From contig JAFUZM010000088.1 of the NCBI GenBank assembly GCA_017476605.1, positions 112-64,111 on the forward strand: 64,000 nucleotides of DNA, in the 5' to 3' direction. The DNA is from Clostridia bacterium. GTDB lineage: Bacteria > Bacillota > Clostridia > Christensenellales > Aristaeellaceae. This document shows positions 1 to 64,000 of this stretch, piece by piece; position 1 is the first letter of the stretch, and every line of letters starts with the position of its first letter. The position numbers and the translations under genes were made by a program. Below the pieces are notes generated by a model. The model was given only the letters and a program-made list of their open reading frames with translations, was not told the origin of the DNA and ran no database searches.

Positions 1-237
1 TGTCACAAATAGATGTTCATCAAATGCTATAAAACCGCTTCCACTACCAAAACATTGATCGTTGCGATCATACATTTCTACATAAAACACTGATTTTGCC
101 GCTAAATCTATAGCATCATAATCCTTCCTAAATGAATACTTACTGTTTCCATTAGTATCTGCATGTACGGTATTAAACGATAAAGCAACAAGCAGTACAG
201 TTATCACTATGACAACTTGTGGCAAACTCTTCTGCAT
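1..237 (-). CDS. Trypsin-like (S1C/Trypsin_2-type) serine protease, N-terminal fragment running off the window edge
   Basis: Not in the ORF track because it runs off the window edge. Minus-strand ATG at 237-235 with AGGAG about 8 nt upstream. It translates MQKSLPQVVIVITVLLVALSFNTVHA (signal peptide) ... VFYVEMYDRNDQCFGSGSGFIAFDEHLFVT. The GSGF...FVT(N) pattern is typical of the first beta-strands of trypsin-like peptidases. Only 79 codons are visible. Confidence 0.5.
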   Translation of the reverse strand, partial: MQKSLPQVVIVITVLLVALSFNTVHADTNGNSKYSFRKDYDAIDLAAKSVFYVEMYDRNDQCFGSGSGFIAFDEHLFVT

Positions 238-338
238 TCCATAATCTCCTTGTCATATATATCAGATTATTATAGTTATTATTCTCTTTTAATGCTTTCA
301 GGTCATCAGGATTAGACTATCCATACCGGGCCAATCCA

Positions 339-1148
339 CTACTTATCCTGGCTGACCGTTACCCCTTTCCCATCTAGCTCCATGTATACATTTCCAAGCC
401 GGGTCAGCCAGACGTTGGCGCCGACGTCGTTGAGAGCACGCACCACCGATGCATCCTCAGGATTGTCGTCGTCGCTGGTAATCACGGCTTCCTTCGGGTG
501 GACGGCATCAATAAAGTAAGCCGAAAGCTTTTCCTTTCGCCCGTGATGCGGGACCTTGAGCACGTCGCATTGCTCAACGCCCTCGAGGAGAAGTTCACCA
601 AGTCTTGGATTTTCCGCATCTCCGGCAAACAGCACTTTCGTATCGCCATACGACAGGGTTGTCACAAGAGAACAGTCATTTTCCTCGTCCTGGCCGTAGT
701 CCTTTTCGTTGGCACCGTCAAAATACAAAAGAATGTCCCCAAAGGCAACAGCTCTGTTTTCACTCAGGGCTTCGCAGTTTACCGCATATTCCTCAACCGC
801 TTCAAAGAACTGCATGGTCTGCTTGGAATCGCTGGTATAATCCGGGACATAGATCATCTCTACCGGAAATGCCTTGATGATCCGATCCGCACCGCCCACA
901 TGATCCTTGTCAAAATGGGTGATCACCATAAGATCAATATGATCACATCCCAATTCACTGAGACGCTTGACCACCGTCTTCCCCTTTGCGTTGGTTGCGG
1001 CATCTATGACGATGGTCGTATCATCGGAATAGATTAAAATCGCATCCGCTTTTCCGACATCAAGAAATTCAATATGAAGATTCTCAGCGAGTCCCAACAT
1101 CGGGATGAGTAAAACGATAAAGACAATCAGCAGATGAAGTTTACGCAT
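339..1148 (-). CDS. Secreted MBL-fold metallo-hydrolase (ComEC C-terminal-domain-like)
   Basis: ORF 339..1271 trimmed to ATG 1148 (AGGAGG 6 nt upstream), which opens with the signal peptide MRKLHLLIVFIVLLIPMLGLA. HFDKDHVGG is the HxHxDH metallo-beta-lactamase motif, and there is a later VPHHG. Confidence 0.8.
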   Translation of the reverse strand: MRKLHLLIVFIVLLIPMLGLAENLHIEFLDVGKADAILIYSDDTTIVIDAATNAKGKTVVKRLSELGCDHIDLMVITHFDKDHVGGADRIIKAFPVEMIYVPDYTSDSKQTMQFFEAVEEYAVNCEALSENRAVAFGDILLYFDGANEKDYGQDEENDCSLVTTLSYGDTKVLFAGDAENPRLGELLLEGVEQCDVLKVPHHGRKEKLSAYFIDAVHPKEAVITSDDDNPEDASVVRALNDVGANVWLTRLGNVYMELDGKGVTVSQDK

Positions 1149-1154
1149 CTGTTT

Positions 1155-1224
1155 CCTCCTTTGCAGGAACGTTAGGGTTTGTTGATTTTTAAGGTGCCTG
1201 TTTCCCGATAAACTGGCAGAACGC
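1155..1224 (-). repeat. Dispersed SD-terminal intergenic element, copy A (degenerate)
   Basis: Minus strand reads GCGTTCTGCCAG...AAACAGGCACCTTAAAAATCAACAAACCCTAACGTTCCTGCAAAGGAGG, followed by N6-ATG of the MBL gene. It aligns with copies B and D (AATCAACAGACCCAACTGTACCTGCAGAGGAGG / ATCGACAAATCCCAATGTACCTGCAAAGGAGG). Confidence 0.5.
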
Positions 1225-1320
1225 TTCTTCTTCCGAGTACAGGAATTCCGGTCTGTTTGAAATCCTTCCAAATGTGATATAATCTTTGCAGCCGACGGAT
1301 TTCATTGATGAGGTTTATCT

Positions 1321-2832
1321 ATGAACAACAAGAAAACAATTGCGGACTACTGTCTGCTTGCTGCATCCGCTCTTCTTTTCCCTTTTCTTTTGTTTACGGT
1401 GTTAAACGGCTGCCTGTCCCCATGGCCGTTATATGATCGAAACCGCGTGCTGATCAGCACGCTTACGGTTGTGATCAGCGTGTTGTTTTTTGCACTCATC
1501 CGCCTGCTCATGAGGAAAAAACACCATGAGCAGAGCGGACTTCTGGATTTCTTCTGGGTTCTCGTCTTTTTTCTGATTCAGTTCTACAGTGCGCTTTTGC
1601 TGCGCCATACCCCGTTTACGGATACGGAACAGATCGTGACAGCTGCTGAAAATCTGGCTGCTGTCGGCAGCTTTGAACACGTCGAGCGGTCCTACCAGTA
1701 CCTTTCCTGGTATCCCTTCAACCTTGGTGCTGTTTATCTGTACGCTTTTCTGTTTAAAACGCTTTCTCTCATGGGCTTCCAGGATCACTATATGATCATT
1801 GCCCTTTTTGACAGCGGGCTGTTTGCACTAGGGTTCCTTGCCGGGCTCAATGCGGTCCGGCTGATTTCCGGGCAAAAATCCGCCTCTGTCTATACCTTGC
1901 TCGCGCTTCTCTGCTTTCCCTTTTATTACTGCACAGCAGAGCTTTATACGGATGTGCTGGCCCTTCCCTTTTCGACCATCATCCTCTATTTTTATCTTGT
2001 AGCCGGGAAATCGGGCTCAAAGAGAAACAGAATCATTTCTATTCTCCTGTTTGCTCTCTTTTCCGCAGCCGGTGCGCTCCTGCGTGTTACGACGATCATC
2101 ATCTCGATCGCCTGTCTCCTTGATGCGCTGTTTAAACGCCGCTTCCGGCTGTTTCTGGCGGCACTTGCCTGCCTTCTTGTGGCAATGCTTACGGGCAATA
2201 CGCTTTTTGAACGTGCAAACGCCCGTCATTTAGGCGCAGAAAATCTGAGAGTGCATCGCCTCTCTGTCTGGCATTATCTGGCAATGGGCCTTCCGACCCA
2301 TGAGGATTATGGCTACGGGCAGTACGGAGACGGCGGATGGCTGCTGCTTTCGACGTCCTTTGAGGATCCGCAGGAACGCGATGATGCGCTTAAGGAAATC
2401 ATCCGGGACCGGGTGTATTATCTCCGCTATCCGAATCGGCTGCTCAATATGCTCTCAAGGAAAAATGTATCGACCTTTGGAGATGGCACCTTCCATCTCA
2501 ATCAGCTGATCGAAGCGGATGAGCATGCGGTCAATAACCCGCTCAAGGAAATCATCTATGCCCAGGGGAAATTCAATAAAGGATATACCGCCCTATGCAC
2601 TGCGATCTTCTATTCACAGATGATTCTGGCCGGATACAGCCTGCTTCTTTATCTGCGGAGGAAGGACACCGGCGGGGCACCGGTTTTTATTGCCCTTCTC
2701 GGTGCGTTTATTTATCTGACACTCTGGGAAACAAATGCACGCTATTTCTTTGTGTTTGAGTTTCTTCTGATCATAGCAGCCTCCATCCGGCCTGTGGCCC
2801 TTTTGGCCACGGATGATCGTCCGCAGAGGTGA
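1321..2832 (+). CDS. Polytopic membrane protein, GT-C-fold glycosyltransferase-like (family 39 / ArnT-PMT-like)
   Basis: 503-aa ORF with GAGG 7 nt upstream and an extended -10 (TGATATAAT) at about 1273-1281. It has at least 10 hydrophobic segments and a loop-rich C-terminal third. The family assignment rests on overall architecture only. Confidence 0.5.
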   Translation: MNNKKTIADYCLLAASALLFPFLLFTVLNGCLSPWPLYDRNRVLISTLTVVISVLFFALIRLLMRKKHHEQSGLLDFFWVLVFFLIQFYSALLLRHTPFTDTEQIVTAAENLAAVGSFEHVERSYQYLSWYPFNLGAVYLYAFLFKTLSLMGFQDHYMIIALFDSGLFALGFLAGLNAVRLISGQKSASVYTLLALLCFPFYYCTAELYTDVLALPFSTIILYFYLVAGKSGSKRNRIISILLFALFSAAGALLRVTTIIISIACLLDALFKRRFRLFLAALACLLVAMLTGNTLFERANARHLGAENLRVHRLSVWHYLAMGLPTHEDYGYGQYGDGGWLLLSTSFEDPQERDDALKEIIRDRVYYLRYPNRLLNMLSRKNVSTFGDGTFHLNQLIEADEHAVNNPLKEIIYAQGKFNKGYTALCTAIFYSQMILAGYSLLLYLRRKDTGGAPVFIALLGAFIYLTLWETNARYFFVFEFLLIIAASIRPVALLATDDRPQR

Positions 2833-2850
2833 TTCTCACAGGAACCGGTC

Positions 2851-4413
2851 TCAGTCGACATCCATATCCTCAAGGGCACTGAGACCAACCTTGGCGACCG
2901 GGCGTGAATCTCCGTGCCGGACAAACTGCATGGTGACAAAGGCCAGGACAGCGAAGATGACGGCATACGGGAACAGCGTCAGCATTCCGTATTTATCCAT
3001 AATCATACCCGAGAGAATCGGCGTTGCAATCTGCGCAGCCATGGAGGCGGTATAGTAAATGCCGGTAAAGCGCCCTACGTCCGCCTCGCTGCACATTTCG
3101 ACCACCATGGGGAACGAATTGACATTGATGGTGGCCCAGCCGATACCGGCCAGTGCAAACATTACATTCATCACGGCTGTCGGACTGCCTGCACGCATGA
3201 AGGCGGCAATGAAGAAGGCGGTGGCCAGCATCACGACACCGGCAAGAATTGTCTTTTTCCGTCCGATTCTGGAGGCGATGATGCCTACCGGGATATAGGA
3301 GCAGATGGCGGCGACCTGAGCGATGATTAAGGTCAGGTTATAATTCTTATTCAGAATGCTTGTCGCATAGACGGAGTATTTTGAGGTCACTGCATTATAG
3401 GCCATGAACCAGAGGACGATGGACGCAAGGAGAAACATCATCGAACGTTTTTGAGATGCTCCCATCTGCCCCTTTCCGGAGCTTTCCTTATCCTCCTGCT
3501 CAATACCGTACTTTTTGCTGTCCTCATGCATCTTTCTCACAAGCTGCGGTTCCCGGACCGTAAGCATGAACAGCACAAGTGCCAGGGTCATGATGGCGGC
3601 AATGGTTGTAAAATATCCCGTATAGCCCATCATCGTATTTTCAAGCGCACTGGTCCGAAAGACCATTCCGAGCACAAGGACGATGATGCCGCCGGCGGAG
3701 CCCATCAGGTTGATGATGGCATTTGCCTTTGAGCGTAACGGCTTGATCGTTACATCCGGCATCAGGGCAACGGCTGGTGAACGGAACGTTGCCATCGAAA
3801 CAAGCACAATCAGCAGAAGAACGATAAACAGGACCAGAATTCCGGGATGGGTCAGAGTGATCTGTCGGGTAAATGCCTGCCTCGCCGGGACGACCACCTG
3901 GGTATAGAGAGGATTCACTGCCTCTTCCCCATTTATGATCGTTCTGCTTGTAATTGCCGTGAACTCCTCTTCGGTAAAACGCTCGGAAAGGACAAAGGTT
4001 TCTCCCTCCGGCGTTGTGATTTCAGCCAGCTTCTCGGCTTCATAGATAGTCGCAAGAGCGCCTGAATCGTCAATCTTTGCGGCTTCCTCGATTTTTCTCA
4101 GCTGCATGCCGTCAACAAAGGACAGAAGGATAAAAGCGATAACGGCAGTGATGGTGCCAAAAAGGATAAAGGGTGTCCGTCTTCCAAGTTTCGTATTCGT
4201 CTTGTCCGAGAGGGTTCCAAACAAAGGCAGCAGAAAGAGCGCCAAAATATTATCCAGCGCCATGATAAATCCGGACCACGTCTGATTCATTCCGAATTTG
4301 TTTGTGAGGATCATTGGAATGGTGTTATCATATGCCTGCCAGAAGGCACAGATTAAGAAGAAGGCAAATCCTACACAGATCACTTGTCTGTTGTTCAGTT
4401 TTGGTGCTTTCAT
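2851..4413 (-). CDS. MFS transporter with a large central soluble loop
   Basis: 520-aa ORF. N-terminal SDKTNTKLGRRTPFILFG is the MFS loop 2-3 motif (GRRxPF). About 12 TM segments, plus an acidic insertion of roughly 90 aa (RKIEEAAKIDD...TEEEFTAITS). Confidence 0.8.
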   Translation of the reverse strand: MKAPKLNNRQVICVGFAFFLICAFWQAYDNTIPMILTNKFGMNQTWSGFIMALDNILALFLLPLFGTLSDKTNTKLGRRTPFILFGTITAVIAFILLSFVDGMQLRKIEEAAKIDDSGALATIYEAEKLAEITTPEGETFVLSERFTEEEFTAITSRTIINGEEAVNPLYTQVVVPARQAFTRQITLTHPGILVLFIVLLLIVLVSMATFRSPAVALMPDVTIKPLRSKANAIINLMGSAGGIIVLVLGMVFRTSALENTMMGYTGYFTTIAAIMTLALVLFMLTVREPQLVRKMHEDSKKYGIEQEDKESSGKGQMGASQKRSMMFLLASIVLWFMAYNAVTSKYSVYATSILNKNYNLTLIIAQVAAICSYIPVGIIASRIGRKKTILAGVVMLATAFFIAAFMRAGSPTAVMNVMFALAGIGWATINVNSFPMVVEMCSEADVGRFTGIYYTASMAAQIATPILSGMIMDKYGMLTLFPYAVIFAVLAFVTMQFVRHGDSRPVAKVGLSALEDMDVD

Positions 4414-4480
4414 TGTTTTGCTTTTCCTTTCTTATCTTATGGATATTTGTTTACTGGTTTCGAGATTGTGAGGAATGTGT

Positions 4481-4888
4481 ATGTTGAAGAAAGCCTTTTT
4501 GGTGCTGATCCCCTTTATTCTCTTGTTTCTGTTCGGCGTGATTCTCCTGATACGTCCTCATGATCAGGTAAGGATCATAGAAGTGACGGATACCTTTACC
4601 AGGCAGGAGAAGACGGGTATGCGATCCTCACACAGGCATACGGTTGATTATGCCAATGTTATCGTGGAAGTGAATGGCACTCAGCATGTTGTCACCGTCC
4701 ATGATCATACCTGGGATCCATTGAAGGCCGGTGACAGTGTGGTAGTCACAACGAGCCTTGGCGGGAAAATCGTTGAGTATAAAACGGAAAATGCCTACAG
4801 ACTGATGGCCTTTGCCGCCATCATGGGGTCTGTGGTTATGGGGCTGTTTGTTCTTATCGCGAGACGAAGAAGGAAAACGATGACGTGA
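4481..4888 (+). CDS. Small two-TM membrane protein (DUF3592-like topology), function unknown
   Basis: ORF 4475..4888. The ATG at 4481 has the better spacing (7 nt) to GAGG. An N-terminal TM (LVLIPFILLFLFGVILLI) and a C-terminal TM (LMAFAAIMGSVVMGLFVLIA, then RRRRK) flank a beta-rich middle region. Confidence 0.5.
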   Translation: MLKKAFLVLIPFILLFLFGVILLIRPHDQVRIIEVTDTFTRQEKTGMRSSHRHTVDYANVIVEVNGTQHVVTVHDHTWDPLKAGDSVVVTTSLGGKIVEYKTENAYRLMAFAAIMGSVVMGLFVLIARRRRKTMT

Positions 4889-5090
4889 ACGGCAGAGCCG
4901 AATAACGGGCAGAACAGAAAAGCGTACATCGGGATGGGTTATCCCTGGCTTTTCTCTTCCGAAATGGCTGCATTTCGGAAGAAAGATCAAAACCATCCCG
5001 TTTCGGGACCCGTGATCTGCGCTGGTTCCCTATCCTGTTTGACTGTACCTCAAAAGTGCTACTTATTCTTTTGACAATTTGGAGGCAGAA

Positions 5091-5888
5091 GTGTTCATTC
5101 TCATTATCTTACTTGTTTTGGTACTACTTTTTCTTTTTCTGATTGCACCCTCAAGGGAAGCTGGACGGTTTTCCCAGTTTCAGGGCAGAACCTATGCACA
5201 TCGGGGATTATACAGCGAGAACCAGTCCATCACGGAAAATACACTTGAAGCGTTTGACAAGGCAGCAAGCCTTGGGTATGGGATAGAGCTTGACATTCGC
5301 TTTACCAAGGACAAAAAGATCGTCGTTTTCCACGATAACACACTGACGCGATTTGCCGGAAAAGATATCCGAATAGATGAGATGGAGTATGCGGAACTGG
5401 CGGGCATTTTGCTGCCCGGTCATTCGCATATTCCGCTATTTACAGAGGTTCTTGACTGTGTCAGGGGACGTGTCCCCCTCATCGTTGAGATCAAAAACGG
5501 GAGAAACGATCCGGAGCTTTGCGCGTCTGCGCTTGCGATCCTTCAAAAATATGATGGGCCGTTTTGCATTGAAAGCTTTGACCCAAGAATTGTCAGGTGG
5601 TTTAAAAAGAATGCACCGGATATCTGTCGGGGACAACTGGCCTGCAGTGTGCCCACTGCCGACAAGGGAACGCCAAGAATTGTTGCCTTTGCGGCCTCCC
5701 GCTGTATGCTGAATTTCCTTTCCCGTCCCCACTTTGTTGCCTATGAGCTGACAAAAAAGCCGTTCAGCGTAAAGCTCTGCGAGAAACTGGGTGCCATTCC
5801 TGTTTGCTGGACCAGTCACGCATTAAGCGACCACGGGAAAAACCAGATGGTCATCTTTGAATACTATTATCCGGAGACGCACTTTTAA
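5091..5888 (+). CDS. Membrane-anchored glycerophosphodiester phosphodiesterase (GDPD family)
   Basis: AHRGLY...ENTLEAFDKAASLGYGIELDIRFTKDKKIVVFHD matches the GDPD catalytic signature (HRG, E-N-T, ELD, HD). The ORF track starts at TTG 5079. GTG 5091 lies 6 nt after GGAGG and is the more likely start. Confidence 0.8.
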   Translation: MFILIILLVLVLLFLFLIAPSREAGRFSQFQGRTYAHRGLYSENQSITENTLEAFDKAASLGYGIELDIRFTKDKKIVVFHDNTLTRFAGKDIRIDEMEYAELAGILLPGHSHIPLFTEVLDCVRGRVPLIVEIKNGRNDPELCASALAILQKYDGPFCIESFDPRIVRWFKKNAPDICRGQLACSVPTADKGTPRIVAFAASRCMLNFLSRPHFVAYELTKKPFSVKLCEKLGAIPVCWTSHALSDHGKNQMVIFEYYYPETHF

Positions 5889-5937
5889 ACTCCTGCCTAT
5901 TTTATCATATTCAAAACAAAGAAACAATTTATTGAGT

Positions 5938-5966
5938 AAACCCGCTGGTTATTTCCAGCGGGTTTA
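5938..5966. terminator. Hairpin between convergent genes (bidirectional terminator candidate)
   Basis: AAACCCGCTGG-TTATTT-CCAGCGGGTTT. It is an 11-bp perfect stem, and the U-tracts on both sides are weak. Confidence 0.45.
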
Positions 5967-5971
5967 CGCGT

Positions 5972-6412
5972 TTATGAAATTGAAAGTGCGCTGTTTCTTG
6001 CCTCATCATATTCCTTTTGAAGCTTTTTCTCATCTGCCTCGCTCCAGACAAAGAGATCCAGAAGGTCCTTAAGGAATGCGATGCGTTCTGCTTTCCTATT
6101 TGTATTGGCCAGATGCATGTTCATTCCGATCAGCGTATTGGCAAAATCCATTTGCATACCTCTTTCGCCATGCTCATCTTCACTGAAAATGTAGAGATCT
6201 GTAATTGCCTTCTTTTTAATATCCTCAATCCGGTACTGCTCTAAAATTGCTTTTTTGAGACCCTGCCAATGAGAAAGAAAGACATCGACAATCCTCTGCT
6301 CATCCTCATCAAAATCCGACCATACTTCCTCTATTTCGCTGAGAAAATCGACAATGGGCAGACTGGAAACTTCAAGCTGAGTTGTCGGTATTTTCCCGTT
6401 TTTGATTTTCAC
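5972..6412 (-). CDS. Hypothetical acidic cytoplasmic protein
   Basis: 146-aa ORF with a GTG start, AAGAGG upstream and its own strong promoter. I recognise no family. Local sequence is visibly AT-richer than the neighbouring genes. Confidence 0.5.
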   Translation of the reverse strand: MKIKNGKIPTTQLEVSSLPIVDFLSEIEEVWSDFDEDEQRIVDVFLSHWQGLKKAILEQYRIEDIKKKAITDLYIFSEDEHGERGMQMDFANTLIGMNMHLANTNRKAERIAFLKDLLDLFVWSEADEKKLQKEYDEARNSALSIS

Positions 6413-6482
6413 ATTAAAGCCTCTTTTCGTTTCTTAAGATCGAATGGTGCTATTGGCACAACTCGTTCAGAGAACCGAATTC

Positions 6483-6511
6483 ATTCTATCTTATTCCACA
6501 GACATCGTCAA
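6483..6511 (-). promoter_or_regulatory. Sigma-A promoter for the 146-aa gene
   Basis: Minus strand reads TTGACG-17 nt-TAGAAT. Confidence 0.5.
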
Positions 6512-6542
6512 CACCTTTAAGAAACTTTTGGAGACTTAAAAA

Positions 6543-8309
6543 TCAAAGGTCAGATGCCGTCCTGATGATTTTTGCCGTTCCTCCATTGGCACTGATGGCC
6601 TTTTGAATGGCAGCCTGATGATCCGAGTCTACCTTATAGCTCCCGCTTGTCCGTGAATTCAGGAAATGGAGACAGAATTGCCCGCTGAAGCTGTTGTTTG
6701 TGATCACCTGCTGACCATGGGGCTGTCCGTAGATGGAGCATGCGATCCGATAACCGTTTGGCGAGGTAATCACAGCCGGACGCCGTACGTATGAGATCGC
6801 TGAAGCACTTGAAACATTGAATATTGAACAAAGCGTTGCTGTATCCGAACTGGTGGCCGGTTCAACATCCAGGTGATATCCGGCAGACTGGATATAGACG
6901 CGAAGGCTCTTTCCGGTAGCAACATCTGTCAGGGTTGCGTAATTTCCCTTTACAAAACCGATTTTTGAAAAGACGCCATTCTCTTTGGCAGTGAACCAGT
7001 CAAGAGAGTAAATATTTGCGGAATCCGCAGAATCTCCCGGATTTTGCGCGGCATCCTCGCTTTCGCTTCCACCGTTTCGAAGAGCGGCAATCGTTGCCGG
7101 GTCAAGGGTTCCGGTCTGGGAAAGACCGTTTTGCTTCTGGAACTTAATAACGGCATCTCTTGTCTTGGTTCCGAAATGACCGGTAATATCACCGCTGTAC
7201 AGCTTCATTCCTCTTAGAATCTGCTGCATCTCAGAGATCACATCTGCACGGTCACCAACGGAATATGTCCTTGTATCGCTCTGTTCCGCAGTGGTTGAGG
7301 ATGCGGCAGTAGCCTGAGACGAACTTGGGAGATTTCCATACAGGAGTGCCTGAATGGTTGAAGTGTCCGCATTTCCAGTTGCACTGAGGCCGACAGCTTT
7401 CTGATATTTCCTGACAGCCGCCTCTGTCTTGCTTCCATAATGACCGGTGATGTCGCCACTGTAATACCCCAGCTGAGCCAGTCGTTTCTGAACCTCGAGC
7501 ACAAGGTCTCCGGTTGAATCAAGGCTCAGGGTTCCGCTTTCCCAGGTGGTGTCTGTCTGATTCTGAACCGCATCAGCGTTATCATATACGTTTTCCGAGC
7601 TGCTTTCCGGTTCGCTTTTCCCCTCTGCTTTTTCGCGGATCATGCGAAGCGTCGTCTCATCCAGTTCTCCTGTTGCATTTAATCCCACGCGCCGCTGGAA
7701 GGCCTTGATCGAATTGGTTGTAATTGTCCCAATATTGCCGGTGATATCACCGTAATAAATGCCCATCTCCTTCAGTGCCTGCTGGACGTACATAACGGTT
7801 TCTTTCTGGGAATTGGAAGAGTTGGCAGAACCCACGGCGTTTGTCGCTTCAGAGCTCGCCTTGACAGGCTCACTGGATGCCGAATCAATGCTTTGGGCAG
7901 ATTCCTGCCAGGCGTCAATATTGATGCGCGGGACGCCGCTTCTGGTGCCTGCCGTCTCCTCAGGCAGCATGCCAAGAGGAAGACCGAATTCATTTGAAAA
8001 CTGCTCTGCACCGAAGGTAAACACATATTCCTTGTTCCCTTCCTTTTGCGCGACCCAGCCGCTGCCGGTTTCACCATCCGCATTGATGTAGTCAACACCG
8101 ATGAACATGAGATTTCCGTTTTGTACATAGCGGCGAATAAAGACACATCTGTCCTCAAGCAGATTGTCAATGATTTCTCCGTTTAGTGAAGGCGTGGATC
8201 TCACCCGAACACGCGTCTCCGTTATTCCGTATTCGTTATCCGCAAAGCCTGCTGTCAAAATGCCCATCATCAGGGCAGCAAGGCAAAAGATCAGGATGAT
8301 TTTTTTCAT
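6543..8309 (-). CDS. Secreted protein with an SH3b domain, three PG_binding_1 repeats and a C-terminal domain of unknown function
   Basis: ORF trimmed to ATG 8309 (AGGAGG about 9 nt upstream), which opens with the signal peptide MKKIILIFCLAALMMGILTAGFA. TRVRVRSTPSLNGEII is SH3b-like. There are three copies of the peptidoglycan-binding motif (LKEMGIYYGDITGNIGTITTNSIKAFQRRVGLNATGELD; LAQLGYYSGDITGHYGSKTEAAVRKYQKAVGLSATGNAD; LRGMKLYSGDITGHFGTKTRDAVIKFQKQNGLSQTGTLD). Confidence 0.8.
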   Translation of the reverse strand: MKKIILIFCLAALMMGILTAGFADNEYGITETRVRVRSTPSLNGEIIDNLLEDRCVFIRRYVQNGNLMFIGVDYINADGETGSGWVAQKEGNKEYVFTFGAEQFSNEFGLPLGMLPEETAGTRSGVPRINIDAWQESAQSIDSASSEPVKASSEATNAVGSANSSNSQKETVMYVQQALKEMGIYYGDITGNIGTITTNSIKAFQRRVGLNATGELDETTLRMIREKAEGKSEPESSSENVYDNADAVQNQTDTTWESGTLSLDSTGDLVLEVQKRLAQLGYYSGDITGHYGSKTEAAVRKYQKAVGLSATGNADTSTIQALLYGNLPSSSQATAASSTTAEQSDTRTYSVGDRADVISEMQQILRGMKLYSGDITGHFGTKTRDAVIKFQKQNGLSQTGTLDPATIAALRNGGSESEDAAQNPGDSADSANIYSLDWFTAKENGVFSKIGFVKGNYATLTDVATGKSLRVYIQSAGYHLDVEPATSSDTATLCSIFNVSSASAISYVRRPAVITSPNGYRIACSIYGQPHGQQVITNNSFSGQFCLHFLNSRTSGSYKVDSDHQAAIQKAISANGGTAKIIRTASDL

Positions 8310-8319
8310 CGTTCTCATT

Positions 8320-8418
8320 CCTCCTCTGCAGGTACAGTTGGGTCTGTTGATTCGCCAAGCCATATGTCAAGTACCTGCTTTCTGACAAAACCATCGCGTA
8401 CGCGATGGGCATGGCTCC
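8320..8418 (-). repeat. Dispersed SD-terminal intergenic element, copy B (gene-proximal)
   Basis: Minus strand reads CCATCGCGTACGCGATGGTTTTGTCAGAAAGCAGGTACTTGACATATGGCTTGGCGAATCAACAGACCCAACTGTACCTGCAGAGGAGG. GCAGGTAC and GTACCTGC are perfect reverse complements, and the 3' arm abuts the SD. Confidence 0.7.
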
Positions 8419-8478
8419 TCTGGCAGGCAACTTGGTCTTTCGGCGTAGTGACTTTGTCAGTGCTCGTTACCTGACAAA

Positions 8479-8560
8479 CTCCTCATCAGGTGCGTCTGTG
8501 TTTGTTGATGTGCCAAGCCATTCTGCCGCGTACCTGCCTCGTGGCAGAATGGCTTGGCTC
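8479..8560 (-). repeat. Dispersed element, copy B' (tandem distal copy in the same leader) embedded in a 16-bp perfect hairpin
   Basis: Minus strand reads GCCAAGCCATTCTGCC-ACGAGGCAGGTACGC-GGCAGAATGGCTTGGC ACATCAACAAACACAGACGCACCTGATGAGGAG. It aligns with copy B (ATGGCTTGGC.AATCAACA.AC...ACCTG..GAGGAG). Confidence 0.6.
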
Positions 8561-8779
8561 CTTATGAACAGAATTGTACTGCATTTGCGGTGTCGGAGCT
8601 ATCTTTATGACGAAACAGGAAACCGGGTTTATCCCACCGGGGCAGACAGGAATGTTCAGAGAAGACACACGATTATTTTTCCTTATGGCCGTATAATTTT
8701 TTCTTTTACCGTTTTATCCCCAAACGCCTGTTTATTTAGCGAAATATTAACAAAACGTTCGGATATTGTTATTTTTTTG

Positions 8780-8793
8780 ACAATTATAATTGT
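8780..8793. promoter_or_regulatory. Perfect 14-bp palindrome (candidate operator) in the divergent control region
   Basis: ACAATTATAATTGT, preceded by ATTGT-N10-ACAAT (8765-8784). It lies in the AT-rich region between the leader of the PG-binding gene and MATE-1. Confidence 0.3.
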
Positions 8794-8915
8794 TTCTTTG
8801 GATTCGATCATGAATTATTATTTGTTTTTATAGTTTGTTTTCGCTATAATCCATATAAATTTGAACCGGATTTTAGTTATTGTTCCATAAACTTTTTAAA
8901 GGGGAGGCGGCAAAA

Positions 8916-10352
8916 ATGAGTTATGAGCGTCGGAACATTTTTGAAAATGTTCCTGTGTTACAGGCAATTATAAGACTTGCCATCCCCACCATGATTGGGC
9001 AAATCATTCTGGTTTTGTATAACATGGCAGATACCTTTTTCATTGGTATTACCGGCAGCGACGCCATGCTTGCCGCTGTGACTGTCTGTACACCTGCCTT
9101 CATGTTTCTCTCGGCGATTTCCAATTTGTTTGGAGTCGGAGGCGCAAGTGCAATTGCGAGGGCTCTTGGTCGAAAAGATACGGACTGCGCATATGACTGC
9201 TCCGCGTTCAGCTTTTATGGCTGCCTCATGGTAACGGCAATCTATTCTCTTGGTGTACTGTGCTTCCTCGACAATATGATCAATCTTCTTGGAGGATCAA
9301 ACCCGGAGGTTCATCAGTTTGCCAGAGTCTATATGACGATTACGGTCGTCATCGGCGGGCTTTCAACCTCAATGAATGCGCTGCTTGCCCATCTGATTCG
9401 TTCAGAGGGCCGAGCCATGCAGGCCTCTATTGGAATTGCGCTTGGCGGTATCTTTAATATTGCGCTGGATCCGCTGTTCATGTTTGTGATTCTTCCAAAG
9501 GGAAATGAACTCATGGGTGCGGCAATCGCGACTGCGCTATCAAATACGCTTGCCCTCCTCTATTTCGTATTCATTCTGGTTCATATTCGCAAACAAAGCG
9601 TTCTGCGTTTCAGATGGAAATCGCAGGTGCTGAGCGGTCCGATCCCGGGCGAGATTATTCGTGTAGGTCTTCCTGCCTGTATGATGACGCTTTGTGAGAA
9701 CATCTCCTTTTCTGTCATGGATGCGCTTGTCGCTGTTCATGGTCTTTCGTATCAGGCAGGCCTTGGTGTTGCCAAAAAAGTCAACATGCTGGCACACTGC
9801 ATTGTTCGCGGGATTTCTCAGGGCGTTTTGCCTCTGATTGCCTATAACTATGCCGCAGGTCAAAAGAAACGGATGCACGATGTCATTCGGAGCTCGCTTA
9901 TTATTGCTGTGGGTATGGCGAGCCTATGTACTGCGATCAGCCTGTTTGGCGCAAGAGAGCTGATTTCCATTTTCATTCATAATGCCTCTGATTCGCTTGA
10001 TCATGGGATTACCTACCTTCGCATCCTGTGCATCGGCTGTCCCTTCTCAGCTCTGGCGTACATCCTGATTTCCGTGTTTCAGGCCGTCAATTTCGGAGGC
10101 GAATCTCTGATTCTTGCCTTACTCAGAAAGGGAATTCTGGATATTCCTCTTCTCTTCGTACTGAACAGAGCGCTTCCCCCATACGGCTTGGCCTGGGCGA
10201 CGCCCGGTGCAGATTTCATCTGCGCCATATGTGCCATTACGCTATATGAATTGTTTAAAAAGCAGATCAACCGCGGAACAGCGGTTTCTCTGACGGATCG
10301 AATTCATGATATGGCGATTCTCAAAGCCTTCACCCGGGCGCAAGTCCGGTGA
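8916..10352 (+). CDS. MATE family efflux transporter (paralogue 1)
   Basis: ORF trimmed to ATG 8916 (GGGGAGG upstream). Twelve TM segments. It shares long identical blocks with paralogue 2 (LAIPTMIGQI, GVAKKVNMLAHCIVRGISQGVLPLIAYNYA, LRKGILDIPLLF). Confidence 0.85.
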   Translation: MSYERRNIFENVPVLQAIIRLAIPTMIGQIILVLYNMADTFFIGITGSDAMLAAVTVCTPAFMFLSAISNLFGVGGASAIARALGRKDTDCAYDCSAFSFYGCLMVTAIYSLGVLCFLDNMINLLGGSNPEVHQFARVYMTITVVIGGLSTSMNALLAHLIRSEGRAMQASIGIALGGIFNIALDPLFMFVILPKGNELMGAAIATALSNTLALLYFVFILVHIRKQSVLRFRWKSQVLSGPIPGEIIRVGLPACMMTLCENISFSVMDALVAVHGLSYQAGLGVAKKVNMLAHCIVRGISQGVLPLIAYNYAAGQKKRMHDVIRSSLIIAVGMASLCTAISLFGARELISIFIHNASDSLDHGITYLRILCIGCPFSALAYILISVFQAVNFGGESLILALLRKGILDIPLLFVLNRALPPYGLAWATPGADFICAICAITLYELFKKQINRGTAVSLTDRIHDMAILKAFTRAQVR

Positions 10353-10377
10353 TAGAGTAATCCTCCAATCCTATATT

Positions 10378-10409
10378 AGCCTTGTCGCAAGGACAAGGCT
10401 CTCTTTTAT
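10378..10409 (+). terminator. Rho-independent terminator after MATE-1
   Basis: AGCCTTGTC-GCAAG-GACAAGGCT followed by CTCTTTTAT. Confidence 0.55.
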
Positions 10410-10420
10410 GAAGTTTCATA

Positions 10421-10517
10421 GGGCAATGCCCAACGCAAAGCGGCAGTTCTCTCACTAAAGCAGGTACTTGACAGAATTGCCGGGAAAACCATCTAACAGA
10501 GTGTACCTGAAGAGGAG
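10421..10517 (+). repeat. Dispersed SD-terminal intergenic element, copy C
   Basis: GGGCAATGCCCAACGCAAAGCGGCAGTTCTCTCACTAAAGCAGGTACTTGACAGAATTGCCGGGAAAACCATCTAACAGAGTGTACCTGAAGAGGAG, followed by the start of MATE-2. Confidence 0.7.
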
Positions 10518-10524
10518 CATGTCT

Positions 10525-11916
10525 ATGATCAGTGGCAGAAAAAAAGATTTGTTTGAATCTTCATCGGTATTCAGTGCCATACTGCAGCTGGCAATTCCAA
10601 CCATGATTGGCCAGATTATTATGGTAATCTACAACATGGCCGATACCTTCTTTATCGGCCAGACCGGAAGCGATGCCATGATCGCTGCGGCTACGGTATG
10701 TATGCCGGCATTCATGTTTCTTTCTGCTATTTCGAACCTCTTCGGCGTGGGTGGCTCCAGTGCCATTGCAAGGGCGCTTGGCAGACACAAAAATGATCGT
10801 GCGCGTCTTTGCTCCTCTTTCAGTTTCTATGGGTGCCTGATCGTTACCCTGCTTTACGCGTTGGGCGTTTTCCTGTTTTTGGATAAGATGGTTTATCTCC
10901 TTGGCGGACATGACCCGGAGGTTCATGCCTATGCCAAACAGTATATGATCATTACCGTCATTCTCGGCAGTCTTCCCGCGTCCATGAATGCGCTGCTTGC
11001 CCATCTCATTCGATCCGAGGGACGGTCCCTGCATGCGGCAGTCGGCGTTGCACTTGGCGGTATACTGAATATTCTTCTGGATCCGCTTTTCATGTTTGTG
11101 CTGCTCCCCAAAGGACAGGAAATCCGAGGTGCTGCCATTGCAACCACACTTTCTAATGTGGCATCCCTTCTCTATTTTACACTGGTGATTTATGCGGGAC
11201 GGAAAAAGAGCGTCCTGTCTTTCAAAATCAGTCATGAGGTATTAAAAGACAGCATTCCAAGAGAGATTCTTCTGATTGGACTTCCTGCATGCTGCATGAC
11301 ACTTTGCGAGAATATTTCCTATGCGGTCATGGATGCACTGGTTGCCGGTCAGGGGCTTACCTATCAGGCAGGGCTTGGCGTTGCCAAGAAAGTCAATATG
11401 CTGGCTCACTGCATTGTCCGTGGCATATCCCAGGGCGTTTTACCCCTGATTGCCTACAATTATGCTTCCAAAAATTCAAAAAGGATGTATAATGCACTCA
11501 GACTTTCCGTTATGCTCTCTGTCATTATGGCAACACTTTGTACAATTGCCAGTCTCTTACTGAGCAGGGAACTGATTGGTGTCTTCATCCACCATGCCTC
11601 GGCGTCTCTTGATTACGGCTCTGTTTTCCTCCGGATTCTCTGCATTGGCGGTCCGTTCTCCGCGCTCGCCTACATGCTCATTTCCTTTTTTCAGGCGGTT
11701 GAGAGAGGACAGCAATCGCTTATTCTCGCTCTTCTTCGCAAGGGTATCCTGGACATTCCTCTTCTGTTCCTCCTGAATTTCCTGTTACCGCCTTTCGGCC
11801 TTGCTTGGGCAACACCGATTGCAGACATCTTCTGTTCTGTCGTTGCAATTTTACTCTTTCTTAAGTTTCTTCATCATCACACCAAAATCCAGCCGATTCT
11901 GGATCACAATGAATAA
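10525..11916 (+). CDS. MATE family efflux transporter (paralogue 2)
   Basis: ORF 10468..11916. The ATG at 10525 lies 7 nt after AGAGGAG, while the ATG at 10519 is too close to it. Collinear with paralogue 1 over its whole length. Confidence 0.85.
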   Translation: MISGRKKDLFESSSVFSAILQLAIPTMIGQIIMVIYNMADTFFIGQTGSDAMIAAATVCMPAFMFLSAISNLFGVGGSSAIARALGRHKNDRARLCSSFSFYGCLIVTLLYALGVFLFLDKMVYLLGGHDPEVHAYAKQYMIITVILGSLPASMNALLAHLIRSEGRSLHAAVGVALGGILNILLDPLFMFVLLPKGQEIRGAAIATTLSNVASLLYFTLVIYAGRKKSVLSFKISHEVLKDSIPREILLIGLPACCMTLCENISYAVMDALVAGQGLTYQAGLGVAKKVNMLAHCIVRGISQGVLPLIAYNYASKNSKRMYNALRLSVMLSVIMATLCTIASLLLSRELIGVFIHHASASLDYGSVFLRILCIGGPFSALAYMLISFFQAVERGQQSLILALLRKGILDIPLLFLLNFLLPPFGLAWATPIADIFCSVVAILLFLKFLHHHTKIQPILDHNE

Positions 11917-11930
11917 TCAGAAGGTAAACT

Positions 11931-12854
11931 ATGATTGATTTAAGACTTTACTCGTTGCTGAAAGTTTATGAAACCGGAAACTTTACCAGAGCGGCCAATG
12001 CCCTCTCTCTCAGCCAGCCGGCAGTGAGTCAGCATATCCATTCACTTGAAAGTGAATTGGGCGTCCGACTCTTTGAACGGATTAACAATGAATATCATGT
12101 GACAAATGAAGGAAATGTCGTTATAAAGTATGCACAGCGCATGCTCTCACTCTATAACAACATGAAGCGGGATCTGGCGAGCGAGAAACGGCAGATTACG
12201 AGTCTTACCGTAGGAATCACGCATACTGCAGAAAGCAACGCGATTGCAGAATCCCTTGCACGATATGTCACGACCCATGAGGGTGTCAATATCAAGCTGA
12301 GAACGGATACGATTGAAAATCTCTATCAGATGCTGAGAAACTTTGAAATTGATTTTGCAGTGGCAGAGGGCAAGCTGAATGAGCCATCGTTCCGGTATCT
12401 TCTTCTTGATACCGACAGCCTGATTCTGGCCGTATCTCCCTCACATCCGCTTGCCAGCCGCAGCATTGTGACCATCAGTGAATTAAAGAGGGAAAAGCTC
12501 ATTCTGCGGCTCCCGGATTCAAGCACAAGCCGTCTCTTTGTTTCCTCTCTTGTCAGCCGAAATCTTCGCATTGACGATTTTAATGTTGTCCTTGAGGTTG
12601 ATAATATTGCGACGATTAAAGATCTGATTCGCAGGAACTTTGGTGTCTCTGTCCTTCCCAAGAGCGCTTGTATGGATGAGCTAAGAAAGAAAAAAATAGT
12701 GGCACTTCCGATTGAAGATCTCAACATGGTCCGGGAAATCAACCTGATCTATTCCAGGGATTTTGACCATCTGGAGCTTCTTCGTGACATAATGAAAGAT
12801 TACAACGATACACAGGCAGGTTCCTATCATGGATCAAAAGCGACCTCAAAATAG
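11931..12854 (+). CDS. LysR family transcriptional regulator
   Basis: The N-terminal wHTH reads FTRAANALSLSQPAVSQHIHSLESELGVRLFER. Length is 307 aa, with a C-terminal substrate-binding-like domain. Confidence 0.85.
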   Translation: MIDLRLYSLLKVYETGNFTRAANALSLSQPAVSQHIHSLESELGVRLFERINNEYHVTNEGNVVIKYAQRMLSLYNNMKRDLASEKRQITSLTVGITHTAESNAIAESLARYVTTHEGVNIKLRTDTIENLYQMLRNFEIDFAVAEGKLNEPSFRYLLLDTDSLILAVSPSHPLASRSIVTISELKREKLILRLPDSSTSRLFVSSLVSRNLRIDDFNVVLEVDNIATIKDLIRRNFGVSVLPKSACMDELRKKKIVALPIEDLNMVREINLIYSRDFDHLELLRDIMKDYNDTQAGSYHGSKATSK

Positions 12855-12865
12855 GTCGCTTTTTC
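12840..12865 (+). terminator. Terminator overlapping the LysR stop codon
   Basis: GCGACC-TCAAAATA-GGTCGC followed by TTTTTC. Confidence 0.5.
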
Positions 12866-12870
12866 TATGA

Positions 12871-14532
12871 TCATGTTTCTTCTGCGCAGCTGCCGACGCA
12901 TTCATGGAACAGCTCCTGGCATTCCTTCGCTATTTTCAGCATTCTGGCCTTGTCGACCTTACACTGTTGCCGATCATACGTGTACAGCCCGTTGATCTCT
13001 CCCTCAACGTCCGTAAGCTGCGTATAGATGCATCCGTTCAGCCCGTTGCGGATGCTTGGCTTTACCATCGTCTCATATAAGTCTGTGATGCGAGCCATGA
13101 GCTCCTCTTTCGTGGCGTTTTTTCCATAGCCATAGGCTTTCTGCGCGGCAGACGCCCGACAGTCGCAGGGAAATCCCCCGCATTCTCCCAGCATCATCGG
13201 CGCCTGCGCCGGTTTCAGAACGCGCTTTCTGATATAGACATGCTCACTTTCAACATCTGTATCATAGCCATGATACCACCCGGAGGCACTGATATAGAAC
13301 CTCGACGGATCATGATCACGCAGCATGCAGACGATTCTGCTGGTGTCATATTGTCCCCATCCTTCATTGAAAACAGTATACCCGATGATGGAGGGATGGT
13401 GCGAAAGCACACGTTGTGTCTCCTGACAGTGTGACTCAAAGAAGGTTTCGCGCTCTCCCCTTTGCCTCTTTTTGTCTTTATGCAGTTTAATCCCGAGGTT
13501 TGGAAGAATGGTTTCCTGAAAATAATGATATGGTCCGCTGTTTACCATATCCTGGATCACAAGCATGCCATGAAGATCACAATATGCATAAAAAGCATCC
13601 AGCTCGATCTTGATATGCTTTCTGAGACAGTTAAAGCCCAGCTCCCTGGCCCGTAAAATATCCTTTTCAAGTGCTGCAGGATCGCCGGGCTGCAGAATGC
13701 CGGACTCAAAGTATCCCTGATCCAGAAGGCCGTGAAGATAACATGGCTGCTGGTTGAGACAGATGTGCTTTTTTCCATCGTCACAGGTCAGAATCTCGAC
13801 ATCCCTGATCGCAAAGTAGCTTTTAACGCAGTCCTGATGATACCTGATCTCAACCGGATATAAAAACGGATCCTCCGGTGACCAGAAGTGAGGATGGTCA
13901 ATCTCAATCGGTGACCACTCGTTTACGTTGACCTTGACAACCTTTGAGTCACAGCGGATTTCTGCGGTTCCGTCTCCGTCCGTTTCCACGTAGACGCGTA
14001 CATGCCCTCTGTTTGTCTCAAAGGTGACATCCTTTATGTACGATTCCGGCACGGATTCCATCCACACACTTTTCCAAATCCCGCTTACACTGGTATACCA
14101 CATGCCATGCGGATTTTTTGTCTGTTTTCCATAGGGATAGTCAATGGAAAGTGTATCGACGGCGGTAACCTCAAGAAGGTTTCCCTTTTCTTTCAGCATT
14201 CCCGATACTTCAAAGAAAAACGGCAAATATCCTCCGGTATGCTCCCCTAAAATCTGTCCGTTTATGGTGATCTTTGCAATCTGGTCGACAGCGCCAAAGT
14301 GAAGGAACACTCTGCGACTTAAAAACTCAGGAGGAACATCAAAGCGGGTTTCATAGAAAAGCGTATCGCTCTTTTCTCCTGACCAGTGTGAGGCCGGTGC
14401 TTCCGGCGGAAACGGGACGATGATTTCATGACTGTTCATTGTCCATTTGCCGTTCAAAAAGAACGGCATGTCTCTAAAAAAACGACTGCGCGGTAATCCC
14501 AATTGAAGCCATGACAGAGAATCATCTCGCAT
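12871..14532 (-). CDS. Glycoside hydrolase family 2-like (beta-galactosidase/glucuronidase-type sugar-binding, Ig-like and TIM domains)
   Basis: 553 aa. LNGKW near the N-terminus and INGQILGEHTGGYLPFFFEV (GH2 sugar-binding domain). TIM-barrel part with RKHIKIE...YTVFNEGWGQYD (NE acid/base region). GGAAGAGGAG lies upstream of the ATG. Confidence 0.7.
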   Translation of the reverse strand: MRDDSLSWLQLGLPRSRFFRDMPFFLNGKWTMNSHEIIVPFPPEAPASHWSGEKSDTLFYETRFDVPPEFLSRRVFLHFGAVDQIAKITINGQILGEHTGGYLPFFFEVSGMLKEKGNLLEVTAVDTLSIDYPYGKQTKNPHGMWYTSVSGIWKSVWMESVPESYIKDVTFETNRGHVRVYVETDGDGTAEIRCDSKVVKVNVNEWSPIEIDHPHFWSPEDPFLYPVEIRYHQDCVKSYFAIRDVEILTCDDGKKHICLNQQPCYLHGLLDQGYFESGILQPGDPAALEKDILRARELGFNCLRKHIKIELDAFYAYCDLHGMLVIQDMVNSGPYHYFQETILPNLGIKLHKDKKRQRGERETFFESHCQETQRVLSHHPSIIGYTVFNEGWGQYDTSRIVCMLRDHDPSRFYISASGWYHGYDTDVESEHVYIRKRVLKPAQAPMMLGECGGFPCDCRASAAQKAYGYGKNATKEELMARITDLYETMVKPSIRNGLNGCIYTQLTDVEGEINGLYTYDRQQCKVDKARMLKIAKECQELFHECVGSCAEET

Positions 14533-14688
14533 GTTCTTACTCCTCTTCCGTTATTATTGGTGTTTGAGGTTTTGATATTCATTCCATTACGTATCCCGCG
14601 AGTATCATCTTGTATCTGGCTGGCTTCATCATAGATACAAGTGACACAATGCGTGCACATCCTGATGGACGATCCGATTTCGACAGTT

Positions 14689-15000
14689 TCATTCGCTTTC
14701 CGGCGCGTTTTCCTCGGCCTTCTGGATTTCGGATTCATCTGCATGCTCTATCGGTTCGCCCAGCATACAAAAGAAGTTTTCCTCCGGCCCAAAGCATAGC
14801 TTTCTGCACCATCCGTATCCGTCCTGAATTGCCATAACATGAAACGCAGCGCATTCCTTGCATCGAATGACCTGCTTTTTATCTGCTGCGTTAATATACT
14901 GTTCCACCTTCTCCTTAAGGTCTTCGGCAGAACCCTCTCCAAGGTCACGAAGAAAGAGCAAAAAGTCTTCTTTATTAATGTAGTCAAACGAACTGTTCAT
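14689..15000 (-). CDS. Hypothetical small acidic Cys-containing protein
   Basis: ORF 14689..15036. The ATG at 15000 follows GGAAAGGA. It contains CKECAAF...GWCRKLCF...FFC (5 Cys, possible metal or Zn-ribbon-like site) and an acidic tail. No family recognised. Confidence 0.4.
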   Translation of the reverse strand: MNSSFDYINKEDFLLFLRDLGEGSAEDLKEKVEQYINAADKKQVIRCKECAAFHVMAIQDGYGWCRKLCFGPEENFFCMLGEPIEHADESEIQKAEENAPESE

Positions 15001-15049
15001 TTTTCTCATCCTTTCCAGTTGTGTTTCAACAATCATGTTTTAGGCACGC

Positions 15050-15931
15050 TTAATCCGTGTGCTCTCCAACGGCCAATTCATTTATGAGTGCAGCACCCAG
15101 AATCAATATCGTTCCCAACACTCCGGATAAACCCAAAGGCTCCCTCAGAAGAAAGGCCGAAAGTAGTACTGCAGTCACTGGATCAATGTAACTGAAAAGC
15201 GCAACCGTCTGAGTAGGCAAAGCGGTGAGTGATCCAAAATAAAGCAGATACGCGATTCCGGTATGAACGATTCCTATAAAAATCATGAGCCCCCATGAGA
15301 TCGGGGTTCCCTGGATCACTATGCCATCTGTCACAAGCTGATACGGGATTAGTACGAATGCGGCGCTTAAAAGCTGCAGAATTGTCCGTTCATATACGCC
15401 CATTTTTTTAATCTTTTTGTTGAGCAAAATGACCGCTGCATACAGTGCTGCCGCCAGGAGTCCAAACAGGATGCCGCGTATATCCAAGGTATCGGATTCC
15501 GGATGCATGCCTGTTTTTGAAATCAATATCATGCCGATGACACTCAATAAAATGGAAATGATTTTCTTTACGGTCATCCGCTCACCGAGGACAAAGACGG
15601 CCGCAATAATGACAAAAACAGGTGCCATATAATAACAAAGCGTGGCAATGGCGACCGTCGTATAATTATACGCTTCAAACAGGAAAATCCAGTTTACTCC
15701 GATCAGTGCACCAATAAAAAGCACAAGAGGAACCTCATTGGCTGCATTTTTCAGCCGAATTGGTTTCTTCCTGATTTTCATATAGACAATTAGAAAACAG
15801 CTGCCAATAATGCCTCGCATGATCGCGATCATTGCAGAGGAAAACGGAAGCATCCTGCGAAAGAGACCGATTGTTCCGTAAATCAGCATGGAACAAATCA
15901 GCTTGATTTGTGCTTTTCGGTTGTCATTCAC
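15050..15931 (-). CDS. DMT superfamily (EamA-like) transporter
   Basis: 293 aa, 10 TM segments in two EamA-like halves, GTG start with GGGAGAG upstream. Confidence 0.8.
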   Translation of the reverse strand: MNDNRKAQIKLICSMLIYGTIGLFRRMLPFSSAMIAIMRGIIGSCFLIVYMKIRKKPIRLKNAANEVPLVLFIGALIGVNWIFLFEAYNYTTVAIATLCYYMAPVFVIIAAVFVLGERMTVKKIISILLSVIGMILISKTGMHPESDTLDIRGILFGLLAAALYAAVILLNKKIKKMGVYERTILQLLSAAFVLIPYQLVTDGIVIQGTPISWGLMIFIGIVHTGIAYLLYFGSLTALPTQTVALFSYIDPVTAVLLSAFLLREPLGLSGVLGTILILGAALINELAVGEHTD

Positions 15932-16071
15932 TCATGATCACTCTCCCTGATGGCAATCTGTCAAGACGGTATGTCTTTCCACATTGTATCATTTCGAAAA
16001 TATGTTGAAAAGCAGTAAACTTTTTATTCCGACAAAAACAGCGCTTTTTTCCTGCCGACATTGTTTTTTAA

Positions 16072-16100
16072 TTGACAAAAAGGCTGGATAGAATTAAACT
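16072..16100 (+). promoter_or_regulatory. Sigma-A promoter for the repeat protein
   Basis: TTGACA-17 nt-TAAACT. Confidence 0.45.
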
Positions 16101-16131
16101 ATCACCGATTATGATTCTATGGAGGCCTTTT

Positions 16132-18186
16132 ATGAAAAAATTGTTCCCTGTGCTTGTCCTTGTTTTTGTACTGGTCTGCACATCTGCAATGGCTCAGTCT
16201 GTAACAGGGACGACAACAAATCCCTACGTATATTCAAATACTTCCTCAACAAACCCATATGCAAGTACTGCCGCTTCCAGCGGATTAACATCATCTTCTT
16301 CCAGCTTATCGACGGGAAGCAGTACAACCCAGTCTACAGCGACGAACCCTTATGCTCCATCTGGTGTGTCGAGCAGTTCAAGTACGAGCAGTGCGGTTTC
16401 GGATCCGTATAGCTCTGCCTATTCTACGACGACAACAACGACAGATCCGTACAGCTCTGCGTATTCCACGACAACGACGACGAATCCGTACAGCTCCGCG
16501 TATTCCACGACAACAACAGATCCGTACAGTTCTGCGTATTCCACGTCAACGACAACGGACCCGTACAGCTCCGCGTATTCTACATCAACAACAACGACGG
16601 ACCCATACAGCTCCGCATATTCCACGACAACGACGACGGACCCGTACAGCTCCGCGTATTCTACGACAACGACGACGGATCCGTACAGCTCTGCGTATTC
16701 CACGACAACGACGACGGACCCGTACAGCTCCGCGTATTCCACGACAACGACGACGGACCCGTACAGCTCCGCGTATTCCACGACAACAACAACGACAGAT
16801 CCGTACAGCTCTGCATATTCCACGACAACGACGACGGATCCATACAGCTCCGCGTACTCCACGACTTCAACGACAAATCCGTATAGCTCTGCCTATTCTA
16901 CGACGACAACAACGACAGATCCGTACAGCTCTGCGTATTCCACGACAACGACGACAGATCCGTATAGCTCTGCATATTCCACAACAACGACAGATCCATA
17001 TAGTTCTGCTTACTCTGCCACGAATCCGTACAGCTCTGCATACTCCACAACGACAACAGACCCGTACAGCTCTGTATATTCCACAACAACAGATCCATAT
17101 AGCTCTGCTTATTCAGTAACGAATCCGTATAGCTCTGCTTACTCGACAAACTCAGCGGATCCCTATGCGAGTTCTCAGGCGGCGAACAGCGGAACGTTGA
17201 ATACCGGCTCAACAGCAAATACGTTTTTCCCGTCTTACCCGATTGCGACAACGACTGCAAGCCCTGCAGCCAGCACATCGGAAACCTCTTCTGAGAGTCT
17301 TTCCTCCGATACAACGACAACCAGTTGGTATTCCGGCTTTACAAGTTCAGACAGCGAAGGAACGGATGTCTCCTCCATTAACGGATGGTCAACAGATACA
17401 GCCAATACGTCTGCAGCTGCGGATTTGTCCTCTGATTTAAGCTCAGTTGCCTCTGCGGGAACGCCCGAATATAAGAGCACCCAGAAATTCATGGATTATT
17501 TGGTTGATCAGGGCATTGACTGCACATATCGCGGGAAACGCGATGAAACCTCTGAAATGCTTCAGTCCGTGATTACGGCAAATAATCTCAAACTGAACAT
17601 CATCTCTGTTTTCTCAAGTGAAACGGATTGCGCCATGTACGCCGTTGAGCTCGTCAGTTTCGAAGGCAAGAATCAGTCCCAGGTAAGCGAGTTTGTCGAT
17701 GCATTGAATGCTGAGTATCGCTTTGTTCGCTTCTATACCTCTCCTGATGAGATGATCAATGCCACCCTTGACCTGCTCTTTACCGATTCCACCGTTGAGG
17801 AAATCTGCTTTGATGGTTTCCGCCGACTGGTGAACATCTGTGATGAGGTGTATCCGTCTCTTGCTTTGTCCATCTCTGAGCTTGTAAGTGACAGCGCAGC
17901 TTCCTCCGGTCTTGAACTGACAACGACCTATGCCAGCGGTACGGGGACTACTACGCCGACCTCTACTCCGGAACCGCAGGCAGTCCTCATGAAGGTTAAA
18001 ACGAGACCCGGCGGAACGGTAAATGTTCGTCAGACACCGGATGCCAACGGTCTGCTGGTAGGTACTGTCGATGGAAATACCACACTGGATTGCCTGAGCG
18101 TTGCCAGCAATGGGTGGTATGAGGTCCGCCTTTCCAATGGAATGACCGGATATATTTCCAATAAAAAAGCGTCCGAAGTAAAATGA
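16132..18186 (+). CDS. Secreted Ser/Thr-rich tandem-repeat protein with a central YbjN-like(?) domain and a C-terminal SH3b domain
   Basis: ORF trimmed to ATG 16132 (GGAGG 7 nt upstream), which opens with the signal peptide MKKLFPVLVLVFVLVCTSAMA. About 20 copies of (D/N)PYSSAYSTTTTT. The central FMDYLVDQGIDCTYRG...LNAEYRFVRFYTSPDEMINATLDL is tentatively YbjN-like. The C-terminus VNVRQTPDANGLLVGTVDGNTTLDCLSVASNGWYEVRL..GYISNK is SH3b. Confidence 0.8.
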   Translation: MKKLFPVLVLVFVLVCTSAMAQSVTGTTTNPYVYSNTSSTNPYASTAASSGLTSSSSSLSTGSSTTQSTATNPYAPSGVSSSSSTSSAVSDPYSSAYSTTTTTTDPYSSAYSTTTTTNPYSSAYSTTTTDPYSSAYSTSTTTDPYSSAYSTSTTTTDPYSSAYSTTTTTDPYSSAYSTTTTTDPYSSAYSTTTTTDPYSSAYSTTTTTDPYSSAYSTTTTTTDPYSSAYSTTTTTDPYSSAYSTTSTTNPYSSAYSTTTTTTDPYSSAYSTTTTTDPYSSAYSTTTTDPYSSAYSATNPYSSAYSTTTTDPYSSVYSTTTDPYSSAYSVTNPYSSAYSTNSADPYASSQAANSGTLNTGSTANTFFPSYPIATTTASPAASTSETSSESLSSDTTTTSWYSGFTSSDSEGTDVSSINGWSTDTANTSAAADLSSDLSSVASAGTPEYKSTQKFMDYLVDQGIDCTYRGKRDETSEMLQSVITANNLKLNIISVFSSETDCAMYAVELVSFEGKNQSQVSEFVDALNAEYRFVRFYTSPDEMINATLDLLFTDSTVEEICFDGFRRLVNICDEVYPSLALSISELVSDSAASSGLELTTTYASGTGTTTPTSTPEPQAVLMKVKTRPGGTVNVRQTPDANGLLVGTVDGNTTLDCLSVASNGWYEVRLSNGMTGYISNKKASEVK
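16402..17160 (+). repeat. In-frame tandem repeat, unit mostly 39 nt (30-42 nt), about 20 copies
   Basis: GATCCGTACAGCTC(T/C)GCGTATTCCACGACAACGACGACG is reiterated. Unit-length variation comes from the number of ACN (Thr) codons. The other frames give the spurious ORFs 16352..17119 and 16419..16862. Confidence 0.9.
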
Positions 18187-18252
18187 GTTTTCGCTCAAAT
18201 TGTTAAGAATTGTGACAATTGTTACAAATTTATGAACTTTTTCTCTCACATA

Positions 18253-18281
18253 TTGCTGTTTTCATACGCTTGTGCTATCAT
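18253..18281 (+). promoter_or_regulatory. Orphan sigma-A-like promoter with no downstream ORF
   Basis: TTGCTG-17 nt-TATCAT with a TGc extension (TGCTATCAT). Confidence 0.35.
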
Positions 18282-18287
18282 ATGTTC

Positions 18288-18390
18288 AGACGGCGAGTCC
18301 CGGGTTAATAGAAGAGGCCTGGAGTAAGAATCGTCATCTGCATACAGACTTAAAGCGGTCTCATTCTTTTATTGAATGAGACCGCTTTTC
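18288..18390 (+). ncRNA. Candidate small RNA of about 100 nt (promoter to terminator)
   Basis: It is bounded by the promoter above and the strong terminator at 18352-18390. The only ORF is 8 codons. Internal pairing is possible between CAGACGGCGA and UCGUCAUCUG. Speculative. Confidence 0.25.
18352..18390. terminator. Bidirectional Rho-independent terminator
   Basis: AAAGCGGTCTCATTC-TTTTAT-TGAATGAGACCGCTTT, flanked by T-rich and A-rich tracts. It sits between convergent genes. Confidence 0.65.
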
Positions 18391-18392
18391 CT

Positions 18393-19220
18393 TTATACGC
18401 CAACATTTCCGCTGTGCATTCCCTGATGCTTGCCCTCGTCTTTGATAAGTGACAGGGCGGCTTTAATCTGTGCATCCCAGAAGTCCCAGGAATGACTGCC
18501 ATCTGTTTCACAATAGGTGACGTTATACCCCAGCTGTTTTAAGCTTTGATAGAGTCTTTGATTGGATGTAAGAAGAGAATCCTGCAGGCCACATGCCATA
18601 TAAATTTCCGGCATGATCCCGGCGGCGGCTGTTTCCTTGGCGAGGTGAGAGAGATTATAGGAAGATTCCTTTGCCGCAGCAACATCACCAAAAATCCGCT
18701 TAAAAAAGGAGGGCTGTCTGAAAAACTGAGCATCCATTCCGAGCTGTTCCGGAATCTCTGTCATATCCGCACTTGAAAGCCCGATGATGCGGCCAAATAT
18801 GTCCGGATACTTGAGACCAATGTGAAGCGCACCGTATCCGCCCATGGAGAGTCCGCCAATCATGGTATCCTCCCGTTTATCGGATAATGGGAACAGTCGG
18901 CGAGTGAGATACACGAGATCCTCGGCAATCATTTTTTCGTAATTGGCATGCACATCCGGCTGATCAATATAATATGAATTCTCACCAGCCGGCATAACGA
19001 CTGCAATCTGTTTGTCCTCGGCATACCGGATTAAATTGGTTCGGTACAGCCAGTCATTTTCTGACCCCAAAACCCCGTGCAAAAGGTAGAGCGTCTTGTA
19101 TTTCTTCTCCTCTTTGTCGTAGGTGCCATCCATATTAATCCGATCCGCCGGGAGAAAGACCTTGATGTTGATCGTTCGCATCAAAGCGGCAGAAGAAATC
19201 ATTGCGCTGAGTACAGCCAT
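18393..19220 (-). CDS. Alpha/beta hydrolase, esterase D / tributyrin-esterase-like (Esterase family)
   Basis: 275 aa. YLLHG...; the GGLSMGGYGAL nucleophile elbow (GxSxG); a C-terminal DGSHSWDFW. AGAGGGA lies 7 nt upstream of the ATG. Confidence 0.75.
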   Translation of the reverse strand: MAVLSAMISSAALMRTINIKVFLPADRINMDGTYDKEEKKYKTLYLLHGVLGSENDWLYRTNLIRYAEDKQIAVVMPAGENSYYIDQPDVHANYEKMIAEDLVYLTRRLFPLSDKREDTMIGGLSMGGYGALHIGLKYPDIFGRIIGLSSADMTEIPEQLGMDAQFFRQPSFFKRIFGDVAAAKESSYNLSHLAKETAAAGIMPEIYMACGLQDSLLTSNQRLYQSLKQLGYNVTYCETDGSHSWDFWDAQIKAALSLIKDEGKHQGMHSGNVGV

Positions 19221-19255
19221 AAAAAATCCCTCTTTTCAAAATATTGGAAACAGCC

Positions 19256-19285
19256 TTGACCACAGACTGTTTTTCTCATTATAAT
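19256..19285 (+). promoter_or_regulatory. Sigma-A promoter for the ABC exporter/sda operon
   Basis: TTGACC-18 nt-TATAAT. Confidence 0.5.
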
Positions 19286-19354
19286 AGATGAAGCCGATTA
19301 TTTCAATCGTATTATAAGAACCTGTGTTGTGTATTCAACAGAAAGTGAGACCTT

Positions 19355-21196
19355 ATGGCATCTATGCGTGGCGGTCCAATGGGACGAAATTCTTTTCTTA
19401 CAGAGGAGGAAAAAGCCAATCAGCCAAGCGTTACCCCCGAACTGCTTCGGAGAATTTTCAGCTGGCTAAAGCCCTACTGGAAACAGATGTGTCTGATTCT
19501 GGTATGCATTCTCCTTTCCTCTATTCTCAACCTGTTCCCCTCTATTTTAACCGGAAAGATTATTGATGATGGATTGATCGGCAGAAATCTCTCTGTTCTA
19601 ATTCGCCTGATTCTTTTGTCACTCACGGTTACACTTGGCGCGAATTTTATCGGTGTTGCTGAGAGCTATCTGAATACCTGGATTGCTCAGCATATCACCT
19701 TTGACATGCGAAATAAAATGTATGCACATCTTCAGAGCATGTCGCAGCGTTTCTTTACCTCTGCAAATCAGGGAGATATCATCACCCGCATGACCTCTGA
19801 TATAGATGGTGTCGAGAGAATTATCACAAACACGTTCACATCCATTCTTTCGAATTCCATCACCTTGATCGTTGCAGTGGTCATGATGTTCCAGAGAAAC
19901 TGGATTCTGGCAGTGATTGCCATTGTCATCGTTCCCCTTTTCACCATTCCAACCCGTCAGGCAGGAAAGACCCGCTGGACACTCACTCGTGAGGCCCAGG
20001 AATGCAATGATCAGGTGAACAGCATCCTGAATGAAACCCTCTCCGTTAGCGGACAGCTTCTGGTAAAGCTCTTCGGCAAGGAAAAAGAGGAATATGAAAA
20101 ATATGAATCTGTGAACCATCGCATGATTCGTCTTAACATCCGGGAGAGCATGGCAGGCAGATGGTTCCATGTCATCCTCGTTACCTTCACCTCCATTGGA
20201 CCGATGCTCCTTTACCTTGTGGGCGGCATTCTGATGATGAAATACGACGCTCAGCTGTCGGTAGGTGACATTACGGTCATGGTTGCACTGCTGGGACGCA
20301 TGTATGGTCCGGTCAATCAGTTGCTGAGTTTTCATGTGGAATGGATTCGCTCCATGGCCATGTTCACAAGAATCTTTGAGTATTTTGACATGCCCGTTGA
20401 GATTCAGAATGCGCCGGATGCCATCATTCCCAAAGAGCCTGCAACCGGTAAAGTGACTTTCGATGATGTCCATTTTTCCTACGATTCGGATCGCGAGATC
20501 CTGAAGGGGATCAACTTTACCCTCGAAGGTGGAAAGAGTATTGCCATTGTCGGTCCATCCGGTTCAGGCAAAAGCACGCTCATCAATCTCATTCCCCGTC
20601 TGTATGATGTTTCCTCCGGCTCCGTTACGTTTGACAATGTCGATGTACGGAAACTGGATCTCACATACCTGCGTCAAAATGTGGGTATTGTCTCTCAGGA
20701 GACGTATCTGTTCAATGGAACCATTCGTGAAAACCTCCTTTATGCAAAAGGAGATGCAACGGAAGAGGAATTGATTGAAGCCTGCAAGAAGGCCAACATC
20801 TGGGACTTTGTGGTTAAACAGGAGCACCAGCTGGATACAATTGTCGGAAACCGTGGCCTTAAGCTTTCCGGAGGCGAAAAACAGCGCCTCTCAATTGCCA
20901 GGGTTCTCCTTAAGGATCCTGCCCTGCTGATCTTTGATGAAGCGACATCTTCTCTTGATTCCATTTCAGAAAGCAAGATTCAGGAAGCCATTGACCCGAT
21001 CATTGAATCACGGACAAGCATTCTTATTGCCCATCGTCTCTCTACGATCCTTGCTGCCGATGAGATATTAGTCGTAAAGGACGGTAAAATTGTTGAGCGT
21101 GGCGTTCATGATACACTTGTTAAGGCGGGCGGAATCTATACGGAGCTTTATGAAACCCAGTTCCGCAAAGCGCTTGACCAGGCAAATTCGCATTAA
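19355..21196 (+). CDS. ABC transporter, fused permease/ATPase (type I exporter, MsbA/LmrA-like)
   Basis: 613 aa with a six-TM N-terminal half. Walker A GPSGSGKST, signature LSGGEKQR, Walker B LLIFDEATSSLD, H-loop AHRLST. The exact start is uncertain because the RBS is weak. Confidence 0.85.
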   Translation: MASMRGGPMGRNSFLTEEEKANQPSVTPELLRRIFSWLKPYWKQMCLILVCILLSSILNLFPSILTGKIIDDGLIGRNLSVLIRLILLSLTVTLGANFIGVAESYLNTWIAQHITFDMRNKMYAHLQSMSQRFFTSANQGDIITRMTSDIDGVERIITNTFTSILSNSITLIVAVVMMFQRNWILAVIAIVIVPLFTIPTRQAGKTRWTLTREAQECNDQVNSILNETLSVSGQLLVKLFGKEKEEYEKYESVNHRMIRLNIRESMAGRWFHVILVTFTSIGPMLLYLVGGILMMKYDAQLSVGDITVMVALLGRMYGPVNQLLSFHVEWIRSMAMFTRIFEYFDMPVEIQNAPDAIIPKEPATGKVTFDDVHFSYDSDREILKGINFTLEGGKSIAIVGPSGSGKSTLINLIPRLYDVSSGSVTFDNVDVRKLDLTYLRQNVGIVSQETYLFNGTIRENLLYAKGDATEEELIEACKKANIWDFVVKQEHQLDTIVGNRGLKLSGGEKQRLSIARVLLKDPALLIFDEATSSLDSISESKIQEAIDPIIESRTSILIAHRLSTILAADEILVVKDGKIVERGVHDTLVKAGGIYTELYETQFRKALDQANSH

Positions 21197-21213
21197 TCTT
21201 TTGAGGTTCTTTC

Positions 21214-21882
21214 ATGCAACACTCTGTTTTTGACATCATTGGACCGGTGATGATCGGCCCCTCCAGTTCACACACGGCCGGGGCTGCAAGAATTGGGCGT
21301 ATCGCCCGTCATCTTCTTCATGAGCCTGTACGTGATGCAGAGATTCTTTTCTATGGTTCCTTTTTGGAGACACACAGTGGGCACGGGACAGATCGTGCTC
21401 TGATCGCCGGTCTTCTCGATATGAAGCCGGATGATGAGCGCCTCAGAAACAGCTTTGACTATGCAAAAGACGCCGGACTTTCTTTCCGCTTCGGTGAGGC
21501 ACATTTGCGAGAGGCACACCCGAACACGGTTGTTCTTCATCTTGTAGGAGAGTCAGGACGGACACTTTCGATGCAGGCAGCCTCTGTCGGCGGAGGGAAC
21601 ATCCGTGTTGAGGAACTCAACCATCTTCCGGTTTCCTTTACCGGCGAACAGAACACACTGATTATCCCCCATATTGATCAGCCCGGAAAGATTTCCGCTG
21701 TGACCGCATGCGCTGCACAGTATAACCTGAATATCGGTTCCATGCAGGTTTTTCGTGACCATATTGGCGGGACAGCGGTCATGATCATTGAGACGGACGG
21801 AACTCCGGTTCCACAGATGCTGGACTGGATGCGCGCCCTTCCCGGTGTCAATGACGTTGTCTTCATTCCGAAGGAATCCTAA
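21214..21882 (+). CDS. sdaAB: L-serine dehydratase (iron-sulfur-dependent), beta subunit
   Basis: The N-terminal FDIIGPVMIGPSSSHTAGAARIG signature, and an ACT-like C-terminal half. Confidence 0.85.
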   Translation: MQHSVFDIIGPVMIGPSSSHTAGAARIGRIARHLLHEPVRDAEILFYGSFLETHSGHGTDRALIAGLLDMKPDDERLRNSFDYAKDAGLSFRFGEAHLREAHPNTVVLHLVGESGRTLSMQAASVGGGNIRVEELNHLPVSFTGEQNTLIIPHIDQPGKISAVTACAAQYNLNIGSMQVFRDHIGGTAVMIIETDGTPVPQMLDWMRALPGVNDVVFIPKES

Positions 21883-21896
21883 GTGGAGATGTACCC

Positions 21897-21978
21897 GTCG
21901 GGCAAGCGATGGTTCTGTCACGAAGCATGTACTTGACAGTTGGCAAATCGACAAATCCCAATGTACCTGCAAAGGAGG
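21897..21978 (+). repeat. Dispersed SD-terminal intergenic element, copy D (inside the sdaAB-sdaAA operon)
   Basis: GTCGGGCAAGCGATGGTTCTGTCACGAAGCATGTACTTGACAGTTGGCAAATCGACAAATCCCAATGTACCTGCAAAGGAGG, then N7-ATG of sdaAA. Confidence 0.7.
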
Positions 21979-21985
21979 TATGTGC

Positions 21986-22831
21986 ATGGAGTACCATTCC
22001 ATCCAGGAGCTGGTCACACTTGCCGGCGAAATGCCTATTTCAGATGTCGTTTTGAAATGCGAATCAGAAATCAGCGGAGAAACACCGGATGCGTTGAAAG
22101 ATCGCATGCTCCATCATTTGCAAACCATGTTTCAGTCCATTGAGGCTGGCATGAATCCGGAACTAAAAAGCAATTCCGGATTGGTAGGCGGTCAGGCAAG
22201 TAAATTGGCTCAGGCAACAGATCAGGGACAGATCTTCAGTGATCCGTTTCTTGGACATATGGAAGCCAGAGCGCTTGCGGTTGCGGAGTGCAATGCAAGC
22301 ATGGGAAAAATCGTTGCAGCTCCGACAGCCGGTTCCTGCGGGATACTGCCTTCTGCCCTGTTTACCGCCCAGGAAAAATATGGGTATTCAGAGAAGGTAT
22401 TGGTCAACGCGCTCTTCACTGCTGCCGGAATCGGAGCCGTGATTGCGGATCGTGCAAGCATTTCAGGCGCTGAGGGCGGATGCCAGGCAGAATGCGGTAC
22501 TGCGGCAGCCATGGCAGCCGCAGCACTTACGCAACTGAGAGGTGGAGATGCCAAGGCCTGCGCGAACGCTGTTGCTTTTACGCTGATGAACATGATGGGA
22601 CTTGTATGTGATCCGTTAAACGGACTCGTTGAGATTCCCTGCGTTTACCGGAATGTCTCAGGTGCCGCCAACGCAGCGATAGCAGCGGATATGGCGCTTG
22701 CAGGTCTTGTCTCTGTACTTTCAGCAGATGATCTTATTGATGCTATGGGAAAAGTTGGCCGGATGATGCCGGAAAGTCTAAGAGAAACCGGCAAAGGCGG
22801 ATGTGCGACCTGTCCCATTTCTCCAGCATAA
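21986..22831 (+). CDS. sdaAA: L-serine dehydratase (iron-sulfur-dependent), alpha subunit
   Basis: ORF 21788..22831 trimmed to ATG 21986 (AAGGAGG 7 nt upstream). MEYHSIQELV..., APTAGSCGILP, SGAEGGCQAECG and GLVCDP are typical SdaAA blocks. The ORF's 5' extension reads through the intergenic repeat. Confidence 0.85.
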   Translation: MEYHSIQELVTLAGEMPISDVVLKCESEISGETPDALKDRMLHHLQTMFQSIEAGMNPELKSNSGLVGGQASKLAQATDQGQIFSDPFLGHMEARALAVAECNASMGKIVAAPTAGSCGILPSALFTAQEKYGYSEKVLVNALFTAAGIGAVIADRASISGAEGGCQAECGTAAAMAAAALTQLRGGDAKACANAVAFTLMNMMGLVCDPLNGLVEIPCVYRNVSGAANAAIAADMALAGLVSVLSADDLIDAMGKVGRMMPESLRETGKGGCATCPISPA

Positions 22832-22846
22832 CATCGCTTTAAAAAA

Positions 22847-22878
22847 AGAAGAGGAGATTCTTTTGAATCTCCTCTTCT
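22847..22878. terminator. Bidirectional Rho-independent terminator
   Basis: AGAAGAGGAGATTC-TTTT-GAATCTCCTCTTCT, with an A-tract upstream and TT downstream. It sits between convergent sdaAA and the anti-sigma gene. Confidence 0.6.
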
Positions 22879-22879
22879 T

Positions 22880-24133
22880 TCAGAATTTGCCCTTTCCCAG
22901 CCGTCGTTTCGTGTTCCAGGCAGAAATACGAGGCCATATAAGTTTTCTGAAGATGACAAGTAAGACAACGAAAATGAGTATTCCGGGAATATTTGAGGCA
23001 ACCCACAGGCAAAAGCTTTGTACGCCTTCGACAAAGCTGCTGAGGCCAAGACTAAAGGCGGCGGCCACACGTTCGCCAAAGGACAGTGTTTTGGTTTCGA
23101 CAACATCCTGGCTCTTCTCCTCACGAACGGAAATATCAACGGTAGAATACTGAACATATCGATCCGTTGACTGGAGACTGCCCTTCAGGGAATCAATTTT
23201 GTACTGTGTTTCGGCAATCTGTTCTTCAAGTGAGAGCAGATCTGACAACTTGCTTGTCGTTCCGACAAGGCTTTGAAGGCGCTCCAGGAGCAGCTCCTGA
23301 GTGTGTAAACGCGTTTCCCGATCATGATAGCTTTCGGTTACATCCTCTGCTGTTTCATTTTGGCTGACGACACGTGCCAGACTTGCTGTGCCACGCAAAA
23401 ACTCATCTAGTTTTTCTGCAGGAATCCGCAGTGAAAGTGAAGCACGCTTAAGGCCGGAGGAAGCAGAATCAATGCTTGACTGACCAATCCATCCCCCATT
23501 GCTTATGCACAATGTTCGAATGGATTCGACGCATTCTTCAAATTCTGTTGTTGCCAATGTCATGGATGCGGTCCGAATGATCTTCTTATCACTTAAATTG
23601 GTCAATTCACTCATGTCATTCGAAAGATCTGCAGTGCCAAGACCGGAATCTATTGCAGCAGAATATGCCATGTTGCTTTCAAACATCGCCTCCTCTGCTT
23701 CATAGGCCGATTCATAATCATCGTCATATGCAGAATTATAAAGAGAAGATGTCCTCACCTTGGAATTGCCTGTCATCTGATTTCTGCTGGCGTTTATGTT
23801 CCGGGATGACCAAATTCCACCAATGCCAAGACAGATCACTGCAGCAGCTGCAATTGCAAGGCCGTTGCGCAATCCTCTCTTCCGCTTCTGTTTTCCCGGC
23901 TGCTTCGTCTCACGGATAGCATTCATCCATTTTGTGTGTGCAGATTCTGGCATTTCCGGGACATCTGTATTCTTCATTTCCTCAAGATATGAATGAACTG
24001 TATCGGATGCACTGCGCATCTTTTTGCAATCCAGACAGGTTTCCTCATGTTCATTCATCATTTCGAGAATCGTGTCTGAAGCGTTTTCTGTTTCATATTC
24101 GGAGAGTAATTTCCTGTATTCCTCGCATGTCAT
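22880..24133 (-). CDS. Anti-sigma factor: N-terminal zf-HC2, one TM, extracytoplasmic DUF4349-like domain with C-terminal TM helices
   Basis: MTCEEYRKLLSEY...HEETCLDCKKM is the HxxxCxxC anti-sigma zinc motif. TM segment LAIAAAAVICLGIGGIW. A coiled region (RLHTQELLLERLQSL...EEQIAETQYKIDSLKG) and terminal hydrophobic helices, as in DUF4349. It lies 17 nt downstream of the sigma gene. Confidence 0.7.
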   Translation of the reverse strand: MTCEEYRKLLSEYETENASDTILEMMNEHEETCLDCKKMRSASDTVHSYLEEMKNTDVPEMPESAHTKWMNAIRETKQPGKQKRKRGLRNGLAIAAAAVICLGIGGIWSSRNINASRNQMTGNSKVRTSSLYNSAYDDDYESAYEAEEAMFESNMAYSAAIDSGLGTADLSNDMSELTNLSDKKIIRTASMTLATTEFEECVESIRTLCISNGGWIGQSSIDSASSGLKRASLSLRIPAEKLDEFLRGTASLARVVSQNETAEDVTESYHDRETRLHTQELLLERLQSLVGTTSKLSDLLSLEEQIAETQYKIDSLKGSLQSTDRYVQYSTVDISVREEKSQDVVETKTLSFGERVAAAFSLGLSSFVEGVQSFCLWVASNIPGILIFVVLLVIFRKLIWPRISAWNTKRRLGKGKF

Positions 24134-24150
24134 GAAACTTCCCCCTTTCT

Positions 24151-24726
24151 TTATTGTCCTAAAACGTATTCTCTCATTTTTTCTCTTGCGCGTGCGATGC
24201 GGCTTTTAACGGTTCCGACTGAGACCTCAGTTTCCTCAGAAATCTCCTGATAACTCTTGTCCTCCACCGCATAGAGAATCAGAGAAACACGTTGTTCACT
24301 GCTTAAACGATCCAGCGCAGCTTGAACCGTTTCCATTTCTTCCTTACGGATGATTTGTGTTTCCGGTGTCACAGAATCCTCTTTCTGATGTCCAAGATTA
24401 TCCTCGCTTACATCGGATTCCTGCAGAGCAACGCGTTTTTGTTCTCGATCTATACGCCGCAGCAAGTCTGTGCATGAGTTTATGCCAATCCGATAAAGCC
24501 ATGTTTCAAACGAGGCTTCTCCACGGAATGAGCCAATTTTCTCCCATGCCTTCACCATTGTTGTTTGTAACGCTTCCTCGGCGTCGTGAAGGTTTCCCAT
24601 CATGTGAAAACAGAGTCTCCATATCTTTTTCTCTAATGGTGTAACCAATTGTTCAAATGCTTCCGGATTTCCGTTTACGGCGCGTTTTAACATAAGCTCG
24701 TTTACCAATTGTTTCACCCCTTTCAT
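24151..24726 (-). CDS. ECF-type RNA polymerase sigma-70 factor
   Basis: Region 2 (AFEQLVTPLEKKIWRLCFHMMGN..DAEEALQTTMVKAWEKI..F..WLYRIGINSCTDLLRR) and region 4 (SYQEISEETEVSVGTVKSRIARAREKMR). The start codon is uncertain: ATG 24726 has a weak RBS, and downstream TTG/ATG alternatives exist. Confidence 0.8.
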   Translation of the reverse strand: MKGVKQLVNELMLKRAVNGNPEAFEQLVTPLEKKIWRLCFHMMGNLHDAEEALQTTMVKAWEKIGSFRGEASFETWLYRIGINSCTDLLRRIDREQKRVALQESDVSEDNLGHQKEDSVTPETQIIRKEEMETVQAALDRLSSEQRVSLILYAVEDKSYQEISEETEVSVGTVKSRIARAREKMREYVLGQ

Positions 24727-24777
24727 TTGCGATTCAACCTTTAGACGTAACTGCTCAGCGGATTGTTCCCTTGTTGA

Positions 24778-24805
24778 ATAAAAAAAGGAGGATTTCTCCT
24801 CCTTT
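24778..24805 (-). terminator. Rho-independent terminator after the His/Gly-rich gene, built from the SD-like end of repeat copy E
   Basis: Minus strand reads AAGGAGGA-GAAA-TCCTCCTT followed by TTTTTAT. Confidence 0.6.
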
Positions 24806-24890
24806 GCAGGTACGGTTGTGTTTGAAAGGCTTTCAAGGCAATTCTGCCGGGTACTTTCGTGGATGGAAGAACCATTTACGCGATGCGCGT
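24798..24890 (-). repeat. Dispersed intergenic element, copy E
   Basis: Minus strand reads CGCATCGCGTAAATGGTTCTTCCATCCACGAAAGTACCCGGCAGAATTGCCTTGAAAGCCTTTCAAACACAACCGTACCTGCAAAGGAGG. It shares ATCGCGTA..ATGGTT.T, GGCAGAAT(T/G)GC and GTACCTGCAAAGGAGG with copies B, B', C and D. Confidence 0.65.
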
Positions 24891-24903
24891 CCTTCCTTCA
24901 CGA

Positions 24904-25194
24904 TTAGAAATGACGACCAGCGCCGCCGCCACGAGAATGGCCACCGCCAAAGCCACCCATGTGACCGCCGCCGAAACCACCCATACGACCACCACCAAAG
25001 CCGCCCATGTGGCCAAAACCACCCATGGGTCCAAAGCTACCAAAATTGCCGTGATAGAAATTGTGGGGATGATGATAGTGCGGATGGTCATACATGTGAA
25101 TACCGAAGAACGGATCACGGTAGAATGTCCTTCTCCTCGGACGATCATTGAAAACAGCACACAGAATCAAAAACAATACGATAATGCTCAACAT
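24904..25194 (-). CDS. 96-aa single-pass membrane mini-protein, His/Gly/Met-rich (putative metal-binding)
   Basis: ATG 25194 lies 8 nt after AGGAGG. The track's GTG 25212 would place the SD inside the ORF. The protein is MLSIIVLFLILCAVF (TM), then HMYDHPHYHHPHNFYH, then MGGFGH/MGGFGGGR/MGGFGGGH/MGGFGGGH repeats, with 11 His in total. A riboswitch lies upstream and a terminator downstream on the same strand. The overlapping ORFs 24771..25151(+), 24859..25200(+) and 24876..25160(-) are repeat shadows. Confidence 0.6.
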   Translation of the reverse strand: MLSIIVLFLILCAVFNDRPRRRTFYRDPFFGIHMYDHPHYHHPHNFYHGNFGSFGPMGGFGHMGGFGGGRMGGFGGGHMGGFGGGHSRGGGAGRHF

Positions 25195-25254
25195 TTGTAG
25201 TTCCTCCTTCACTTAAGTCATTTTGTGGGGTTCCTGTACAAATGAATGATCTGA

Positions 25255-25299
25255 ATACAAAAAAGACTTGTACCATGATCACTCATGTACAAGTCTTGC
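25255..25299 (-). terminator. Intrinsic terminator serving as the riboswitch expression platform
   Basis: Minus strand reads AAGACUUGUAC-N13-GUACAAGUCUU followed by UUUUUGUAUU. The 5' arm overlaps the aptamer's GCAAGAC loop and the 3' strand of P1. Confidence 0.65.
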
Positions 25300-25378
25300 C
25301 TTCTCATTTGAACCGGATGTTTTCACATCGGCTGACGGTGTCAAATCCACCTTTCGGTGATTGGCTACTCCCCTGTCA
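25289..25378 (-). promoter_or_regulatory. yybP-ykoY family (Mn2+) riboswitch aptamer
   Basis: Minus strand reads GACAGGGGAGUAGCCAAUCACCGAAAGGUGGAUUUGACACCGUCAGCCGAUGUGAAAACAUCCGGUUCAAAUGAGAAGGCAAGACUUGU. It carries the hallmark GGGGAGUAGC, UUGACA and GCAAGAC motifs, a closing helix ACAGG/CUUGU, and GAAA-capped hairpins. Compared from memory with the L. lactis Mn2+ riboswitch (AAAGGGGAGUAGC...UUGACA...AGCAAGACCUUU). Confidence 0.65.
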
Positions 25379-25385
25379 CGATGTA

Positions 25386-25414
25386 ATGATATTCCTTTTT
25401 CACATCCTTGTCAA
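25386..25414 (-). promoter_or_regulatory. Sigma-A promoter of the riboswitch transcript
   Basis: Minus strand reads TTGACA-17 nt-TATCAT, about 10 nt upstream of the aptamer. Confidence 0.6.
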
Positions 25415-25475
25415 TATGTTTTTTGAAAAAAATTCAGTAAAATGGAAAAATTTGCATCCGAGCAACGATCACCGT

Positions 25476-27008
25476 TCAGTTCCAAAGCTCAACGGCTTCG
25501 TCTATCCATTCTTTTTGCTGCCTGAGAAACGCAATATCATAGTCTACCTCATCCTGAACAGGCTGCGACCATGTTCCCCACCTCAGGTCATTCATCTTTC
25601 TGCTTTTCTCAATCGCTTCCCCATGCTGCTCAAGCAATGAAAGCAGATCCGAGGTCAGAGATTCGCAAATGGAGGAGGTTACAGACTGCCAGCGCGTTTT
25701 ATATGCCTGCCGGAAGACAGCGGTATCAAACAGCTGAGCATAGTATCTTGAGGTATCCAGATGAGGACGACTCCATCCCGGAACATCTGGCATCCAGGTC
25801 CTTGAAGCGCCAAGCACTGCATCAAAATCCCACATGGGTCCAATCGTGATTTTGTTGTCTGTGCCGACAGCCTGGCGCAGGTGTTTAATGGAATAGTACA
25901 TATTGCTCCCTGTTACGTCTCCCTGTCTCAGAATATCCTGAACAATGATCCAGTTGACAAAGGAATCAATGTCAAGCATTTCCCATACAGATTCGTCTCT
26001 GCCTTCGATCCTGCCCGTAAAATCATCAATGAGTTGTGTCAGTGTTTGAAATCGCATATCCTGAGCATTTGTAATATCCGGATACTTTACGGTAAACGCA
26101 ACGGCATAATCCTGACCGGGCGCTCTGTGATATAGCTCCTCACTCCACCAGTACAAATCATTTTCGAAAATGGATCCGTCATACCCGATATTGACCCTGT
26201 TCTCTGCGCGGCTGACCGTTTCTGAAAGGTAATAAATCCCCTTCCAGTCATCATTCAGGATGACGTTTACCAGCGTGCACGCGGGCGAGTAATCAAGTTC
26301 GATCAGGTTTGAAAGAAGATTTCCTACGTAGAGATTGAGATTTCCTCCGCAGTTCAGGAGAACCCATTCTTTATTCGCATGGGATTTGCCCCGCCCAAGC
26401 AAGTCCTCCTTGTCTTTGAGGTTCAATTTGTAGGAAACCTTTTCTTTGGATGTTGAACTTGTATTTCCGCGAATCCGAATCTCGGATCGAAGCGTAACGG
26501 ATGGTCTGTCGGGAAAATCAAGAACGACGACTGCCTTTTCGAGGGAATGATCAATCGTCGTCATTCCACGGGCATTTTCCGGCGCTGCAAGAAAATTGCA
26601 GGTAGGCTCCTCGCCGGAAAGTGTCGTAATCCGCACCACCGGCAGATCCGGGAGGGCCTCGGCATCATACAGATACAGTTCTTTATGAATGTCCTGCGTA
26701 TTGCCGCTGGCATATTCAATTTGTGCGTCTACAAGGTATGTTTTGTTGAGTTCACCGGCAAATGTCCACATCCGTTCATTCCGATCAAGCACATGCTGCG
26801 TGACTTGCCCGTCATCATCTATCTGCAGAGTGACACGATCAATCACGTTTTCAATATTTCCGGTCAACTCCGCAATAATCGTGTCATGGTCACGCCCGAT
26901 TCGCAGATCCCCGTCGTCACCATTTCCGTATCCAAAATACAGAGCAAGCATCATTCCGGCAGAAAGAAGGAAAAAGCATAGCTGTATCCACTTTTTTATG
27001 TTTCCCAC
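25476..27008 (-). CDS. CotH kinase family protein (membrane-anchored, extracytoplasmic)
   Basis: 510 aa with an N-terminal anchor WIQLCFFLLSAGMMLALYF. CotH-like blocks: KVSYKLNLKD, KEWVLLNCGGNLNLYVGNLLSN, WKGIYYLSETVSRAENRVNI, MYYSIKH...GPMWDFDAVLG. GTG start next to GGAAGGGAG. Confidence 0.75.
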   Translation of the reverse strand: MGNIKKWIQLCFFLLSAGMMLALYFGYGNGDDGDLRIGRDHDTIIAELTGNIENVIDRVTLQIDDDGQVTQHVLDRNERMWTFAGELNKTYLVDAQIEYASGNTQDIHKELYLYDAEALPDLPVVRITTLSGEEPTCNFLAAPENARGMTTIDHSLEKAVVVLDFPDRPSVTLRSEIRIRGNTSSTSKEKVSYKLNLKDKEDLLGRGKSHANKEWVLLNCGGNLNLYVGNLLSNLIELDYSPACTLVNVILNDDWKGIYYLSETVSRAENRVNIGYDGSIFENDLYWWSEELYHRAPGQDYAVAFTVKYPDITNAQDMRFQTLTQLIDDFTGRIEGRDESVWEMLDIDSFVNWIIVQDILRQGDVTGSNMYYSIKHLRQAVGTDNKITIGPMWDFDAVLGASRTWMPDVPGWSRPHLDTSRYYAQLFDTAVFRQAYKTRWQSVTSSICESLTSDLLSLLEQHGEAIEKSRKMNDLRWGTWSQPVQDEVDYDIAFLRQQKEWIDEAVELWN

Positions 27009-27035
27009 ACTCCCTTCCTGGACGTATGCTCTCTG

Positions 27036-27710
27036 TTAGAAGGTGACCTCTCCATCATGGGACAGAAGAGCAGCTGAACAGACGCCAGGCAGATTCATGA
27101 CATCCTTGACCAGTTCTTTCCCGTGATCTGTCCGTACCTCTACTGTCAGGTCAACGGTTGTTGACGTCAGATTTCTCGATTTGACGTTTGAGTATCTGGC
27201 ATAACGCGATACGGTTGACATGACATCTGTTTCGATTTCTGCATTGCTTGCATTGACCACAAGGATCATCGGTGCCTTTGCAATCGGAAGATGAGCCAGT
27301 ACAAACAGACCGATTGTAAGCCCCAGAGACAGGATCATCGCAATCTCTGCAAGACCAGCGCCGCAGATAATTCCGATGGAAATCGACCAGAACAGAAACA
27401 TAAGGTCCATGGGATCCTTGATCGCCGTTCTGAAACGCACAATGGACAGGGCACCAACCATTCCGAGGGAAACAACAACACTTGACTGAACCGTCAGAAT
27501 GATTGCTGCGGTAATCACAGATACGCCCACCAGAGAAAGATTAAAGCTTTTTGAGTAAAATGTCTTTCTGGTCATGAACTGATACAGAAAAAACACATAC
27601 ACGGCCAGCAGGAAGGTGATGGCAATGGTTGAGATGGCCGCTGTGATTCCGATTTCTGTTCCTGACCATCCTTCAAGAAACGATTTTTTAAAAATATCCT
27701 GAAATGACAT
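27036..27710 (-). CDS. DUF4956 domain membrane protein
   Basis: 224 aa, 4-5 TM segments. Characteristic SLGMVGALSIVRFRTAIKDPMDLMFLFWSISIGI block, and a soluble C-terminal alpha/beta domain. Confidence 0.75.
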   Translation of the reverse strand: MSFQDIFKKSFLEGWSGTEIGITAAISTIAITFLLAVYVFFLYQFMTRKTFYSKSFNLSLVGVSVITAAIILTVQSSVVVSLGMVGALSIVRFRTAIKDPMDLMFLFWSISIGIICGAGLAEIAMILSLGLTIGLFVLAHLPIAKAPMILVVNASNAEIETDVMSTVSRYARYSNVKSRNLTSTTVDLTVEVRTDHGKELVKDVMNLPGVCSAALLSHDGEVTF

Positions 27711-27741
27711 AGGTTTTCTCCGATTTCTATGCTTGCTTGCA

Positions 27742-28434
27742 TTACATGCTGTATTTCCGGCAAAGATAATACTTTGAAAAAGTTGTCTGCTGCAATGTGT
27801 TCAGCTGCAGTGCACGATGAATGACATCCGGAAGGTATTCATCGAATTTTACCTCCATCAGCTGCATCCCGGTCGGCAGAACGGGTCGCTTTGTGATCGT
27901 CTCCTCAAAAAAGCGATGCAGCTCTTTTGAGGAGGAGATGGAAGTGTCAAATGTTACCCGAACATTTCCCAAAGGGTACACATAGGGAATCCGATCATAG
28001 TCCACGATAATAACCGGATGCATTCGATTTCCCAGCATATCCGCAATCAGTTCCTGTACCAGTTGGGGACACGCTGACGGGTTTCCCATCTCACCGGAGA
28101 TCAGCTGATCCGCCAGATCTCTGGTCAGTTCACAGGAGAGTTTACGCGTCTTGTTCCTCTCCTTATGCTTTCGTTCCAGATGAATCACGCTGTCTTGGTG
28201 GTTATAGATGCGAATCCGGTATTTGGCCCTTGGATCATGTCCGTTTTCATTTTCATAATAGCACCGGTTGTATTGGTCATCAAAGTATAAGCTCCGAATC
28301 GCATACTGCCCGGATATGGCATGCGGATCAATTTTCATGAGGCCTTGGATCCGCGCTCGCAAGATCGCAATTTCCGCGGAGGAAACCAGATATTTGAGTT
28401 CATGCCTGTATTTTGGATACTCATCTCTCTGCAT
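27742..28434 (-). CDS. VTC-domain (polyphosphate polymerase-like, triphosphate tunnel metalloenzyme fold) protein
   Basis: 230 aa. Tunnel-strand motifs: YRHELKYLV, IRSLYFD, KYRIRIY, LERKHK, VRVTFD, LMEVKFD. Confidence 0.75.
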   Translation of the reverse strand: MQRDEYPKYRHELKYLVSSAEIAILRARIQGLMKIDPHAISGQYAIRSLYFDDQYNRCYYENENGHDPRAKYRIRIYNHQDSVIHLERKHKERNKTRKLSCELTRDLADQLISGEMGNPSACPQLVQELIADMLGNRMHPVIIVDYDRIPYVYPLGNVRVTFDTSISSSKELHRFFEETITKRPVLPTGMQLMEVKFDEYLPDVIHRALQLNTLQQTTFSKYYLCRKYSM

Positions 28435-28440
28435 TTACTG

Positions 28441-30288
28441 TCACCTCACTCCCCTCTTATGTCTGCTGCTTTCGGAAGAAACAGAGCGACAGATCAGGAG
28501 CATCAAAAGCACGAGCATTGCGCCAATGCTCAAGAGTGTAATCTGAACGGATCGGTTTGACAGCATGGATGTTTCCTGTGCATCTTCTGTCTCAGGCTCT
28601 CTTTCAATATGCAATACTGTATCTTTCAGAATCGGGAGGTGCGGATCAAATCGTTCACCGGTTTCGGCGTCTATCCAAACCTGATCATAGGAATCCAGGT
28701 CACGCCCCCAAAGCGTATTCAGGGTCTCTCCCTTTTTTACTGAACAGGTATAGTAATACAAATTGTATGCGTATTCAATTTGTACGGTACAATACTCAGC
28801 CTGATCAATCCAGATTTCATTTAAAAACTTGACCCGGTCTTTTAGGTAATTCAGAACTCTGGTACTGTCAATCTCTTCCTCATCGTCATACCAGCGTATT
28901 TTATTCATCTGGGAGGCTTTGAAAATCCTTTTTTCCACTTCCTCTATCTCGCCATTCAGCATCCGTTCAAGAACCGGCAGAAAGTCCTTCTTATAGACTT
29001 TGATCACCTGGTTATAGAACTGAGGATTGTGATAAAGGTGAGAAAAATAGGGCGTTTCCATCGTCCTGGATTCAGCAAACGTAGCGGCATAAAGCGCACG
29101 AGGATTTGCATTTCTCGTGGCATAGTTTCCATATGCCTGGTCATAATCCCAGGGAGGCCCTGCATAAAATACTTGCCCATTCTCTGTATGTATACAGTAA
29201 AAGTAACTGCTTGCCAGGTCTGCATCCGGATTTGCAGATATTTCCTCAATCAGATATTTCCTTACCCAGGACTCCATGTCGATTGTATCAAAATCATCCG
29301 CCTGAATCGCATCCTCCATCCGGTCAACTTCCTCAAGAATTTGCTTTTTCCGGACTGTAGATGTTTTTGAAGGATCTGAAATCACAAATACTCGTCCGGT
29401 TTTCGTGCGCATTGGTTGCACCAGATCATGCCAGCGGACCTCGGGCTCATTTTTAAAAAGATAGTTTTTGAGGGACAGCTTGCCGTCACTCATGATATTC
29501 AAACGGTTTTTCCCAATTTCTACCTTTTCTGTGAGTAAATACAGGCCATTGTATTCCCCGTTTATATAGAGATCGGCAAACCGGTACCCGGGAGTCCACA
29601 TTCCTACGGCCTGGGCCAGATTGAAAGTGAGGATGTTTCGTAAATTGGTGCTGTCAACCGTATTGGAGATGAGGTTCCATTTTTTGGCAGAGCTCAACCC
29701 AAGAAGCTCATCCTCACTTGAAAACTCCCATGTGTAGGATTTCTTTTCGCTTGCCCACGAAGCCTGCCCACGGCCTTTCAGCGTCCCGATTTTGTCTTTA
29801 AATTCCTGTTCTCCTGAGGAATCTACGACGGTTCCCAGTGTCTTTTCTTTAAAACTCTTGTCGGAATGGATTCGATCCAGTGTCCCGGATTTTGTGTCAA
29901 GAAAGATGGTTGCCGTATTCTCGGATTGTAAAAAGGTGATGGCTGTTTTTTCTGATTCTTCCTTGCCCTGAATCGTTATCTCATACGTTTGATCACAAGC
30001 TAAATCAGATAAATGCTGTTCGTTTGTGAGCAAATGCCCATCAATATAAACGGACGCATTCTTGCTTATTACGGGTTTCAGTTGATCAAAGCGTGCGTAT
30101 GAAGGTAAAAATACATAATACATCTTTCCGTCATCCCACACTTTGATCGGATTCGCATCGCCTGCAGAGGTGGAAAGCAGGAAATAAAACGGGTCTTCCG
30201 CCCATTCCTCATCCTCCAGCCGTTTCGCAATTCCCGCTAAAAGCACAAGAAATATTGCGAGAAAAACCATCCATCCAAATTTTTTCAA
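28441..30288 (-). CDS. CotH kinase family protein with N- and C-terminal membrane anchors
   Basis: 615 aa with an N-terminal anchor FGWMVFLAIFLVLLAGI. CotH blocks: KKSYTWEF, KKWNLISN, LYINGEYNGLYLLTEKVEIGKNRLNI, SYFYCIH...AGPPWDYDQAYG. C-terminal TM segment ITLLSIGAMLVLLMLLI. TTG start (weak RBS), so the exact start is uncertain. Confidence 0.75.
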   Translation of the reverse strand: MKKFGWMVFLAIFLVLLAGIAKRLEDEEWAEDPFYFLLSTSAGDANPIKVWDDGKMYYVFLPSYARFDQLKPVISKNASVYIDGHLLTNEQHLSDLACDQTYEITIQGKEESEKTAITFLQSENTATIFLDTKSGTLDRIHSDKSFKEKTLGTVVDSSGEQEFKDKIGTLKGRGQASWASEKKSYTWEFSSEDELLGLSSAKKWNLISNTVDSTNLRNILTFNLAQAVGMWTPGYRFADLYINGEYNGLYLLTEKVEIGKNRLNIMSDGKLSLKNYLFKNEPEVRWHDLVQPMRTKTGRVFVISDPSKTSTVRKKQILEEVDRMEDAIQADDFDTIDMESWVRKYLIEEISANPDADLASSYFYCIHTENGQVFYAGPPWDYDQAYGNYATRNANPRALYAATFAESRTMETPYFSHLYHNPQFYNQVIKVYKKDFLPVLERMLNGEIEEVEKRIFKASQMNKIRWYDDEEEIDSTRVLNYLKDRVKFLNEIWIDQAEYCTVQIEYAYNLYYYTCSVKKGETLNTLWGRDLDSYDQVWIDAETGERFDPHLPILKDTVLHIEREPETEDAQETSMLSNRSVQITLLSIGAMLVLLMLLICRSVSSESSRHKRGVR

Positions 30289-30752
30289 TGTCTTCTTTAC
30301 TGATCCGGGTATGTACAGGAACAGTCAACCTCCCTATTCATGGCGTTTTATACCGCAAAGAATTCGTTTTAAGAGTTACAGGAAAGACCAAAAAGACGAC
30401 AGAGCAACAGGCAATCACGAAACGTATAATCGGATGCCAGTCGCTGCCAAGTATCTAAAGAAACAACAGCATAAGCGTATTATAGCGCTGCTTAAGGGAA
30501 TCTGTCCATAAGATGCTGGCGAACAAGACACGCCAATAACTGGAAGGTTACAGGTGAAAGAAGGATGATCGCCATGATTATCATATGTGCGCCAGCTTCA
30601 TAAGAGAAGCCGGATCATCAGCAATCTGAACGGCAAAAGTTGACAATCTGGAAACCCTACTTGCAAACAGACAGGAGCCTTGTATAAAATCAGTTTGGAA
30701 ATTACGGAATTCCGTCTTTTAATCAAAACGATTTTGAAAGGAAGAAAAGGTT

Positions 30753-31295
30753 ATGTTAAACATCGTAGGCGCATTGTTTACCGGCGAAAACGAAGCTCGT
30801 GAGGCTCTGGCTGAGCTGTCCAAGGTCCCTTACATCAACGGCACCACCATTTATCAGATTTCACTGGTAAAGCGTAAGGAAGGCGTACTCAAGCTTTGCG
30901 ATAACTTCTCCTCTGAGTATCTCAAATCAGGCGATGCTGTGAAGGGTGGCCTGGTTGGCGGCCTGATCGGCATCCTGAGTGGCCCTGTTGGCCTGCTGCT
31001 GGGCGGCGCTGCTGGCGCAATCCTCGGAAAAGCATCGGATTATGACAACAAGGGCGACAGCGCGGCTCTGATTGAGCAGGCGGCTAAGAAGCTGGAAGAA
31101 GGCGACATTGCCCTGATTGGCCTGGTCGAAGAGGAGAACGAGGCTGTTCTGGACCATGCAATGGTGAAATTCAACACTGTTCCCATCCGTTACAATGCAG
31201 AAACCATCGCCAAAGAGCTTGAAAAGGCCAAGGAGATGGAGAAGGCATTGGCTGAACAGGCTCGTGAGGCTCTGCGCAGCGCCGATAAGCAGTAA
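30753..31295 (+). CDS. DUF1269-like glycine-zipper membrane protein
   Basis: 180 aa. The central GGLVGGLIGILSGPVGLLLGGAAGAILG glycine zipper is flanked by soluble alpha/beta segments. GGAAG...AAAGG lies upstream of the ATG. A TTGCAA-16-TATAAA promoter sits at about 30660-30690. Confidence 0.55.
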   Translation: MLNIVGALFTGENEAREALAELSKVPYINGTTIYQISLVKRKEGVLKLCDNFSSEYLKSGDAVKGGLVGGLIGILSGPVGLLLGGAAGAILGKASDYDNKGDSAALIEQAAKKLEEGDIALIGLVEEENEAVLDHAMVKFNTVPIRYNAETIAKELEKAKEMEKALAEQAREALRSADKQ

Positions 31296-31437
31296 TCAGC
31301 ACGGATGAAATTACGAGAAAGCCGCATGCACCAAGAGAAATGTGCATTGCCTCTTTAAGTAAGCTCGCAAGATCCGTATGAGAGAAACCAGTTTATCGTA
31401 AACCACCGGCAGGACTGAATTCCTGCTCCCTTACAGA

Positions 31438-31471
31438 GGCATCGGAGAGATTCCGGTGCCTTTGTTTTTTT
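31438..31471 (+). terminator. Rho-independent terminator
   Basis: GGCATCGGA-GAGAT-TCCGGTGCC followed by TTTGTTTTTTTAT. It lies about 140 nt after the stop codon, with two further hairpins in between. Confidence 0.6.
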
Positions 31472-31502
31472 ATATTCACGGGCACATGCGGATAAACGGA
31501 GA

Positions 31503-31949
31503 TCATCTGTGAATATACATCCGTGTCATGTCGGGTTCGTCATCGCCTTGAACCATACAAAGGAATTCCCAACCGTAACGCTCATAAAATCCTGTATGAT
31601 CGGTAACCAGATATACTGGCGTGATTCCCTTTGACCTGAGATCTTCCACAGCCATGGTAAGAAGGTTTCCTGCGATGCCTTGCTTTCGATAGGCCGCTTC
31701 CGTATAAACGGCACAGATATTCGGCGATAGATCCTTTCTGTCGTGAAAGTCATTTTCGATAACGCCCAGGCCTCCAACGATCTGATTGTTATTAAGGCAA
31801 AGATACCAACCATATTCCGTCCTTCTATTCAGGTAAGCGTCCATACAGTCCAGATATGCTTCCTCTGGTATCCCCCATTTGCTGTGAAACCAGTTTGCCG
31901 CAGATGCTTTCAGCTCAGGCATCTCTCGTAAATTGATACATCTAAGCAT
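31503..31949 (-). CDS. GNAT family N-acetyltransferase
   Basis: ORF trimmed to ATG 31949 (GGAGGTGGA upstream). YRKQGIAGNLL is the acetyl-CoA binding (Q/R)xxGxG/A motif. About 148 aa. Confidence 0.75.
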   Translation of the reverse strand: MLRCINLREMPELKASAANWFHSKWGIPEEAYLDCMDAYLNRRTEYGWYLCLNNNQIVGGLGVIENDFHDRKDLSPNICAVYTEAAYRKQGIAGNLLTMAVEDLRSKGITPVYLVTDHTGFYERYGWEFLCMVQGDDEPDMTRMYIHR

Positions 31950-32012
31950 GTATCCACCTCCACAAACTGCAATTTTCAGTTCTATTTCTTGTCTCCACAA
32001 ATCCCGATTGTT

Positions 32013-32432
32013 TTACCTGACAACCTCAAATTCTTCGCACACCAGTTCCATCTTTTCATCAAACAGTTGATTTATTGTCTTTAATTCCTCAAAAAAGAAT
32101 TCTCTATGTGCTTTCCTCCAGTATTCCAAGGATCGGTCTCCCTCACCTTCCTTAAAAGCGTGTGTTTCTGAGACGGCATCAAAGGTTGTCACAAATACAT
32201 TTGTTGTTTTTGTAATACAAACTGCGTTTTTCTCAGAATCCAAAATAATATTGTATTCGCCTACTTTCGGAAGGGCTTCATTTTCAAGCCTGTAAAAAAC
32301 AAGCGCCGAACAAGTCGCCGTTTTTTCTCCGGCTCTTACCAATTTTGCAAGTTTATCTGTGTCGCCTCCGAATGACCATGCTGTATGATTGCCAACCAGT
32401 CCGGATTCCTGCCATAGTTCATCAGCAGTCAT
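32013..32432 (-). CDS. ASCH domain protein
   Basis: 139 aa. WSFGG....LA.LV..G.KTAT.S and FKEGEGDRSLEYWRKAHREFF blocks, as I recall them from ASCH/YqfB-like proteins. Confidence 0.65.
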   Translation of the reverse strand: MTADELWQESGLVGNHTAWSFGGDTDKLAKLVRAGEKTATCSALVFYRLENEALPKVGEYNIILDSEKNAVCITKTTNVFVTTFDAVSETHAFKEGEGDRSLEYWRKAHREFFFEELKTINQLFDEKMELVCEEFEVVR

Positions 32433-32601
32433 GGCAAATCAATCCTTCCATATAAACTCTGTTTTACATGAGAGCCGGCACGCCGATGAGACGCATAGGC
32501 TTCTTTCACTATATCACCATTGGAAAAATTCAAAACGTTTTTGGCCCCAATAAAATAACGATGAGACACTTTTACGAAGTATCTTCTACAATGCGGTTGC
32601 T

Positions 32602-32970
32602 TCATTCATTTCCAATACGTTGAATCATATCGTCAATGGCCTTTATAGCAAGCAGGGTATCGTTGTATTTTTGGGTAAGCTCATTAATCTGCTGACGTTG
32701 TTGATCAATTATAGCTTGTTGCTCCTGAATCAATTTGGCGATTTCAGATGTAGGCTCATTTGACGCAGGATCAACGACGGTTCCAAGTTTAGTACGGTTT
32801 CTCTTCCCGTCCGGAGCTTTTTCGACAATTTCATGAGTAACCGGATCGACACGCCCAAGGTAAGTCCGTTTGCTTTTAGTCTTCTTTGTTACAGGATCCC
32901 TATATGATTCTTGTGAGTAGGCATATACGACCCCTGTTTTTTTATTCGTGACATATGCGATAAAAGCCAT
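32602..32970 (-). CDS. Hypothetical protein: basic N-terminal beta-hairpin region plus a Gln-rich coiled coil
   Basis: 122 aa. MAFIAYVTNKKTGVVYAYSQESYRDPVTKKTKSKRTYLGRVDP resembles the N-terminal DNA-binding arm seen at the start of some IS1634-type transposases. No catalytic domain follows. AT-rich locally. Confidence 0.4.
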   Translation of the reverse strand: MAFIAYVTNKKTGVVYAYSQESYRDPVTKKTKSKRTYLGRVDPVTHEIVEKAPDGKRNRTKLGTVVDPASNEPTSEIAKLIQEQQAIIDQQRQQINELTQKYNDTLLAIKAIDDMIQRIGNE

Positions 32971-33042
32971 GATGATACCTCTTTAAGGATATTATATGTT
33001 ACAAACGCTTCAAATTCAATCTGTTTCTGCCAATGAGAGTGA

Positions 33043-33078
33043 ATGAGAGCCCCCACTTGATCAAGTGGGGGCTCTCAT
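33043..33078. terminator. Long perfect palindromic hairpin (terminator candidate for 33104..34534)
   Basis: ATGAGAGCCCCCACTTGA/TCAAGTGGGGGCTCTCAT, an 18-bp palindrome with weak U-tracts. Confidence 0.5.
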
Positions 33079-33103
33079 TTGACGCTAAACCAGAGTCTAC
33101 GTC

Positions 33104-34534
33104 TTATTCGACTTCCCAATAGAAGTAGTCAACATTTGAATCTGTGACTTCTTCTATTGTTCCATCTTCGCGTACGACCTTCTTAATTCCGCAGTAAATC
33201 GTATCAATTTTTGAACTGCTTGGAATACTGATATAGTCTGAGAATGCTGTGCGTCCGGAGAGAATGGTTTTGGTCGTTGTCTTATTATATACGCGATTGG
33301 TGCCATAAATGCGATTTCCACGGGCATCTGTGGCGTATACGTAAAGTTCAAACGATTTGATTCTCGCTTTTGCTGTCATCTCAAACCGGACAGAGAACAT
33401 ATCCCCCGTCTTATATTCCCATTCAGCCCACATACGGTTAGAGAAATCCAGAGAACGGATTTCGCGAATGGTGGCTGCTTTTGGCGTTGCTGTAGGCTTA
33501 ACGGTTCTTCTGGGCGTCGCCGTTGGTCTGGGAGTTGCTGTGGGCTTTACCGTTCTTTTGGGCGTCGCTGTGGGCTTTGGCGTCGCCGTCGGCTTTACTG
33601 TGGGATAAGGAGTAAACGACGCGACATCAGAAAGCGAAAGCTTTACAGTGTTGCTTGTAATCGTCCGATAATTGCTGCTGTCACGTAAGGTTAACTCAAT
33701 CTGGGCGGTTTTGGGCTTACCGATTGTTTTGAACGCAGATGCGCTTTTAGCCTCAAGAAGGATCCAGTCGGTTGAATTGGTCCCGGGCACAATTCCGTAG
33801 ATTCCAGTACCTGCCATCTCAATTCCGTTGATTTTGGCGGATTCAACCCGTACATATACGCTCTTTGATCCGTTATTTACAATCTGACAATACAGGAGAA
33901 TTCCAGCCGGATGTTCCGCATCCGCAATGGATTCGGCACCGAGATAGGTAACGGTGACATCTTTGTTTGCGATCAGCTCTTTTCCTGCATCCTCGGAACG
34001 AGAACCAGTAGCGTCAAGTGCTGACTGCTTAAAAAAGATGAACTGAATGGACTCGGCATTGGCGACGGCCTGCAAAATGCCGGAGCTTGTTTCAAAACTT
34101 GCCCCATCCTTAGGTGAGGTAAACATCCAGTTGAGAATGCTCTCCCACTCGCTGCTTCCACCATTATATCCCAGCGCTACGGCCATTGAATAAAGCACGA
34201 TGGATTGCTGTGAATCACTGAGTGACTTTGAGACGACAAGATTCACAGTATCCGCGGTTTTATTGCTTTTTCCGTTCCCGGAATTATACAGGAAGGATAT
34301 TTCAACCTTCCAGTCTGTATTATTGTAATAAAGAACACCATTTTCTTCCTCAGTATAGGAAACTGAGAGATATTCTTTATTCTGTTTTGATTTGTATGCC
34401 TCAATCACCTTTGGCAGAATTTCATTATATGTATCTACCATCTGTGTTGGGATAAAGCAGTTGTACTGCGCTGCAAGAGCTCCTGAGATACAAACCAACA
34501 GCAGAAGAAAGACGACGGCTATTTTTCTTACCAT
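33104..34534 (-). CDS. Secreted protein with a Pro/Thr/Lys-rich linker, function unknown
   Basis: 476 aa with the signal peptide MVRKIAVVFLLLLVCISGALA. Linker TPYPTVKPTATPKPTATPKRTVKPTATPRPTATPRRTVKPTATPKA. Beta-rich domains on both sides. Confidence 0.65.
   Translation of the reverse strand: MVRKIAVVFLLLLVCISGALAAQYNCFIPTQMVDTYNEILPKVIEAYKSKQNKEYLSVSYTEEENGVLYYNNTDWKVEISFLYNSGNGKSNKTADTVNLVVSKSLSDSQQSIVLYSMAVALGYNGGSSEWESILNWMFTSPKDGASFETSSGILQAVANAESIQFIFFKQSALDATGSRSEDAGKELIANKDVTVTYLGAESIADAEHPAGILLYCQIVNNGSKSVYVRVESAKINGIEMAGTGIYGIVPGTNSTDWILLEAKSASAFKTIGKPKTAQIELTLRDSSNYRTITSNTVKLSLSDVASFTPYPTVKPTATPKPTATPKRTVKPTATPRPTATPRRTVKPTATPKAATIREIRSLDFSNRMWAEWEYKTGDMFSVRFEMTAKARIKSFELYVYATDARGNRIYGTNRVYNKTTTKTILSGRTAFSDYISIPSSSKIDTIYCGIKKVVREDGTIEEVTDSNVDYFYWEVE
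33478..33610 (-). repeat. Imperfect tandem repeat encoding the (TVK)PTATP(K/R)PTATP(K/R)R linker
   Basis: Reiterated GGCGTCGC(C/T)GT(T/G)GG(T/C)(C/T)T... units are visible on the plus strand. Confidence 0.7.
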
Positions 34535-34585
34535 AATCCGTTCCTTTCATATGAACTGATCAATAAAGTTGCATCAGAATTTCAC

Positions 34586-35071
34586 TTATTTTGCCCACCA
34601 GTCTGTACGGAAAGGCTCTATGTATCCCGTATCATCATATCCGAGTCCAAGATAGCCGGTTTTTGGCTCCTTGACCCACTGCTCTTTTAACTGCTCCTCA
34701 GTGATTTTGCCGGAATAGTATTCATCCAGAAGATCCCAGTTCTTATGACGGTTCTTTCTGTAATAGCTCGGATGCTCTTTCTCGTATGCGGCAAACTCTT
34801 CCTCTGTCATATTTTCGAAGAGTTCTACGTACTTTTTGGGAATATATCCCTCACCATAGAAGGTTTTGCACAGATATAAATCCCCTTCCTCGCCAATAAC
34901 GACAACCGGAGAGTTATGAATCAGCTGTCCGCGGCTTGGATACTTTCCCTCTGCTGTTTTGCGAACGTTCACGCGTTCACCGGTACATTTTCCATATACC
35001 GGATAGTCCTGTGCAAGCGCAATTGCAGTGATCATCATGAGCAGTAAAAATACGACAACCAGTCTCTTCAT
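34586..35071 (-). CDS. Secreted SH3-like domain protein (tandem paralogue 1)
   Basis: 161 aa with signal peptide MKRLVVVFLLLMMITAIALA. CTGERVNVRKTAEGKYPSRGQLIHNSPVVVIGEEGDLYLCKTFYGEGYIPKKYVELF is collinear with the next gene. Confidence 0.6.
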   Translation of the reverse strand: MKRLVVVFLLLMMITAIALAQDYPVYGKCTGERVNVRKTAEGKYPSRGQLIHNSPVVVIGEEGDLYLCKTFYGEGYIPKKYVELFENMTEEEFAAYEKEHPSYYRKNRHKNWDLLDEYYSGKITEEQLKEQWVKEPKTGYLGLGYDDTGYIEPFRTDWWAK

Positions 35072-35129
35072 AATCTGATTTCCTCCCCAAAACCTCTATT
35101 TAGATAAATTGAAAAACGTTTCCTTAAGA

Positions 35130-35714
35130 TCAATACCAATCCCATCTGAAAGGCGCCAGCTTCCCGTTGTCATTCTCCCTGAGCCCGGTATACCCGGTAT
35201 CCGGTTCCCGATTCCAAAGCTCGAGGAGATCCTCACGGCTTAACTCTCCATTATAGTACATCGCGTACAGCTCTCCGTTTTCCTTTTCCCACTTGGACAG
35301 CTTTTTCCGATATACACTTGGGTGCTGAGCCTGATATTCCTTAAACTCCTCGCTGGTCATCTCAGGAAACAGTTCGATGTATTTTTTCGGTACATAGCCC
35401 TCGCCAAAATACGTCGAGCAATAATAGGTATCGCCTTTTTCGCTCAAAACGACAACAGGTGAATGCCGAATAAGCTGTCCCTTGCTGGGATACATTTCAT
35501 CCGGCTGCTTTCGAACATTTACCCGCTCACCGGTACAGGCGCCATATTTGGGATATCCTTCCTCAAAAGCACTGGTCTCTCCGGATGTTTCACTGCTTTT
35601 GGCGTCGGCAGTATCGATTGCTGATGGTGACGGTTCTGTCTGTGACTCTGATAAAGCCACACTGAAGATCAATACCAAAGCCATCAGCAGGCATAGAAAC
35701 AGTCTCTTTTGCAT
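35130..35714 (-). CDS. Secreted SH3-like domain protein (tandem paralogue 2)
   Basis: ORF trimmed to ATG 35714 (AGAGGGGA upstream). Signal peptide MQKRLFLCLLMALVLIFSVALS. CTGERVNVRKQPDEMYPSKGQLIRHSPVVVLSEKGDTYYCSTYFGEGYVPKKYIELF. Confidence 0.6.
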   Translation of the reverse strand: MQKRLFLCLLMALVLIFSVALSESQTEPSPSAIDTADAKSSETSGETSAFEEGYPKYGACTGERVNVRKQPDEMYPSKGQLIRHSPVVVLSEKGDTYYCSTYFGEGYVPKKYIELFPEMTSEEFKEYQAQHPSVYRKKLSKWEKENGELYAMYYNGELSREDLLELWNREPDTGYTGLRENDNGKLAPFRWDWY

Positions 35715-35869
35715 GTATTTCCCCTCTTTCTGCAGTTTACGCCCCAACCAAACTTTATTTATGAAAATTATACTGTATTTCATTCAAAAGAACAATGAAA
35801 TTTTCTTCTTTTTGTTCAAAAAATCGTGGAATCCATTCGAAACATCAGGGAGAAGGACATCTGGCGCAT

Positions 35870-35905
35870 CAAAAAAGCTGCTTATCGTCTGATAAACAGC
35901 TTTTG
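35870..35905 (-). terminator. Rho-independent terminator after pfkA
   Basis: Minus strand reads AAAGCTGTTTATC-AGAC-GATAAGCAGCTTT followed by TTTGATG. Confidence 0.6.
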
Positions 35906-35918
35906 AGATCGGATCTGA

Positions 35919-36968
35919 TCAGGACAGCTCATCAATGAGCGCGAGGAGTTCTTCGTTTGCCGTTCCGCGTCCGTTCATGGCTTCCTCAATCGGTTCTGTG
36001 ATGAGACTTCCACCCCGTACACCGACAGCAACACCGGAAATATCATCCCTAAGCAGTGTGGACGCATATGCGCCAAGACGAGATGCAAGAATACGGTCTG
36101 CAGCTGTTGGGCTTCCGCCACGCTGAGTATATCCAAGCACCGTCGCTCTGGTTTCATGACCGGAGAGTGTCTCAATAATACGAGCAATCTGAGAGGAAGT
36201 CAGATGGTCGACGGAGATATCGCTCAGGGAATCATGCTTTTTGCAAATTGCGGCGACATCACTCTTAAGAGAATGGATGGCTCCCTCAGCAAAAACCATA
36301 ATCATGGAGCGTTTGCCCTTCATGACGCCCCAGCGGACCTGATCGGCCAGTTCTTCCACTGTCCACGGTTTTTCAGGGATGATAACAACCTCTGCACCAC
36401 AGGCAAGAGCTGTATGGATTGCGATATCACCGCAGTTGCGTCCCATCACCGTAATGATACTTGCACGCTCATGAGAATCTGATGTTTCGCGGATCTTGTT
36501 GACACATTCGATCGCTGTATTGAGCGCAGTGTCAAATCCAATCGTCGATTCCGTGTATGCAAGATCATTATCAATGGTTCCGGGAACGCCAATGACCGGA
36601 TATCCAAGCTGCTTCAATGCATTTGCTCCATGGAAAGTTCCATCCCCACCGATACAAACCAGGCCCTCAACGCCCAGAAGTTTCAGGTTTGAAATGGCTT
36701 TCTCCTGATAGGGACGCTCTTTGAACTCAAGGCAGCGTGCGGTCATCAGAAATGTTCCGCCTCTGTGAATCTTATCGGAAACACTGCGTGAGGTCATCAT
36801 TGTAAAGTCATCGGTCTGCTCTTTGCTGGTCATCAATACACCATTATATCCACGTTTAAACCCGACGACGGACATTTCATTCTTCAGTGCAGCACGAACC
36901 ACAGCACGGATGGTTGCGTTCATGCCAGGGGCATCACCGCCCGATGTTAATACACCAATGCGTTTCAT
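35919..36968 (-). CDS. pfkA: ATP-dependent 6-phosphofructokinase
   Basis: MKRIGVLTSGGDAPGMNA, IGGDGT, GVPGTIDND, VMGRNCGDIA, GYTQRGG. Confidence 0.9.
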   Translation of the reverse strand: MKRIGVLTSGGDAPGMNATIRAVVRAALKNEMSVVGFKRGYNGVLMTSKEQTDDFTMMTSRSVSDKIHRGGTFLMTARCLEFKERPYQEKAISNLKLLGVEGLVCIGGDGTFHGANALKQLGYPVIGVPGTIDNDLAYTESTIGFDTALNTAIECVNKIRETSDSHERASIITVMGRNCGDIAIHTALACGAEVVIIPEKPWTVEELADQVRWGVMKGKRSMIMVFAEGAIHSLKSDVAAICKKHDSLSDISVDHLTSSQIARIIETLSGHETRATVLGYTQRGGSPTAADRILASRLGAYASTLLRDDISGVAVGVRGGSLITEPIEEAMNGRGTANEELLALIDELS

Positions 36969-37224
36969 ATGATCTCCAACTCCTTTGATAAAGGGTTAAC
37001 TATAACGAACGATGAAACTTTCTCCGAATGCAATTTCAACTGCATCCCCGTGAAAATGTTTCATATCCTGAATAACGCCGATATAATAGCACAACGTTCA
37101 AAACGCTTCAAGCGCTTTTTGATGTTTTTTTAAGGTGAAACATGGTTTTTTGTCTGTCAAGAATTCAGGGCTCCTCAGAGGGATATTCCCAAGTGGTGCG
37201 AATGGATCTTTCCTCTTGCGATTG

Positions 37225-37253
37225 TTGAGGAAAACCGTGTCATCTGGTATAAT
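37225..37253 (+). promoter_or_regulatory. Sigma-A promoter (extended -10) for the PfkB kinase gene
   Basis: TTGAGG-17 nt-TATAAT, preceded by TGg. Confidence 0.55.
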
Positions 37254-37296
37254 CGAGAGGCTTATCTTTCATATGTGAGTTTATGGAGGCAATCTA

Positions 37297-38253
37297 ATGG
37301 ATATTACATGCATTGGCCCTGCCATTATTGATGTTCTGGCCTGTCCAACCAGCCCAGCTGTCTTCACATCGGGCTCAGAACCTGCTGAGACGATAAAGCT
37401 TTCTTATGGCGGCGATGCATGCAATGAAGCCGTTGCACTGGCACGGATGGGATGTGCCGTCAATCTTGTTTCTCTCCTTGGCCAGGATGAAGCCGGTGAC
37501 ATGGTATTCTCTTACCTCGCACGCAACCATGTGGATACCGCTGCGATTACCCGTTCTCATGACCTGCCAACAGGCATCAATCTGGTTCTCGTTGACAAGG
37601 AGGGTGAACGCTGCTTCATTACAAATCCTGGTGGCAGTCTGCGTCATCTGAATGAGGAAATGATCCGGTCACATGTAGACGATATGGCAGATATTGTGAG
37701 CTTTGCCAGTTTTTTTATCTCATTTGATCTCTCCGTTGATGCACTTTGCCGCACATTCAAAGCGATAAAACAGAAAAACGGCAGAATCCTGGCAGTCGAT
37801 TTTACCCGCCCCAAAAACGGCGAGACAATTGAAACCCTCCGCCCCCTTCTTCCGGATATTGATATCCTCTTTGCCAATGCAGAGGAAGCGTGCATGCTCT
37901 GTGGCAGTTCGGATCCGGCAATCTGTGCGGAAACATTTGTCAGGTCCGGCGTCACATGTGCGGTTGTCAAAACCGGAAAACACGGTTGTGTTCTTGCCGC
38001 CTCCTCATTCTGCCTTTCAGTTCCGGCCTTCTCCCCTGTGGAATGCGTCGATACCACGGGTGCCGGGGATTGCTTTGCTGCAGGCTTTTTATATGCATTA
38101 AAGCAGGGAATGTCCTATCCTGATTGTGCCCGTTTTGGCTGTGCTGCTGCCTCCTGCTGTGTGGAGATGGTCGGTGCGACAGAGGGAATCAGGGCCATAG
38201 AGGCAATTCGCTCGCGCTTTGAGCATCTTTGTCAAGTATCCAATCTCCAATGA
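37297..38253 (+). CDS. PfkB family carbohydrate kinase
   Basis: 318 aa. GGDACNEAVALARMG (N-terminal GG motif) and DTTGAGDCFAAGFL (PfkB signature 2). GGAGG 8 nt upstream. Confidence 0.8.
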   Translation: MDITCIGPAIIDVLACPTSPAVFTSGSEPAETIKLSYGGDACNEAVALARMGCAVNLVSLLGQDEAGDMVFSYLARNHVDTAAITRSHDLPTGINLVLVDKEGERCFITNPGGSLRHLNEEMIRSHVDDMADIVSFASFFISFDLSVDALCRTFKAIKQKNGRILAVDFTRPKNGETIETLRPLLPDIDILFANAEEACMLCGSSDPAICAETFVRSGVTCAVVKTGKHGCVLAASSFCLSVPAFSPVECVDTTGAGDCFAAGFLYALKQGMSYPDCARFGCAAASCCVEMVGATEGIRAIEAIRSRFEHLCQVSNLQ

Positions 38254-38295
38254 TGAGGAAAAGTGCTTTAGTTTCCATGGAGTTGTAAATAGTTT

Positions 38296-38324
38296 TTGAC
38301 ACATGCTATGAAGCGTGATATACT
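38296..38324 (+). promoter_or_regulatory. Sigma-A promoter for the TetR gene
   Basis: TTGACA-17 nt-TATACT with a TGa extension. Confidence 0.55.
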
Positions 38325-38414
38325 CTCTTCGTTTCTAACACTTTGGGATACCAAAAACATTCTTTTGTGTAAAACGACGGGTCCCAGCAGAATACTGAGT
38401 TCAAGGAGTTTCGA

Positions 38415-38987
38415 ATGGATGTTACAAGAGAAGGCGGGAAAGCCTTCATGACACGGCAGAAGATTCTGAATGCTGCAGAAACGCTTTTTACAAGCAAGGG
38501 CTATGATGCTGTCAGCGTAGATGAGATCTGCGAATCAATTTCTCTTACAAAAGGTGCTTTTTATTATCACTTCAAAAATAAGGAAGAAATTCTTGCCCAT
38601 CTTTTTATTCCTCGCCTTGATAATCATCTGGAAAATCACTATGCTTGGCCAGAGGAAAAGAGCGCCAGAGAATACATTGTTAATCTTGCCCGCGCCACCC
38701 TTGAATGTGCCCGCATCGTGGGACGTTCCGTCATTGCCCGCAGTTCTGCCGGCATGCTCAGCGGGCAGCATGTTCTTCTCTATTATACGGATCGCATTCA
38801 CTCAAAGATTCTGAAGGAAGCCTGGGAATGTTCCAAGAAGACCATTGATTTCCATAGCTTTTCTTTACTCTATTCCTCCGTCATGACAGGCATCCTTCTC
38901 AACTGGGCGGCAGAGCCTCCGGCAAGCGCCACGAGTTGGGATAATATCATCAGCCTGTCGATGGGACAGATTTTTGCAGACATATAA
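38415..38987 (+). CDS. TetR/AcrR family transcriptional regulator
   Basis: The HTH reads RQKILNAAETLFTSKGYDAVSVDEICESISLTKGAFYYHFKNKEEIL. AAGGAG 7 nt upstream. Confidence 0.8.
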   Translation: MDVTREGGKAFMTRQKILNAAETLFTSKGYDAVSVDEICESISLTKGAFYYHFKNKEEILAHLFIPRLDNHLENHYAWPEEKSAREYIVNLARATLECARIVGRSVIARSSAGMLSGQHVLLYYTDRIHSKILKEAWECSKKTIDFHSFSLLYSSVMTGILLNWAAEPPASATSWDNIISLSMGQIFADI

Positions 38988-38992
38988 GCATA

Positions 38993-39026
38993 CAGGCCGC
39001 AGCAGATGCTGCGGCCTGTTTCATTT
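38993..39026 (+). terminator. Rho-independent terminator after TetR
   Basis: CAGGCCGCAGCA-GA-TGCTGCGGCCTG followed by TTTCATTT. Confidence 0.6.
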
Positions 39027-39058
39027 AAAAAAGGCATTTCGCTTTCGCGAAATGCCTT
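39025..39058 (-). terminator. Rho-independent terminator after nifJ
   Basis: Minus strand reads AAGGCATTTCGC-GAAA-GCGAAATGCCTT followed by TTTTTAAATG. Confidence 0.7.
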
Positions 39059-39065
39059 TAGTGGA

Positions 39066-42569
<3,504 letters not shown>

Positions 42570-42639
42570 CTAAATGGTTGTGAAACACTTTTGAACTGCC
42601 AAAGTGCACTTCTTTTTCCCGGCAGTCCTTTTCCTATTA

Positions 42640-42668
42640 ATTATATCCATGTCGCATGAAACTGTCAA
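42640..42668 (-). promoter_or_regulatory. Consensus sigma-A promoter for nifJ
   Basis: Minus strand reads TTGACA-17 nt-TATAAT. The 5' UTR is about 75 nt and contains the ACTGCC...GGCAGT hairpin. Confidence 0.65.
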
Positions 42669-42745
42669 TGGAATCGCCTTTGAATTTTTTAAACTTTTAT
42701 GATTGTTTTATTAATCTAACAAATAGGAAACATACCCATTGTCCC

Positions 42746-42774
42746 TTGACGTTCCCATGGATATCATATAAAAT
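42746..42774 (+). promoter_or_regulatory. Sigma-A promoter for the membrane-protein pair
   Basis: TTGACG-17 nt-TAAAAT. Confidence 0.55.
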
Positions 42775-42814
42775 ATCTGCATGTTTTATCATTCATCGTA
42801 AAGGGGATTTCTTC

Positions 42815-44329
42815 ATGCTTAAAAGCAAAAGAACGAAATACTGTCTTCTGTTTACTCTCCTCTTTGCCCTGCTCTGTTCTGCTTACCGTTATCTTTCCCT
42901 TGGCTTTTCCGGGGATTCCACGCTGATCTATCAGGGCGGAGATGTACTATATCAAATATCTCTGGGGCGCTTCCTGCAGCCGGTGTATTGGTTGATTCGG
43001 GGGCAGCTGACGGCACCGTTTTTAATTGGCTTTTTTGCAACTGCCTTTTTTCTCCTTTCCGCCATTCTGATTTCCGACGTTTTGTTAATCCACAGTCCCC
43101 TGTCGCTTGCAATTCTTTGCGGAATCATTGTCAGCAATGAAACAATCGCAGTTTCCAATGCGACCTATCTTCCCTGGACGGACGTTTATGCTCTCTCTCT
43201 TCTGTTTTGTGTGCTTGGCGTCTACATGGATCATAAATTGCCATTCGGTTTTTTGATCAGTCCGATCTTTTATGTCGGCTGCCTTGGACTCTACTCAAGC
43301 TATATTACCTGTGCCGCGACGCTTCTCATCATTAAATACCTGAAGGAGACTCTTGAGGGAACAGACCCGCTTCTTGTTTTTAAAAAAGGTATCCGGTCGG
43401 TTTTTTCGTTGCTCCTTGGACTTCTTCTTTATGCGCTTGTGCTCAAGGTGGTTTTATCTATCCTGAGGATTCCGGCTTCCAATGAGTATAACGGTGTCGG
43501 GCGTCTGGCGGAAATTACGCCGGAAAGCTTTCTCTCCTTTCTCCCGGATTCCTATATGATCCCGTTAAAATTCCTGTTTGATGTTCATGATCGCCAGGTG
43601 ATTGCAAGCCATCGGGCACTGATCCCCGTCGCGATGAATCTTCTCATACTGCTTCTCTTTGCGATTCTGCTGGTGATTCGCATGCGTAGACTTTCCACAG
43701 GCGGTCGTATACTTACCTGCTTCCTTCTTCTTGTTCTCCCGTTTGGGATGGATTTTGTGTATCTGATTGCAAACGGGATCATCAACGGTCTCATGATCTT
43801 TTCCTTCTATTTTTTCTATCTGCTCTGTCCGATTGCACTCGAAACCATACCGAAAGTCTCTTTTGTCAGGAAGAATCGCTTTTTCCGTTATGCTTTTGTT
43901 TTTCCGATTCTTCTTGTCGTTCTCATGAACGTTCGCTTTTCCAACCAGCTTGCCATCAAGCGGGATGTGGAATATCAATCGACATTGTCTGCGGTCAGCA
44001 GAATCCTTGAGGACGCAGAATCGACACCGGGATATGTTCCGGGCGAGACCGAGGTGATCATCAATGGCTATTTGCCGGCTTCACGCATCGCCATGGTGCG
44101 GGAAGGGTTTGAACCGTTTACGCCCTACCAGGGAGCCCGATATACGTATGCTGCTGCATACGAAACTTCGACGGAGTGGTATATCGAATACATTTTGGGA
44201 CGGTCAATGAACATCATCTCTGATCGCGCACGCAGATTGCTTTCTGCGGAGGAACTGGATGCGATGCCACGCTTTCCATCTGCCGGCTATGTACGAATGA
44301 TGGATGGTATTCTCTATATTAATCTGTAA
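42815..44329 (+). CDS. Large polytopic membrane protein with a C-terminal extracytoplasmic domain (GT-C/GtrII-like?), paralogue 1
   Basis: ORF trimmed to ATG 42815 (AAAGGGGA 6 nt upstream). About 11 TM segments followed by a soluble tail of about 150 aa ending MPRFPSAGYVRMMDGILYINL. The tail is collinear with the next gene. The function call is tentative. Confidence 0.55.
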   Translation: MLKSKRTKYCLLFTLLFALLCSAYRYLSLGFSGDSTLIYQGGDVLYQISLGRFLQPVYWLIRGQLTAPFLIGFFATAFFLLSAILISDVLLIHSPLSLAILCGIIVSNETIAVSNATYLPWTDVYALSLLFCVLGVYMDHKLPFGFLISPIFYVGCLGLYSSYITCAATLLIIKYLKETLEGTDPLLVFKKGIRSVFSLLLGLLLYALVLKVVLSILRIPASNEYNGVGRLAEITPESFLSFLPDSYMIPLKFLFDVHDRQVIASHRALIPVAMNLLILLLFAILLVIRMRRLSTGGRILTCFLLLVLPFGMDFVYLIANGIINGLMIFSFYFFYLLCPIALETIPKVSFVRKNRFFRYAFVFPILLVVLMNVRFSNQLAIKRDVEYQSTLSAVSRILEDAESTPGYVPGETEVIINGYLPASRIAMVREGFEPFTPYQGARYTYAAAYETSTEWYIEYILGRSMNIISDRARRLLSAEELDAMPRFPSAGYVRMMDGILYINL

Positions 44330-44341
44330 GAGAGGGTAACA

Positions 44342-45781
44342 ATGACGAAATCAAGGGACAATGTACTGAGATTATTTCTTTATTCTCTGTTCTTTTTTCT
44401 ATCTGCGCATGCATTTTGCTATTTCAATCTCACCCTTCGTGGCAACAGCCTGATTCTGAATGCCTCCAAGGTTGATGTTTCGAGCATTTCTTCTGGCAGT
44501 TTCCTGATGCCCTATTATTTTCGGCTTCGTGGCGGCATTTCCTCGCCCTTTTTCATTGGAATTCTTTCTTTCATTTATCTGTTTGCCGCTGTCCTGCTTC
44601 TTTGTGACCTTCTCTCAATGCAAGACAGCTTTTCGCAGATGTTGCTTTCCGGCCTGATCATGCTAAGCCCTGCACTGCTCAATATTAATGTAGAATCCCT
44701 GTTTATCGCAGATGCCATCTGTCTTTCCTTTTCATTATGTATTGCCGGGATCTATCTTCTTTTCAAAAAGGAAAAGCTTTTCCCGGTGGCATTTGTCCTG
44801 CTGACCTGTGCACAGGGGCTCTATCCCGGCCACTATCCGGTTCCTTTCCTCACGCTTTTACTCGTACTGTTTCATCTTTGCGAATGTGGGGAAACGACAT
44901 TTTCAAAGCTTCAACGCTTTTGCCTCCCACTGGTCCCTACATTAAGCGGCTTTGCAGCGATTTTCGGATATCTGTTCATGTGCCATCATACAGGATATGA
45001 CGCGAATGCCGTCCTCACGATGCATGATGCAGGCGGTCTCTTTAAGAGCCTATTCTATCCCCTTCTTTCCCTGCTTCAGCCGGTCAATGCCTATCCGCAT
45101 CTCTATGTTCTTGTGGTGCTCCTTCTTGCAGGTCTTGGTATCTATTTTCTTCTTTCCGATGCGCTTCGGCACTCACGCTGGCTGATTCTCATTGCCGCTT
45201 TAGTGTGTCTTTTGCCCGGACTTCCCTTTTGGGGAGATACCCCGAGTCCGCAGTTTTTATTCTCTTTCCTCTTCCCGCCGATGCTCATCCTTGTACTGAT
45301 CGCGCATCGCTCCTTATCAAAGGTTCTGCTAAACGGAATCCGTGCCTTGTTTGCCGTCATCTTCCTTGGAATGATTGTCTTTTCCAACCAGGCATACTTC
45401 AAAATCAATCTCGATTTTGAAAGCACACTTTCATTAATGACACAGGTTCTTTCAAGAATTGAAGAGCAGACCGATTTCATCCCCGGCAGCACACCCGTTG
45501 CGTTTATCGGCACGCCGTCTGAGTCACCTCTGCTGATGAACCGTCAGGGATTTGAGCATCTGGATGCACTGAAGGCGCTTTCCGGGAAGACAAGCCTTAC
45601 AAACAAGAATCAAATGACCTGGTATTTCTGGGAAACGCTGGGCTATCCTGTCAATTGCATCAGCGATTTTGAACAGGAGCAGCTGGCGCAGAGAGAGGAC
45701 GTAAAGCAGATTCCTGTGTTCCCTCATCCAGGTTCCATACGGATGATGGATGACATCCTTGTCATTCATCTTTCTGAATAG
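44342..45781 (+). CDS. Large polytopic membrane protein (GT-C/GtrII-like?), paralogue 2
   Basis: 479 aa with the same architecture. The tail ends IPVFPHPGSIRMMDDILVIHLSE. It starts 12 nt after paralogue 1. Confidence 0.55.
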   Translation: MTKSRDNVLRLFLYSLFFFLSAHAFCYFNLTLRGNSLILNASKVDVSSISSGSFLMPYYFRLRGGISSPFFIGILSFIYLFAAVLLLCDLLSMQDSFSQMLLSGLIMLSPALLNINVESLFIADAICLSFSLCIAGIYLLFKKEKLFPVAFVLLTCAQGLYPGHYPVPFLTLLLVLFHLCECGETTFSKLQRFCLPLVPTLSGFAAIFGYLFMCHHTGYDANAVLTMHDAGGLFKSLFYPLLSLLQPVNAYPHLYVLVVLLLAGLGIYFLLSDALRHSRWLILIAALVCLLPGLPFWGDTPSPQFLFSFLFPPMLILVLIAHRSLSKVLLNGIRALFAVIFLGMIVFSNQAYFKINLDFESTLSLMTQVLSRIEEQTDFIPGSTPVAFIGTPSESPLLMNRQGFEHLDALKALSGKTSLTNKNQMTWYFWETLGYPVNCISDFEQEQLAQREDVKQIPVFPHPGSIRMMDDILVIHLSE

Positions 45782-45807
45782 CGAATGAGTACAATTGGAG
45801 TTGACTG

Positions 45808-46353
45808 ATGAACAACAGCACCAAGCGCATTCTTGCAATGACGCTCAAAAAAATGATGTCCCGTTATTCTTTTGATTCGATTACCGTTCAGCATCTGGTA
45901 AACGAAGCCGGAGTCAGTCGGAAAACGTTTTACTACCATTTTCGTGATATTTTCGATTTACTTGAATGGACCTTCAGAGAGGATGTTCGGGAGTTTATTG
46001 AGACATCTTATCAGCCGGATCAGATCGAATTGGCCCTACAGGGATTTTTGACCTATCTGAAAGAAAATCGCTCTTTGATTCTGAATGCTTATCACGCGCT
46101 TCCACGAGAGCTCATTGAGCGGCATTTTCTCGATATCATCCTTCCGTCGCTCAAGCATTTCTATAAGGACAGTCGTGAATATCAGGCACTTTCTGAGGCA
46201 GAACAGACCTTTGTTCTTAACATGTATGGCTTTGGTCTCTCCGGGATTATCCTTAAATGGATTGGAGAAGGAATGAATCAGAATTCAGAGGAACTGGTCC
46301 GTTTTATCATGCACTTCTTTGAACATAACAGTTTTGGTATGACCCGTTCATAG
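45808..46353 (+). CDS. TetR family regulator (DhaS-like C-terminal domain)
   Basis: SFDSITVQHLVNEAGVSRKTFYYHFRDIFDLLEW is the HTH and the following helix. Confidence 0.8.
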   Translation: MNNSTKRILAMTLKKMMSRYSFDSITVQHLVNEAGVSRKTFYYHFRDIFDLLEWTFREDVREFIETSYQPDQIELALQGFLTYLKENRSLILNAYHALPRELIERHFLDIILPSLKHFYKDSREYQALSEAEQTFVLNMYGFGLSGIILKWIGEGMNQNSEELVRFIMHFFEHNSFGMTRS

Positions 46354-46427
46354 ACAGACAGGACGTTCTTCTCTGTTTTGCTTCGCAACGGATTTAGATT
46401 TATACTGTGGTATTTTTGCTAATTTTA

Positions 46428-46456
46428 TTTACAATTCCTAGGCAACTTGCTATAAT
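46428..46456 (+). promoter_or_regulatory. Sigma-A promoter (extended -10) of the ABC importer operon
   Basis: TTTACA-17 nt-TATAAT with TGc. A 9-bp hairpin (AATCTGAAT-GCCTT-ATTCAGATT, 46468-46490) follows in the 5' UTR. Confidence 0.65.
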
Positions 46457-46515
46457 TTAATCATCAAATCTGAATGCCTTATTCAGATTGAATAATTTTT
46501 ATGGAGGTTTTTTAT

Positions 46516-47532
46516 ATGAAGAAACTGCTTTCAATCATGCTGGCAATCGCTCTTTGTCTGGCACTGGTATCCGCCTTTGCCGAGAAAGCACCCGAAGAGT
46601 ACACGGGCAAGCTGTCCATCTACTCTCCGCACGATGCCGATCCTCTGAATGCTGGCGTTGCAGGCTTTGAGGCCAAGTATCCGAACGTTGAGGTCAATGT
46701 TGTTGCCGACGGTACCGGCAATTTGCTCAACCGTATCGCTGCTGAGGCAGCTGCACCTATGGCCGATGTCCTTTGGGGCGGCGGCGCTGACAGCCTTGCT
46801 GCTTATAAGGATTATTTCCAGCCCTACAAGCCAAGCAGCATTGATCTGATTGATTCTGCACTGTATGATCCGGAGTACTACTGGATTGGCGAATCTCCGC
46901 TGCCCATGGTTTTCCTGGTCAATACCAACCTGGTGGCTGAGGAAGATATCCCCCAGACATGGAAAGATCTTGCCGATCCCAAGTGGGAAGGAAAGATTGC
47001 TTTTGCTGATCCTGCCTCCTCCGGTTCTGCGTTCACTCAGCTGTGCACCATCTTCATGATCTACGGTGAGGAAGCCGATGATTACAAAGCCGGCTGGGAT
47101 CTCGTTTCCCAGATGGTTTCCAACCTGGTTATCCAGAGCGGTTCCTCCGGTGCTCACAAGAATGTCGACTCCGGCGAATATCCGATCGGCATCACCCTTG
47201 AGAAAGCGGCCATTCAGTATGACACCTCTGAATCCGGACATCTCAAGATCGTCTATCCGACCGACGGAACCTCCGCTGTACCGGATGGTGTAGCCATTGT
47301 TAAGGACTGCCCGAACCTCGAACTGGCTCAGCTCTTTGTTGAGTATGTGCTCAGCGCCGAGTGCCAGACTGCTCAGAATGCGGATTATGGCCGTCGCCCG
47401 ATCCGCAGTGACGTAACACCTGTTGGCCTGCCGGAGCTCAGCAGCTTCCCGATCATGACCTATAACTTCGACTATGCTGCAAAGAATAAAGCGGACATTG
47501 TCGATCAGTGGAAAGACGTCATCGTCGAGTAA
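46516..47532 (+). CDS. ABC transporter substrate-binding protein (Fe3+/polyamine/thiamine-type, SBP_bac_1/6-like)
   Basis: ORF trimmed to ATG 46516 (GGAGG upstream). Signal peptide MKKLLSIMLAIALCLALVSAFA. SIYSPHD...VLWGGG...FADPASSGSAF blocks are typical of this SBP class. Confidence 0.8.
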   Translation: MKKLLSIMLAIALCLALVSAFAEKAPEEYTGKLSIYSPHDADPLNAGVAGFEAKYPNVEVNVVADGTGNLLNRIAAEAAAPMADVLWGGGADSLAAYKDYFQPYKPSSIDLIDSALYDPEYYWIGESPLPMVFLVNTNLVAEEDIPQTWKDLADPKWEGKIAFADPASSGSAFTQLCTIFMIYGEEADDYKAGWDLVSQMVSNLVIQSGSSGAHKNVDSGEYPIGITLEKAAIQYDTSESGHLKIVYPTDGTSAVPDGVAIVKDCPNLELAQLFVEYVLSAECQTAQNADYGRRPIRSDVTPVGLPELSSFPIMTYNFDYAAKNKADIVDQWKDVIVE

Positions 47533-47546
47533 TCACTTTTTATTCA

Positions 47547-47580
47547 AAAAGTGCTCCGAGTTCCTCGGAGCACTTTTATC
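47547..47580 (+). terminator. Intra-operon hairpin/partial terminator after the SBP gene
   Basis: AAAAGTGCTCCGAG-TTCC-TCGGAGCACTTTT followed by ATC. Confidence 0.5.
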
Positions 47581-47604
47581 TATTAGAAAGGGGCTTTCAT
47601 TTGT

Positions 47605-48678
47605 ATGAGCCAAGCAGTTATTATTAAAAATGCGATAAAGCGCTATGGGGACTTCCAGGCAGTCAACAATATCAGTCTTACCATCAATCCGGGAGAATTC
47701 TTCACCTTACTTGGCCCCTCGGGATGTGGCAAGACTACACTGCTTCGTATGATCGCCGGATTTAATACCGTTGATGGCGGTGAAATCTGCTTCGATGATC
47801 GTGTCATTAACAATGTTCCCGCACACAAGCGCGACATCGGCATGGTCTTCCAGAACTATGCCATTTTCCCCCATCTCAATGTCACGGACAACGTTGCCTA
47901 TGGTCTCAAGGCGAGAAAGGTCCCAAACAGTGAAATCGGACCTCGCGTAAACGAAGCGCTCAAAATGGTGCAGATTGATCATCTCGCTACAAGAAAACCG
48001 AACGAGCTTTCCGGCGGACAGCAGCAGCGCGTCGCGCTTGCCCGTGCATTTGTCATTGAGCCCAGCGTTCTTCTGATGGACGAGCCTCTCTCTAATCTTG
48101 ATGCCAAGCTTCGCGTTCAGATGAGAACGACCATCAAAAAGCTTCAGCAGCGGCTTGGAATTACGACAATTTATGTCACCCATGATCAGGAGGAAGCTCT
48201 GGCGATTTCTGATCGTATTGCGGTTATGAATGCAGGAAACATCATGCAGGTGGGTGCACCGGAGGAGATTTACCGCAAACCGGCCAATCCGTTTGTAGCA
48301 AACTTTATCGGCGTCTCCAATTTCATCGACTGCACCGTGACTGCCCAGGGAAACACCGCAACGGTGACGATTGAAAACAAATACAGCTTTGAGATGCCCG
48401 TTCGTAAGGCATACAACGGTGCTGCCATTTTGAGCGCACGCCCCGAGCAGCTTTTCCTGTCGGATAAGGGCATTCCGGGAACCATCACCCTTGCCCTGTT
48501 CCTCGGCGATTTCATTCAGTATGAAATCAAGCTCGAGAATGACCAGATCATCGAGCTGAACGAATATACCAAAGATACAGACAGCGCCAGAAAAGTAGGT
48601 GAATCCGTCTTCATAGAGTTTAACCCCCGTCAGGTCTCACTCTATGAGAAAGAAAGTGAGGAGGTTCTCTCATGCTGA
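47605..48678 (+). CDS. ABC transporter ATP-binding protein (PotA/FbpC-like with a C-terminal TOBE-like domain)
   Basis: Walker A GPSGCGKTT, signature LSGGQQQRVALARA, Walker B LLMDEPLSNLD, H-loop YVTHDQ. Confidence 0.9.
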   Translation: MSQAVIIKNAIKRYGDFQAVNNISLTINPGEFFTLLGPSGCGKTTLLRMIAGFNTVDGGEICFDDRVINNVPAHKRDIGMVFQNYAIFPHLNVTDNVAYGLKARKVPNSEIGPRVNEALKMVQIDHLATRKPNELSGGQQQRVALARAFVIEPSVLLMDEPLSNLDAKLRVQMRTTIKKLQQRLGITTIYVTHDQEEALAISDRIAVMNAGNIMQVGAPEEIYRKPANPFVANFIGVSNFIDCTVTAQGNTATVTIENKYSFEMPVRKAYNGAAILSARPEQLFLSDKGIPGTITLALFLGDFIQYEIKLENDQIIELNEYTKDTDSARKVGESVFIEFNPRQVSLYEKESEEVLSC

Positions 48679-50375
48679 ACGGTCGGAAAAAGAGCACGAT
48701 GCCCTTTTACACGGATTTCTGGTTCTGGGTAAAAACGATCATTTTTGCTGTCTTTCTGCTCTTCCTGGTGTATCCGTTCTCAACGCTTGTGATCAACAGT
48801 TTCAGATCGACCAAAGCAGATGGTCTGACGCTCTATAACTTTTCCCGTTTCTTCCAGAAGAAGTATTACTACTCAGCGCTTGCCAACAGCATGCAGATGA
48901 GTCTGATTCCCACCATCCTCTCCATCCTGATCGGCGTTCCCATGGCGTACCTCATGACGAGATTCAACATCGCCGGGAAAACCTTCTGGCATGTTTTGAT
49001 CATCCTTTCCCTCATGTGTCCGCCATTTCTCGGCGCATACAGCTGGATCATTCTCTTTGGTAATGCTGGCATCATCACGCAGTGGATGAGTTCCACATTT
49101 GGTGTCACAATGCCGACCATATATGGTCTGGGGGGCTGCGTTGCGGTTTTCACGCTCAAGCTGTTCCCCTATGTGTATCTCTATGTTTCCGGCGCAATGG
49201 GATCCATTGACCGCTCTGTTGAGGAGTGCGCGGAAAACCTTGGCTCCGGAAAGCTTCGCCGGATGCTGACGGTAACCGTACCGGTGGTCATGCCCTCTAT
49301 CGCTGCCGGTGCCCTGATGGTGTTCATGACAGCACTTGCCGATTTCGGTACGCCGGGCATTCTGGCCGGCGGCAATTTCAGAACGCTTCCGGTTCTCATC
49401 TACAACGAATATTTAAGCGAGACCGGCGGTAATGCAAACCTTGCCAGCGCCATTTCCATGATCGTTGTCCTCATTTCCCTTCTTATTCTGTTCCTCCAGA
49501 AATGGTGGGTTGCCCGCAAGAATTATCAGATGAGTGCGCTTCGTCCGCCTGCAATCACGGAATATCATGGTGCAAAGCGCTTCCTGATCACCCTTCCGGT
49601 TGCAATTGTAACCCTGATTGCTTTCCTGCCTCAGGCCGTCGTGGTTTTCTGCTCCTTTGTCAAAACGAATTACTCCAACTTTGTATTTGAGGAAGGGTTC
49701 ACTCTGGAGCATTACGCTGAACTGGGACGCAATCTGATGACCAATATTCAGAACTCCTTTGTCTTTTCAACGGTTGCAATCATCTTCATCCTGATTCTGG
49801 GCATCCTCATGTCCTATGTCATCGTTCGTCGTCGCGGGAAAACTGGCGGAGCGCTTGACATGCTGATGATGGCTCCCTATGTTATTCCGGGTTCTGTTTT
49901 GGGCCTTTGTTACATCGTTGCGTTCAATAATCTTGGACGGACAGCGGATGGGACGGTCATTCGCCTCACCGGCACGGCCAGTATTATCATTATTTCCATG
50001 ATCATCCGTAAAATGCCCTATACCGTCCGTTCCGGAAGTGCGTTCCTTATGCAGATGGATCCCTCCATTGAGGAAGCTTCCATCAACCTGGGTGTCTCAC
50101 CGATGAAGACCTTCATAAAGGTGACGGTACGAATGATGCTGCCCGGTGTTCTTTCCGGTGCCATTATTTCCTGGGTTACCTGCATTAACGAACTGTCCAC
50201 CTCCATCATGCTCTATACCGGCAAGACGGCAACAATTACCGTGGCCAGCTATACGGCCATCGTCCGAAATTCCGTTGGTACCGGTGCAGCGCTTGCCTCC
50301 ATACTGACGCTGACAAGCGGTGCACTCCTTCTGATCTTCTTCAGGGTCAGCAAAGGAAAGGTATCCATCGTCTGA
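48672..50375 (+). CDS. ABC transporter permease, duplicated (two BPD_transp_1 domains, FbpB/ThiP-like)
   Basis: 567 aa, about 12 TM segments. Two EAA-like loops (ECAENLGSGKLRRMLTVTVP; EEASINLGVSPMKTFIKVTV). AGGAGG 7 nt upstream. It overlaps the ATPase gene by 7 nt. Confidence 0.85.
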   Translation: MLNGRKKSTMPFYTDFWFWVKTIIFAVFLLFLVYPFSTLVINSFRSTKADGLTLYNFSRFFQKKYYYSALANSMQMSLIPTILSILIGVPMAYLMTRFNIAGKTFWHVLIILSLMCPPFLGAYSWIILFGNAGIITQWMSSTFGVTMPTIYGLGGCVAVFTLKLFPYVYLYVSGAMGSIDRSVEECAENLGSGKLRRMLTVTVPVVMPSIAAGALMVFMTALADFGTPGILAGGNFRTLPVLIYNEYLSETGGNANLASAISMIVVLISLLILFLQKWWVARKNYQMSALRPPAITEYHGAKRFLITLPVAIVTLIAFLPQAVVVFCSFVKTNYSNFVFEEGFTLEHYAELGRNLMTNIQNSFVFSTVAIIFILILGILMSYVIVRRRGKTGGALDMLMMAPYVIPGSVLGLCYIVAFNNLGRTADGTVIRLTGTASIIIISMIIRKMPYTVRSGSAFLMQMDPSIEEASINLGVSPMKTFIKVTVRMMLPGVLSGAIISWVTCINELSTSIMLYTGKTATITVASYTAIVRNSVGTGAALASILTLTSGALLLIFFRVSKGKVSIV

Positions 50376-50388
50376 TTTCGAGCCATAC

Positions 50389-50428
50389 AAAAACAGGAAT
50401 TCAAGACAGCTTGAATTCCTGTTTTTTG
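50389..50428. terminator. Bidirectional Rho-independent terminator
   Basis: CAGGAATTCAAG-ACAG-CTTGAATTCCTG, flanked by AAAAA and TTTTTT. Confidence 0.7.
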
Positions 50429-50433
50429 CTTAT

Positions 50434-51042
50434 TCATCGGCGCGATTCATTGAAAATCAGAATGGCTTCGCGATGCTCCATGGGCCCAAGAGCATAGTCA
50501 ATCGGTTCAGTGGATTCCAGTATCCTTCTTGTGACAATGCGGTTATACCGCTTCGGCTCATCCTTTACCACAATGACACCAATACTTGAGGGACTCTGAC
50601 CATCAAAATACCCTTCAATTTCCTCATAGGGATCAAACAATGCGATGCCAGAATCCGCAATTTCCGTGAGAAGGACATAATGCTCCTCGTGTTCAAGGCG
50701 ACAACGGACCACGGCAACACCGCCATGCTGTAACCCCTGATAGATATCGGTGTTTTCGTTAAGGTTCACGGCACTTCCGGAAAGATAGCAGGAGGAAATC
50801 GGAAAATTCCGAATTCGTCCATACTCGTTAAAGTAATTGGAGAGGTACATCATCGCGCCTCTCGAGGTTCCTCTTCGTCCGTGCTCTCCGTGCTCGTTAA
50901 ATGTGTCGAGTGTAAAAAGAGAGATACTTTTAATGAGGTCCGGACGAATCTCCGCTCGTTCAAACAGGTAGCGAAGCGCATTGATCATGGACACCATGCC
51001 GCAATCATATTCTGTGCTTTGTGTAATCAATGTATTTTTCAT
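50434..51042 (-). CDS. Cytoplasmic papain-fold cysteine peptidase-like protein (Peptidase_C39-like)
   Basis: 202 aa. The N-terminal QSTEYDCGMVSMINALRYL fits Q..(Y)DCG. A later EHYVLL...DPY fits the His/Asp pair. There is no signal peptide and no ABC fusion. Confidence 0.45.
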   Translation of the reverse strand: MKNTLITQSTEYDCGMVSMINALRYLFERAEIRPDLIKSISLFTLDTFNEHGEHGRRGTSRGAMMYLSNYFNEYGRIRNFPISSCYLSGSAVNLNENTDIYQGLQHGGVAVVRCRLEHEEHYVLLTEIADSGIALFDPYEEIEGYFDGQSPSSIGVIVVKDEPKRYNRIVTRRILESTEPIDYALGPMEHREAILIFNESRR

Positions 51043-51084
51043 CAGAAGAATCTTCTCTCTAGTACGAAAGTACGAAATGAGGCA

Positions 51085-51864
51085 TCATTTGTTTTGCCAT
51101 AGGAAGGGCATGAAAATCGGCACCTGTTTTTCCCAGTCTGCCTCGCAGTGTGCACCGCCGACTTGGTTATACAGCCGTGCAACGCCACCCTGCGCTTCAA
51201 TTTTATTCGCAGCGGCTTTGTTTCTGCGATAGGTATAACTCTGCTTATCCTCAACGCTTGGATCGGTAATGCCGGGGGTTTCCAGTGTTCCCCAGGACAG
51301 GTAGACCCGTGTATCGGAGACGATGTCACTGTGATTCATATCGGAAAACATCTGCGGAGCGCAGAATCCGATTGCGGAGGAAAGACAGCCTGCTTTCGAG
51401 AACCAGCGGTTATGGTGGGAAACGGCATATAAGGACATGAGTCCACCCATGCTCGAGCCGGCTATGCCCGTGCACTCCCGAAATGGCATTGTCCGGAATT
51501 CACGATCCACATACGGTTTTACGGTATTCAATATCCATTGCATGGTCTCCTCTCCGTGCGCCTCATATCTTGAGAATGCACCGCGATATGGTCGAAACGG
51601 CATGTATTCGCTCAGCCGTTCGCCATCTCCGTGTCCGCATTCCATGCCGACACAGATGATCTGCTTCTCCCATGCTGTCAGGAATTCAAAAAGGCCCCAG
51701 CTCTTGCCATAGGTGGCATCCTCATTAAAAAACAGATTATGCCCGTCAAAAAAATACATGACCGGATATCGTTCATCTGTTTCATCATAATGGTTCGGCA
51801 GCCAGATATGCAAAGGGCGATTTGCCCCTGCAAACGGATAAAAACAGTCTCTTTTAATGACCAA
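51085..51864 (-). CDS. Alpha/beta hydrolase, putative esterase family
   Basis: 259 aa. YPVMYFFDGHN, GIAGSSMGGLMSLY (GxSxG), C-terminal GGAHCEADW. TTG start after AGAGGGGA. Confidence 0.7.
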   Translation of the reverse strand: MVIKRDCFYPFAGANRPLHIWLPNHYDETDERYPVMYFFDGHNLFFNEDATYGKSWGLFEFLTAWEKQIICVGMECGHGDGERLSEYMPFRPYRGAFSRYEAHGEETMQWILNTVKPYVDREFRTMPFRECTGIAGSSMGGLMSLYAVSHHNRWFSKAGCLSSAIGFCAPQMFSDMNHSDIVSDTRVYLSWGTLETPGITDPSVEDKQSYTYRRNKAAANKIEAQGGVARLYNQVGGAHCEADWEKQVPIFMPFLWQNK

Positions 51865-51894
51865 CGTCGTTCCCCTCTTCTCCTGTTTTTGATT

Positions 51895-52626
51895 TTACTG
51901 CATGCCAAAGCTGCCCAGGTAAACCTCACAGGAGCGTGTCATCTCCCGAGAGAAATCGCTGTTGTACTTTCGCTTGCAAAAGGCCTGCATATAACTTTCA
52001 TAGGGTACATCACCACGGTTTGCAGACAGTCTGCGTGCACGGTCTTCCTTTGAAAACCGCCGATACCTGTTCTCGTGCACGACGAGATCCAGATCTGCAC
52101 GATTGGGCTTTTTCCTTGCTTTCTGATCCTCCGTCGGATAGCCAAAGACAACCATTGCTGCAGGGACCACAAATTCGGGCAGCCCGAGTAGAACACGATG
52201 TTCCTCGGCATTCTCGAGAATATCGCCGATATAGCAGGAACCGATGCCAAGGCTTTCCGCAGCCGTGACCGCGTTCTGTGCCGCAATGACGGCATCTGAA
52301 ATGGCCAAAAGCAGATCTCCGGCGCCGGGGCTTCTCGGTCCGCAGTTCGTATCCGCAAAACCTTCATACCAGATCTGGCAGTCGGCAAGAAAGATCAGAA
52401 CCATTTTTGCCTTTGCAATAAACGGCTGATGATCACAGGTTTCCGAAAGCTTCTCTTTCAATGCCGGATCAGTAACATCGATAATCGAATAGAGCTGCTG
52501 ACATCCGGCAGAGGGAGCATTAATGGCGGCATTCAGAATGGCCTGTTTCTCCGCAGCCCCGATCTCGCGCTCTTCGTATTTCCGTACAGACTTTCGATTC
52601 GTCAATTCCCGAAGTGTTTCGTTCAT
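51895..52626 (-). CDS. Nitroreductase family protein
   Basis: ORF trimmed to ATG 52626 (AAGGGAG upstream). LTNRKSVRKYEEREI is the FMN-binding R-x-S-x-R-x-(Y/F) motif, followed by INAPSAGCQQ. Confidence 0.75.
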   Translation of the reverse strand: MNETLRELTNRKSVRKYEEREIGAAEKQAILNAAINAPSAGCQQLYSIIDVTDPALKEKLSETCDHQPFIAKAKMVLIFLADCQIWYEGFADTNCGPRSPGAGDLLLAISDAVIAAQNAVTAAESLGIGSCYIGDILENAEEHRVLLGLPEFVVPAAMVVFGYPTEDQKARKKPNRADLDLVVHENRYRRFSKEDRARRLSANRGDVPYESYMQAFCKRKYNSDFSREMTRSCEVYLGSFGMQ

Positions 52627-52653
52627 GCTTCTCCCTTGCTTTCCTGCAGGCAC

Positions 52654-53523
52654 TCAATCAATACGGGCAAATGTTTTCATGGCTTCCTCAACGTTTTTCT
52701 GCATCTCTGCCCGGGCTGCCATGGATAATGTTGAGAAGAAGACGGGGCTGCCATCTGAAATCATCTTCCGGAGGGCTTCCTGTGCCGCTGCGCCACCTGC
52801 TTTATCCATATAGGTGAAATAGTTGATCTTTCTGACACCCGCCTCAACGGCTTTGTGGAAATCCTCCTTACTGACGCCGGAGCCGCCATGCATGACAACA
52901 GGAATGCCGTTTGTCTCGGCACGCACGTTTGTAACGACATTGAAATCAAGCCGTGGGGCTTTCAGATAGATGCCGTGTGTTGTTCCAAAGGAACAGGCAA
53001 GCGCATCAATGCCGGTGTCTTTCACAAATTCCTTGGCAAGAATCGGATCGGTATAGATCTTTGTCTCATCCTCTTCCCCGGAACCGACGCCTTCTCCGGA
53101 TTCGCGGCGTCCCATGGACCCAAGCTCCGCTTCAACAGACGCTCCGTATTGTTTTGCCAGTTCAACGGCTTTCTTTGTATTTGCAAGGTTCTCCTCATAC
53201 GGGAGCGTCGAACCGTCATACATGATGCCCGTAAAGCCGATGTCAAGGGCCTGCTTCAGATACTCAAGTGTCTCGCCGTGATCAAGGTGCACGCAGACCG
53301 GAACCGAGGCTTTCTCGGCCATTCGAATCATCACCGGTCCGATCAGATCAAGGGCAATCCAGGGCTCATGACACTGTGCAAACTGGATGATAACGGGCAA
53401 TTTAAGTGCCTCTGCCGCATGGACATTTGCCTCAAGAGACTCCATATTTGCCGCATTGAATGCACCGACAGCAATTTTTCGTTCCTCGGCAATTGACAGG
53501 ATTTCCTTAAGCGTAATAAGCAT
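52654..53523 (-). CDS. Class II (metal-dependent) ketose-bisphosphate aldolase (FBA/tagatose-bisphosphate aldolase family)
   Basis: AVGAFN, VCVHLDHG, MYDGS, EAELG, VVMHGGSG. GGAGG 6 nt upstream. Confidence 0.85.
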   Translation of the reverse strand: MLITLKEILSIAEERKIAVGAFNAANMESLEANVHAAEALKLPVIIQFAQCHEPWIALDLIGPVMIRMAEKASVPVCVHLDHGETLEYLKQALDIGFTGIMYDGSTLPYEENLANTKKAVELAKQYGASVEAELGSMGRRESGEGVGSGEEDETKIYTDPILAKEFVKDTGIDALACSFGTTHGIYLKAPRLDFNVVTNVRAETNGIPVVMHGGSGVSKEDFHKAVEAGVRKINYFTYMDKAGGAAAQEALRKMISDGSPVFFSTLSMAARAEMQKNVEEAMKTFARID

Positions 53524-53557
53524 CTTTTTCCTCCGAATTTAATGTAAGTGTATTTTG

Positions 53558-54661
53558 TTATTTCCTGATCCATCCGGCATCGATTTTCTCTTCAAGCTGG
53601 GACAGACTGAGAAGTCCGGATAAAGCATCATAGGTGGTCACCGCACATGCGCCCTCGGCGGCCGCAATCTGGAGTGCACGTTCCGGCGGACGACCACAGG
53701 TCACTGCCACAAGGAAGGCAGCGATGCTGGCATCCCCGGCACCGGTCGCACTTTTCAGGGTTTCTGCGGGAAAACAGCCCTGCAGGAGATGTTTCTCTGC
53801 CCATTCAGTCGTGTTCAGGCCAAGCGCTTTCCCGATTTTCTGAATTCGCACCGGATCGGCAGTGACAAGCGCCATTCCTGCTGTTCCGCATTTGAGAAGA
53901 ACCGCTGCGCATCCCAGCGAAAGCGCTTTTTCCGCCAGGGGAAGTGCCTCCCGTTTCAGGTCCAGTGAAAGGACCGCTTCGGGATTTGCGCTGATTTCCC
54001 GCCACTTTTCCGGGTCCAGCATATAGCACAGCTCCTCAAAGCTCGGGACAAAGAAATCTACCTCTGGAAGCACAAGGCTGAGAAGGTCAGACCAGTTCAC
54101 CTGGCCGGCAGGACTCACCGGATCGACAGCAGCCAGATCAAGACTGGTTGCGATTCCCTGCTCATGCATCATCTTAAGCATTTCATGCAGTTCATGACCG
54201 CCGTCCTGATACATCCGCTTCATCAGGGGCGGATATCCGAAATGAAAGAGAACGGCATCCGACACATCGGCCTGCCTGATGTCCGCTGCCGAAAAGGTAT
54301 CATTTGCACCCGGATGGTGCAAAAACATACGGTCCAGTCCCGGAATGGCAAGGACAATGGTATAGCTGGTGCTGGATCCGTCATCTGTAATGATGCCGGA
54401 TCCGCCTTCTTTTTCAACCAGGTTTTTGACCATCTGCCCAAATTGATCCGGGCCGACCTTGCCCAAAAGGCGGACATTGCCACCCAGCTTTTTGATCGCC
54501 AGACCGGTATTTGCAACGCTTCCGCCCAGATGAATCGCAGCTTCCCCTGCCTGAACCAGCCGCCCGGGGACCAGAACATCGGTAATGCTTTCGGCATTAT
54601 GCCCTTCCAGGATTGGCGTGATATCAAGACAGATATGTCCGGCAGCCAGAATCGTTTTCAC
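53558..54661 (-). CDS. PfkB family carbohydrate kinase (long form)
   Basis: 367 aa. GGSVANTGLAIKKLG and ATGAGDASIAAFL motifs. GTG start after AAGAGGAAG. Confidence 0.75.
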   Translation of the reverse strand: MKTILAAGHICLDITPILEGHNAESITDVLVPGRLVQAGEAAIHLGGSVANTGLAIKKLGGNVRLLGKVGPDQFGQMVKNLVEKEGGSGIITDDGSSTSYTIVLAIPGLDRMFLHHPGANDTFSAADIRQADVSDAVLFHFGYPPLMKRMYQDGGHELHEMLKMMHEQGIATSLDLAAVDPVSPAGQVNWSDLLSLVLPEVDFFVPSFEELCYMLDPEKWREISANPEAVLSLDLKREALPLAEKALSLGCAAVLLKCGTAGMALVTADPVRIQKIGKALGLNTTEWAEKHLLQGCFPAETLKSATGAGDASIAAFLVAVTCGRPPERALQIAAAEGACAVTTYDALSGLLSLSQLEEKIDAGWIRK

Positions 54662-54685
54662 CTGATGCTTCCTCTTTTCTATCCA

Positions 54686-55687
54686 TCATTTCATGGAGCG
54701 ATCGCCGGTCTCAAAGGGATAGGAGACGCCAAGCTGACGCCGGATTTCATCCATCGTTTCCATCACCTGAATAGTTTCGGAAAGCGGCATGGATTCACTT
54801 TCAAGTTTGGAATCCTCCATCATCCGGATGCACTCCTCAATCTCATACTCATATCCGGTGAGCTTCTCCGGTGCGGAAATGCACTTTATCAGTTTCCCGT
54901 CCTTGTCGTAGATTTCAAGCCCCTCGGGGTTGTTTACATTGAGCACACGAATAAATCCCTTTGTTCCGTAGACCATGCCATTGGAATCCGTGCACTGCGT
55001 GACGGAAGCGGCAATCATTGCCTGTTTTCCATCTGCATACCTGAAATGGATGCAGTCGTTCATATCCATGCCAAGTGCATTCAAGGTTCCCGTTGCGGTA
55101 ATTTCACTTGGCGTTCCCAGAACCATCTCGACAAAGTTAATGGGATAGACGCCGATATCCAGCAGCGCACCGCCCGCCAGCTCCGGCAGGCGAATCCGAT
55201 CTTTGTGAGAAATGGCCTTTCCGAGATTGGCATACACCAGATGGACATCACCGATGACGCCGCTTTCAATGGTCTCATTGAGAATCCTGCGCATGGGCTG
55301 ATAGCGGGTCCAGATGGCCTCAGCCAAAAAGATGCCCTTTTCCTTTGCCAAACTGACCAGTTGCCTTGCTTCGTTTGCATTTGCCGTAAATGCCTTTTCG
55401 CAGAGGACGGCTTTTCCGCTTTCAAGACACAGCTTGCCGGTCTCGTAATGATGAGAATGCGGAACCGCGATATAGATAAGGTCCACGAGGGGATCCCCTA
55501 CCAGCTCCTGGTAGCTTCCATAGGCTTTTTCAAAACCAAACCGCTCTGCAAAAGCCTTTGCCCGGTCAAGAGAACGGGCTGCAACTGCATACAATTCCGG
55601 TTTTGTATTTCCTGCCTCATGCATCTTTATGATTGCCTGAGACATCATCTCCGACATCCAGCCGGCGCCAATAAATCCAATTTTCAT
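54686..55687 (-). CDS. Gfo/Idh/MocA family NAD(P)-dependent oxidoreductase
   Basis: ORF trimmed to ATG 55687. MKIGFIGAGWMS Rossmann start, and VLCEKAFT (EKP-type motif). Confidence 0.8.
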   Translation of the reverse strand: MKIGFIGAGWMSEMMSQAIIKMHEAGNTKPELYAVAARSLDRAKAFAERFGFEKAYGSYQELVGDPLVDLIYIAVPHSHHYETGKLCLESGKAVLCEKAFTANANEARQLVSLAKEKGIFLAEAIWTRYQPMRRILNETIESGVIGDVHLVYANLGKAISHKDRIRLPELAGGALLDIGVYPINFVEMVLGTPSEITATGTLNALGMDMNDCIHFRYADGKQAMIAASVTQCTDSNGMVYGTKGFIRVLNVNNPEGLEIYDKDGKLIKCISAPEKLTGYEYEIEECIRMMEDSKLESESMPLSETIQVMETMDEIRRQLGVSYPFETGDRSMK

Positions 55688-55703
55688 TGCGACTGCCCTT
55701 TCT

Positions 55704-55717
55704 GTGACCACGGTCAC
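55704..55717. promoter_or_regulatory. Palindromic operator candidate in the 5' UTR of the sugar operon
   Basis: GTGACCACGGTCAC (GTGACC/GGTCAC arms), between the promoter and the RBS. Confidence 0.3.
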
Positions 55718-55760
55718 GGCGAAGTTCATCACTCCTTCAAAATATACCAAAACCTGCTCT

Positions 55761-55789
55761 ATACTACCATACTTTTAAGCGTGGTTCAA
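55761..55789 (-). promoter_or_regulatory. Sigma-A promoter of the oxidoreductase-kinase-aldolase operon
   Basis: Minus strand reads TTGAAC-17 nt-TAGTAT with a TGg extension. Confidence 0.55.
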
Positions 55790-55843
55790 CACCTTTTGCA
55801 GGACATCTTTTTTCTCTGCTTCAGCCGGATAAAGGGCATGCGC

Positions 55844-55880
55844 CAAGAAAAAAGAACTTTGCAGGGATGCAAAGTTCTTT
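55844..55880 (-). terminator. Rho-independent terminator after fhs
   Basis: Minus strand reads AAAGAACTTTGCA-TCCC-TGCAAAGTTCTTT followed by TTTTCTT. Confidence 0.7.
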
Positions 55881-55886
55881 GAATCA

Positions 55887-57563
55887 TCAAAACAATCCGG
55901 TGATTTTCCCGTTTTCATCAACGTCAATCCGCTCTGCTGCAGGCGATTTCGGCAGGCCGGGCATTGTCATGATTTCCCCGGTCAGCGCGACCAAAAAACC
56001 GGCGCCGGCAGAAACCTTCAGGTTACGAACGGTAACGGTGAATCCCTCCGGTGCACCAAGCAGCGCTGGGTCATCCGAGAAGGAATACTGCGTTTTCGCG
56101 ACGCATACGGGCAAATGACCAAATCCAAGCTCTGTCAGGCGATCTGCCTGTTTTTTTGCAGCAGGCGTCAGCTGGATGCCGGCACCACCGTAGACATTTT
56201 TAACAATGGATGTGAGTTTTCCCTCGATGGTGTCATTCAGGTCATAGCTGTAGGTAAATGCCGGTGTCTCTTCCTCACAAAGCCGTACGACTTCATGGGC
56301 GAGCGTTTCGCCGCCACGGCCACCCTCGGCCCATACGGTACTCAGGACAGTGTTCACGCCAAGTGCCTTGCAGCGATCTATGATATAGTCAATTTCCCTG
56401 TCCGTGTCTGTGGGAAAACGATTGATGGCAACCACACAGGGCAGATGATACACCTCTTTGATGTTGTGAACGTGTCGCAGGAGATTCGGAATGCCCTTTT
56501 CCAGGGCCTCAAGATTTTCCTCGTTCAGCTGTTTCTTGTCAAGTCCGCCATGCATCTTGAGTGCACGAACCGTCCCGACAACGACAACGGCATCCGGCGT
56601 AAGGCCGGCCATTCTGCACTTGATGTCCAGGAACTTTTCGGCACCAAGGTCTGCACCGAATCCGGCTTCTGTGACGGTGTAATCCCCCATATGCAGCGCC
56701 ATCTGTGTGGCCATTACGGAATTGCATCCATGAGCAATATTGGCAAAGGGACCTCCGTGGACAAACGCCGGTGTCCCCTCCAGTGTCTGGACAAGGTTCG
56801 GCTTGAGCGCATCCCGAAGAAGTGCGGTCATTGCACCTGTGGCCTTAAGATCATTTGCGGTTACCGGTTTATCATCATAGGTATAGGCAACAATGATCCG
56901 CCCGAGGCGTTCCTTGAGATCCGAAAGAGAGGTTGCAAGGCAGAAGACCGCCATGATTTCACTGGCAACTGTGATGTCAAATCCATCCTCGCGCGGTGTC
57001 CCGTTGACTCTTCCGCCAAGGCCGTCAACAACGTAGCGAAGCTGGCGGTCATTCATGTCGACACAGCGTTTCCATGTGATTTTCTTGACATCAATGCCAA
57101 GGGCATTCCCCTGCTGAATGTGGTTATCCAGCATGGCGGCCAGCAGATTGTTTGCAGCTCCGATGGCATGAAAATCGCCTGTGAAGTGCAGATTGATGTC
57201 CTCCATCGGCACAACCTGCGCATAGCCGCCACCGGCTGCGCCACCCTTAACGCCAAAGACAGGGCCCAGACTGGGCTCACGCAGTGCAACCGTCACCTCT
57301 TTCCCGATTCGGCTGAGGCCATCCGCAAGACCGATGGTGGTCGTCGTTTTTCCTTCGCCTGCGGGTGTCGGTGTGATTGCGGTTACCAGGACCAGCTTTC
57401 CTGGCTTCCTACCGGTATCTGCAAGAAGCGCAGGATCGATTTTCGCTTTATATTTTCCATATGGCTCGACATAAGCCTCGTCGATATGCGCTTTTTTCGC
57501 AATCTCCATGATGGGCTTCATCTGGCACTGCTGTGCGATTTCAATATCTGTTTTATATTCCAT
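55887..57563 (-). CDS. fhs: Formate--tetrahydrofolate ligase
   Basis: 558 aa. [25 protein letters not shown]-loop block, [21 protein letters not shown]. Confidence 0.95.
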
Positions 57564-57586
57564 GGCTTTTCCCTCTGTAAAGGCAC

Positions 57587-60500
57587 TTATCCCTTAAAAT
57601 AGGCAACGGCAGATTCAAACATGTGGATATTATAGTTTCCTGGAACGTTTTTGTACAGTCCGCTGCCGATGCGTTCGCTGTGCCCCATTTTGCCAAATAC
57701 CCGGCCATCCGGGCTTGTAATGCCCTCGATTGCAAGACAGCTGCCATTGGGATTAAAGCGAATATCCATGGTTGCCTCCCCGTCAAGGTCGACATACTGC
57801 GTTGCAATCTGTTCACTGGCAATCAGCTGCTTAAGCACATCCTCATCGGCAAAGAAGCGACCCTCGCCGTGACTGATGGGAACCGTGATGATGTCCCCGA
57901 TGCTGACCTTCCTCAGCCAGGGACTTCTGTTACTGACGATCCGTGTGCGGACAAGGCGGCTCTGATGACGTCCGATGGTATTGAAGGTAAGCGTCGGTGC
58001 ATGCGCATCCGCGTCGATGATTTTCCCGTATGGAACCAGACCAAGCTTGATCAGCGCCTGGAATCCGTTGCAGATTCCGCACATCAGTCCATCCCGCTTC
58101 TGAAGGAGATCCATGACGCTTTCCTTAATCGCCTGATTTCTGAAAAATGCGGTGATAAACTTTGCGGAGCCATCCGGCTCATCGCCGCCGCTGAACCCGC
58201 CGGGGATAAAGATCATCTGTGATTTCTCAATTTCTTTTGCAAAGCTGTCGATGCTCCTGGCGATTCCCTCCGCGCTCAGATTGTTGATCACCATGATTCG
58301 GGCATCGCCACCCGCATCCTCGACGGCACGTGCACTGTCATACTCACAGTTGGTGCCGGGGAAAGCAGGAATGAGCACCCGGGGCTTTGCGACCTTGAGA
58401 GACGGGAAAATACTGACTCTTTCACTGCCGGTCAGTGTTTTCACAGGGAGCGTATCTGCGGAGGCACACGTCGGATATACGGATTCCAGCTTTCCTTCCC
58501 AGGCAGCCTGGAGCTCGGAGAGAGCCACCTTTTCCTCACCGCATATGATTTCCTGTGTCTCGGTGATCGTGCCAATAAGCTGGCCAACTTCCTCATCTAC
58601 CTCAAGCAGGAAACTGCCATAGCGGTACCGGCGCAGATCGGAAAGAGTAAGGTTTGGCGCAAAGGTAAAGCCAAACCCGTTTCCAAAGCTCATTTTCATG
58701 ACTGCTTCAAGAATGCCGCCCATGCCCGGGGTGTAAACGGCGGAAACATGGCCGCTGCGAATCAGTTTCGTTACCCGATCAAACGTAGAAAGCAGAGACT
58801 GGGTTACAGGCAGATGGTCGGCCCCCATCTCCGGTGCAAGCAGAACCAGCTTGTGGCCCGGGGTTTTAAATTCCGGTGAGAGAATGTCCCCCGTTTTAGC
58901 GGTGGTGACAGCGAAAGAGACGAGGGTCGGCGTAACATCCAGGTTTTCAAAGCTTCCGCTCATGGAGTCCTTGCCGCCGATGGCGCCGACGTTCAGCTCC
59001 ATCTGGGCCTTAAACGCGCCAAGGAGTGCAGCCAGGGGCTGTCCCCAGCGTGTCCCGTCATGGCCCGGCTTTTCAAAGTATTCCTGGAATGTCAGATATA
59101 CATCCTTAAAGGAGGCACCGGTTGCAATCAGCTTGCTGATGGACTCGACAACGGCCAGATAGGCACCGTGATACGGGCTCTTTTCCATGATAAAGGGATT
59201 GTATCCCCAGGCCATCAGGGAGCAGTCATCCGTATGCGCTTTTTCCATGCTGATTTTCTGAACCATGGCCTGAATCGGCGTAAGCTGATGTTTCCCGCCA
59301 AACGGCATGAGGATGGTTCCGGCACCGATGGTCGAATCGAAGCGTTCGCTGAGGCCCCGATGAGAGCACATATTGAGATCCTCTGCGATGGCAAACAGGT
59401 TTTCGCGGAACGTTCCGGTGAATTGAGGATCAAAGGTCTCCGGTTTCCTCACCTGAACATCAATATGTTTCGGTGCTCCGTTTGTATTGATGAAGGCACG
59501 GCTGATGTCCACAATGGCTTTGCCGTTCCACATCATGGTAAGGCGCGGCTCCTCTTTGACGACAGCCACGGGAACGGCCTGAAGGTTTTCCTGTTTTGCC
59601 AGATCGAGGAAGGCCTGAGTATCGCCGGGGGCGACCACGACCGCCATTCTTTCCTGACTTTCGGAGATGGCCAGCTCTGTTCCATCCAGGCCTTCATACT
59701 TCTTGGGAACTGCATTGAGGTCAATCGTGAGTCCATCAGCCAGCTCACCGATCGCGACGCTGACACCGCCTGCGCCAAAGTCATTGCACCGTTTGATCAT
59801 CCGACAGGCATCATGGTTGCGGAAAAGGCGCTGCAGCTTCCGCTCCTCCGGCGCATTTCCCTTTTGAACCTCTGCACCGCAGGTTTCCACGCTGTGTGCA
59901 TTATGCGCTTTGGAGGAACCGGTAGCGCCGCCAATGCCGTCGCGTCCCGTGCTGCCTCCGAGCAGAATGACCACATCTCCCGGAGCGGGACGTTCCCGCC
60001 GAACGTTTGCTTCTGGTGCTGCTGCAATGACGGCACCGATTTCAAGACGCTTGGCTGCATAGCCCGGATGATAGAGTTCATCCACAATGCCGGTCGCAAG
60101 GCCGATCTGATTTCCGTAAGAGGAATAGCCGGCGGCAGCGGTGGTGACCAGCTTTCTCTGAGGCAGTTTTCCCGGGATGGTTTCGCTGACCGGAACCGTA
60201 GGGTCTGCCGCACCGGTGACGCGCATTGCGCCATAGACATAGGCTCGCCCGCTGAGAGGATCGCGAATGGCACCGCCGATACATGTGGCGGCTCCGCCGA
60301 AGGGTTCAATTTCCGTCGGATGGTTGTGGGTCTCATTTTTGAACAGCAGGAGCCATGGTTCGCGCTTTCCGTCTGCCTCCACCTCGATCTTCACCGTGCA
60401 GGCATTGATCTCCTCGCTCTCATCCAGCTTTGCCAGCTGGCCGTTTTCCTTAAGGTAGCGGACCGCGATGGTCGCGATGTCCATGAGGCAAACGGGCTTT

Positions 60501-61273
60501 GTCCGTCCAAGTTCTTTCCGGACCGCCTGATAGTCCTCATATACACGCTGCAGAGCGTCATCTTCAAACTTGACTGAGTCAATCTCCGTGAGGAAGGTGG
60601 TATGCCGGCAATGATCACTCCAATAGGTGTCCAGCATCCGAATTTCCGTGATCGTCGGATCCCGGTTTTCCTTTTTAAAATAGTCCTGGCAAAATGCAAT
60701 GTCCGCCTCATCCATCGCAAGGCCATATTTGTCAATGAATGCTTTCAGCTCATCCCTTGAAAGCTGCGTAAATCCATCTACAGTTGCAACGCTTGTCGGA
60801 ATTTCATATTCTGTTTTGAGCGTTTCCGGCTTCTCAAGTGTTGCCTCTCTGGCCTCAACTGCATTGATTACATACTTCTTTATGGCCTCCACATCTGCTG
60901 TGGAAAGCTCGCCATACAGTGCATACAGACGGGCAGAGCGAATCAGGGGACGATCCCCCTTGCTGATGATCTGAATACACTGCGCAGCGGAATCCGCACG
61001 CTGATCAAACTGACCGGGGAGATACTCCGTGGCAAAGATGATGGCATCCCCCGTGTCCGGTGTTTCGCTTACGATGTCCAGCTGCGGCTCTGAGAACACG
61101 GTTTTTACGGCATACTCAAACAGCTCCGGTGTGATGTTTTCTACATCGTAACGGTTAAAAATTCTTATCTTTGTCAGCCCCTGGATGCCCAGTAACGCAA
61201 TGGCATCGCTTTTTAAGCTCTCGGCCTCAAGATCCAGTCCTGCACGCTTTTCAACAAAGACGCGATATACCAT
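57587..61273 (-). CDS. purL: Phosphoribosylformylglycinamidine (FGAM) synthase, single-chain form with a C-terminal glutaminase domain
   Basis: 1228 aa. [34 protein letters not shown], and C-terminal [13 protein letters not shown] ... MGHSER (GATase Cys/His). Confidence 0.95.
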
Positions 61274-61288
61274 TTCCTATCCTCCATT

Positions 61289-61319
61289 CGCAAAGAAAAT
61301 CCATTTGGATTTCTTTGCG
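61289..61319 (-). other. Hairpin immediately upstream of the purL RBS
   Basis: Minus strand reads CGCAAAGAAATCCA-AAT-GGATTTTCTTTGCG (one bulge), followed by AATGGAGGATAGGAAATG. Confidence 0.4.
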
Positions 61320-61348
61320 TATTTGCTGTTTCTCTCATAAAAGCAGCC

Positions 61349-61378
61349 GCCTGCAAAGGATTTCCATTCCTTGCAGGC
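61349..61378 (-). other. Hairpin directly after the purD stop (partial terminator or processing site?)
   Basis: Minus strand reads GCCTGCAAGGA-ATGGAA-ATCCTTTGCAGGC (one bulge), then GGCTGCTTTTAT. Confidence 0.4.
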
Positions 61379-61384
61379 GCCACA

Positions 61385-62656
61385 TCATTTTGCTTTCTTA
61401 GCGGCAAGTGCAGTCGCTCCGATGTCACTCCGATAGTAAGCATTTGAAAATTTGACTTGCTTAGCCATATCATAGGCTTTGGAGATGGCATCCTCAAGCG
61501 CACCTGCTACCGCAACCACGCCAAGGACCCGCCCGCCGCTTGTGACCAGTGTATCGCCATCCTTTTTCGCGCCGGCGACATACACATGCTCCTTGAGCGC
61601 TTCGGGAATCTCAATTTCGAATCCCTTTTCATATTTCCCCGGATAGCCCTTTGAGGCAAGGACCACACAGCATGCGCTGGCATCCATGAACTCTACTGGC
61701 ACATCGGCAAGCCTGCCGTCTGTCACTGCCTGCATGATCTCAAGCAGATCGCTCTTAAGAAGCGGCAGGACGACCTGGGTTTCCGGATCTCCGAAACGAC
61801 AGTTGTACTCAATGACCTTGGGACCATCCTTGGTCAGCATCAGGCCGAAATAGAGACAGCCGCGAAACTCCCTTCCTTCCTGTTTCATTGCGCGAATGGT
61901 CGGAAGGAAGATTCGATCCATGCATTGCTTTGCCACATCCTCTGTGTAGTAAGGATTGGGGGCAATGGTGCCCATTCCACCGGTGTTCTGTCCCTTGTCT
62001 CCGTCCAGTGCACGCTTATGATCCATGCTTGACACCATGGGGATAACGACCTGTCCATCCGTAAAGCTCAGTACTGAAATTTCCGGTCCCTCGAGGTATT
62101 CCTCAATCACGATCCGCTCGCCGCTGGCTCCGAACTTATGGTCCTCCATGCTTTCCCGAATCGCCTTTTTAGCGTCTTCCCTTGAAAAGGCCACCGTAAC
62201 CCCTTTTCCAAGGGCCAGGCCGTCTGCCTTGATGACGGTCGGGATGGGAGCCGTTTCAACATAGGCAAGGGCATCTGCCATGCGGTCAAACACCGCATAC
62301 TTTGCCGTTGGAATGCCATATTTTTCCATCAGCTTTTTTGAAAAGACCTTACTGCCCTCAATGATGGCGGCGTTGGCTCTGGGGCCAAAGCACGGGATGC
62401 CGACGGCCTCAAGTGCATCGACACATCCGAGCACCAGTGGATCATCCGGAGCAACCACGGCATAATCAATCCCTGTCTCTTTGGCAAAGGCCACAATCCT
62501 GTCAATTTCCGTGGCGCCAATTCCAACGCAAACCGCATCCTCTGCAATTCCGCCGTTGCCCGGCAGGCAATAGATGGTTTCAATGCGTTTGTTTTCCCTG
62601 AGCTTTTTAATGATGGCATGTTCTCTGCCGCCACCACCGATAACCATGATTTTCAT
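61385..62656 (-). CDS. purD: Phosphoribosylamine--glycine ligase
   Basis: ORF trimmed to ATG 62656 (GGAGAG upstream), giving MKIMVIGGGGREHAI. ATP-grasp blocks: VIKADGLALGKGV, EYNCRFGDPE. Confidence 0.9.
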   Translation of the reverse strand: MKIMVIGGGGREHAIIKKLRENKRIETIYCLPGNGGIAEDAVCVGIGATEIDRIVAFAKETGIDYAVVAPDDPLVLGCVDALEAVGIPCFGPRANAAIIEGSKVFSKKLMEKYGIPTAKYAVFDRMADALAYVETAPIPTVIKADGLALGKGVTVAFSREDAKKAIRESMEDHKFGASGERIVIEEYLEGPEISVLSFTDGQVVIPMVSSMDHKRALDGDKGQNTGGMGTIAPNPYYTEDVAKQCMDRIFLPTIRAMKQEGREFRGCLYFGLMLTKDGPKVIEYNCRFGDPETQVVLPLLKSDLLEIMQAVTDGRLADVPVEFMDASACCVVLASKGYPGKYEKGFEIEIPEALKEHVYVAGAKKDGDTLVTSGGRVLGVVAVAGALEDAISKAYDMAKQVKFSNAYYRSDIGATALAAKKAK

Positions 62657-62672
62657 TGTGCATCTCTCCAAA

Positions 62673-63854
62673 TCAATGATGGAACAGGCGCATTCCTGTG
62701 AAGCACAGGACAATGCCATACTTGTTGCAGCAGTCAATTACAGCATCATCGCGGATGGACCCGCCAGGCTCGGCAATATAGCTGACGCCGCTGCGATGTG
62801 CACGCTCAATATTATCGCTGAACGGGAAGAAGGCATCTGAGCCAAGGGAAACACCAGTCATCTTTGCGAGGTATTCCCGCTTTTCCGTATCACTGAGCGG
62901 CTCCGGCTGATGCGTGAAATACCGCTCCCAGTTCCCGGGCGCGCATACATCTTCCTCATTCTGGTTGATGTATCCATCGATTACATTGTCCCGATCCGGA
63001 CGGCCAATGTCTGCACGGAACGGCAGAGACAGAACTTTGTCATGCTGGCGCAAAAACCAGGTATCTGCCTTGCTGCCGGCAAGACGGGTGCAGTGAATGC
63101 GGCTCTGCTGACCGGCACCAACGCCGATGGCCTGCCCGTCATAGGCATAGCAGACCGAGTTTGACTGGGTATATTTGAGCGTGATCAGCGAGATAATCAG
63201 GTCACGGACGGCCTCCTCGGGAAGAGCATCGCCACTCACAAGGTTTGAAAGAAGCGCACGGTCAATCTTGAAGTTGTTCCTGCCCTGCTCAAAGGTGATT
63301 CCGAATACCTGCTTATGCTCCTGAACCTCCGGCACATAGAGAGGATCAATTTTCACGATGTTGTAGCTGCCCTTCCTCTTGCTCATGAGAATCTCAAGGG
63401 CTTCCGGCTCGTATCCCGGAGCGATGATGCCGTCGGAGACTTCACGCTTGATCATCTTTGCCGTTGTCACATCACAGACATCGCTGAGGGCAACCCAGTC
63501 GCCAAAGGAACACATGCGATCCGTTCCGCGCGCTCTGGCATAGGCACAGGCGAGAGGTGATGCATCCAGGCCTTCAATGTCATCGACAAAGCAGGCCTTC
63601 TTGAGCTTCTCGCTCAGGGGGATTCCGACAGCCGCAGAGGTCGGACTGACATGCTTAAAGCTGGCGACTGCCGGGAGATTCAGAGCCTCTTTCAGCTCCT
63701 TTACCAGCTGCCAGGAATTAAATGCATCAAGAAAGTTGATGTATCCCGGGCGTCCGTTCAGGATTTCAATCGGCAGGTCACTTCCGTTGTCCATGTAGAT
63801 TTTGGCCGGCTTCTGATTTGGATTGCATCCATATTTTAGTTCAAATTCTTTCAT
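62673..63854 (-). CDS. purH: Phosphoribosylaminoimidazolecarboxamide (AICAR) formyltransferase, short form without the IMP cyclohydrolase/MGS domain
   Basis: 393 aa. LKYGCNPNQ, ASFKHVSPTSAAVG, GSDAFFPFSDNIERAHRSGVSYIAEPGGSIRDD. It lacks the roughly 200-aa N-terminal IMPCH domain of the bifunctional PurH. Confidence 0.85.
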   Translation of the reverse strand: MKEFELKYGCNPNQKPAKIYMDNGSDLPIEILNGRPGYINFLDAFNSWQLVKELKEALNLPAVASFKHVSPTSAAVGIPLSEKLKKACFVDDIEGLDASPLACAYARARGTDRMCSFGDWVALSDVCDVTTAKMIKREVSDGIIAPGYEPEALEILMSKRKGSYNIVKIDPLYVPEVQEHKQVFGITFEQGRNNFKIDRALLSNLVSGDALPEEAVRDLIISLITLKYTQSNSVCYAYDGQAIGVGAGQQSRIHCTRLAGSKADTWFLRQHDKVLSLPFRADIGRPDRDNVIDGYINQNEEDVCAPGNWERYFTHQPEPLSDTEKREYLAKMTGVSLGSDAFFPFSDNIERAHRSGVSYIAEPGGSIRDDAVIDCCNKYGIVLCFTGMRLFHH

Positions 63855-63900
63855 ATCCGCGCTGCAAGCTGTCCCTCGGGACAGTTGCCCTCCTCTTATT

Positions 63901-64000
63901 ATTCCTTGTTTTTGTTGATCAGGCGATTCTCTGCCTCACCGCTGGCAAGATCGATATACCGTACATACAGACTGATCTTATTGTTCTCGTCCAGTGCATT
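63901..64000 (-). CDS. C-terminal fragment of the upstream gene (possibly the separate IMP cyclohydrolase or another pur gene)
   Basis: Minus-strand frame reads ...NALDENNKISLYVRYIDLASGEAENRLINKNKE-stop (TAA at 63903-63901). Its identity cannot be determined from 33 codons; the suggestion comes from operon context only. Confidence 0.3.

Follow-up and report, generated by a model that had tools for sequence, protein, structure and literature searches.

A dispersed intergenic repeat ending in a Shine-Dalgarno sequence, which may rebuild the ribosome-binding sites at which it lands in an uncultured Clostridia bacterium

The DNA that we analysed, a stretch of 64,000 nucleotides called the window here, is chromosomal and belongs to an uncultured ruminant-gut Clostridia bacterium. 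Between two of its MATE pump genes (MatE#1 and MatE#2), downstream of the intrinsic terminator of MatE#1 (10378-10400), lies a short non-coding unit on the plus strand (copy C, 10420..10517) whose GAGGAG end faces an ATG at 10525. Five related copies are found elsewhere in the window. Copy A (1155..1236, minus strand) is truncated at its 5' end, terminates in AAAGGAGG and precedes the gene for a secreted MBL-fold hydrolase (339-1148). Copies B (8321..8414) and B' (8479..8561), both on the minus strand, are joined by a 64-nt module on the same strand (8415..8478) that contains the hairpin TTTGTCAG...CTGACAAA and ends in CAGAGGAG. The core of B reads CCATGCCC...GTACCTG and then again CAGAGGAG, and next comes the gene of a secreted PG_binding protein, with its ATG at 8309; B', which contains a near-perfect palindrome of 16-19 bp, is an orphan, as no start codon follows. 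Copy D (21885..21978, plus strand) occupies the intercistronic space of sdaAB and sdaAA: a GGAG stands 2 nt past the sdaAB stop codon, the unit follows, and its AAAGGAGG end lies shortly before the sdaAA ATG at 21986. Copy E (24798..24896, minus strand) is an orphan in the 3' UTR of a small Gly-rich ORF, and its AAAGGAGGA doubles as the 5' half of an intrinsic terminator stem (24805-24784, AAAGGAGGA-GAAA-TCCTCCTTT followed by a T-run).

Six alignable copies had been described in the sequence-only reading that we followed up, and all six were borne out. A nhmmer profile built from them gave exactly six matches in the 64 kb (E from 1e-18, for A, to 1e-26), the next-best match being at E 0.86, and in leave-one-out searches with models made from the other five every copy was recovered, at E values between 1e-4 (A) and 1e-17 (B). 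A seventh, very degenerate copy suspected at 5020-5070 yielded no nhmmer match there even at E<=100. Pairwise identity among the six is 71-87%. A 31-nt degenerate pattern taken from the 3' part matched four copies against 0.00 expected by chance, and the heptamer GTACCTG occurs eight times in the window against 2.3 expected, with seven of these occurrences inside copies. All six lie in the first 25 kb; the stretch from 25 to 64 kb holds none. Contigs from strains of the same species, which bring our survey of the species to about 95 kb of genome, contributed two further full copies, F and G, and more examples of the 64-nt sub-unit (the module, present in three copies). Both F and G belong to a prophage-like tail-gene cluster with tape measure, Dit and Tal genes (contigs L133/L134). 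There, a module and G stand directly before the GTG of the tape-measure gene, and F and a module stand before the GTG of Tal, F itself having no start codon after it; the third module is the one in the window. By their unit boundaries the eight full copies measure 75-94 nt, and the family overall, with the 64-nt modules, spans about 65-105 nt.

Pfam confirmed the identities assigned earlier to the genes behind A, B, C and D (MBL hydrolase, PG_binding protein, MatE and SDH_alpha chain). With the gene behind G included, the genes next to the copies are unrelated to each other: a hydrolase, a PG-binding protein, a MATE pump, SdaAA and a phage tape-measure protein. Every copy is in sense orientation to its flanking genes. 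The distance from GGAG(G) to the start codon is 6 nt for A, 10 nt for B and 7 nt for both C and D, so that the earlier statement of an end 6-9 nt before the start holds for A, C and D but not for B; in A, B, C, D and G the Shine-Dalgarno (SD) sequence is 6-10 nt before the start codon. Five of the eight copies give the next gene its sole SD, which supports the proposal that the element delivers an RBS, and three (B', E and F) have no start codon downstream.

From 5' to 3', a full unit starts after a GGAG on its left with C(C/A)ATGCCC and a hairpin, P1 (CCATCGCG-TA-CGCGATGG in B). A second hairpin, P2 (GTTCTGTCA...TGACAGAA), follows with a 13-16 nt loop carrying GCAGGTAC, and then come an A/C-rich linker (AAATCAACAAACCCAAC), GTACCTGC and AAAGGAG(G). 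A, B' and the module lack P1; the arms of P1 (CCATCGCG/CGCGATGG) and those of P2 (TTCTGTCA/TGACAGAA) are unrelated, and the P1 of B and G is the only one with a terminator-like score and a likeness to a small GC palindrome. All inverted repeats of the units are internal. Terminal inverted repeats are absent, the 5' end CCATGCCCATCG being unlike the reverse complement of the 3' end (CAGGTACAGTTG or CTCCTTTGCAGG).

Both the inverted repeat GCAGGTAC/GTACCTGC and the enclosing TGTCA/TGACA stem pointed out in the sequence-only reading are present, and P2 together with the loop-to-3' helix can be formed in 8/8 copies. The assigned partners pair in 78% (six-copy alignment) to 81% of the alignment cells, as against 23-40% when the partners are slid. 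With the P2 loop paired to GTACCTGC, the unit would make an H-type pseudoknot that is sterically plausible and stops 3 nt short of the SD, with an L1 of 4-5 nt, an L2 of 1 nt and an A/C-rich L3 of about 30 nt. Conservation by block is 72-85% in the four helix strands and 100% in the SD, compared with 27-56% in the loops and 27% in the flanks. Simple neutral decay of dead copies would not leave this pattern, which counts against the repeat reading given below. Covariation is almost nil: P2 shows one both-sided change (C-G vs U-A) and the pseudoknot helix shows none, six of its eight pairs departing by mismatches only, while the changes in P1 fall in poorly aligned columns. The remaining departures from pairing are mismatches, in line with the earlier judgement that the copies differ by drift rather than by compensatory change. 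One compensatory change assigned to the pseudoknot of copy A was withdrawn when a second alignment placed A differently. The z-scores of the minimum free energies range from +0.65 to -1.5, except for B', whose palindrome brings it to -45.9 kcal/mol and a z-score of -6.3. An anti-SD is absent from the element, and the helix adjoining the SD leaves it unpaired. A translational-control hairpin had been suggested; the hairpin or pseudoknot can indeed form, but the SD is never sequestered, and such control is no more than a possibility. With the covariance models of Rfam 15, zero matches were obtained in the 64 kb at gathering score, and at E<=10 over the copies there were chance-level matches only (miRNA-like ones on the B' palindrome and one of 14 bits at the 3' end of A).

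Six-frame translations of the units contained no conserved ORF; the frames are interrupted by stop codons, and hardly any 5-residue words are common to diverged copies. No sigma-70-like promoter was found in A-E or G, and F has one weak 9/12 match. The TTGACA of B, C and D was considered as a promoter element and rejected because no -10 box lies 16-18 nt away; sigma-54 promoters, ECF promoters and Spo0A boxes were rejected on inspection by eye. A leader peptide (GGAG-N2-ATG at the 5' end) was dismissed for its short spacing and its non-conserved peptides, and integron attC sites and CRISPR on orientation and context. No transposase gene was found in the 64-kb window or among the genes listed for the fetched loci, and the roughly 95 kb examined of this species showed neither a Y1 (HUH) transposase nor a RAYT.

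The borders of the units follow a common rule. We counted 12 units: A, B', B, C, D, E, F, G, the three modules and a 611-nt cassette with an Xre-HTH gene that is described below. Directly adjoining the left side is an exact GGAG in eight of them and a near variant in the other four, and the right end is GGAG or GAAG in 12/12. Units are also stacked head to tail, as B'-module-B, F-module and module-G. An 8-bp direct repeat, CAGAGGAG, brackets B (8415-8422 and 8321-8328, 8/8 identical), and B' is bracketed by ATAAGGAG and ATGAGGAG (7/8); for B and the Xre cassette, left flank and right end agree over as many as 8 nt. Since the same GGAG-type motif brackets every unit, a duplication, a fixed target and ends borne by the element itself are indistinguishable here.

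The sdaAB-sdaAA junction can be compared with that of distant relatives (contigs L105 and L108-L111), whose SdaAA homologues are 67-70% identical. In these the spacer has 9 or 16 nt and carries just an SD after the stop codon (junction sequences TAGGAGGcagtcATG and TAAcgGGAGGggagcggacATG), and about 60 kb from these relatives held no member of the family. The window has TAAgtGGAG at this place, then an 89-nt unit ending in GGAG, then GtatgtgcATG, and precise removal of D would restore TAAgtGGAGGtatgtgcATG. The short, SD-only spacers of the relatives therefore suggest that D is an insertion just after the ancestral SD.

Presence and absence were also observed between strains, in sister lineages that are 96-99% identical. 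A homologue search with the MBL hydrolase led to a 94% allele on contigs L113-L117, which are 98.5% identical to window positions 1237-8478 and have about 10 nt in place of the copy A region (1161-1236). Their A-less leader still reads CTGTACCTG-purines-GGAGG, which is the 3' motif of the element, and this allele may therefore have arisen by loss of the interior of a resident copy instead of being an empty site. A third lineage (L135-L139) does have copy A. At the next locus, L113 retains B with five substitutions, and its similarity to the window ends exactly at the 3' end of B' (8478/8479). B and B' are missing from L114/L115, where unrelated AT-rich DNA abuts CAGAGGAGGAATG...ATG. Other contigs, L130 and L135 among them, identify this AT-rich DNA as the 611-nt Xre-HTH cassette; in L130/L135 it is placed between B and the SD of the gene, is flanked by the 8-bp repeat CAGAGGAG and obeys the same GGAG-to-GGAG junction rule. 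In the window, the junction of B with its gene could have come about when a deletion between the 8-bp repeats removed the cassette from such a haplotype, and the strain-level indels are ambiguous in direction. Identity between lineages steps exactly at A, from about 100% to 85-95%, and at B, from 96% to 99.3%. Copy C is present in L128-L132 and L135, D in every strain contig that spans it (L112, L118-L122, L128 and L129), and E is unchanged in 10/10 strain contigs (L118-L127); D and E score identically to those of the window in all spanning contigs. The fixity of C, D and E across the spanning strain contigs counts against a mobile-repeat reading.

One pair of copies is recent. Module+B, which precedes the PG-binding gene, and module+G, which precedes the tape-measure gene, share 94% identity over 169 nt, including a fully identical core of 76 nt, and the similarity starts with GAGGAG on the left and ends with GAGGAGG. 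Contig L131 fuses the MatE side to the tail cluster inside this 76-nt core and is either a true recombinant or a chimeric metagenome scaffold. Some joins across the identical core, such as that in L131, could be chimeric, and the units are a likely cause of assembly ambiguity.

Our preferred interpretation, to which we give a probability of roughly 0.6, is that the family is a lineage-restricted, non-autonomous, short non-coding repeat that lands at SD-like GGAG sequences and rebuilds the SD. We favour a repeat because the copies vary in presence between strains, because one has a near-identical second copy, because the relatives lack it between sdaAB and sdaAA and because the differences between copies are mismatches rather than compensation. 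From the same comparisons, the units appear to be mobile. A MITE/REP-like repeat had been favoured before; the repeat stands, whereas the MITE label does not fit units without terminal inverted repeats, nor the REP label units that are not GC-rich palindromes of 20-40 nt.

According to the preferred interpretation, a unit would settle in transcribed non-coding DNA, in sense orientation and immediately 3' of a GGAG-type purine run, and would bring its own (A/G)AGGAG end. When it lands in an SD, the old SD would be kept on the left and a new consensus SD (AAAGGAGG or AGAGGAGG) would be set 6-10 nt from the start codon, which amounts to a 'self-healing' insertion. Such an insertion would explain why copies are tolerated at translation starts, between the cistrons of an operon and inside the GGAGGA stem of a terminator, and would also account for head-to-tail stacking and for the same leader on unrelated genes. 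Once resident, the unit would be a plain part of the mRNA, to which it would give three things: the P2 hairpin, whose loop could pair with the GTACCTGC located 3 nt before the SD; an unstructured A/C-rich linker; and a strong SD. It may thereby have some effect on translation. The dispersed copies would in addition serve as recombination substrates and reshuffle neighbouring genes. Copying would presumably depend on a trans-acting enzyme encoded elsewhere, perhaps of the ssDNA HUH type or a site-specific recombinase.

A stronger version of the same idea is that the GGAG rule reflects true SD-homing, with a trans-acting enzyme integrating the units, and even the 611-nt gene cassette, 3' of a sense-strand GGAG. 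The GGAG end would then rebuild the interrupted SD and at the same time make a fresh target for the next unit; ssDNA HUH-type, serine/IS607-like and RNA-guided IS110-like recombinases are candidate enzymes. We put this forward tentatively, as a possible but doubtful extension. An IS or MITE homing to SD sequences was not found described in a full-text literature search, nor was a GGAG target rule with self-healing insertion for any IS or MITE family. If the junction rule does represent a real integration mechanism, the family would be a mobile element that homes to RBSs without destroying them, and would offer a route by which unrelated genes gain identical leaders and strong SDs; it would also generate head-to-tail arrays and hot spots of recombination by which neighbouring genes are reshuffled. 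If the rule is a mere by-product of recombination, the family would be an ordinary lineage-specific repeat with a REP2-like layout. Wider searches gave no family matches: none in pattern scans of JGI metagenomes (about 40 bits), none in IMG/VR scans, one protein-based scan among them, and none by blastn against plasmids and phages. The loose pattern GTACN{25,50}GTACCTGMARAGGAG over genome contigs returned 103 chance matches (L002-L104) and no family member.

The feature belongs with the known small dispersed intergenic repeats that bear expression signals, among which its GGAG-to-GGAG junction rule is unusual. Its closest functional analogue, by analogy of function only, is REP2 of Neisseria, together with IR-A/IR-B of Borrelia. 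REP2 is a promoter-bearing repeat of 120-150 bp without terminal inverted repeats, with stem-loops and an RBS (+ATG) fused to unrelated ORFs (Delihas, 2011; PMC3184786). Like REP2, our units are dispersed and intergenic, lack terminal inverted repeats, have two internal inverted repeats able to form stem-loops and place an RBS end immediately upstream of unrelated ORFs, which share it as a 5' UTR; B, C and D have an ATG after the RBS as well. Unlike REP2, they measure 65-105 nt, contain no sigma-70-like promoter and come from another phylum, and the review cited (PMC3184786) says nothing of head-to-tail stacking or of a GGAG-to-GGAG junction rule in REP2. With MITEs and with Correia, RUP, BOX and SPRITE elements (PMC3184786, PMC3049150), the units share being short, non-coding, multi-copy, intergenic, co-transcribed with neighbours, strain-polymorphic and able to alter expression signals. 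Unlike MITEs, they lack terminal inverted repeats, and no parent IS was observed; moreover, one and the same SD-like motif always forms the flanking direct repeat, in place of a duplicated arbitrary sequence. REP/BIME elements are imperfect, GC-rich palindromes of 20-40 nt with a conserved tetranucleotide head, and our units are composites of 65-105 nt with an A/C-rich linker. As in IS200/IS605-derived PATEs and REP/RAYT systems, insertion would be strand-specific and directly 3' of an invariant short motif; the units likewise lack terminal inverted repeats, show no obvious target duplication, have hairpins in their ends and are present or absent seamlessly. The GGAG on the left of eight of the 12 units, all sense, is compatible with this PATE trait without being specific for it. 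In contrast to PATEs, P1 and P2 are dissimilar and the last 10-20 nt before the 3' end contain no hairpin, unless the helix with the 35-nt loop is counted, in which case the nearest stem ends 7 nt from the 3' end.

H-type pseudoknot riboswitches that abut the SD, such as preQ1-I/II and SAM-II, pair a hairpin loop with a 3' segment beside the SD and have an A-rich connecting loop. The units have the same layout, and an alternative is that they are a cis-regulatory RNA: an H-type pseudoknot leader in which the P2 loop GCAGGUAC pairs with GUACCUGC, located 3 nt before the SD. A shared trans-acting factor or signal (protein, sRNA, ion or temperature) would stabilise or melt the fold and so tune 30S access across a regulon of otherwise unrelated genes, and the copies may have been inserted first and co-opted later. 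The feasible geometry, the pairing in all eight copies well above that with slid partners, the sense orientation, the five positions directly before start codons and the one both-sided change in P2 are consistent with this, and the block-wise conservation, in which the four helix strands are best conserved and the loops come near the flanks, keeps a regulatory-RNA reading alive. Weighing against it are an SD that is never sequestered and has no anti-SD, a pseudoknot helix with no compensatory change, z-scores unremarkable save for B' and the lack of an Rfam match beyond chance level even at E<=10. A novel cis-regulatory RNA would also be expected at conserved orthologous loci, but the element is absent from relatives, polymorphic between strains and repeated within one genome; its downstream genes are unrelated, three of the eight copies are orphans and D splits the operon of a two-subunit enzyme. 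The earlier suggestion of an undescribed cis-regulatory RNA family is thus weakened by these missing matches, the near-absent covariation, the orphans and the polymorphism, with the conservation of the helix strands remaining in its favour, and we consider it unlikely.

The units might also be stem-loop and RBS cassettes that are not transposed at all and spread by homologous or microhomology recombination between SD-like sequences and between copies, so that the GGAG junctions would be recombination microhomologies and no target site. Precedent exists in the PeSLs of T4-type phages, short repeated regulatory cassettes that bracket variable genes and coincide with boundaries of insertion, deletion and replacement (Arbiol et al., 2010; PMC2839356). 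Our data contain such boundaries: identity between lineages steps at A and B, the Xre cassette and the tail-cluster join meet the 3' end of B, indel edges lie at short direct repeats (CAGAGGAG at B and the 611-nt cassette, a CTGTAC-type repeat at A), the L131 join is inside the identical B/G core, and copies occur in a prophage-like cluster. However, recombination between existing copies cannot seed the first copy between sdaAB and sdaAA or in the terminator stem, where the homology is 4-6 nt, and microhomology of 4-8 nt would be very inefficient for repeated precise integration, yet the rule holds in 12 units. PeSLs moreover consist of a promoter and a terminator (PMC2839356), whereas our units are a stem-loop with an SD, have no promoter and lie mostly in chromosomal housekeeping contexts. 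We regard this explanation as quite improbable. Least probable, in our view, is a DNA operator in which the 8-bp inverted repeat GCAGGTAC...GTACCTGC, the arms GTTCTGTCA...TGACAGAA or both bind a co-regulating transcription factor. The conserved blocks are indeed two pairs of inverted repeats, and a GTTCTYT-like arm presumably resembles SinR-type half-sites; on the other hand, indels vary the arm spacing from 30 to 37 nt, a variability uncommon in operators, the copies are placed downstream of promoters (in a 5' UTR, an intercistronic spacer or a 3' UTR) with a strict strand bias relative to genes, and no promoter lies within or overlaps the units.

The units also mislead gene callers: the start of the PG-binding gene was placed inside B, and a spurious ORF of 142 aa was called antisense to B and B'.

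In copies B, C and D of the family of dispersed, short non-coding units that end in GGAG, an extra ATG (at 8317-8319, 10519-10521 and 21980-21982 of the window) lies 1-2 nt 3' of the element's GGAG(G) and 2-3 codons 5' of the real start codon, in the same frame. The stretches from extra ATG to start read ATG AGA ACG ATG, ATG TCT ATG and ATG TGC ATG. These extra ATGs are unlikely to serve as translation starts because the Shine-Dalgarno (SD) sequence is too near. The family also misleads public gene calls (window 8363 and 8405-8833): the peptidoglycan (PG)-binding gene is begun at an ATG within copy B, which gives it 606 aa versus 588, and the annotations also list as a gene a 142-aa ORF that runs antisense to B and B'.

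Most of the strain contigs carry a 611-nt cassette (L130:7186-7796 and L135:2210-2820, with parts in L128, L129, L114, L115, L136 and L137) that separates copy B from the SD of the PG-binding gene and has the 8-bp direct repeat CAGAGGAG on both sides. It is absent from the window, where the corresponding insertion point is 8320/8321. The cassette is AT-rich, and its product is a small Xre-type HTH protein. Copy B' contains a 19-nt palindrome (window 8512-8558; 95% complementary, 16 perfect pairs) with a fold energy of -45.9 kcal/mol (z -6.3); Rfam miRNA matches to it were weak and meaningless. Rfam searches of window positions 1-64000 returned no tRNA, rRNA, riboswitch or other family at the gathering score.

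Elsewhere among the strain contigs, the full copies G and F and two occurrences of the family's 64-nt module lie in a tail-gene cluster (L133/L134:4087-4245 and 11207-11362; L131:681-838 and 7792-8051). The cluster is prophage-like, with tape measure, Dit and Tal genes, and its neighbours are HicB, ATPase_2/DUF234 and two AAA-ATPase_like+PDDEXK_9 genes. In scaffold L131 the MatE side is joined to this cluster within the 76-nt core that is identical in B and G; this fusion reflects either recombination or chimeric assembly.

The MBL-fold hydrolase gene next to copy A (window 339-1148) is hypervariable among three lineages, at 85-95% identity in 200-nt windows versus 99.5-100% for the adjoining 503-aa ORF. 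The step in identity coincides exactly with element A and the SD site, and past the hydrolase stop codon between-lineage identity rises again. At the GDPD gene (window 5091-5888), the window is 93% identical to L135 versus 99.9% to L113; these identities show mosaic recombination among the co-occurring lineages.

Other repeats in the window include a 39-nt (13-aa) tandem repeat of about 20 copies (16351-17150) within the gene for a 704-aa SH3_3-domain protein. Its repeat number varies among strain contigs (the protein has 526 aa in L118), and the repeats cause breaks in several assemblies. The tandem MatE paralogues (8916-10352 and 10525-11916) share 71-79% nucleotide identity, and only the second has a family copy, C, upstream. 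A small Gly-rich ORF (24904-25212), whose GGF/GGH repeats derive from 24-nt DNA repeats, has no Pfam match; downstream of it lie genes for an ECF sigma factor and a DUF4349 protein.

Follow-up and report, generated by a model that had tools for sequence, protein, structure and literature searches.

The window analysed here, 64,000 nucleotides of a Clostridia bacterium contig, carries on its minus strand a short leader followed by an open reading frame (ORF) of 96 amino acids, which raises the question of whether the leader is a metal-sensing riboswitch and what kind of product it would control. An earlier note, made from the sequence alone, had assigned the leader to the Mn2+ riboswitch class yybP-ykoY and its product to a His-, Gly- and Met-rich mini-protein instead of a known exporter. 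The leader reads on the minus strand exactly as that note had quoted it and at the same positions (Table 1).

Table 1. Coordinates of the leader RNA, the mini-protein gene and the flanking signals in the window.
Feature	Coordinates	Strand	Remarks
Sigma-70-type promoter	25386..25414	(-)	TTGACA 25414-25409, 17 nt, TATCAT 25391-25386
Aptamer, 88-nt three-way junction	25289..25376	(-)	Unconstrained MFE fold
P1.1	25376-25372 with 25293-25289	(-)	
L1 5′ strand GGAGUA	25371-25366	(-)	
P1.2 GCC/GGC	25365-25363 with 25300-25298	(-)	
P2 CACC-GAAA-GGUG	25359-25348	(-)	
P3.1	25346-25336 with 25315-25306	(-)	
L3 UCAGCC	25335-25330	(-)	
P3.2 GAUGU-GAAA-ACAUC	25329-25316	(-)	
Junction GAGAA	25305-25301	(-)	Occupies expected P4 place
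L1 3′ strand AAGA	25297-25294	(-)	
Intrinsic terminator (expression platform)	25259..25297	(-)	5′ arm 25297-25287, 3′ arm 25273-25263, U6 25264-25259
RBS AGGAGG	25203..25208	(-)	8 nt before ATG 25194-25192
Gene, 96-aa mini-protein	24904..25194	(-)	Homologues and purifying selection
Intrinsic terminator closing the mini-protein unit	24776..24805	(-)	9-bp stem, then T-run

The promoter proposed in the note agrees with the consensus at 11 of 12 positions, and a TTGACA-17-TAnAAT promoter lies at an equal distance upstream of the RNA element in the related loci L001, L004 and L007. Scanning from the stop codon of CotH (25476) to this promoter revealed no terminator-like site, as the note had also reported for the CotH operon. 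A functional tie to the adjoining VTC/DUF4956/CotH cluster was considered and set aside; the synteny is not kept in relatives. The predicted ribosome-binding site (RBS) and 96-aa ORF likewise proved correct. As the AGGAGG falls within a GTG-extended version of the ORF, ATG 25194 was taken as the start. The motif is kept at 6/6 positions in most homologous loci and at 5/6 in the remainder, and nearly all homologues start with ML, a few with MF or MI. A hairpin and T-run equivalent to those closing the unit follow the mini-protein stop codon in L001, L010, L020 and L021.

Folded without constraints, the isolated aptamer gave a minimum free energy (MFE) structure with P1.1, L1, P1.2, P2 and P3.1-L3-P3.2 and no P4. 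The E. coli mntP aptamer folded into the same layout plus a 7-bp P4 between the 3′ strands of P3.1 and P1.2; the four-way junction of P1 to P4 is absent from the window element, where just 5 nt (GAGAA) occupy the P4 site. L1 is present between P1.1 and P1.2, with GGGAGUAG on the 5′ side and AAGA(C) on the 3′ side (25372-25363 and 25300-25293); it aligned to RF00080 with top posterior probability, and its arrangement is identical to that of mntP (GGGGAGUAGCC...GGCGAGACC). L3 is an asymmetric 5′ loop, UCAGCC, between P3.1 and P3.2, with no 3′ bulge. The family consensus of L3 is the 7-nt ACAUACU, and the alx-like L3 is UCAUUAC (PMC12153347); swaps of the L3 loop alter the Mn response (PMC12934788). 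A25333 occupies position 3 of L3, as does the A in both of these loops, and is presumed to be the metal-coordinating adenosine. L3 is 6 nt long, UCA(G/U/A)CC, and not 7 nt in the window element and in every Clostridial mini-protein leader. A 7-nt L3 was found in Anaerolineales, Trueperaceae and Oscillibacter relatives, among them a UCAAUAC type in Anaerolineales, and L022 and L039, both of the compact class, have exactly UCAUUAC. The three P3.1 pairs beside L3 (CCG/CGG), whose 3′ CGG lay outside the genome search pattern, are nearly invariant (73-76 of 76) and would be the putative receptor of a cross-helix A-minor contact from L1. The UUGACA that the earlier note had counted as a hallmark is a coincidence, because the window copy (UUUGACA) is the 5′ strand of P3.1 and does not correspond to the L. 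lactis UUGACA, which we take to lie in P4; the relevant loop is UCAGCC.

The same architecture recurs among relatives. The layout of P1.1, L1, P1.2, P2 and P3.1-L3-P3.2 was present in 73 genome matches, and 75 relatives folded one by one gave the same helices, with P4 missing in ~65 of the 75. On a model-based alignment, pairing was kept in 94.3% of cells, against 70% when shuffled and at most 43% when the partners were slid, and double changes occurred in 20 of 26 pairs; covariation is strong in five helices, and the covariation score was 0.593, against 0.05-0.07. The model-based alignment was substituted for one made with MAFFT and RNAalifold, which recovered only P1.1 and P1.2 from 42 mixed sequences and mis-registered the inner hairpins. 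Covariation of P1.1 (double changes in 5 of 6 pairs) is visible on the plain MAFFT alignment too. The element is distributed over at least five phyla, occurring in Clostridia, Chloroflexota, Deinococcota, Bacteroidota and some Proteobacteria.

Membership in the Rfam family was harder to obtain. The earlier note had expected an RF00080 score above gathering, but no match was found in the window at that threshold (45 bits), nor in a gathering-level scan of the window and 18 related loci, and the score was reached in 0 of 26 loci tested. Locally, RF00080 was the Rfam match with the lowest E-value, although at 14.7 bits (E = 0.039 in a 331-nt search) it stood far under the cutoff. The note had held that the lack of a significant match would count against the class, and formally such a match is lacking; the cutoff is nevertheless a weak test here, for E. 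coli mntP, a validated aptamer, itself reaches no more than 41.6 bits. The TerC-linked, P4-less L039 scored 31.9 bits (E = 5.9e-5), and other TerC- or ATPase-linked relatives were unlisted. A covariance model, R1, was considered alongside; its seeds were all elements from other genomes that precede P-type ATPase, DedA or TerC genes. In the 64-kb window its single full-length match was the window element (37.3 bits, E~1e-7), which exceeds chance, although the score is inflated because the search that supplied the seeds used a pattern based on this same leader family, so that the conserved blocks agree by construction. R1 also found the mntP aptamer (25.6 bits), which the search pattern had not selected. 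The P4 of mntP was expected to appear as a clean insertion in the R1 alignment; instead, the interior was threaded differently and pairs were broken. The absence of P4 accordingly rests on the direct folds of the window and mntP and on the per-sequence folds, not on that alignment.

Compared with canonical yybP-ykoY aptamers (L. lactis yoaB, X. oryzae and mntP), the window element shares L1 between P1.1 and P1.2 (its GCC/GGC P1.2 being identical to that of mntP), the P2 hairpin, a P3 leg with an asymmetric loop on the 5′ side only that carries xCA, a P1.1 switch helix that competes with a terminator in an ON switch (PMC12153347), and, among its relatives, control of TerC and P-type ATPase genes. 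Canonical members are four-way junctions with a 7-nt L3, whereas the window element is a three-way junction of ~88 nt without P4, has a 6-nt L3 and precedes an orphan mini-protein. E. coli alx is also a three-way junction with an L3 opening in UCA; alx, however, has a capping loop L2 in place of P2 and keeps P4, while the window element keeps P2 and has no P4 (PMC12153347). Moreover, alx works at the level of translation, with a coupling to pH, whereas the window carries a transcription terminator switch (PMC12153347, PMC12934788). Taken together, comparative folding and covariation confirm the predicted leader structure as a real, unusually compact aptamer of the yybP-ykoY type without P4. 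The class assignment of the earlier note thus stands for the type of aptamer and fails for standard membership, since P4 is absent and L3 has 6 nt instead of 7.

The 11-bp hairpin and U-tract described in the note are present as an 11-bp stem (AAGACUUGUAC/GUACAAGUCUU, 25297-25263) with an inner 4-bp extension, followed by a tract of six U ending at 25259. The 129-nt fold reached -40.1 kcal/mol (z = -3.1), and 0 of 200 shuffles were as good. Its 5′ arm reuses the AAGA of the L1 3′ strand and the whole P1.1 3′ strand, so that the 3′ half of P1.1, the switch helix, pairs alternatively in the terminator. The aptamer and the terminator are mutually exclusive, as the note had recognized, and because the terminator shares the P1.1 3′ strand, ON-switch logic follows. 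The same overlap, with a T-run ~29-36 nt after AAGAC, is found in almost all Clostridial and Anaerolineales relatives.

The genes placed after many of the compact-class relatives encode, as confirmed by Pfam, TerC, VTT/DedA, Na_Ca_ex and P-type ATPase proteins; one ATPase query was the N-terminus of L017 spliced to L041, both being P-type ATPase homologues, and supports the class label only. The L3 subtype of the window (6 nt, UCAGCC) precedes the mini-protein family in 31 of 32 metagenomic elements. Among ~55 elements of the 6-nt subtype, TerC, MntP or P-type ATPase genes were found downstream of none, and the only cation gene was Na_Ca_ex (L013 and L026). One metagenome-assembled genome carries two copies, L026 before Na_Ca_ex and L069 before the mini-protein. 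In L022, from Anaerolineaceae, a gene for a His-rich mini-protein stands behind an element whose L3 is the alx-like UCAUUAC. Flotillin genes follow the mini-protein, or the RNA directly, in ~15 distinct loci, and the pairing of RNA and mini-protein recurs in dozens of gut and rumen Clostridia. These gene neighbourhoods show that linkage among the predicted RNA, the mini-protein and flotillin is recurrent. The note had asked whether homologues also lie behind RF00080 hits; the RNA was present upstream in 8 of the 10 protein clusters sampled. An obligatory linkage was rejected, as two mini-protein clusters (L085/86 and L089/90) have no RNA upstream.

In the mini-protein, a hydrophobic N-terminal helix spans residues 2-15. 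Beyond it lie the basic patch RPRRR and a disordered, cationic tail of Gly, Phe, His and Met ending in GGFGGGHSRGGGAGRHF. AlphaFold2 gave a helix at 2-15 and pLDDT <50 elsewhere. Codon differences in the C-terminal block were 177 synonymous against 23 nonsynonymous, marking the ORF, on codon evidence, as a real gene under strong purifying selection; to this extent the claim of the earlier note that the riboswitch precedes a genuine small protein and not a known exporter is supported. The family comprises at least 93 clusters, every one unnamed or annotated as hypothetical protein; 18 members gave no Pfam or NCBIfam family, and the family profile had no match among PDB sequences. No description of this mini-protein as riboswitch cargo was found in the searchable literature. 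The tail, rich in Arg and nearly free of Asp and Glu, offers poor ligands to Mn2+ and does not in itself point to a function.

The note had suggested that the protein is a membrane-tethered peptide buffering or sequestering Mn2+, or a metallochaperone, acting through His and Met. The window copy does contain 11 His and 6 Met in four regular MGGFG(G)G(H/R) repeats (MGGFGGGH), as described there, His runs occur in L022 (HHHHHH), L060 and L075, and induction by a metal-sensing RNA would suit the role. However, the number of His residues in a protein ranges between 1 and 11, or 2-31% of the tail, with 2 in L062 and 1 in L080b, and His-richness was rejected as a family trait. Family tails contain 1.4% Asp+Glu, 0.3% Cys and 12% Arg and have a net charge of +2 to +13; high His, Cys, Asp and Glu, considered by analogy only with Hpn-like proteins, are not a conserved, selected trait. 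Selection keeps the anchor, the RRPRY patch, the FPFMGGWGYRRPPMG core and the C-terminal G-R-x-F end rather than the His count. Under the Irving-Williams series, His and Met are weak ligands for Mn2+ and favour Cu, Ni or Zn. Since His-richness is not family-wide and acidic residues are almost absent, a Mn2+ sponge is unlikely. Neighbouring genes offer another role, in which the mini-protein would be co-transcribed with, or signal for, the downstream ECF sigma/anti-sigma pair (DUF4349) of an envelope-stress regulon. The order mini-protein, sigma, anti-sigma is found in the window, L001/2/6/7, L010, L020, L021 and L108, a clade sharing the C-terminal motif GGGHSRGGGAGRHF; yet the pair is missing from every examined mini-protein locus outside that clade, and in 5/5 loci both an intrinsic terminator after the mini-protein and a conserved ECF-type promoter (GGGAACAA-N14-16-CGTC) before the sigma gene intervene. 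Co-transcription with the ECF sigma operon was rejected on these grounds, and we consider membership in such a module very improbable.

The RNA itself may also be read differently. The P4-less elements with a 6-nt L3 (UCANCC) and a 3-nt purine J1/2 could form a distinct Clostridial subclass of altered metal selectivity or tuning, responding to another cation (Ca2+, Fe2+, Co2+/Ni2+ or Zn2+) or to Mn2+ in a retuned manner, and driving a dedicated mini-protein/flotillin/Na_Ca_ex regulon; this would be an unrecognised membrane stress module of the anchored cationic mini-protein, often flotillin and sometimes a Na/Ca-type exchanger. The subtype is a candidate altered-specificity variant because it never precedes a classical Mn exporter (0 of ~55 elements), its cargo being the mini-protein, flotillin and Na_Ca_ex; its L3 is also one nt shorter than in every described form (PMC12153347), and L3 identity tunes the response (PMC12934788). 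On the other hand, these elements retain L1, P1.2, the A at position 3 of L3 and the CCG/CGG receptor pairs, the sequence grades continuously into the 7-nt class controlling TerC and P-type ATPases, and the cargo sets overlap, with 7-nt elements preceding the mini-protein (L022), flotillin (L029) and Na_Ca_ex (L024, L027, L047 and L055). We therefore regard this joint reading, subclass and stress module together, as unlikely. An element that senses no ligand at all, being an attenuator driven by a protein or by kinetics alone, or else a small RNA, and in each case followed by an incidental ORF, would accord with the missing gathering-level Rfam match; but the L1 and L3 signatures are exactly those of an aptamer class whose structure has been characterised, five helices covary strongly, the element precedes cation-transport genes across at least five phyla, and the ORF is under strong purifying selection, which makes this explanation extremely improbable.

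MgtS, MgtR and KdpF are tiny regulators of cation transport that modulate transporters without catalysis. The 42-aa protein MntS, synthesised under MntR control when Mn is low, inhibits the exporter MntP (10.1101/2023.06.02.543501). We favour a functional analogy with these proteins: the mini-protein, too, is very small, and a cation signal appears to set its expression. It differs from them in its long low-complexity tail and shares no sequence similarity with them, and from MntS in that protein regulation at low Mn contrasts with the proposed RNA induction at high ligand; it is a putative modulator of a transporter. Precedent for a non-transporter cargo is given by B. subtilis YybP, a 148-aa lipoprotein (DUF6376) of unknown function in the same riboswitch family, which is likewise small, membrane-associated and the cargo of a Mn-type riboswitch (PMC13598126). 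The two are unrelated in sequence, however, and differ in build: the lipoprotein YybP has a folded domain outside the cell, whereas the mini-protein consists of an anchor at the N-terminus and a tail that is cationic and disordered.

The reading that we prefer, with a probability of roughly 0.68, is that the unit is a monocistronic metal-responsive ON switch for a membrane-anchored mini-protein. The housekeeping promoter would start a transcript whose first ~88 nt fold as the compact yybP-ykoY-type aptamer, with a right leg of P1.1-L1-P1.2-P2, a left leg of P3.1-L3-P3.2 only, and a 5-nt purine linker in place of P4. When ligand is absent, the far more stable terminator would form through AAGA and the P1.1 3′ strand, and transcription would stop before the ORF. 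A divalent cation, most likely Mn2+, would bridge L1 and L3 and hold P1.1 shut during transcription, in which case the terminator could not nucleate and the 96-aa gene would be transcribed. As no classical Mn exporter was found as cargo of the window's L3 subtype, we only infer Mn2+ as the ligand of the 6-nt elements. The product would be held at the membrane by its N-terminal helix with the disordered Gly/aromatic/Pro/His tail on the cytoplasmic face, a topology suggested by the positive-inside rule. The mini-protein would then probably not soak up Mn2+ in bulk but serve as an accessory factor of the cation-stress response at the membrane, together with flotillin or by modulating a transporter.

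The element represents a minimal, ~88-nt, P4-less three-way form within the largest metal-riboswitch family, and it is widespread. Annotation based on Rfam would miss it, because none of the loci tested reaches RF00080 gathering. It is the structural complement of the alx three-way junction, a P2-less form that is being actively studied by biophysical methods, and it would reveal the parts of the left leg that L1-L3 docking can do without. The RNA links an orphan family without Pfam, NCBIfam or PDB relatives to the divalent-cation stress response and to flotillin, which makes the function of the mini-protein directly testable. If the distinct subclass were real, it would connect the sensing of divalent cations to the way in which membrane microdomains are organised in gut and rumen Clostridia.

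The promoter, leader, hairpin with U-tract, AGGAGG-N8-ATG start region and 96-aa repeat ORF described in the earlier note were all present when the minus strand was read; their coordinates are collected in the table. A mechanical ORF list begins the gene at GTG 25212, and this candidate was rejected in favour of ATG 25194 as the real start, because with the GTG the RBS would fall within the ORF, and nearly all homologues begin with ML (a few with MF or MI). The 129-nt leader folded at -40.1 kcal/mol (z = -3.1) with the terminator formed, and 0 of 200 shuffled sequences equalled this value.

Coordinates of features in the window and in loci of relatives (L-numbers)
Locus	Feature	Position	Strand	Remark
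Window	Promoter TTGACA-17-TATCAT	25414->25386	minus	11/12 consensus matches
Window	Hairpin AAGACUUGUAC...GUACAAGUCUU into U6 tract	25297-25259	minus	Strand read directly
Window	AGGAGG, 8 nt, ATG	25208-25192	minus	Strand read directly
Window	Mini-protein ORF, 96 aa	25194->24904	minus	Four MGGFG(G)G(H/R) repeats, 11 His, 6 Met
Window	ECF-type promoter GGGAACAA-N14-16-CGTC	24744-24769	minus	Just past mini-protein terminator
Window	ECF sigma factor	24151-24726	minus	Behind the ECF-type promoter
Window	DUF4349 anti-sigma-like protein	22880-24133	minus	Follows ECF sigma factor
Window	CotH (510 aa), DUF4956 (224 aa), VTC-domain (230 aa), second CotH (615 aa)	25476-30288	minus	Upstream cluster
L034	Second small ORF after mini-protein	~7504-7713		Oriented coordinates
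L040	Second small ORF after mini-protein	~7163-7339		Oriented coordinates
L038	OAD_beta-linked element	3452-3575		Treponemataceae MAG
L074	OAD_beta-linked element	2023-2134		Lachnospiraceae MAG
L039	SAM-I riboswitch (RF00162, 64.8 bits)	7637-7757	plus	Trueperaceae MAG; ~1.1 kb from compact Mn-type element
L080	Riboswitch	7851-7953	minus	First ORF 136 aa, unannotated (oriented 209-619), no Pfam match
L080	Family mini-protein	1355-1540 (oriented)		~1.2 kb further downstream, same strand
L081	E. coli K-12 mntP leader	4462-4558		RF00080 41.6 bits

Folded without constraint, the 92-nt window aptamer forms P1.1 (5 bp), L1 (6 nt), P1.2 (GCC/GGC), P2 and P3.1-UCAGCC-P3.2, followed by a 5-nt linker, P1.2, a 4-nt strand and P1.1 (P, helix; L, loop). 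Single folds of 75 distinct sequences from relatives gave a P2 hairpin and then a P3 leg with a bulge on its 5' side only, starting UCA, and in ~65 of the 75 nothing folded from P3.1 to AAGGCAAGAC. The E. coli mntP aptamer folds into the same layout with two differences: its bulge has 7 nt, and in place of the GAGAA of the window element it carries one more hairpin, P4, of 7 bp. The family is a four-way junction, with right leg P1.1-L1-P1.2-P2 and left leg P4-P3.1-L3-P3.2, and the one three-way form on record, alx, is without P2 (PMC12153347, PMC12934788). The window element is a different three-way form, lacking P4, and no description of a P4-less three-way form was found in the searchable literature. 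The most fitting description of the RNA is a yybP-ykoY riboswitch of a new structural type, without P4 and with a short alx-like L3.

Two aptamer strands, the L1 3' strand AAGA and the whole P1.1 3' strand, make up the 5' arm of the terminator (25297-25287), and because they are reused, aptamer closure and termination are mutually exclusive, as the earlier note had proposed. Since the terminator stem (~15 bp) outlasts P1.1 (5 bp) in length, the default would be OFF, with the terminator forming in the absence of ligand, and bound ligand would turn expression ON, which is the logic of known transcriptional family members. The window RNA is predicted to work like a Mn2+ riboswitch, as a transcriptional ON switch. 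The overlap of terminator and P1.1, with a T-run 29-36 nt past AAGAC, was found in almost every Clostridial or Anaerolineales relative; in Trueperaceae, TerC genes begin 16-17 nt past the aptamer, which suggests translational control.

A pattern made from the invariant leader blocks, run over one-genome-per-species GTDB contigs, matched 73 stretches (~0.5 expected by chance, by our own estimate) from Clostridia, Anaerolineales and other Chloroflexota, Trueperaceae, Deinococcus, Haliscomenobacter, Polynucleobacter and one Treponemataceae MAG. The first downstream genes encode TerC, P-type ATPases, DedA/VTT proteins, Na_Ca_ex antiporters, flotillin (Band_7 + Flot) or OAD_beta (Pfam), and mini-proteins of 48-103 aa lie directly downstream in 17 species-representative genomes. 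The OAD_beta homologue (Na+-transporting decarboxylase beta subunit), behind an element with L3 UCAGGAC, is an unexpected cargo. The SAM-I riboswitch of L039 is unrelated to the finding.

The family L3 consensus is ACAUACU, and that of the alx-like group is UCAUUAC (PMC12153347). The compact (P4-less) class has U-first 7-nt loops such as UCAAUAC, UCAGUAC and UCAUUAC before TerC, P-type ATPase, DedA, Na_Ca_ex, flotillin and OAD_beta genes, and in one case (L022, Anaerolineaceae) before a mini-protein. L3 has 6 nt, UCA(G/U/A)CC, in the window element and in every mini-protein leader from Clostridia, with the adenosine at position 3 kept. A metagenome scan limited to this 6-nt subtype gave 37 loci, 32 with a recognisable first ORF, which belonged to the mini-protein family in 31 and was flotillin in one; none of the 32 was TerC, MntP or a P-type ATPase. 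In genomes the 6-nt subtype also precedes Na_Ca_ex (L013, L026), and one MAG carries two copies, one before Na_Ca_ex (L026) and the other before a mini-protein (L069). Given the identity of the scaffold and the overlapping cargo, Mn2+ would be the most economical ligand for the subtype. Three loci (L097, L111, L112) carry the 6-nt riboswitch and terminator with no mini-protein ORF downstream; with unrelated sequence past the terminator, they look like rearranged or degenerate loci.

A profile search collected the mini-protein family in 93 public clusters (48-163 aa), none of which has a name or a Pfam domain, and no member matched Pfam, NCBIfam or any PDB sequence. The longest clusters are over-called ORFs running through the riboswitch; P0019, P0088 and P0093 (135-163 aa) include a translation of the riboswitch and terminator region fused to the mini-protein reading frame. 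Automatic annotation thereby overlooks the RNA and also puts the gene start in the wrong place. Coding of the mini-protein is secure: over 17 C-terminal codons in the window's clade, which shares the identical end GGFGGGHSRGGGAGRHF, 177 synonymous and 23 nonsynonymous codon differences were counted, and the N-terminal anchor varies by hydrophobic swaps. True homologues share the anchor and basic patch, and what the family keeps is the anchor, an RRPRY-like patch right behind it, a core of the FPFMGGWGYRRPPMG kind and, at the C-terminus, G-R-x-aromatic. AlphaFold2 predicted a helix at residues 2-15 only, the remainder having pLDDT < 50. By the positive-inside rule a basic patch marks the cytoplasmic side, which would place the tail in the cytoplasm. 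In L034 and L040 the second small ORF, of 58-69 aa, encodes a single hydrophobic segment and a common acidic C-terminus (...DAEWRVE, ...DDWSVR).

The earlier note had characterised the product as His/Met/Gly-rich. The gene is real and the window copy is rich in His and Met, but His-richness was rejected as a family trait, since members carry 1 to 11 His and only some are rich. Metal buffering, with the mini-protein as a Mn2+ sponge, is unlikely: carboxylates are nearly absent from the pooled tail (D+E 1.4%) and Arg is abundant (G 30%, F 12%, R 12%, P 10%, H 9%, M 5%), the net charge of the tail being +2 to +13. A membrane-level accessory or modulatory role is favoured over buffering, tentatively (probability about 0.4). 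Cargo other than a transporter has a precedent in the riboswitch family in YybP, a 148-aa lipoprotein of unknown function (PMC13598126).

In the first homologue set the same leader stood upstream on every contig, with visibly compensatory changes. The expectation that homologues lie behind a metal-type riboswitch held for eight of ten sampled clusters (element 60-170 nt upstream) and failed for two (L085/86, L089/90), the former being a mini-protein/flotillin pair without the RNA. Flotillin (Band_7 + Flot, ~470-530 aa) follows the mini-protein in L035, L046, L075, L085/86, L091, L106, L110, L113, L116, L123, L125 and L127, and stands directly behind the riboswitch in L009, L029 and L124; no literature report of flotillin as Mn-riboswitch cargo was found. 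The cargo is, as had been proposed, a small protein and not a known exporter, and it is a real orphan family that recurs together with this RNA and with flotillin. At L080 the family mini-protein is separated from the riboswitch by another ORF.

The sigma/DUF4349 pair downstream of the mini-protein is kept only in the window's immediate clade, and is probably an autoregulated sigma operon; its promoter motif also occurs in L001, L010, L020 and L021. Membership in the switch's operon was rejected and the pair regarded as a neighbour, because a terminator and a separate ECF-type promoter part it from the mini-protein in all five loci examined. The upstream CotH/DUF4956/VTC cluster may be polyphosphate-related by domain content, and its synteny with the riboswitch unit was not conserved in the relatives examined.

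A covariance model, R1, was built from 28 elements preceding P-type ATPase, DedA or TerC genes only, excluding mini-protein leaders. Its single match in the 64-kb window was the window element, at full length (37.3 bits, E~1e-7), although conserved blocks match by construction because the pattern used to gather the seeds came from this family of leaders. Over 610 kb of loci R1 found 78 elements, among them the E. coli mntP aptamer, which was not selected by pattern (25.6 bits, E~1e-3; alignment poor in the interior). In an alignment itself fitted to R1, standard pairs filled 94.3% of cells, against 70% when shuffled and <=43% with partners slid, both sides changed in 20 of 26 pairs, and the covariation score was 0.593 against 0.05-0.07 in slid controls; covariation of P1.1 was visible in a plain MAFFT alignment too.

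The assignment to yybP-ykoY made in the earlier note stands on its core features: L1, the P1.1 switch helix, the adenosine-bearing L3 and the genes that relatives control. The element departs from the family in three formal points, since its Rfam score is below gathering, its junction is not four-way and its L3 falls short of 7 nt. With Rfam 15 no gathering-level match was obtained anywhere in the window. The predicted RF00080 score above the gathering cutoff was not borne out: in a lax local search the window element reached 14.7 bits against 45, with RF00080 giving the lowest E-value (E = 0.039) and aligning confidently only in the GGGGAGUAGCC block. Missing the cutoff says little, because the positive control, the experimentally validated mntP aptamer, also scores below 45 in this Rfam 15 copy, and among elements of the same architecture as the window element that precede TerC or P-type ATPase genes, L039 reaches 31.9 bits (E = 5.9e-5) and others are unlisted under RF00080. 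Gathering-level RF00080 scans would thus miss even a textbook member such as mntP.
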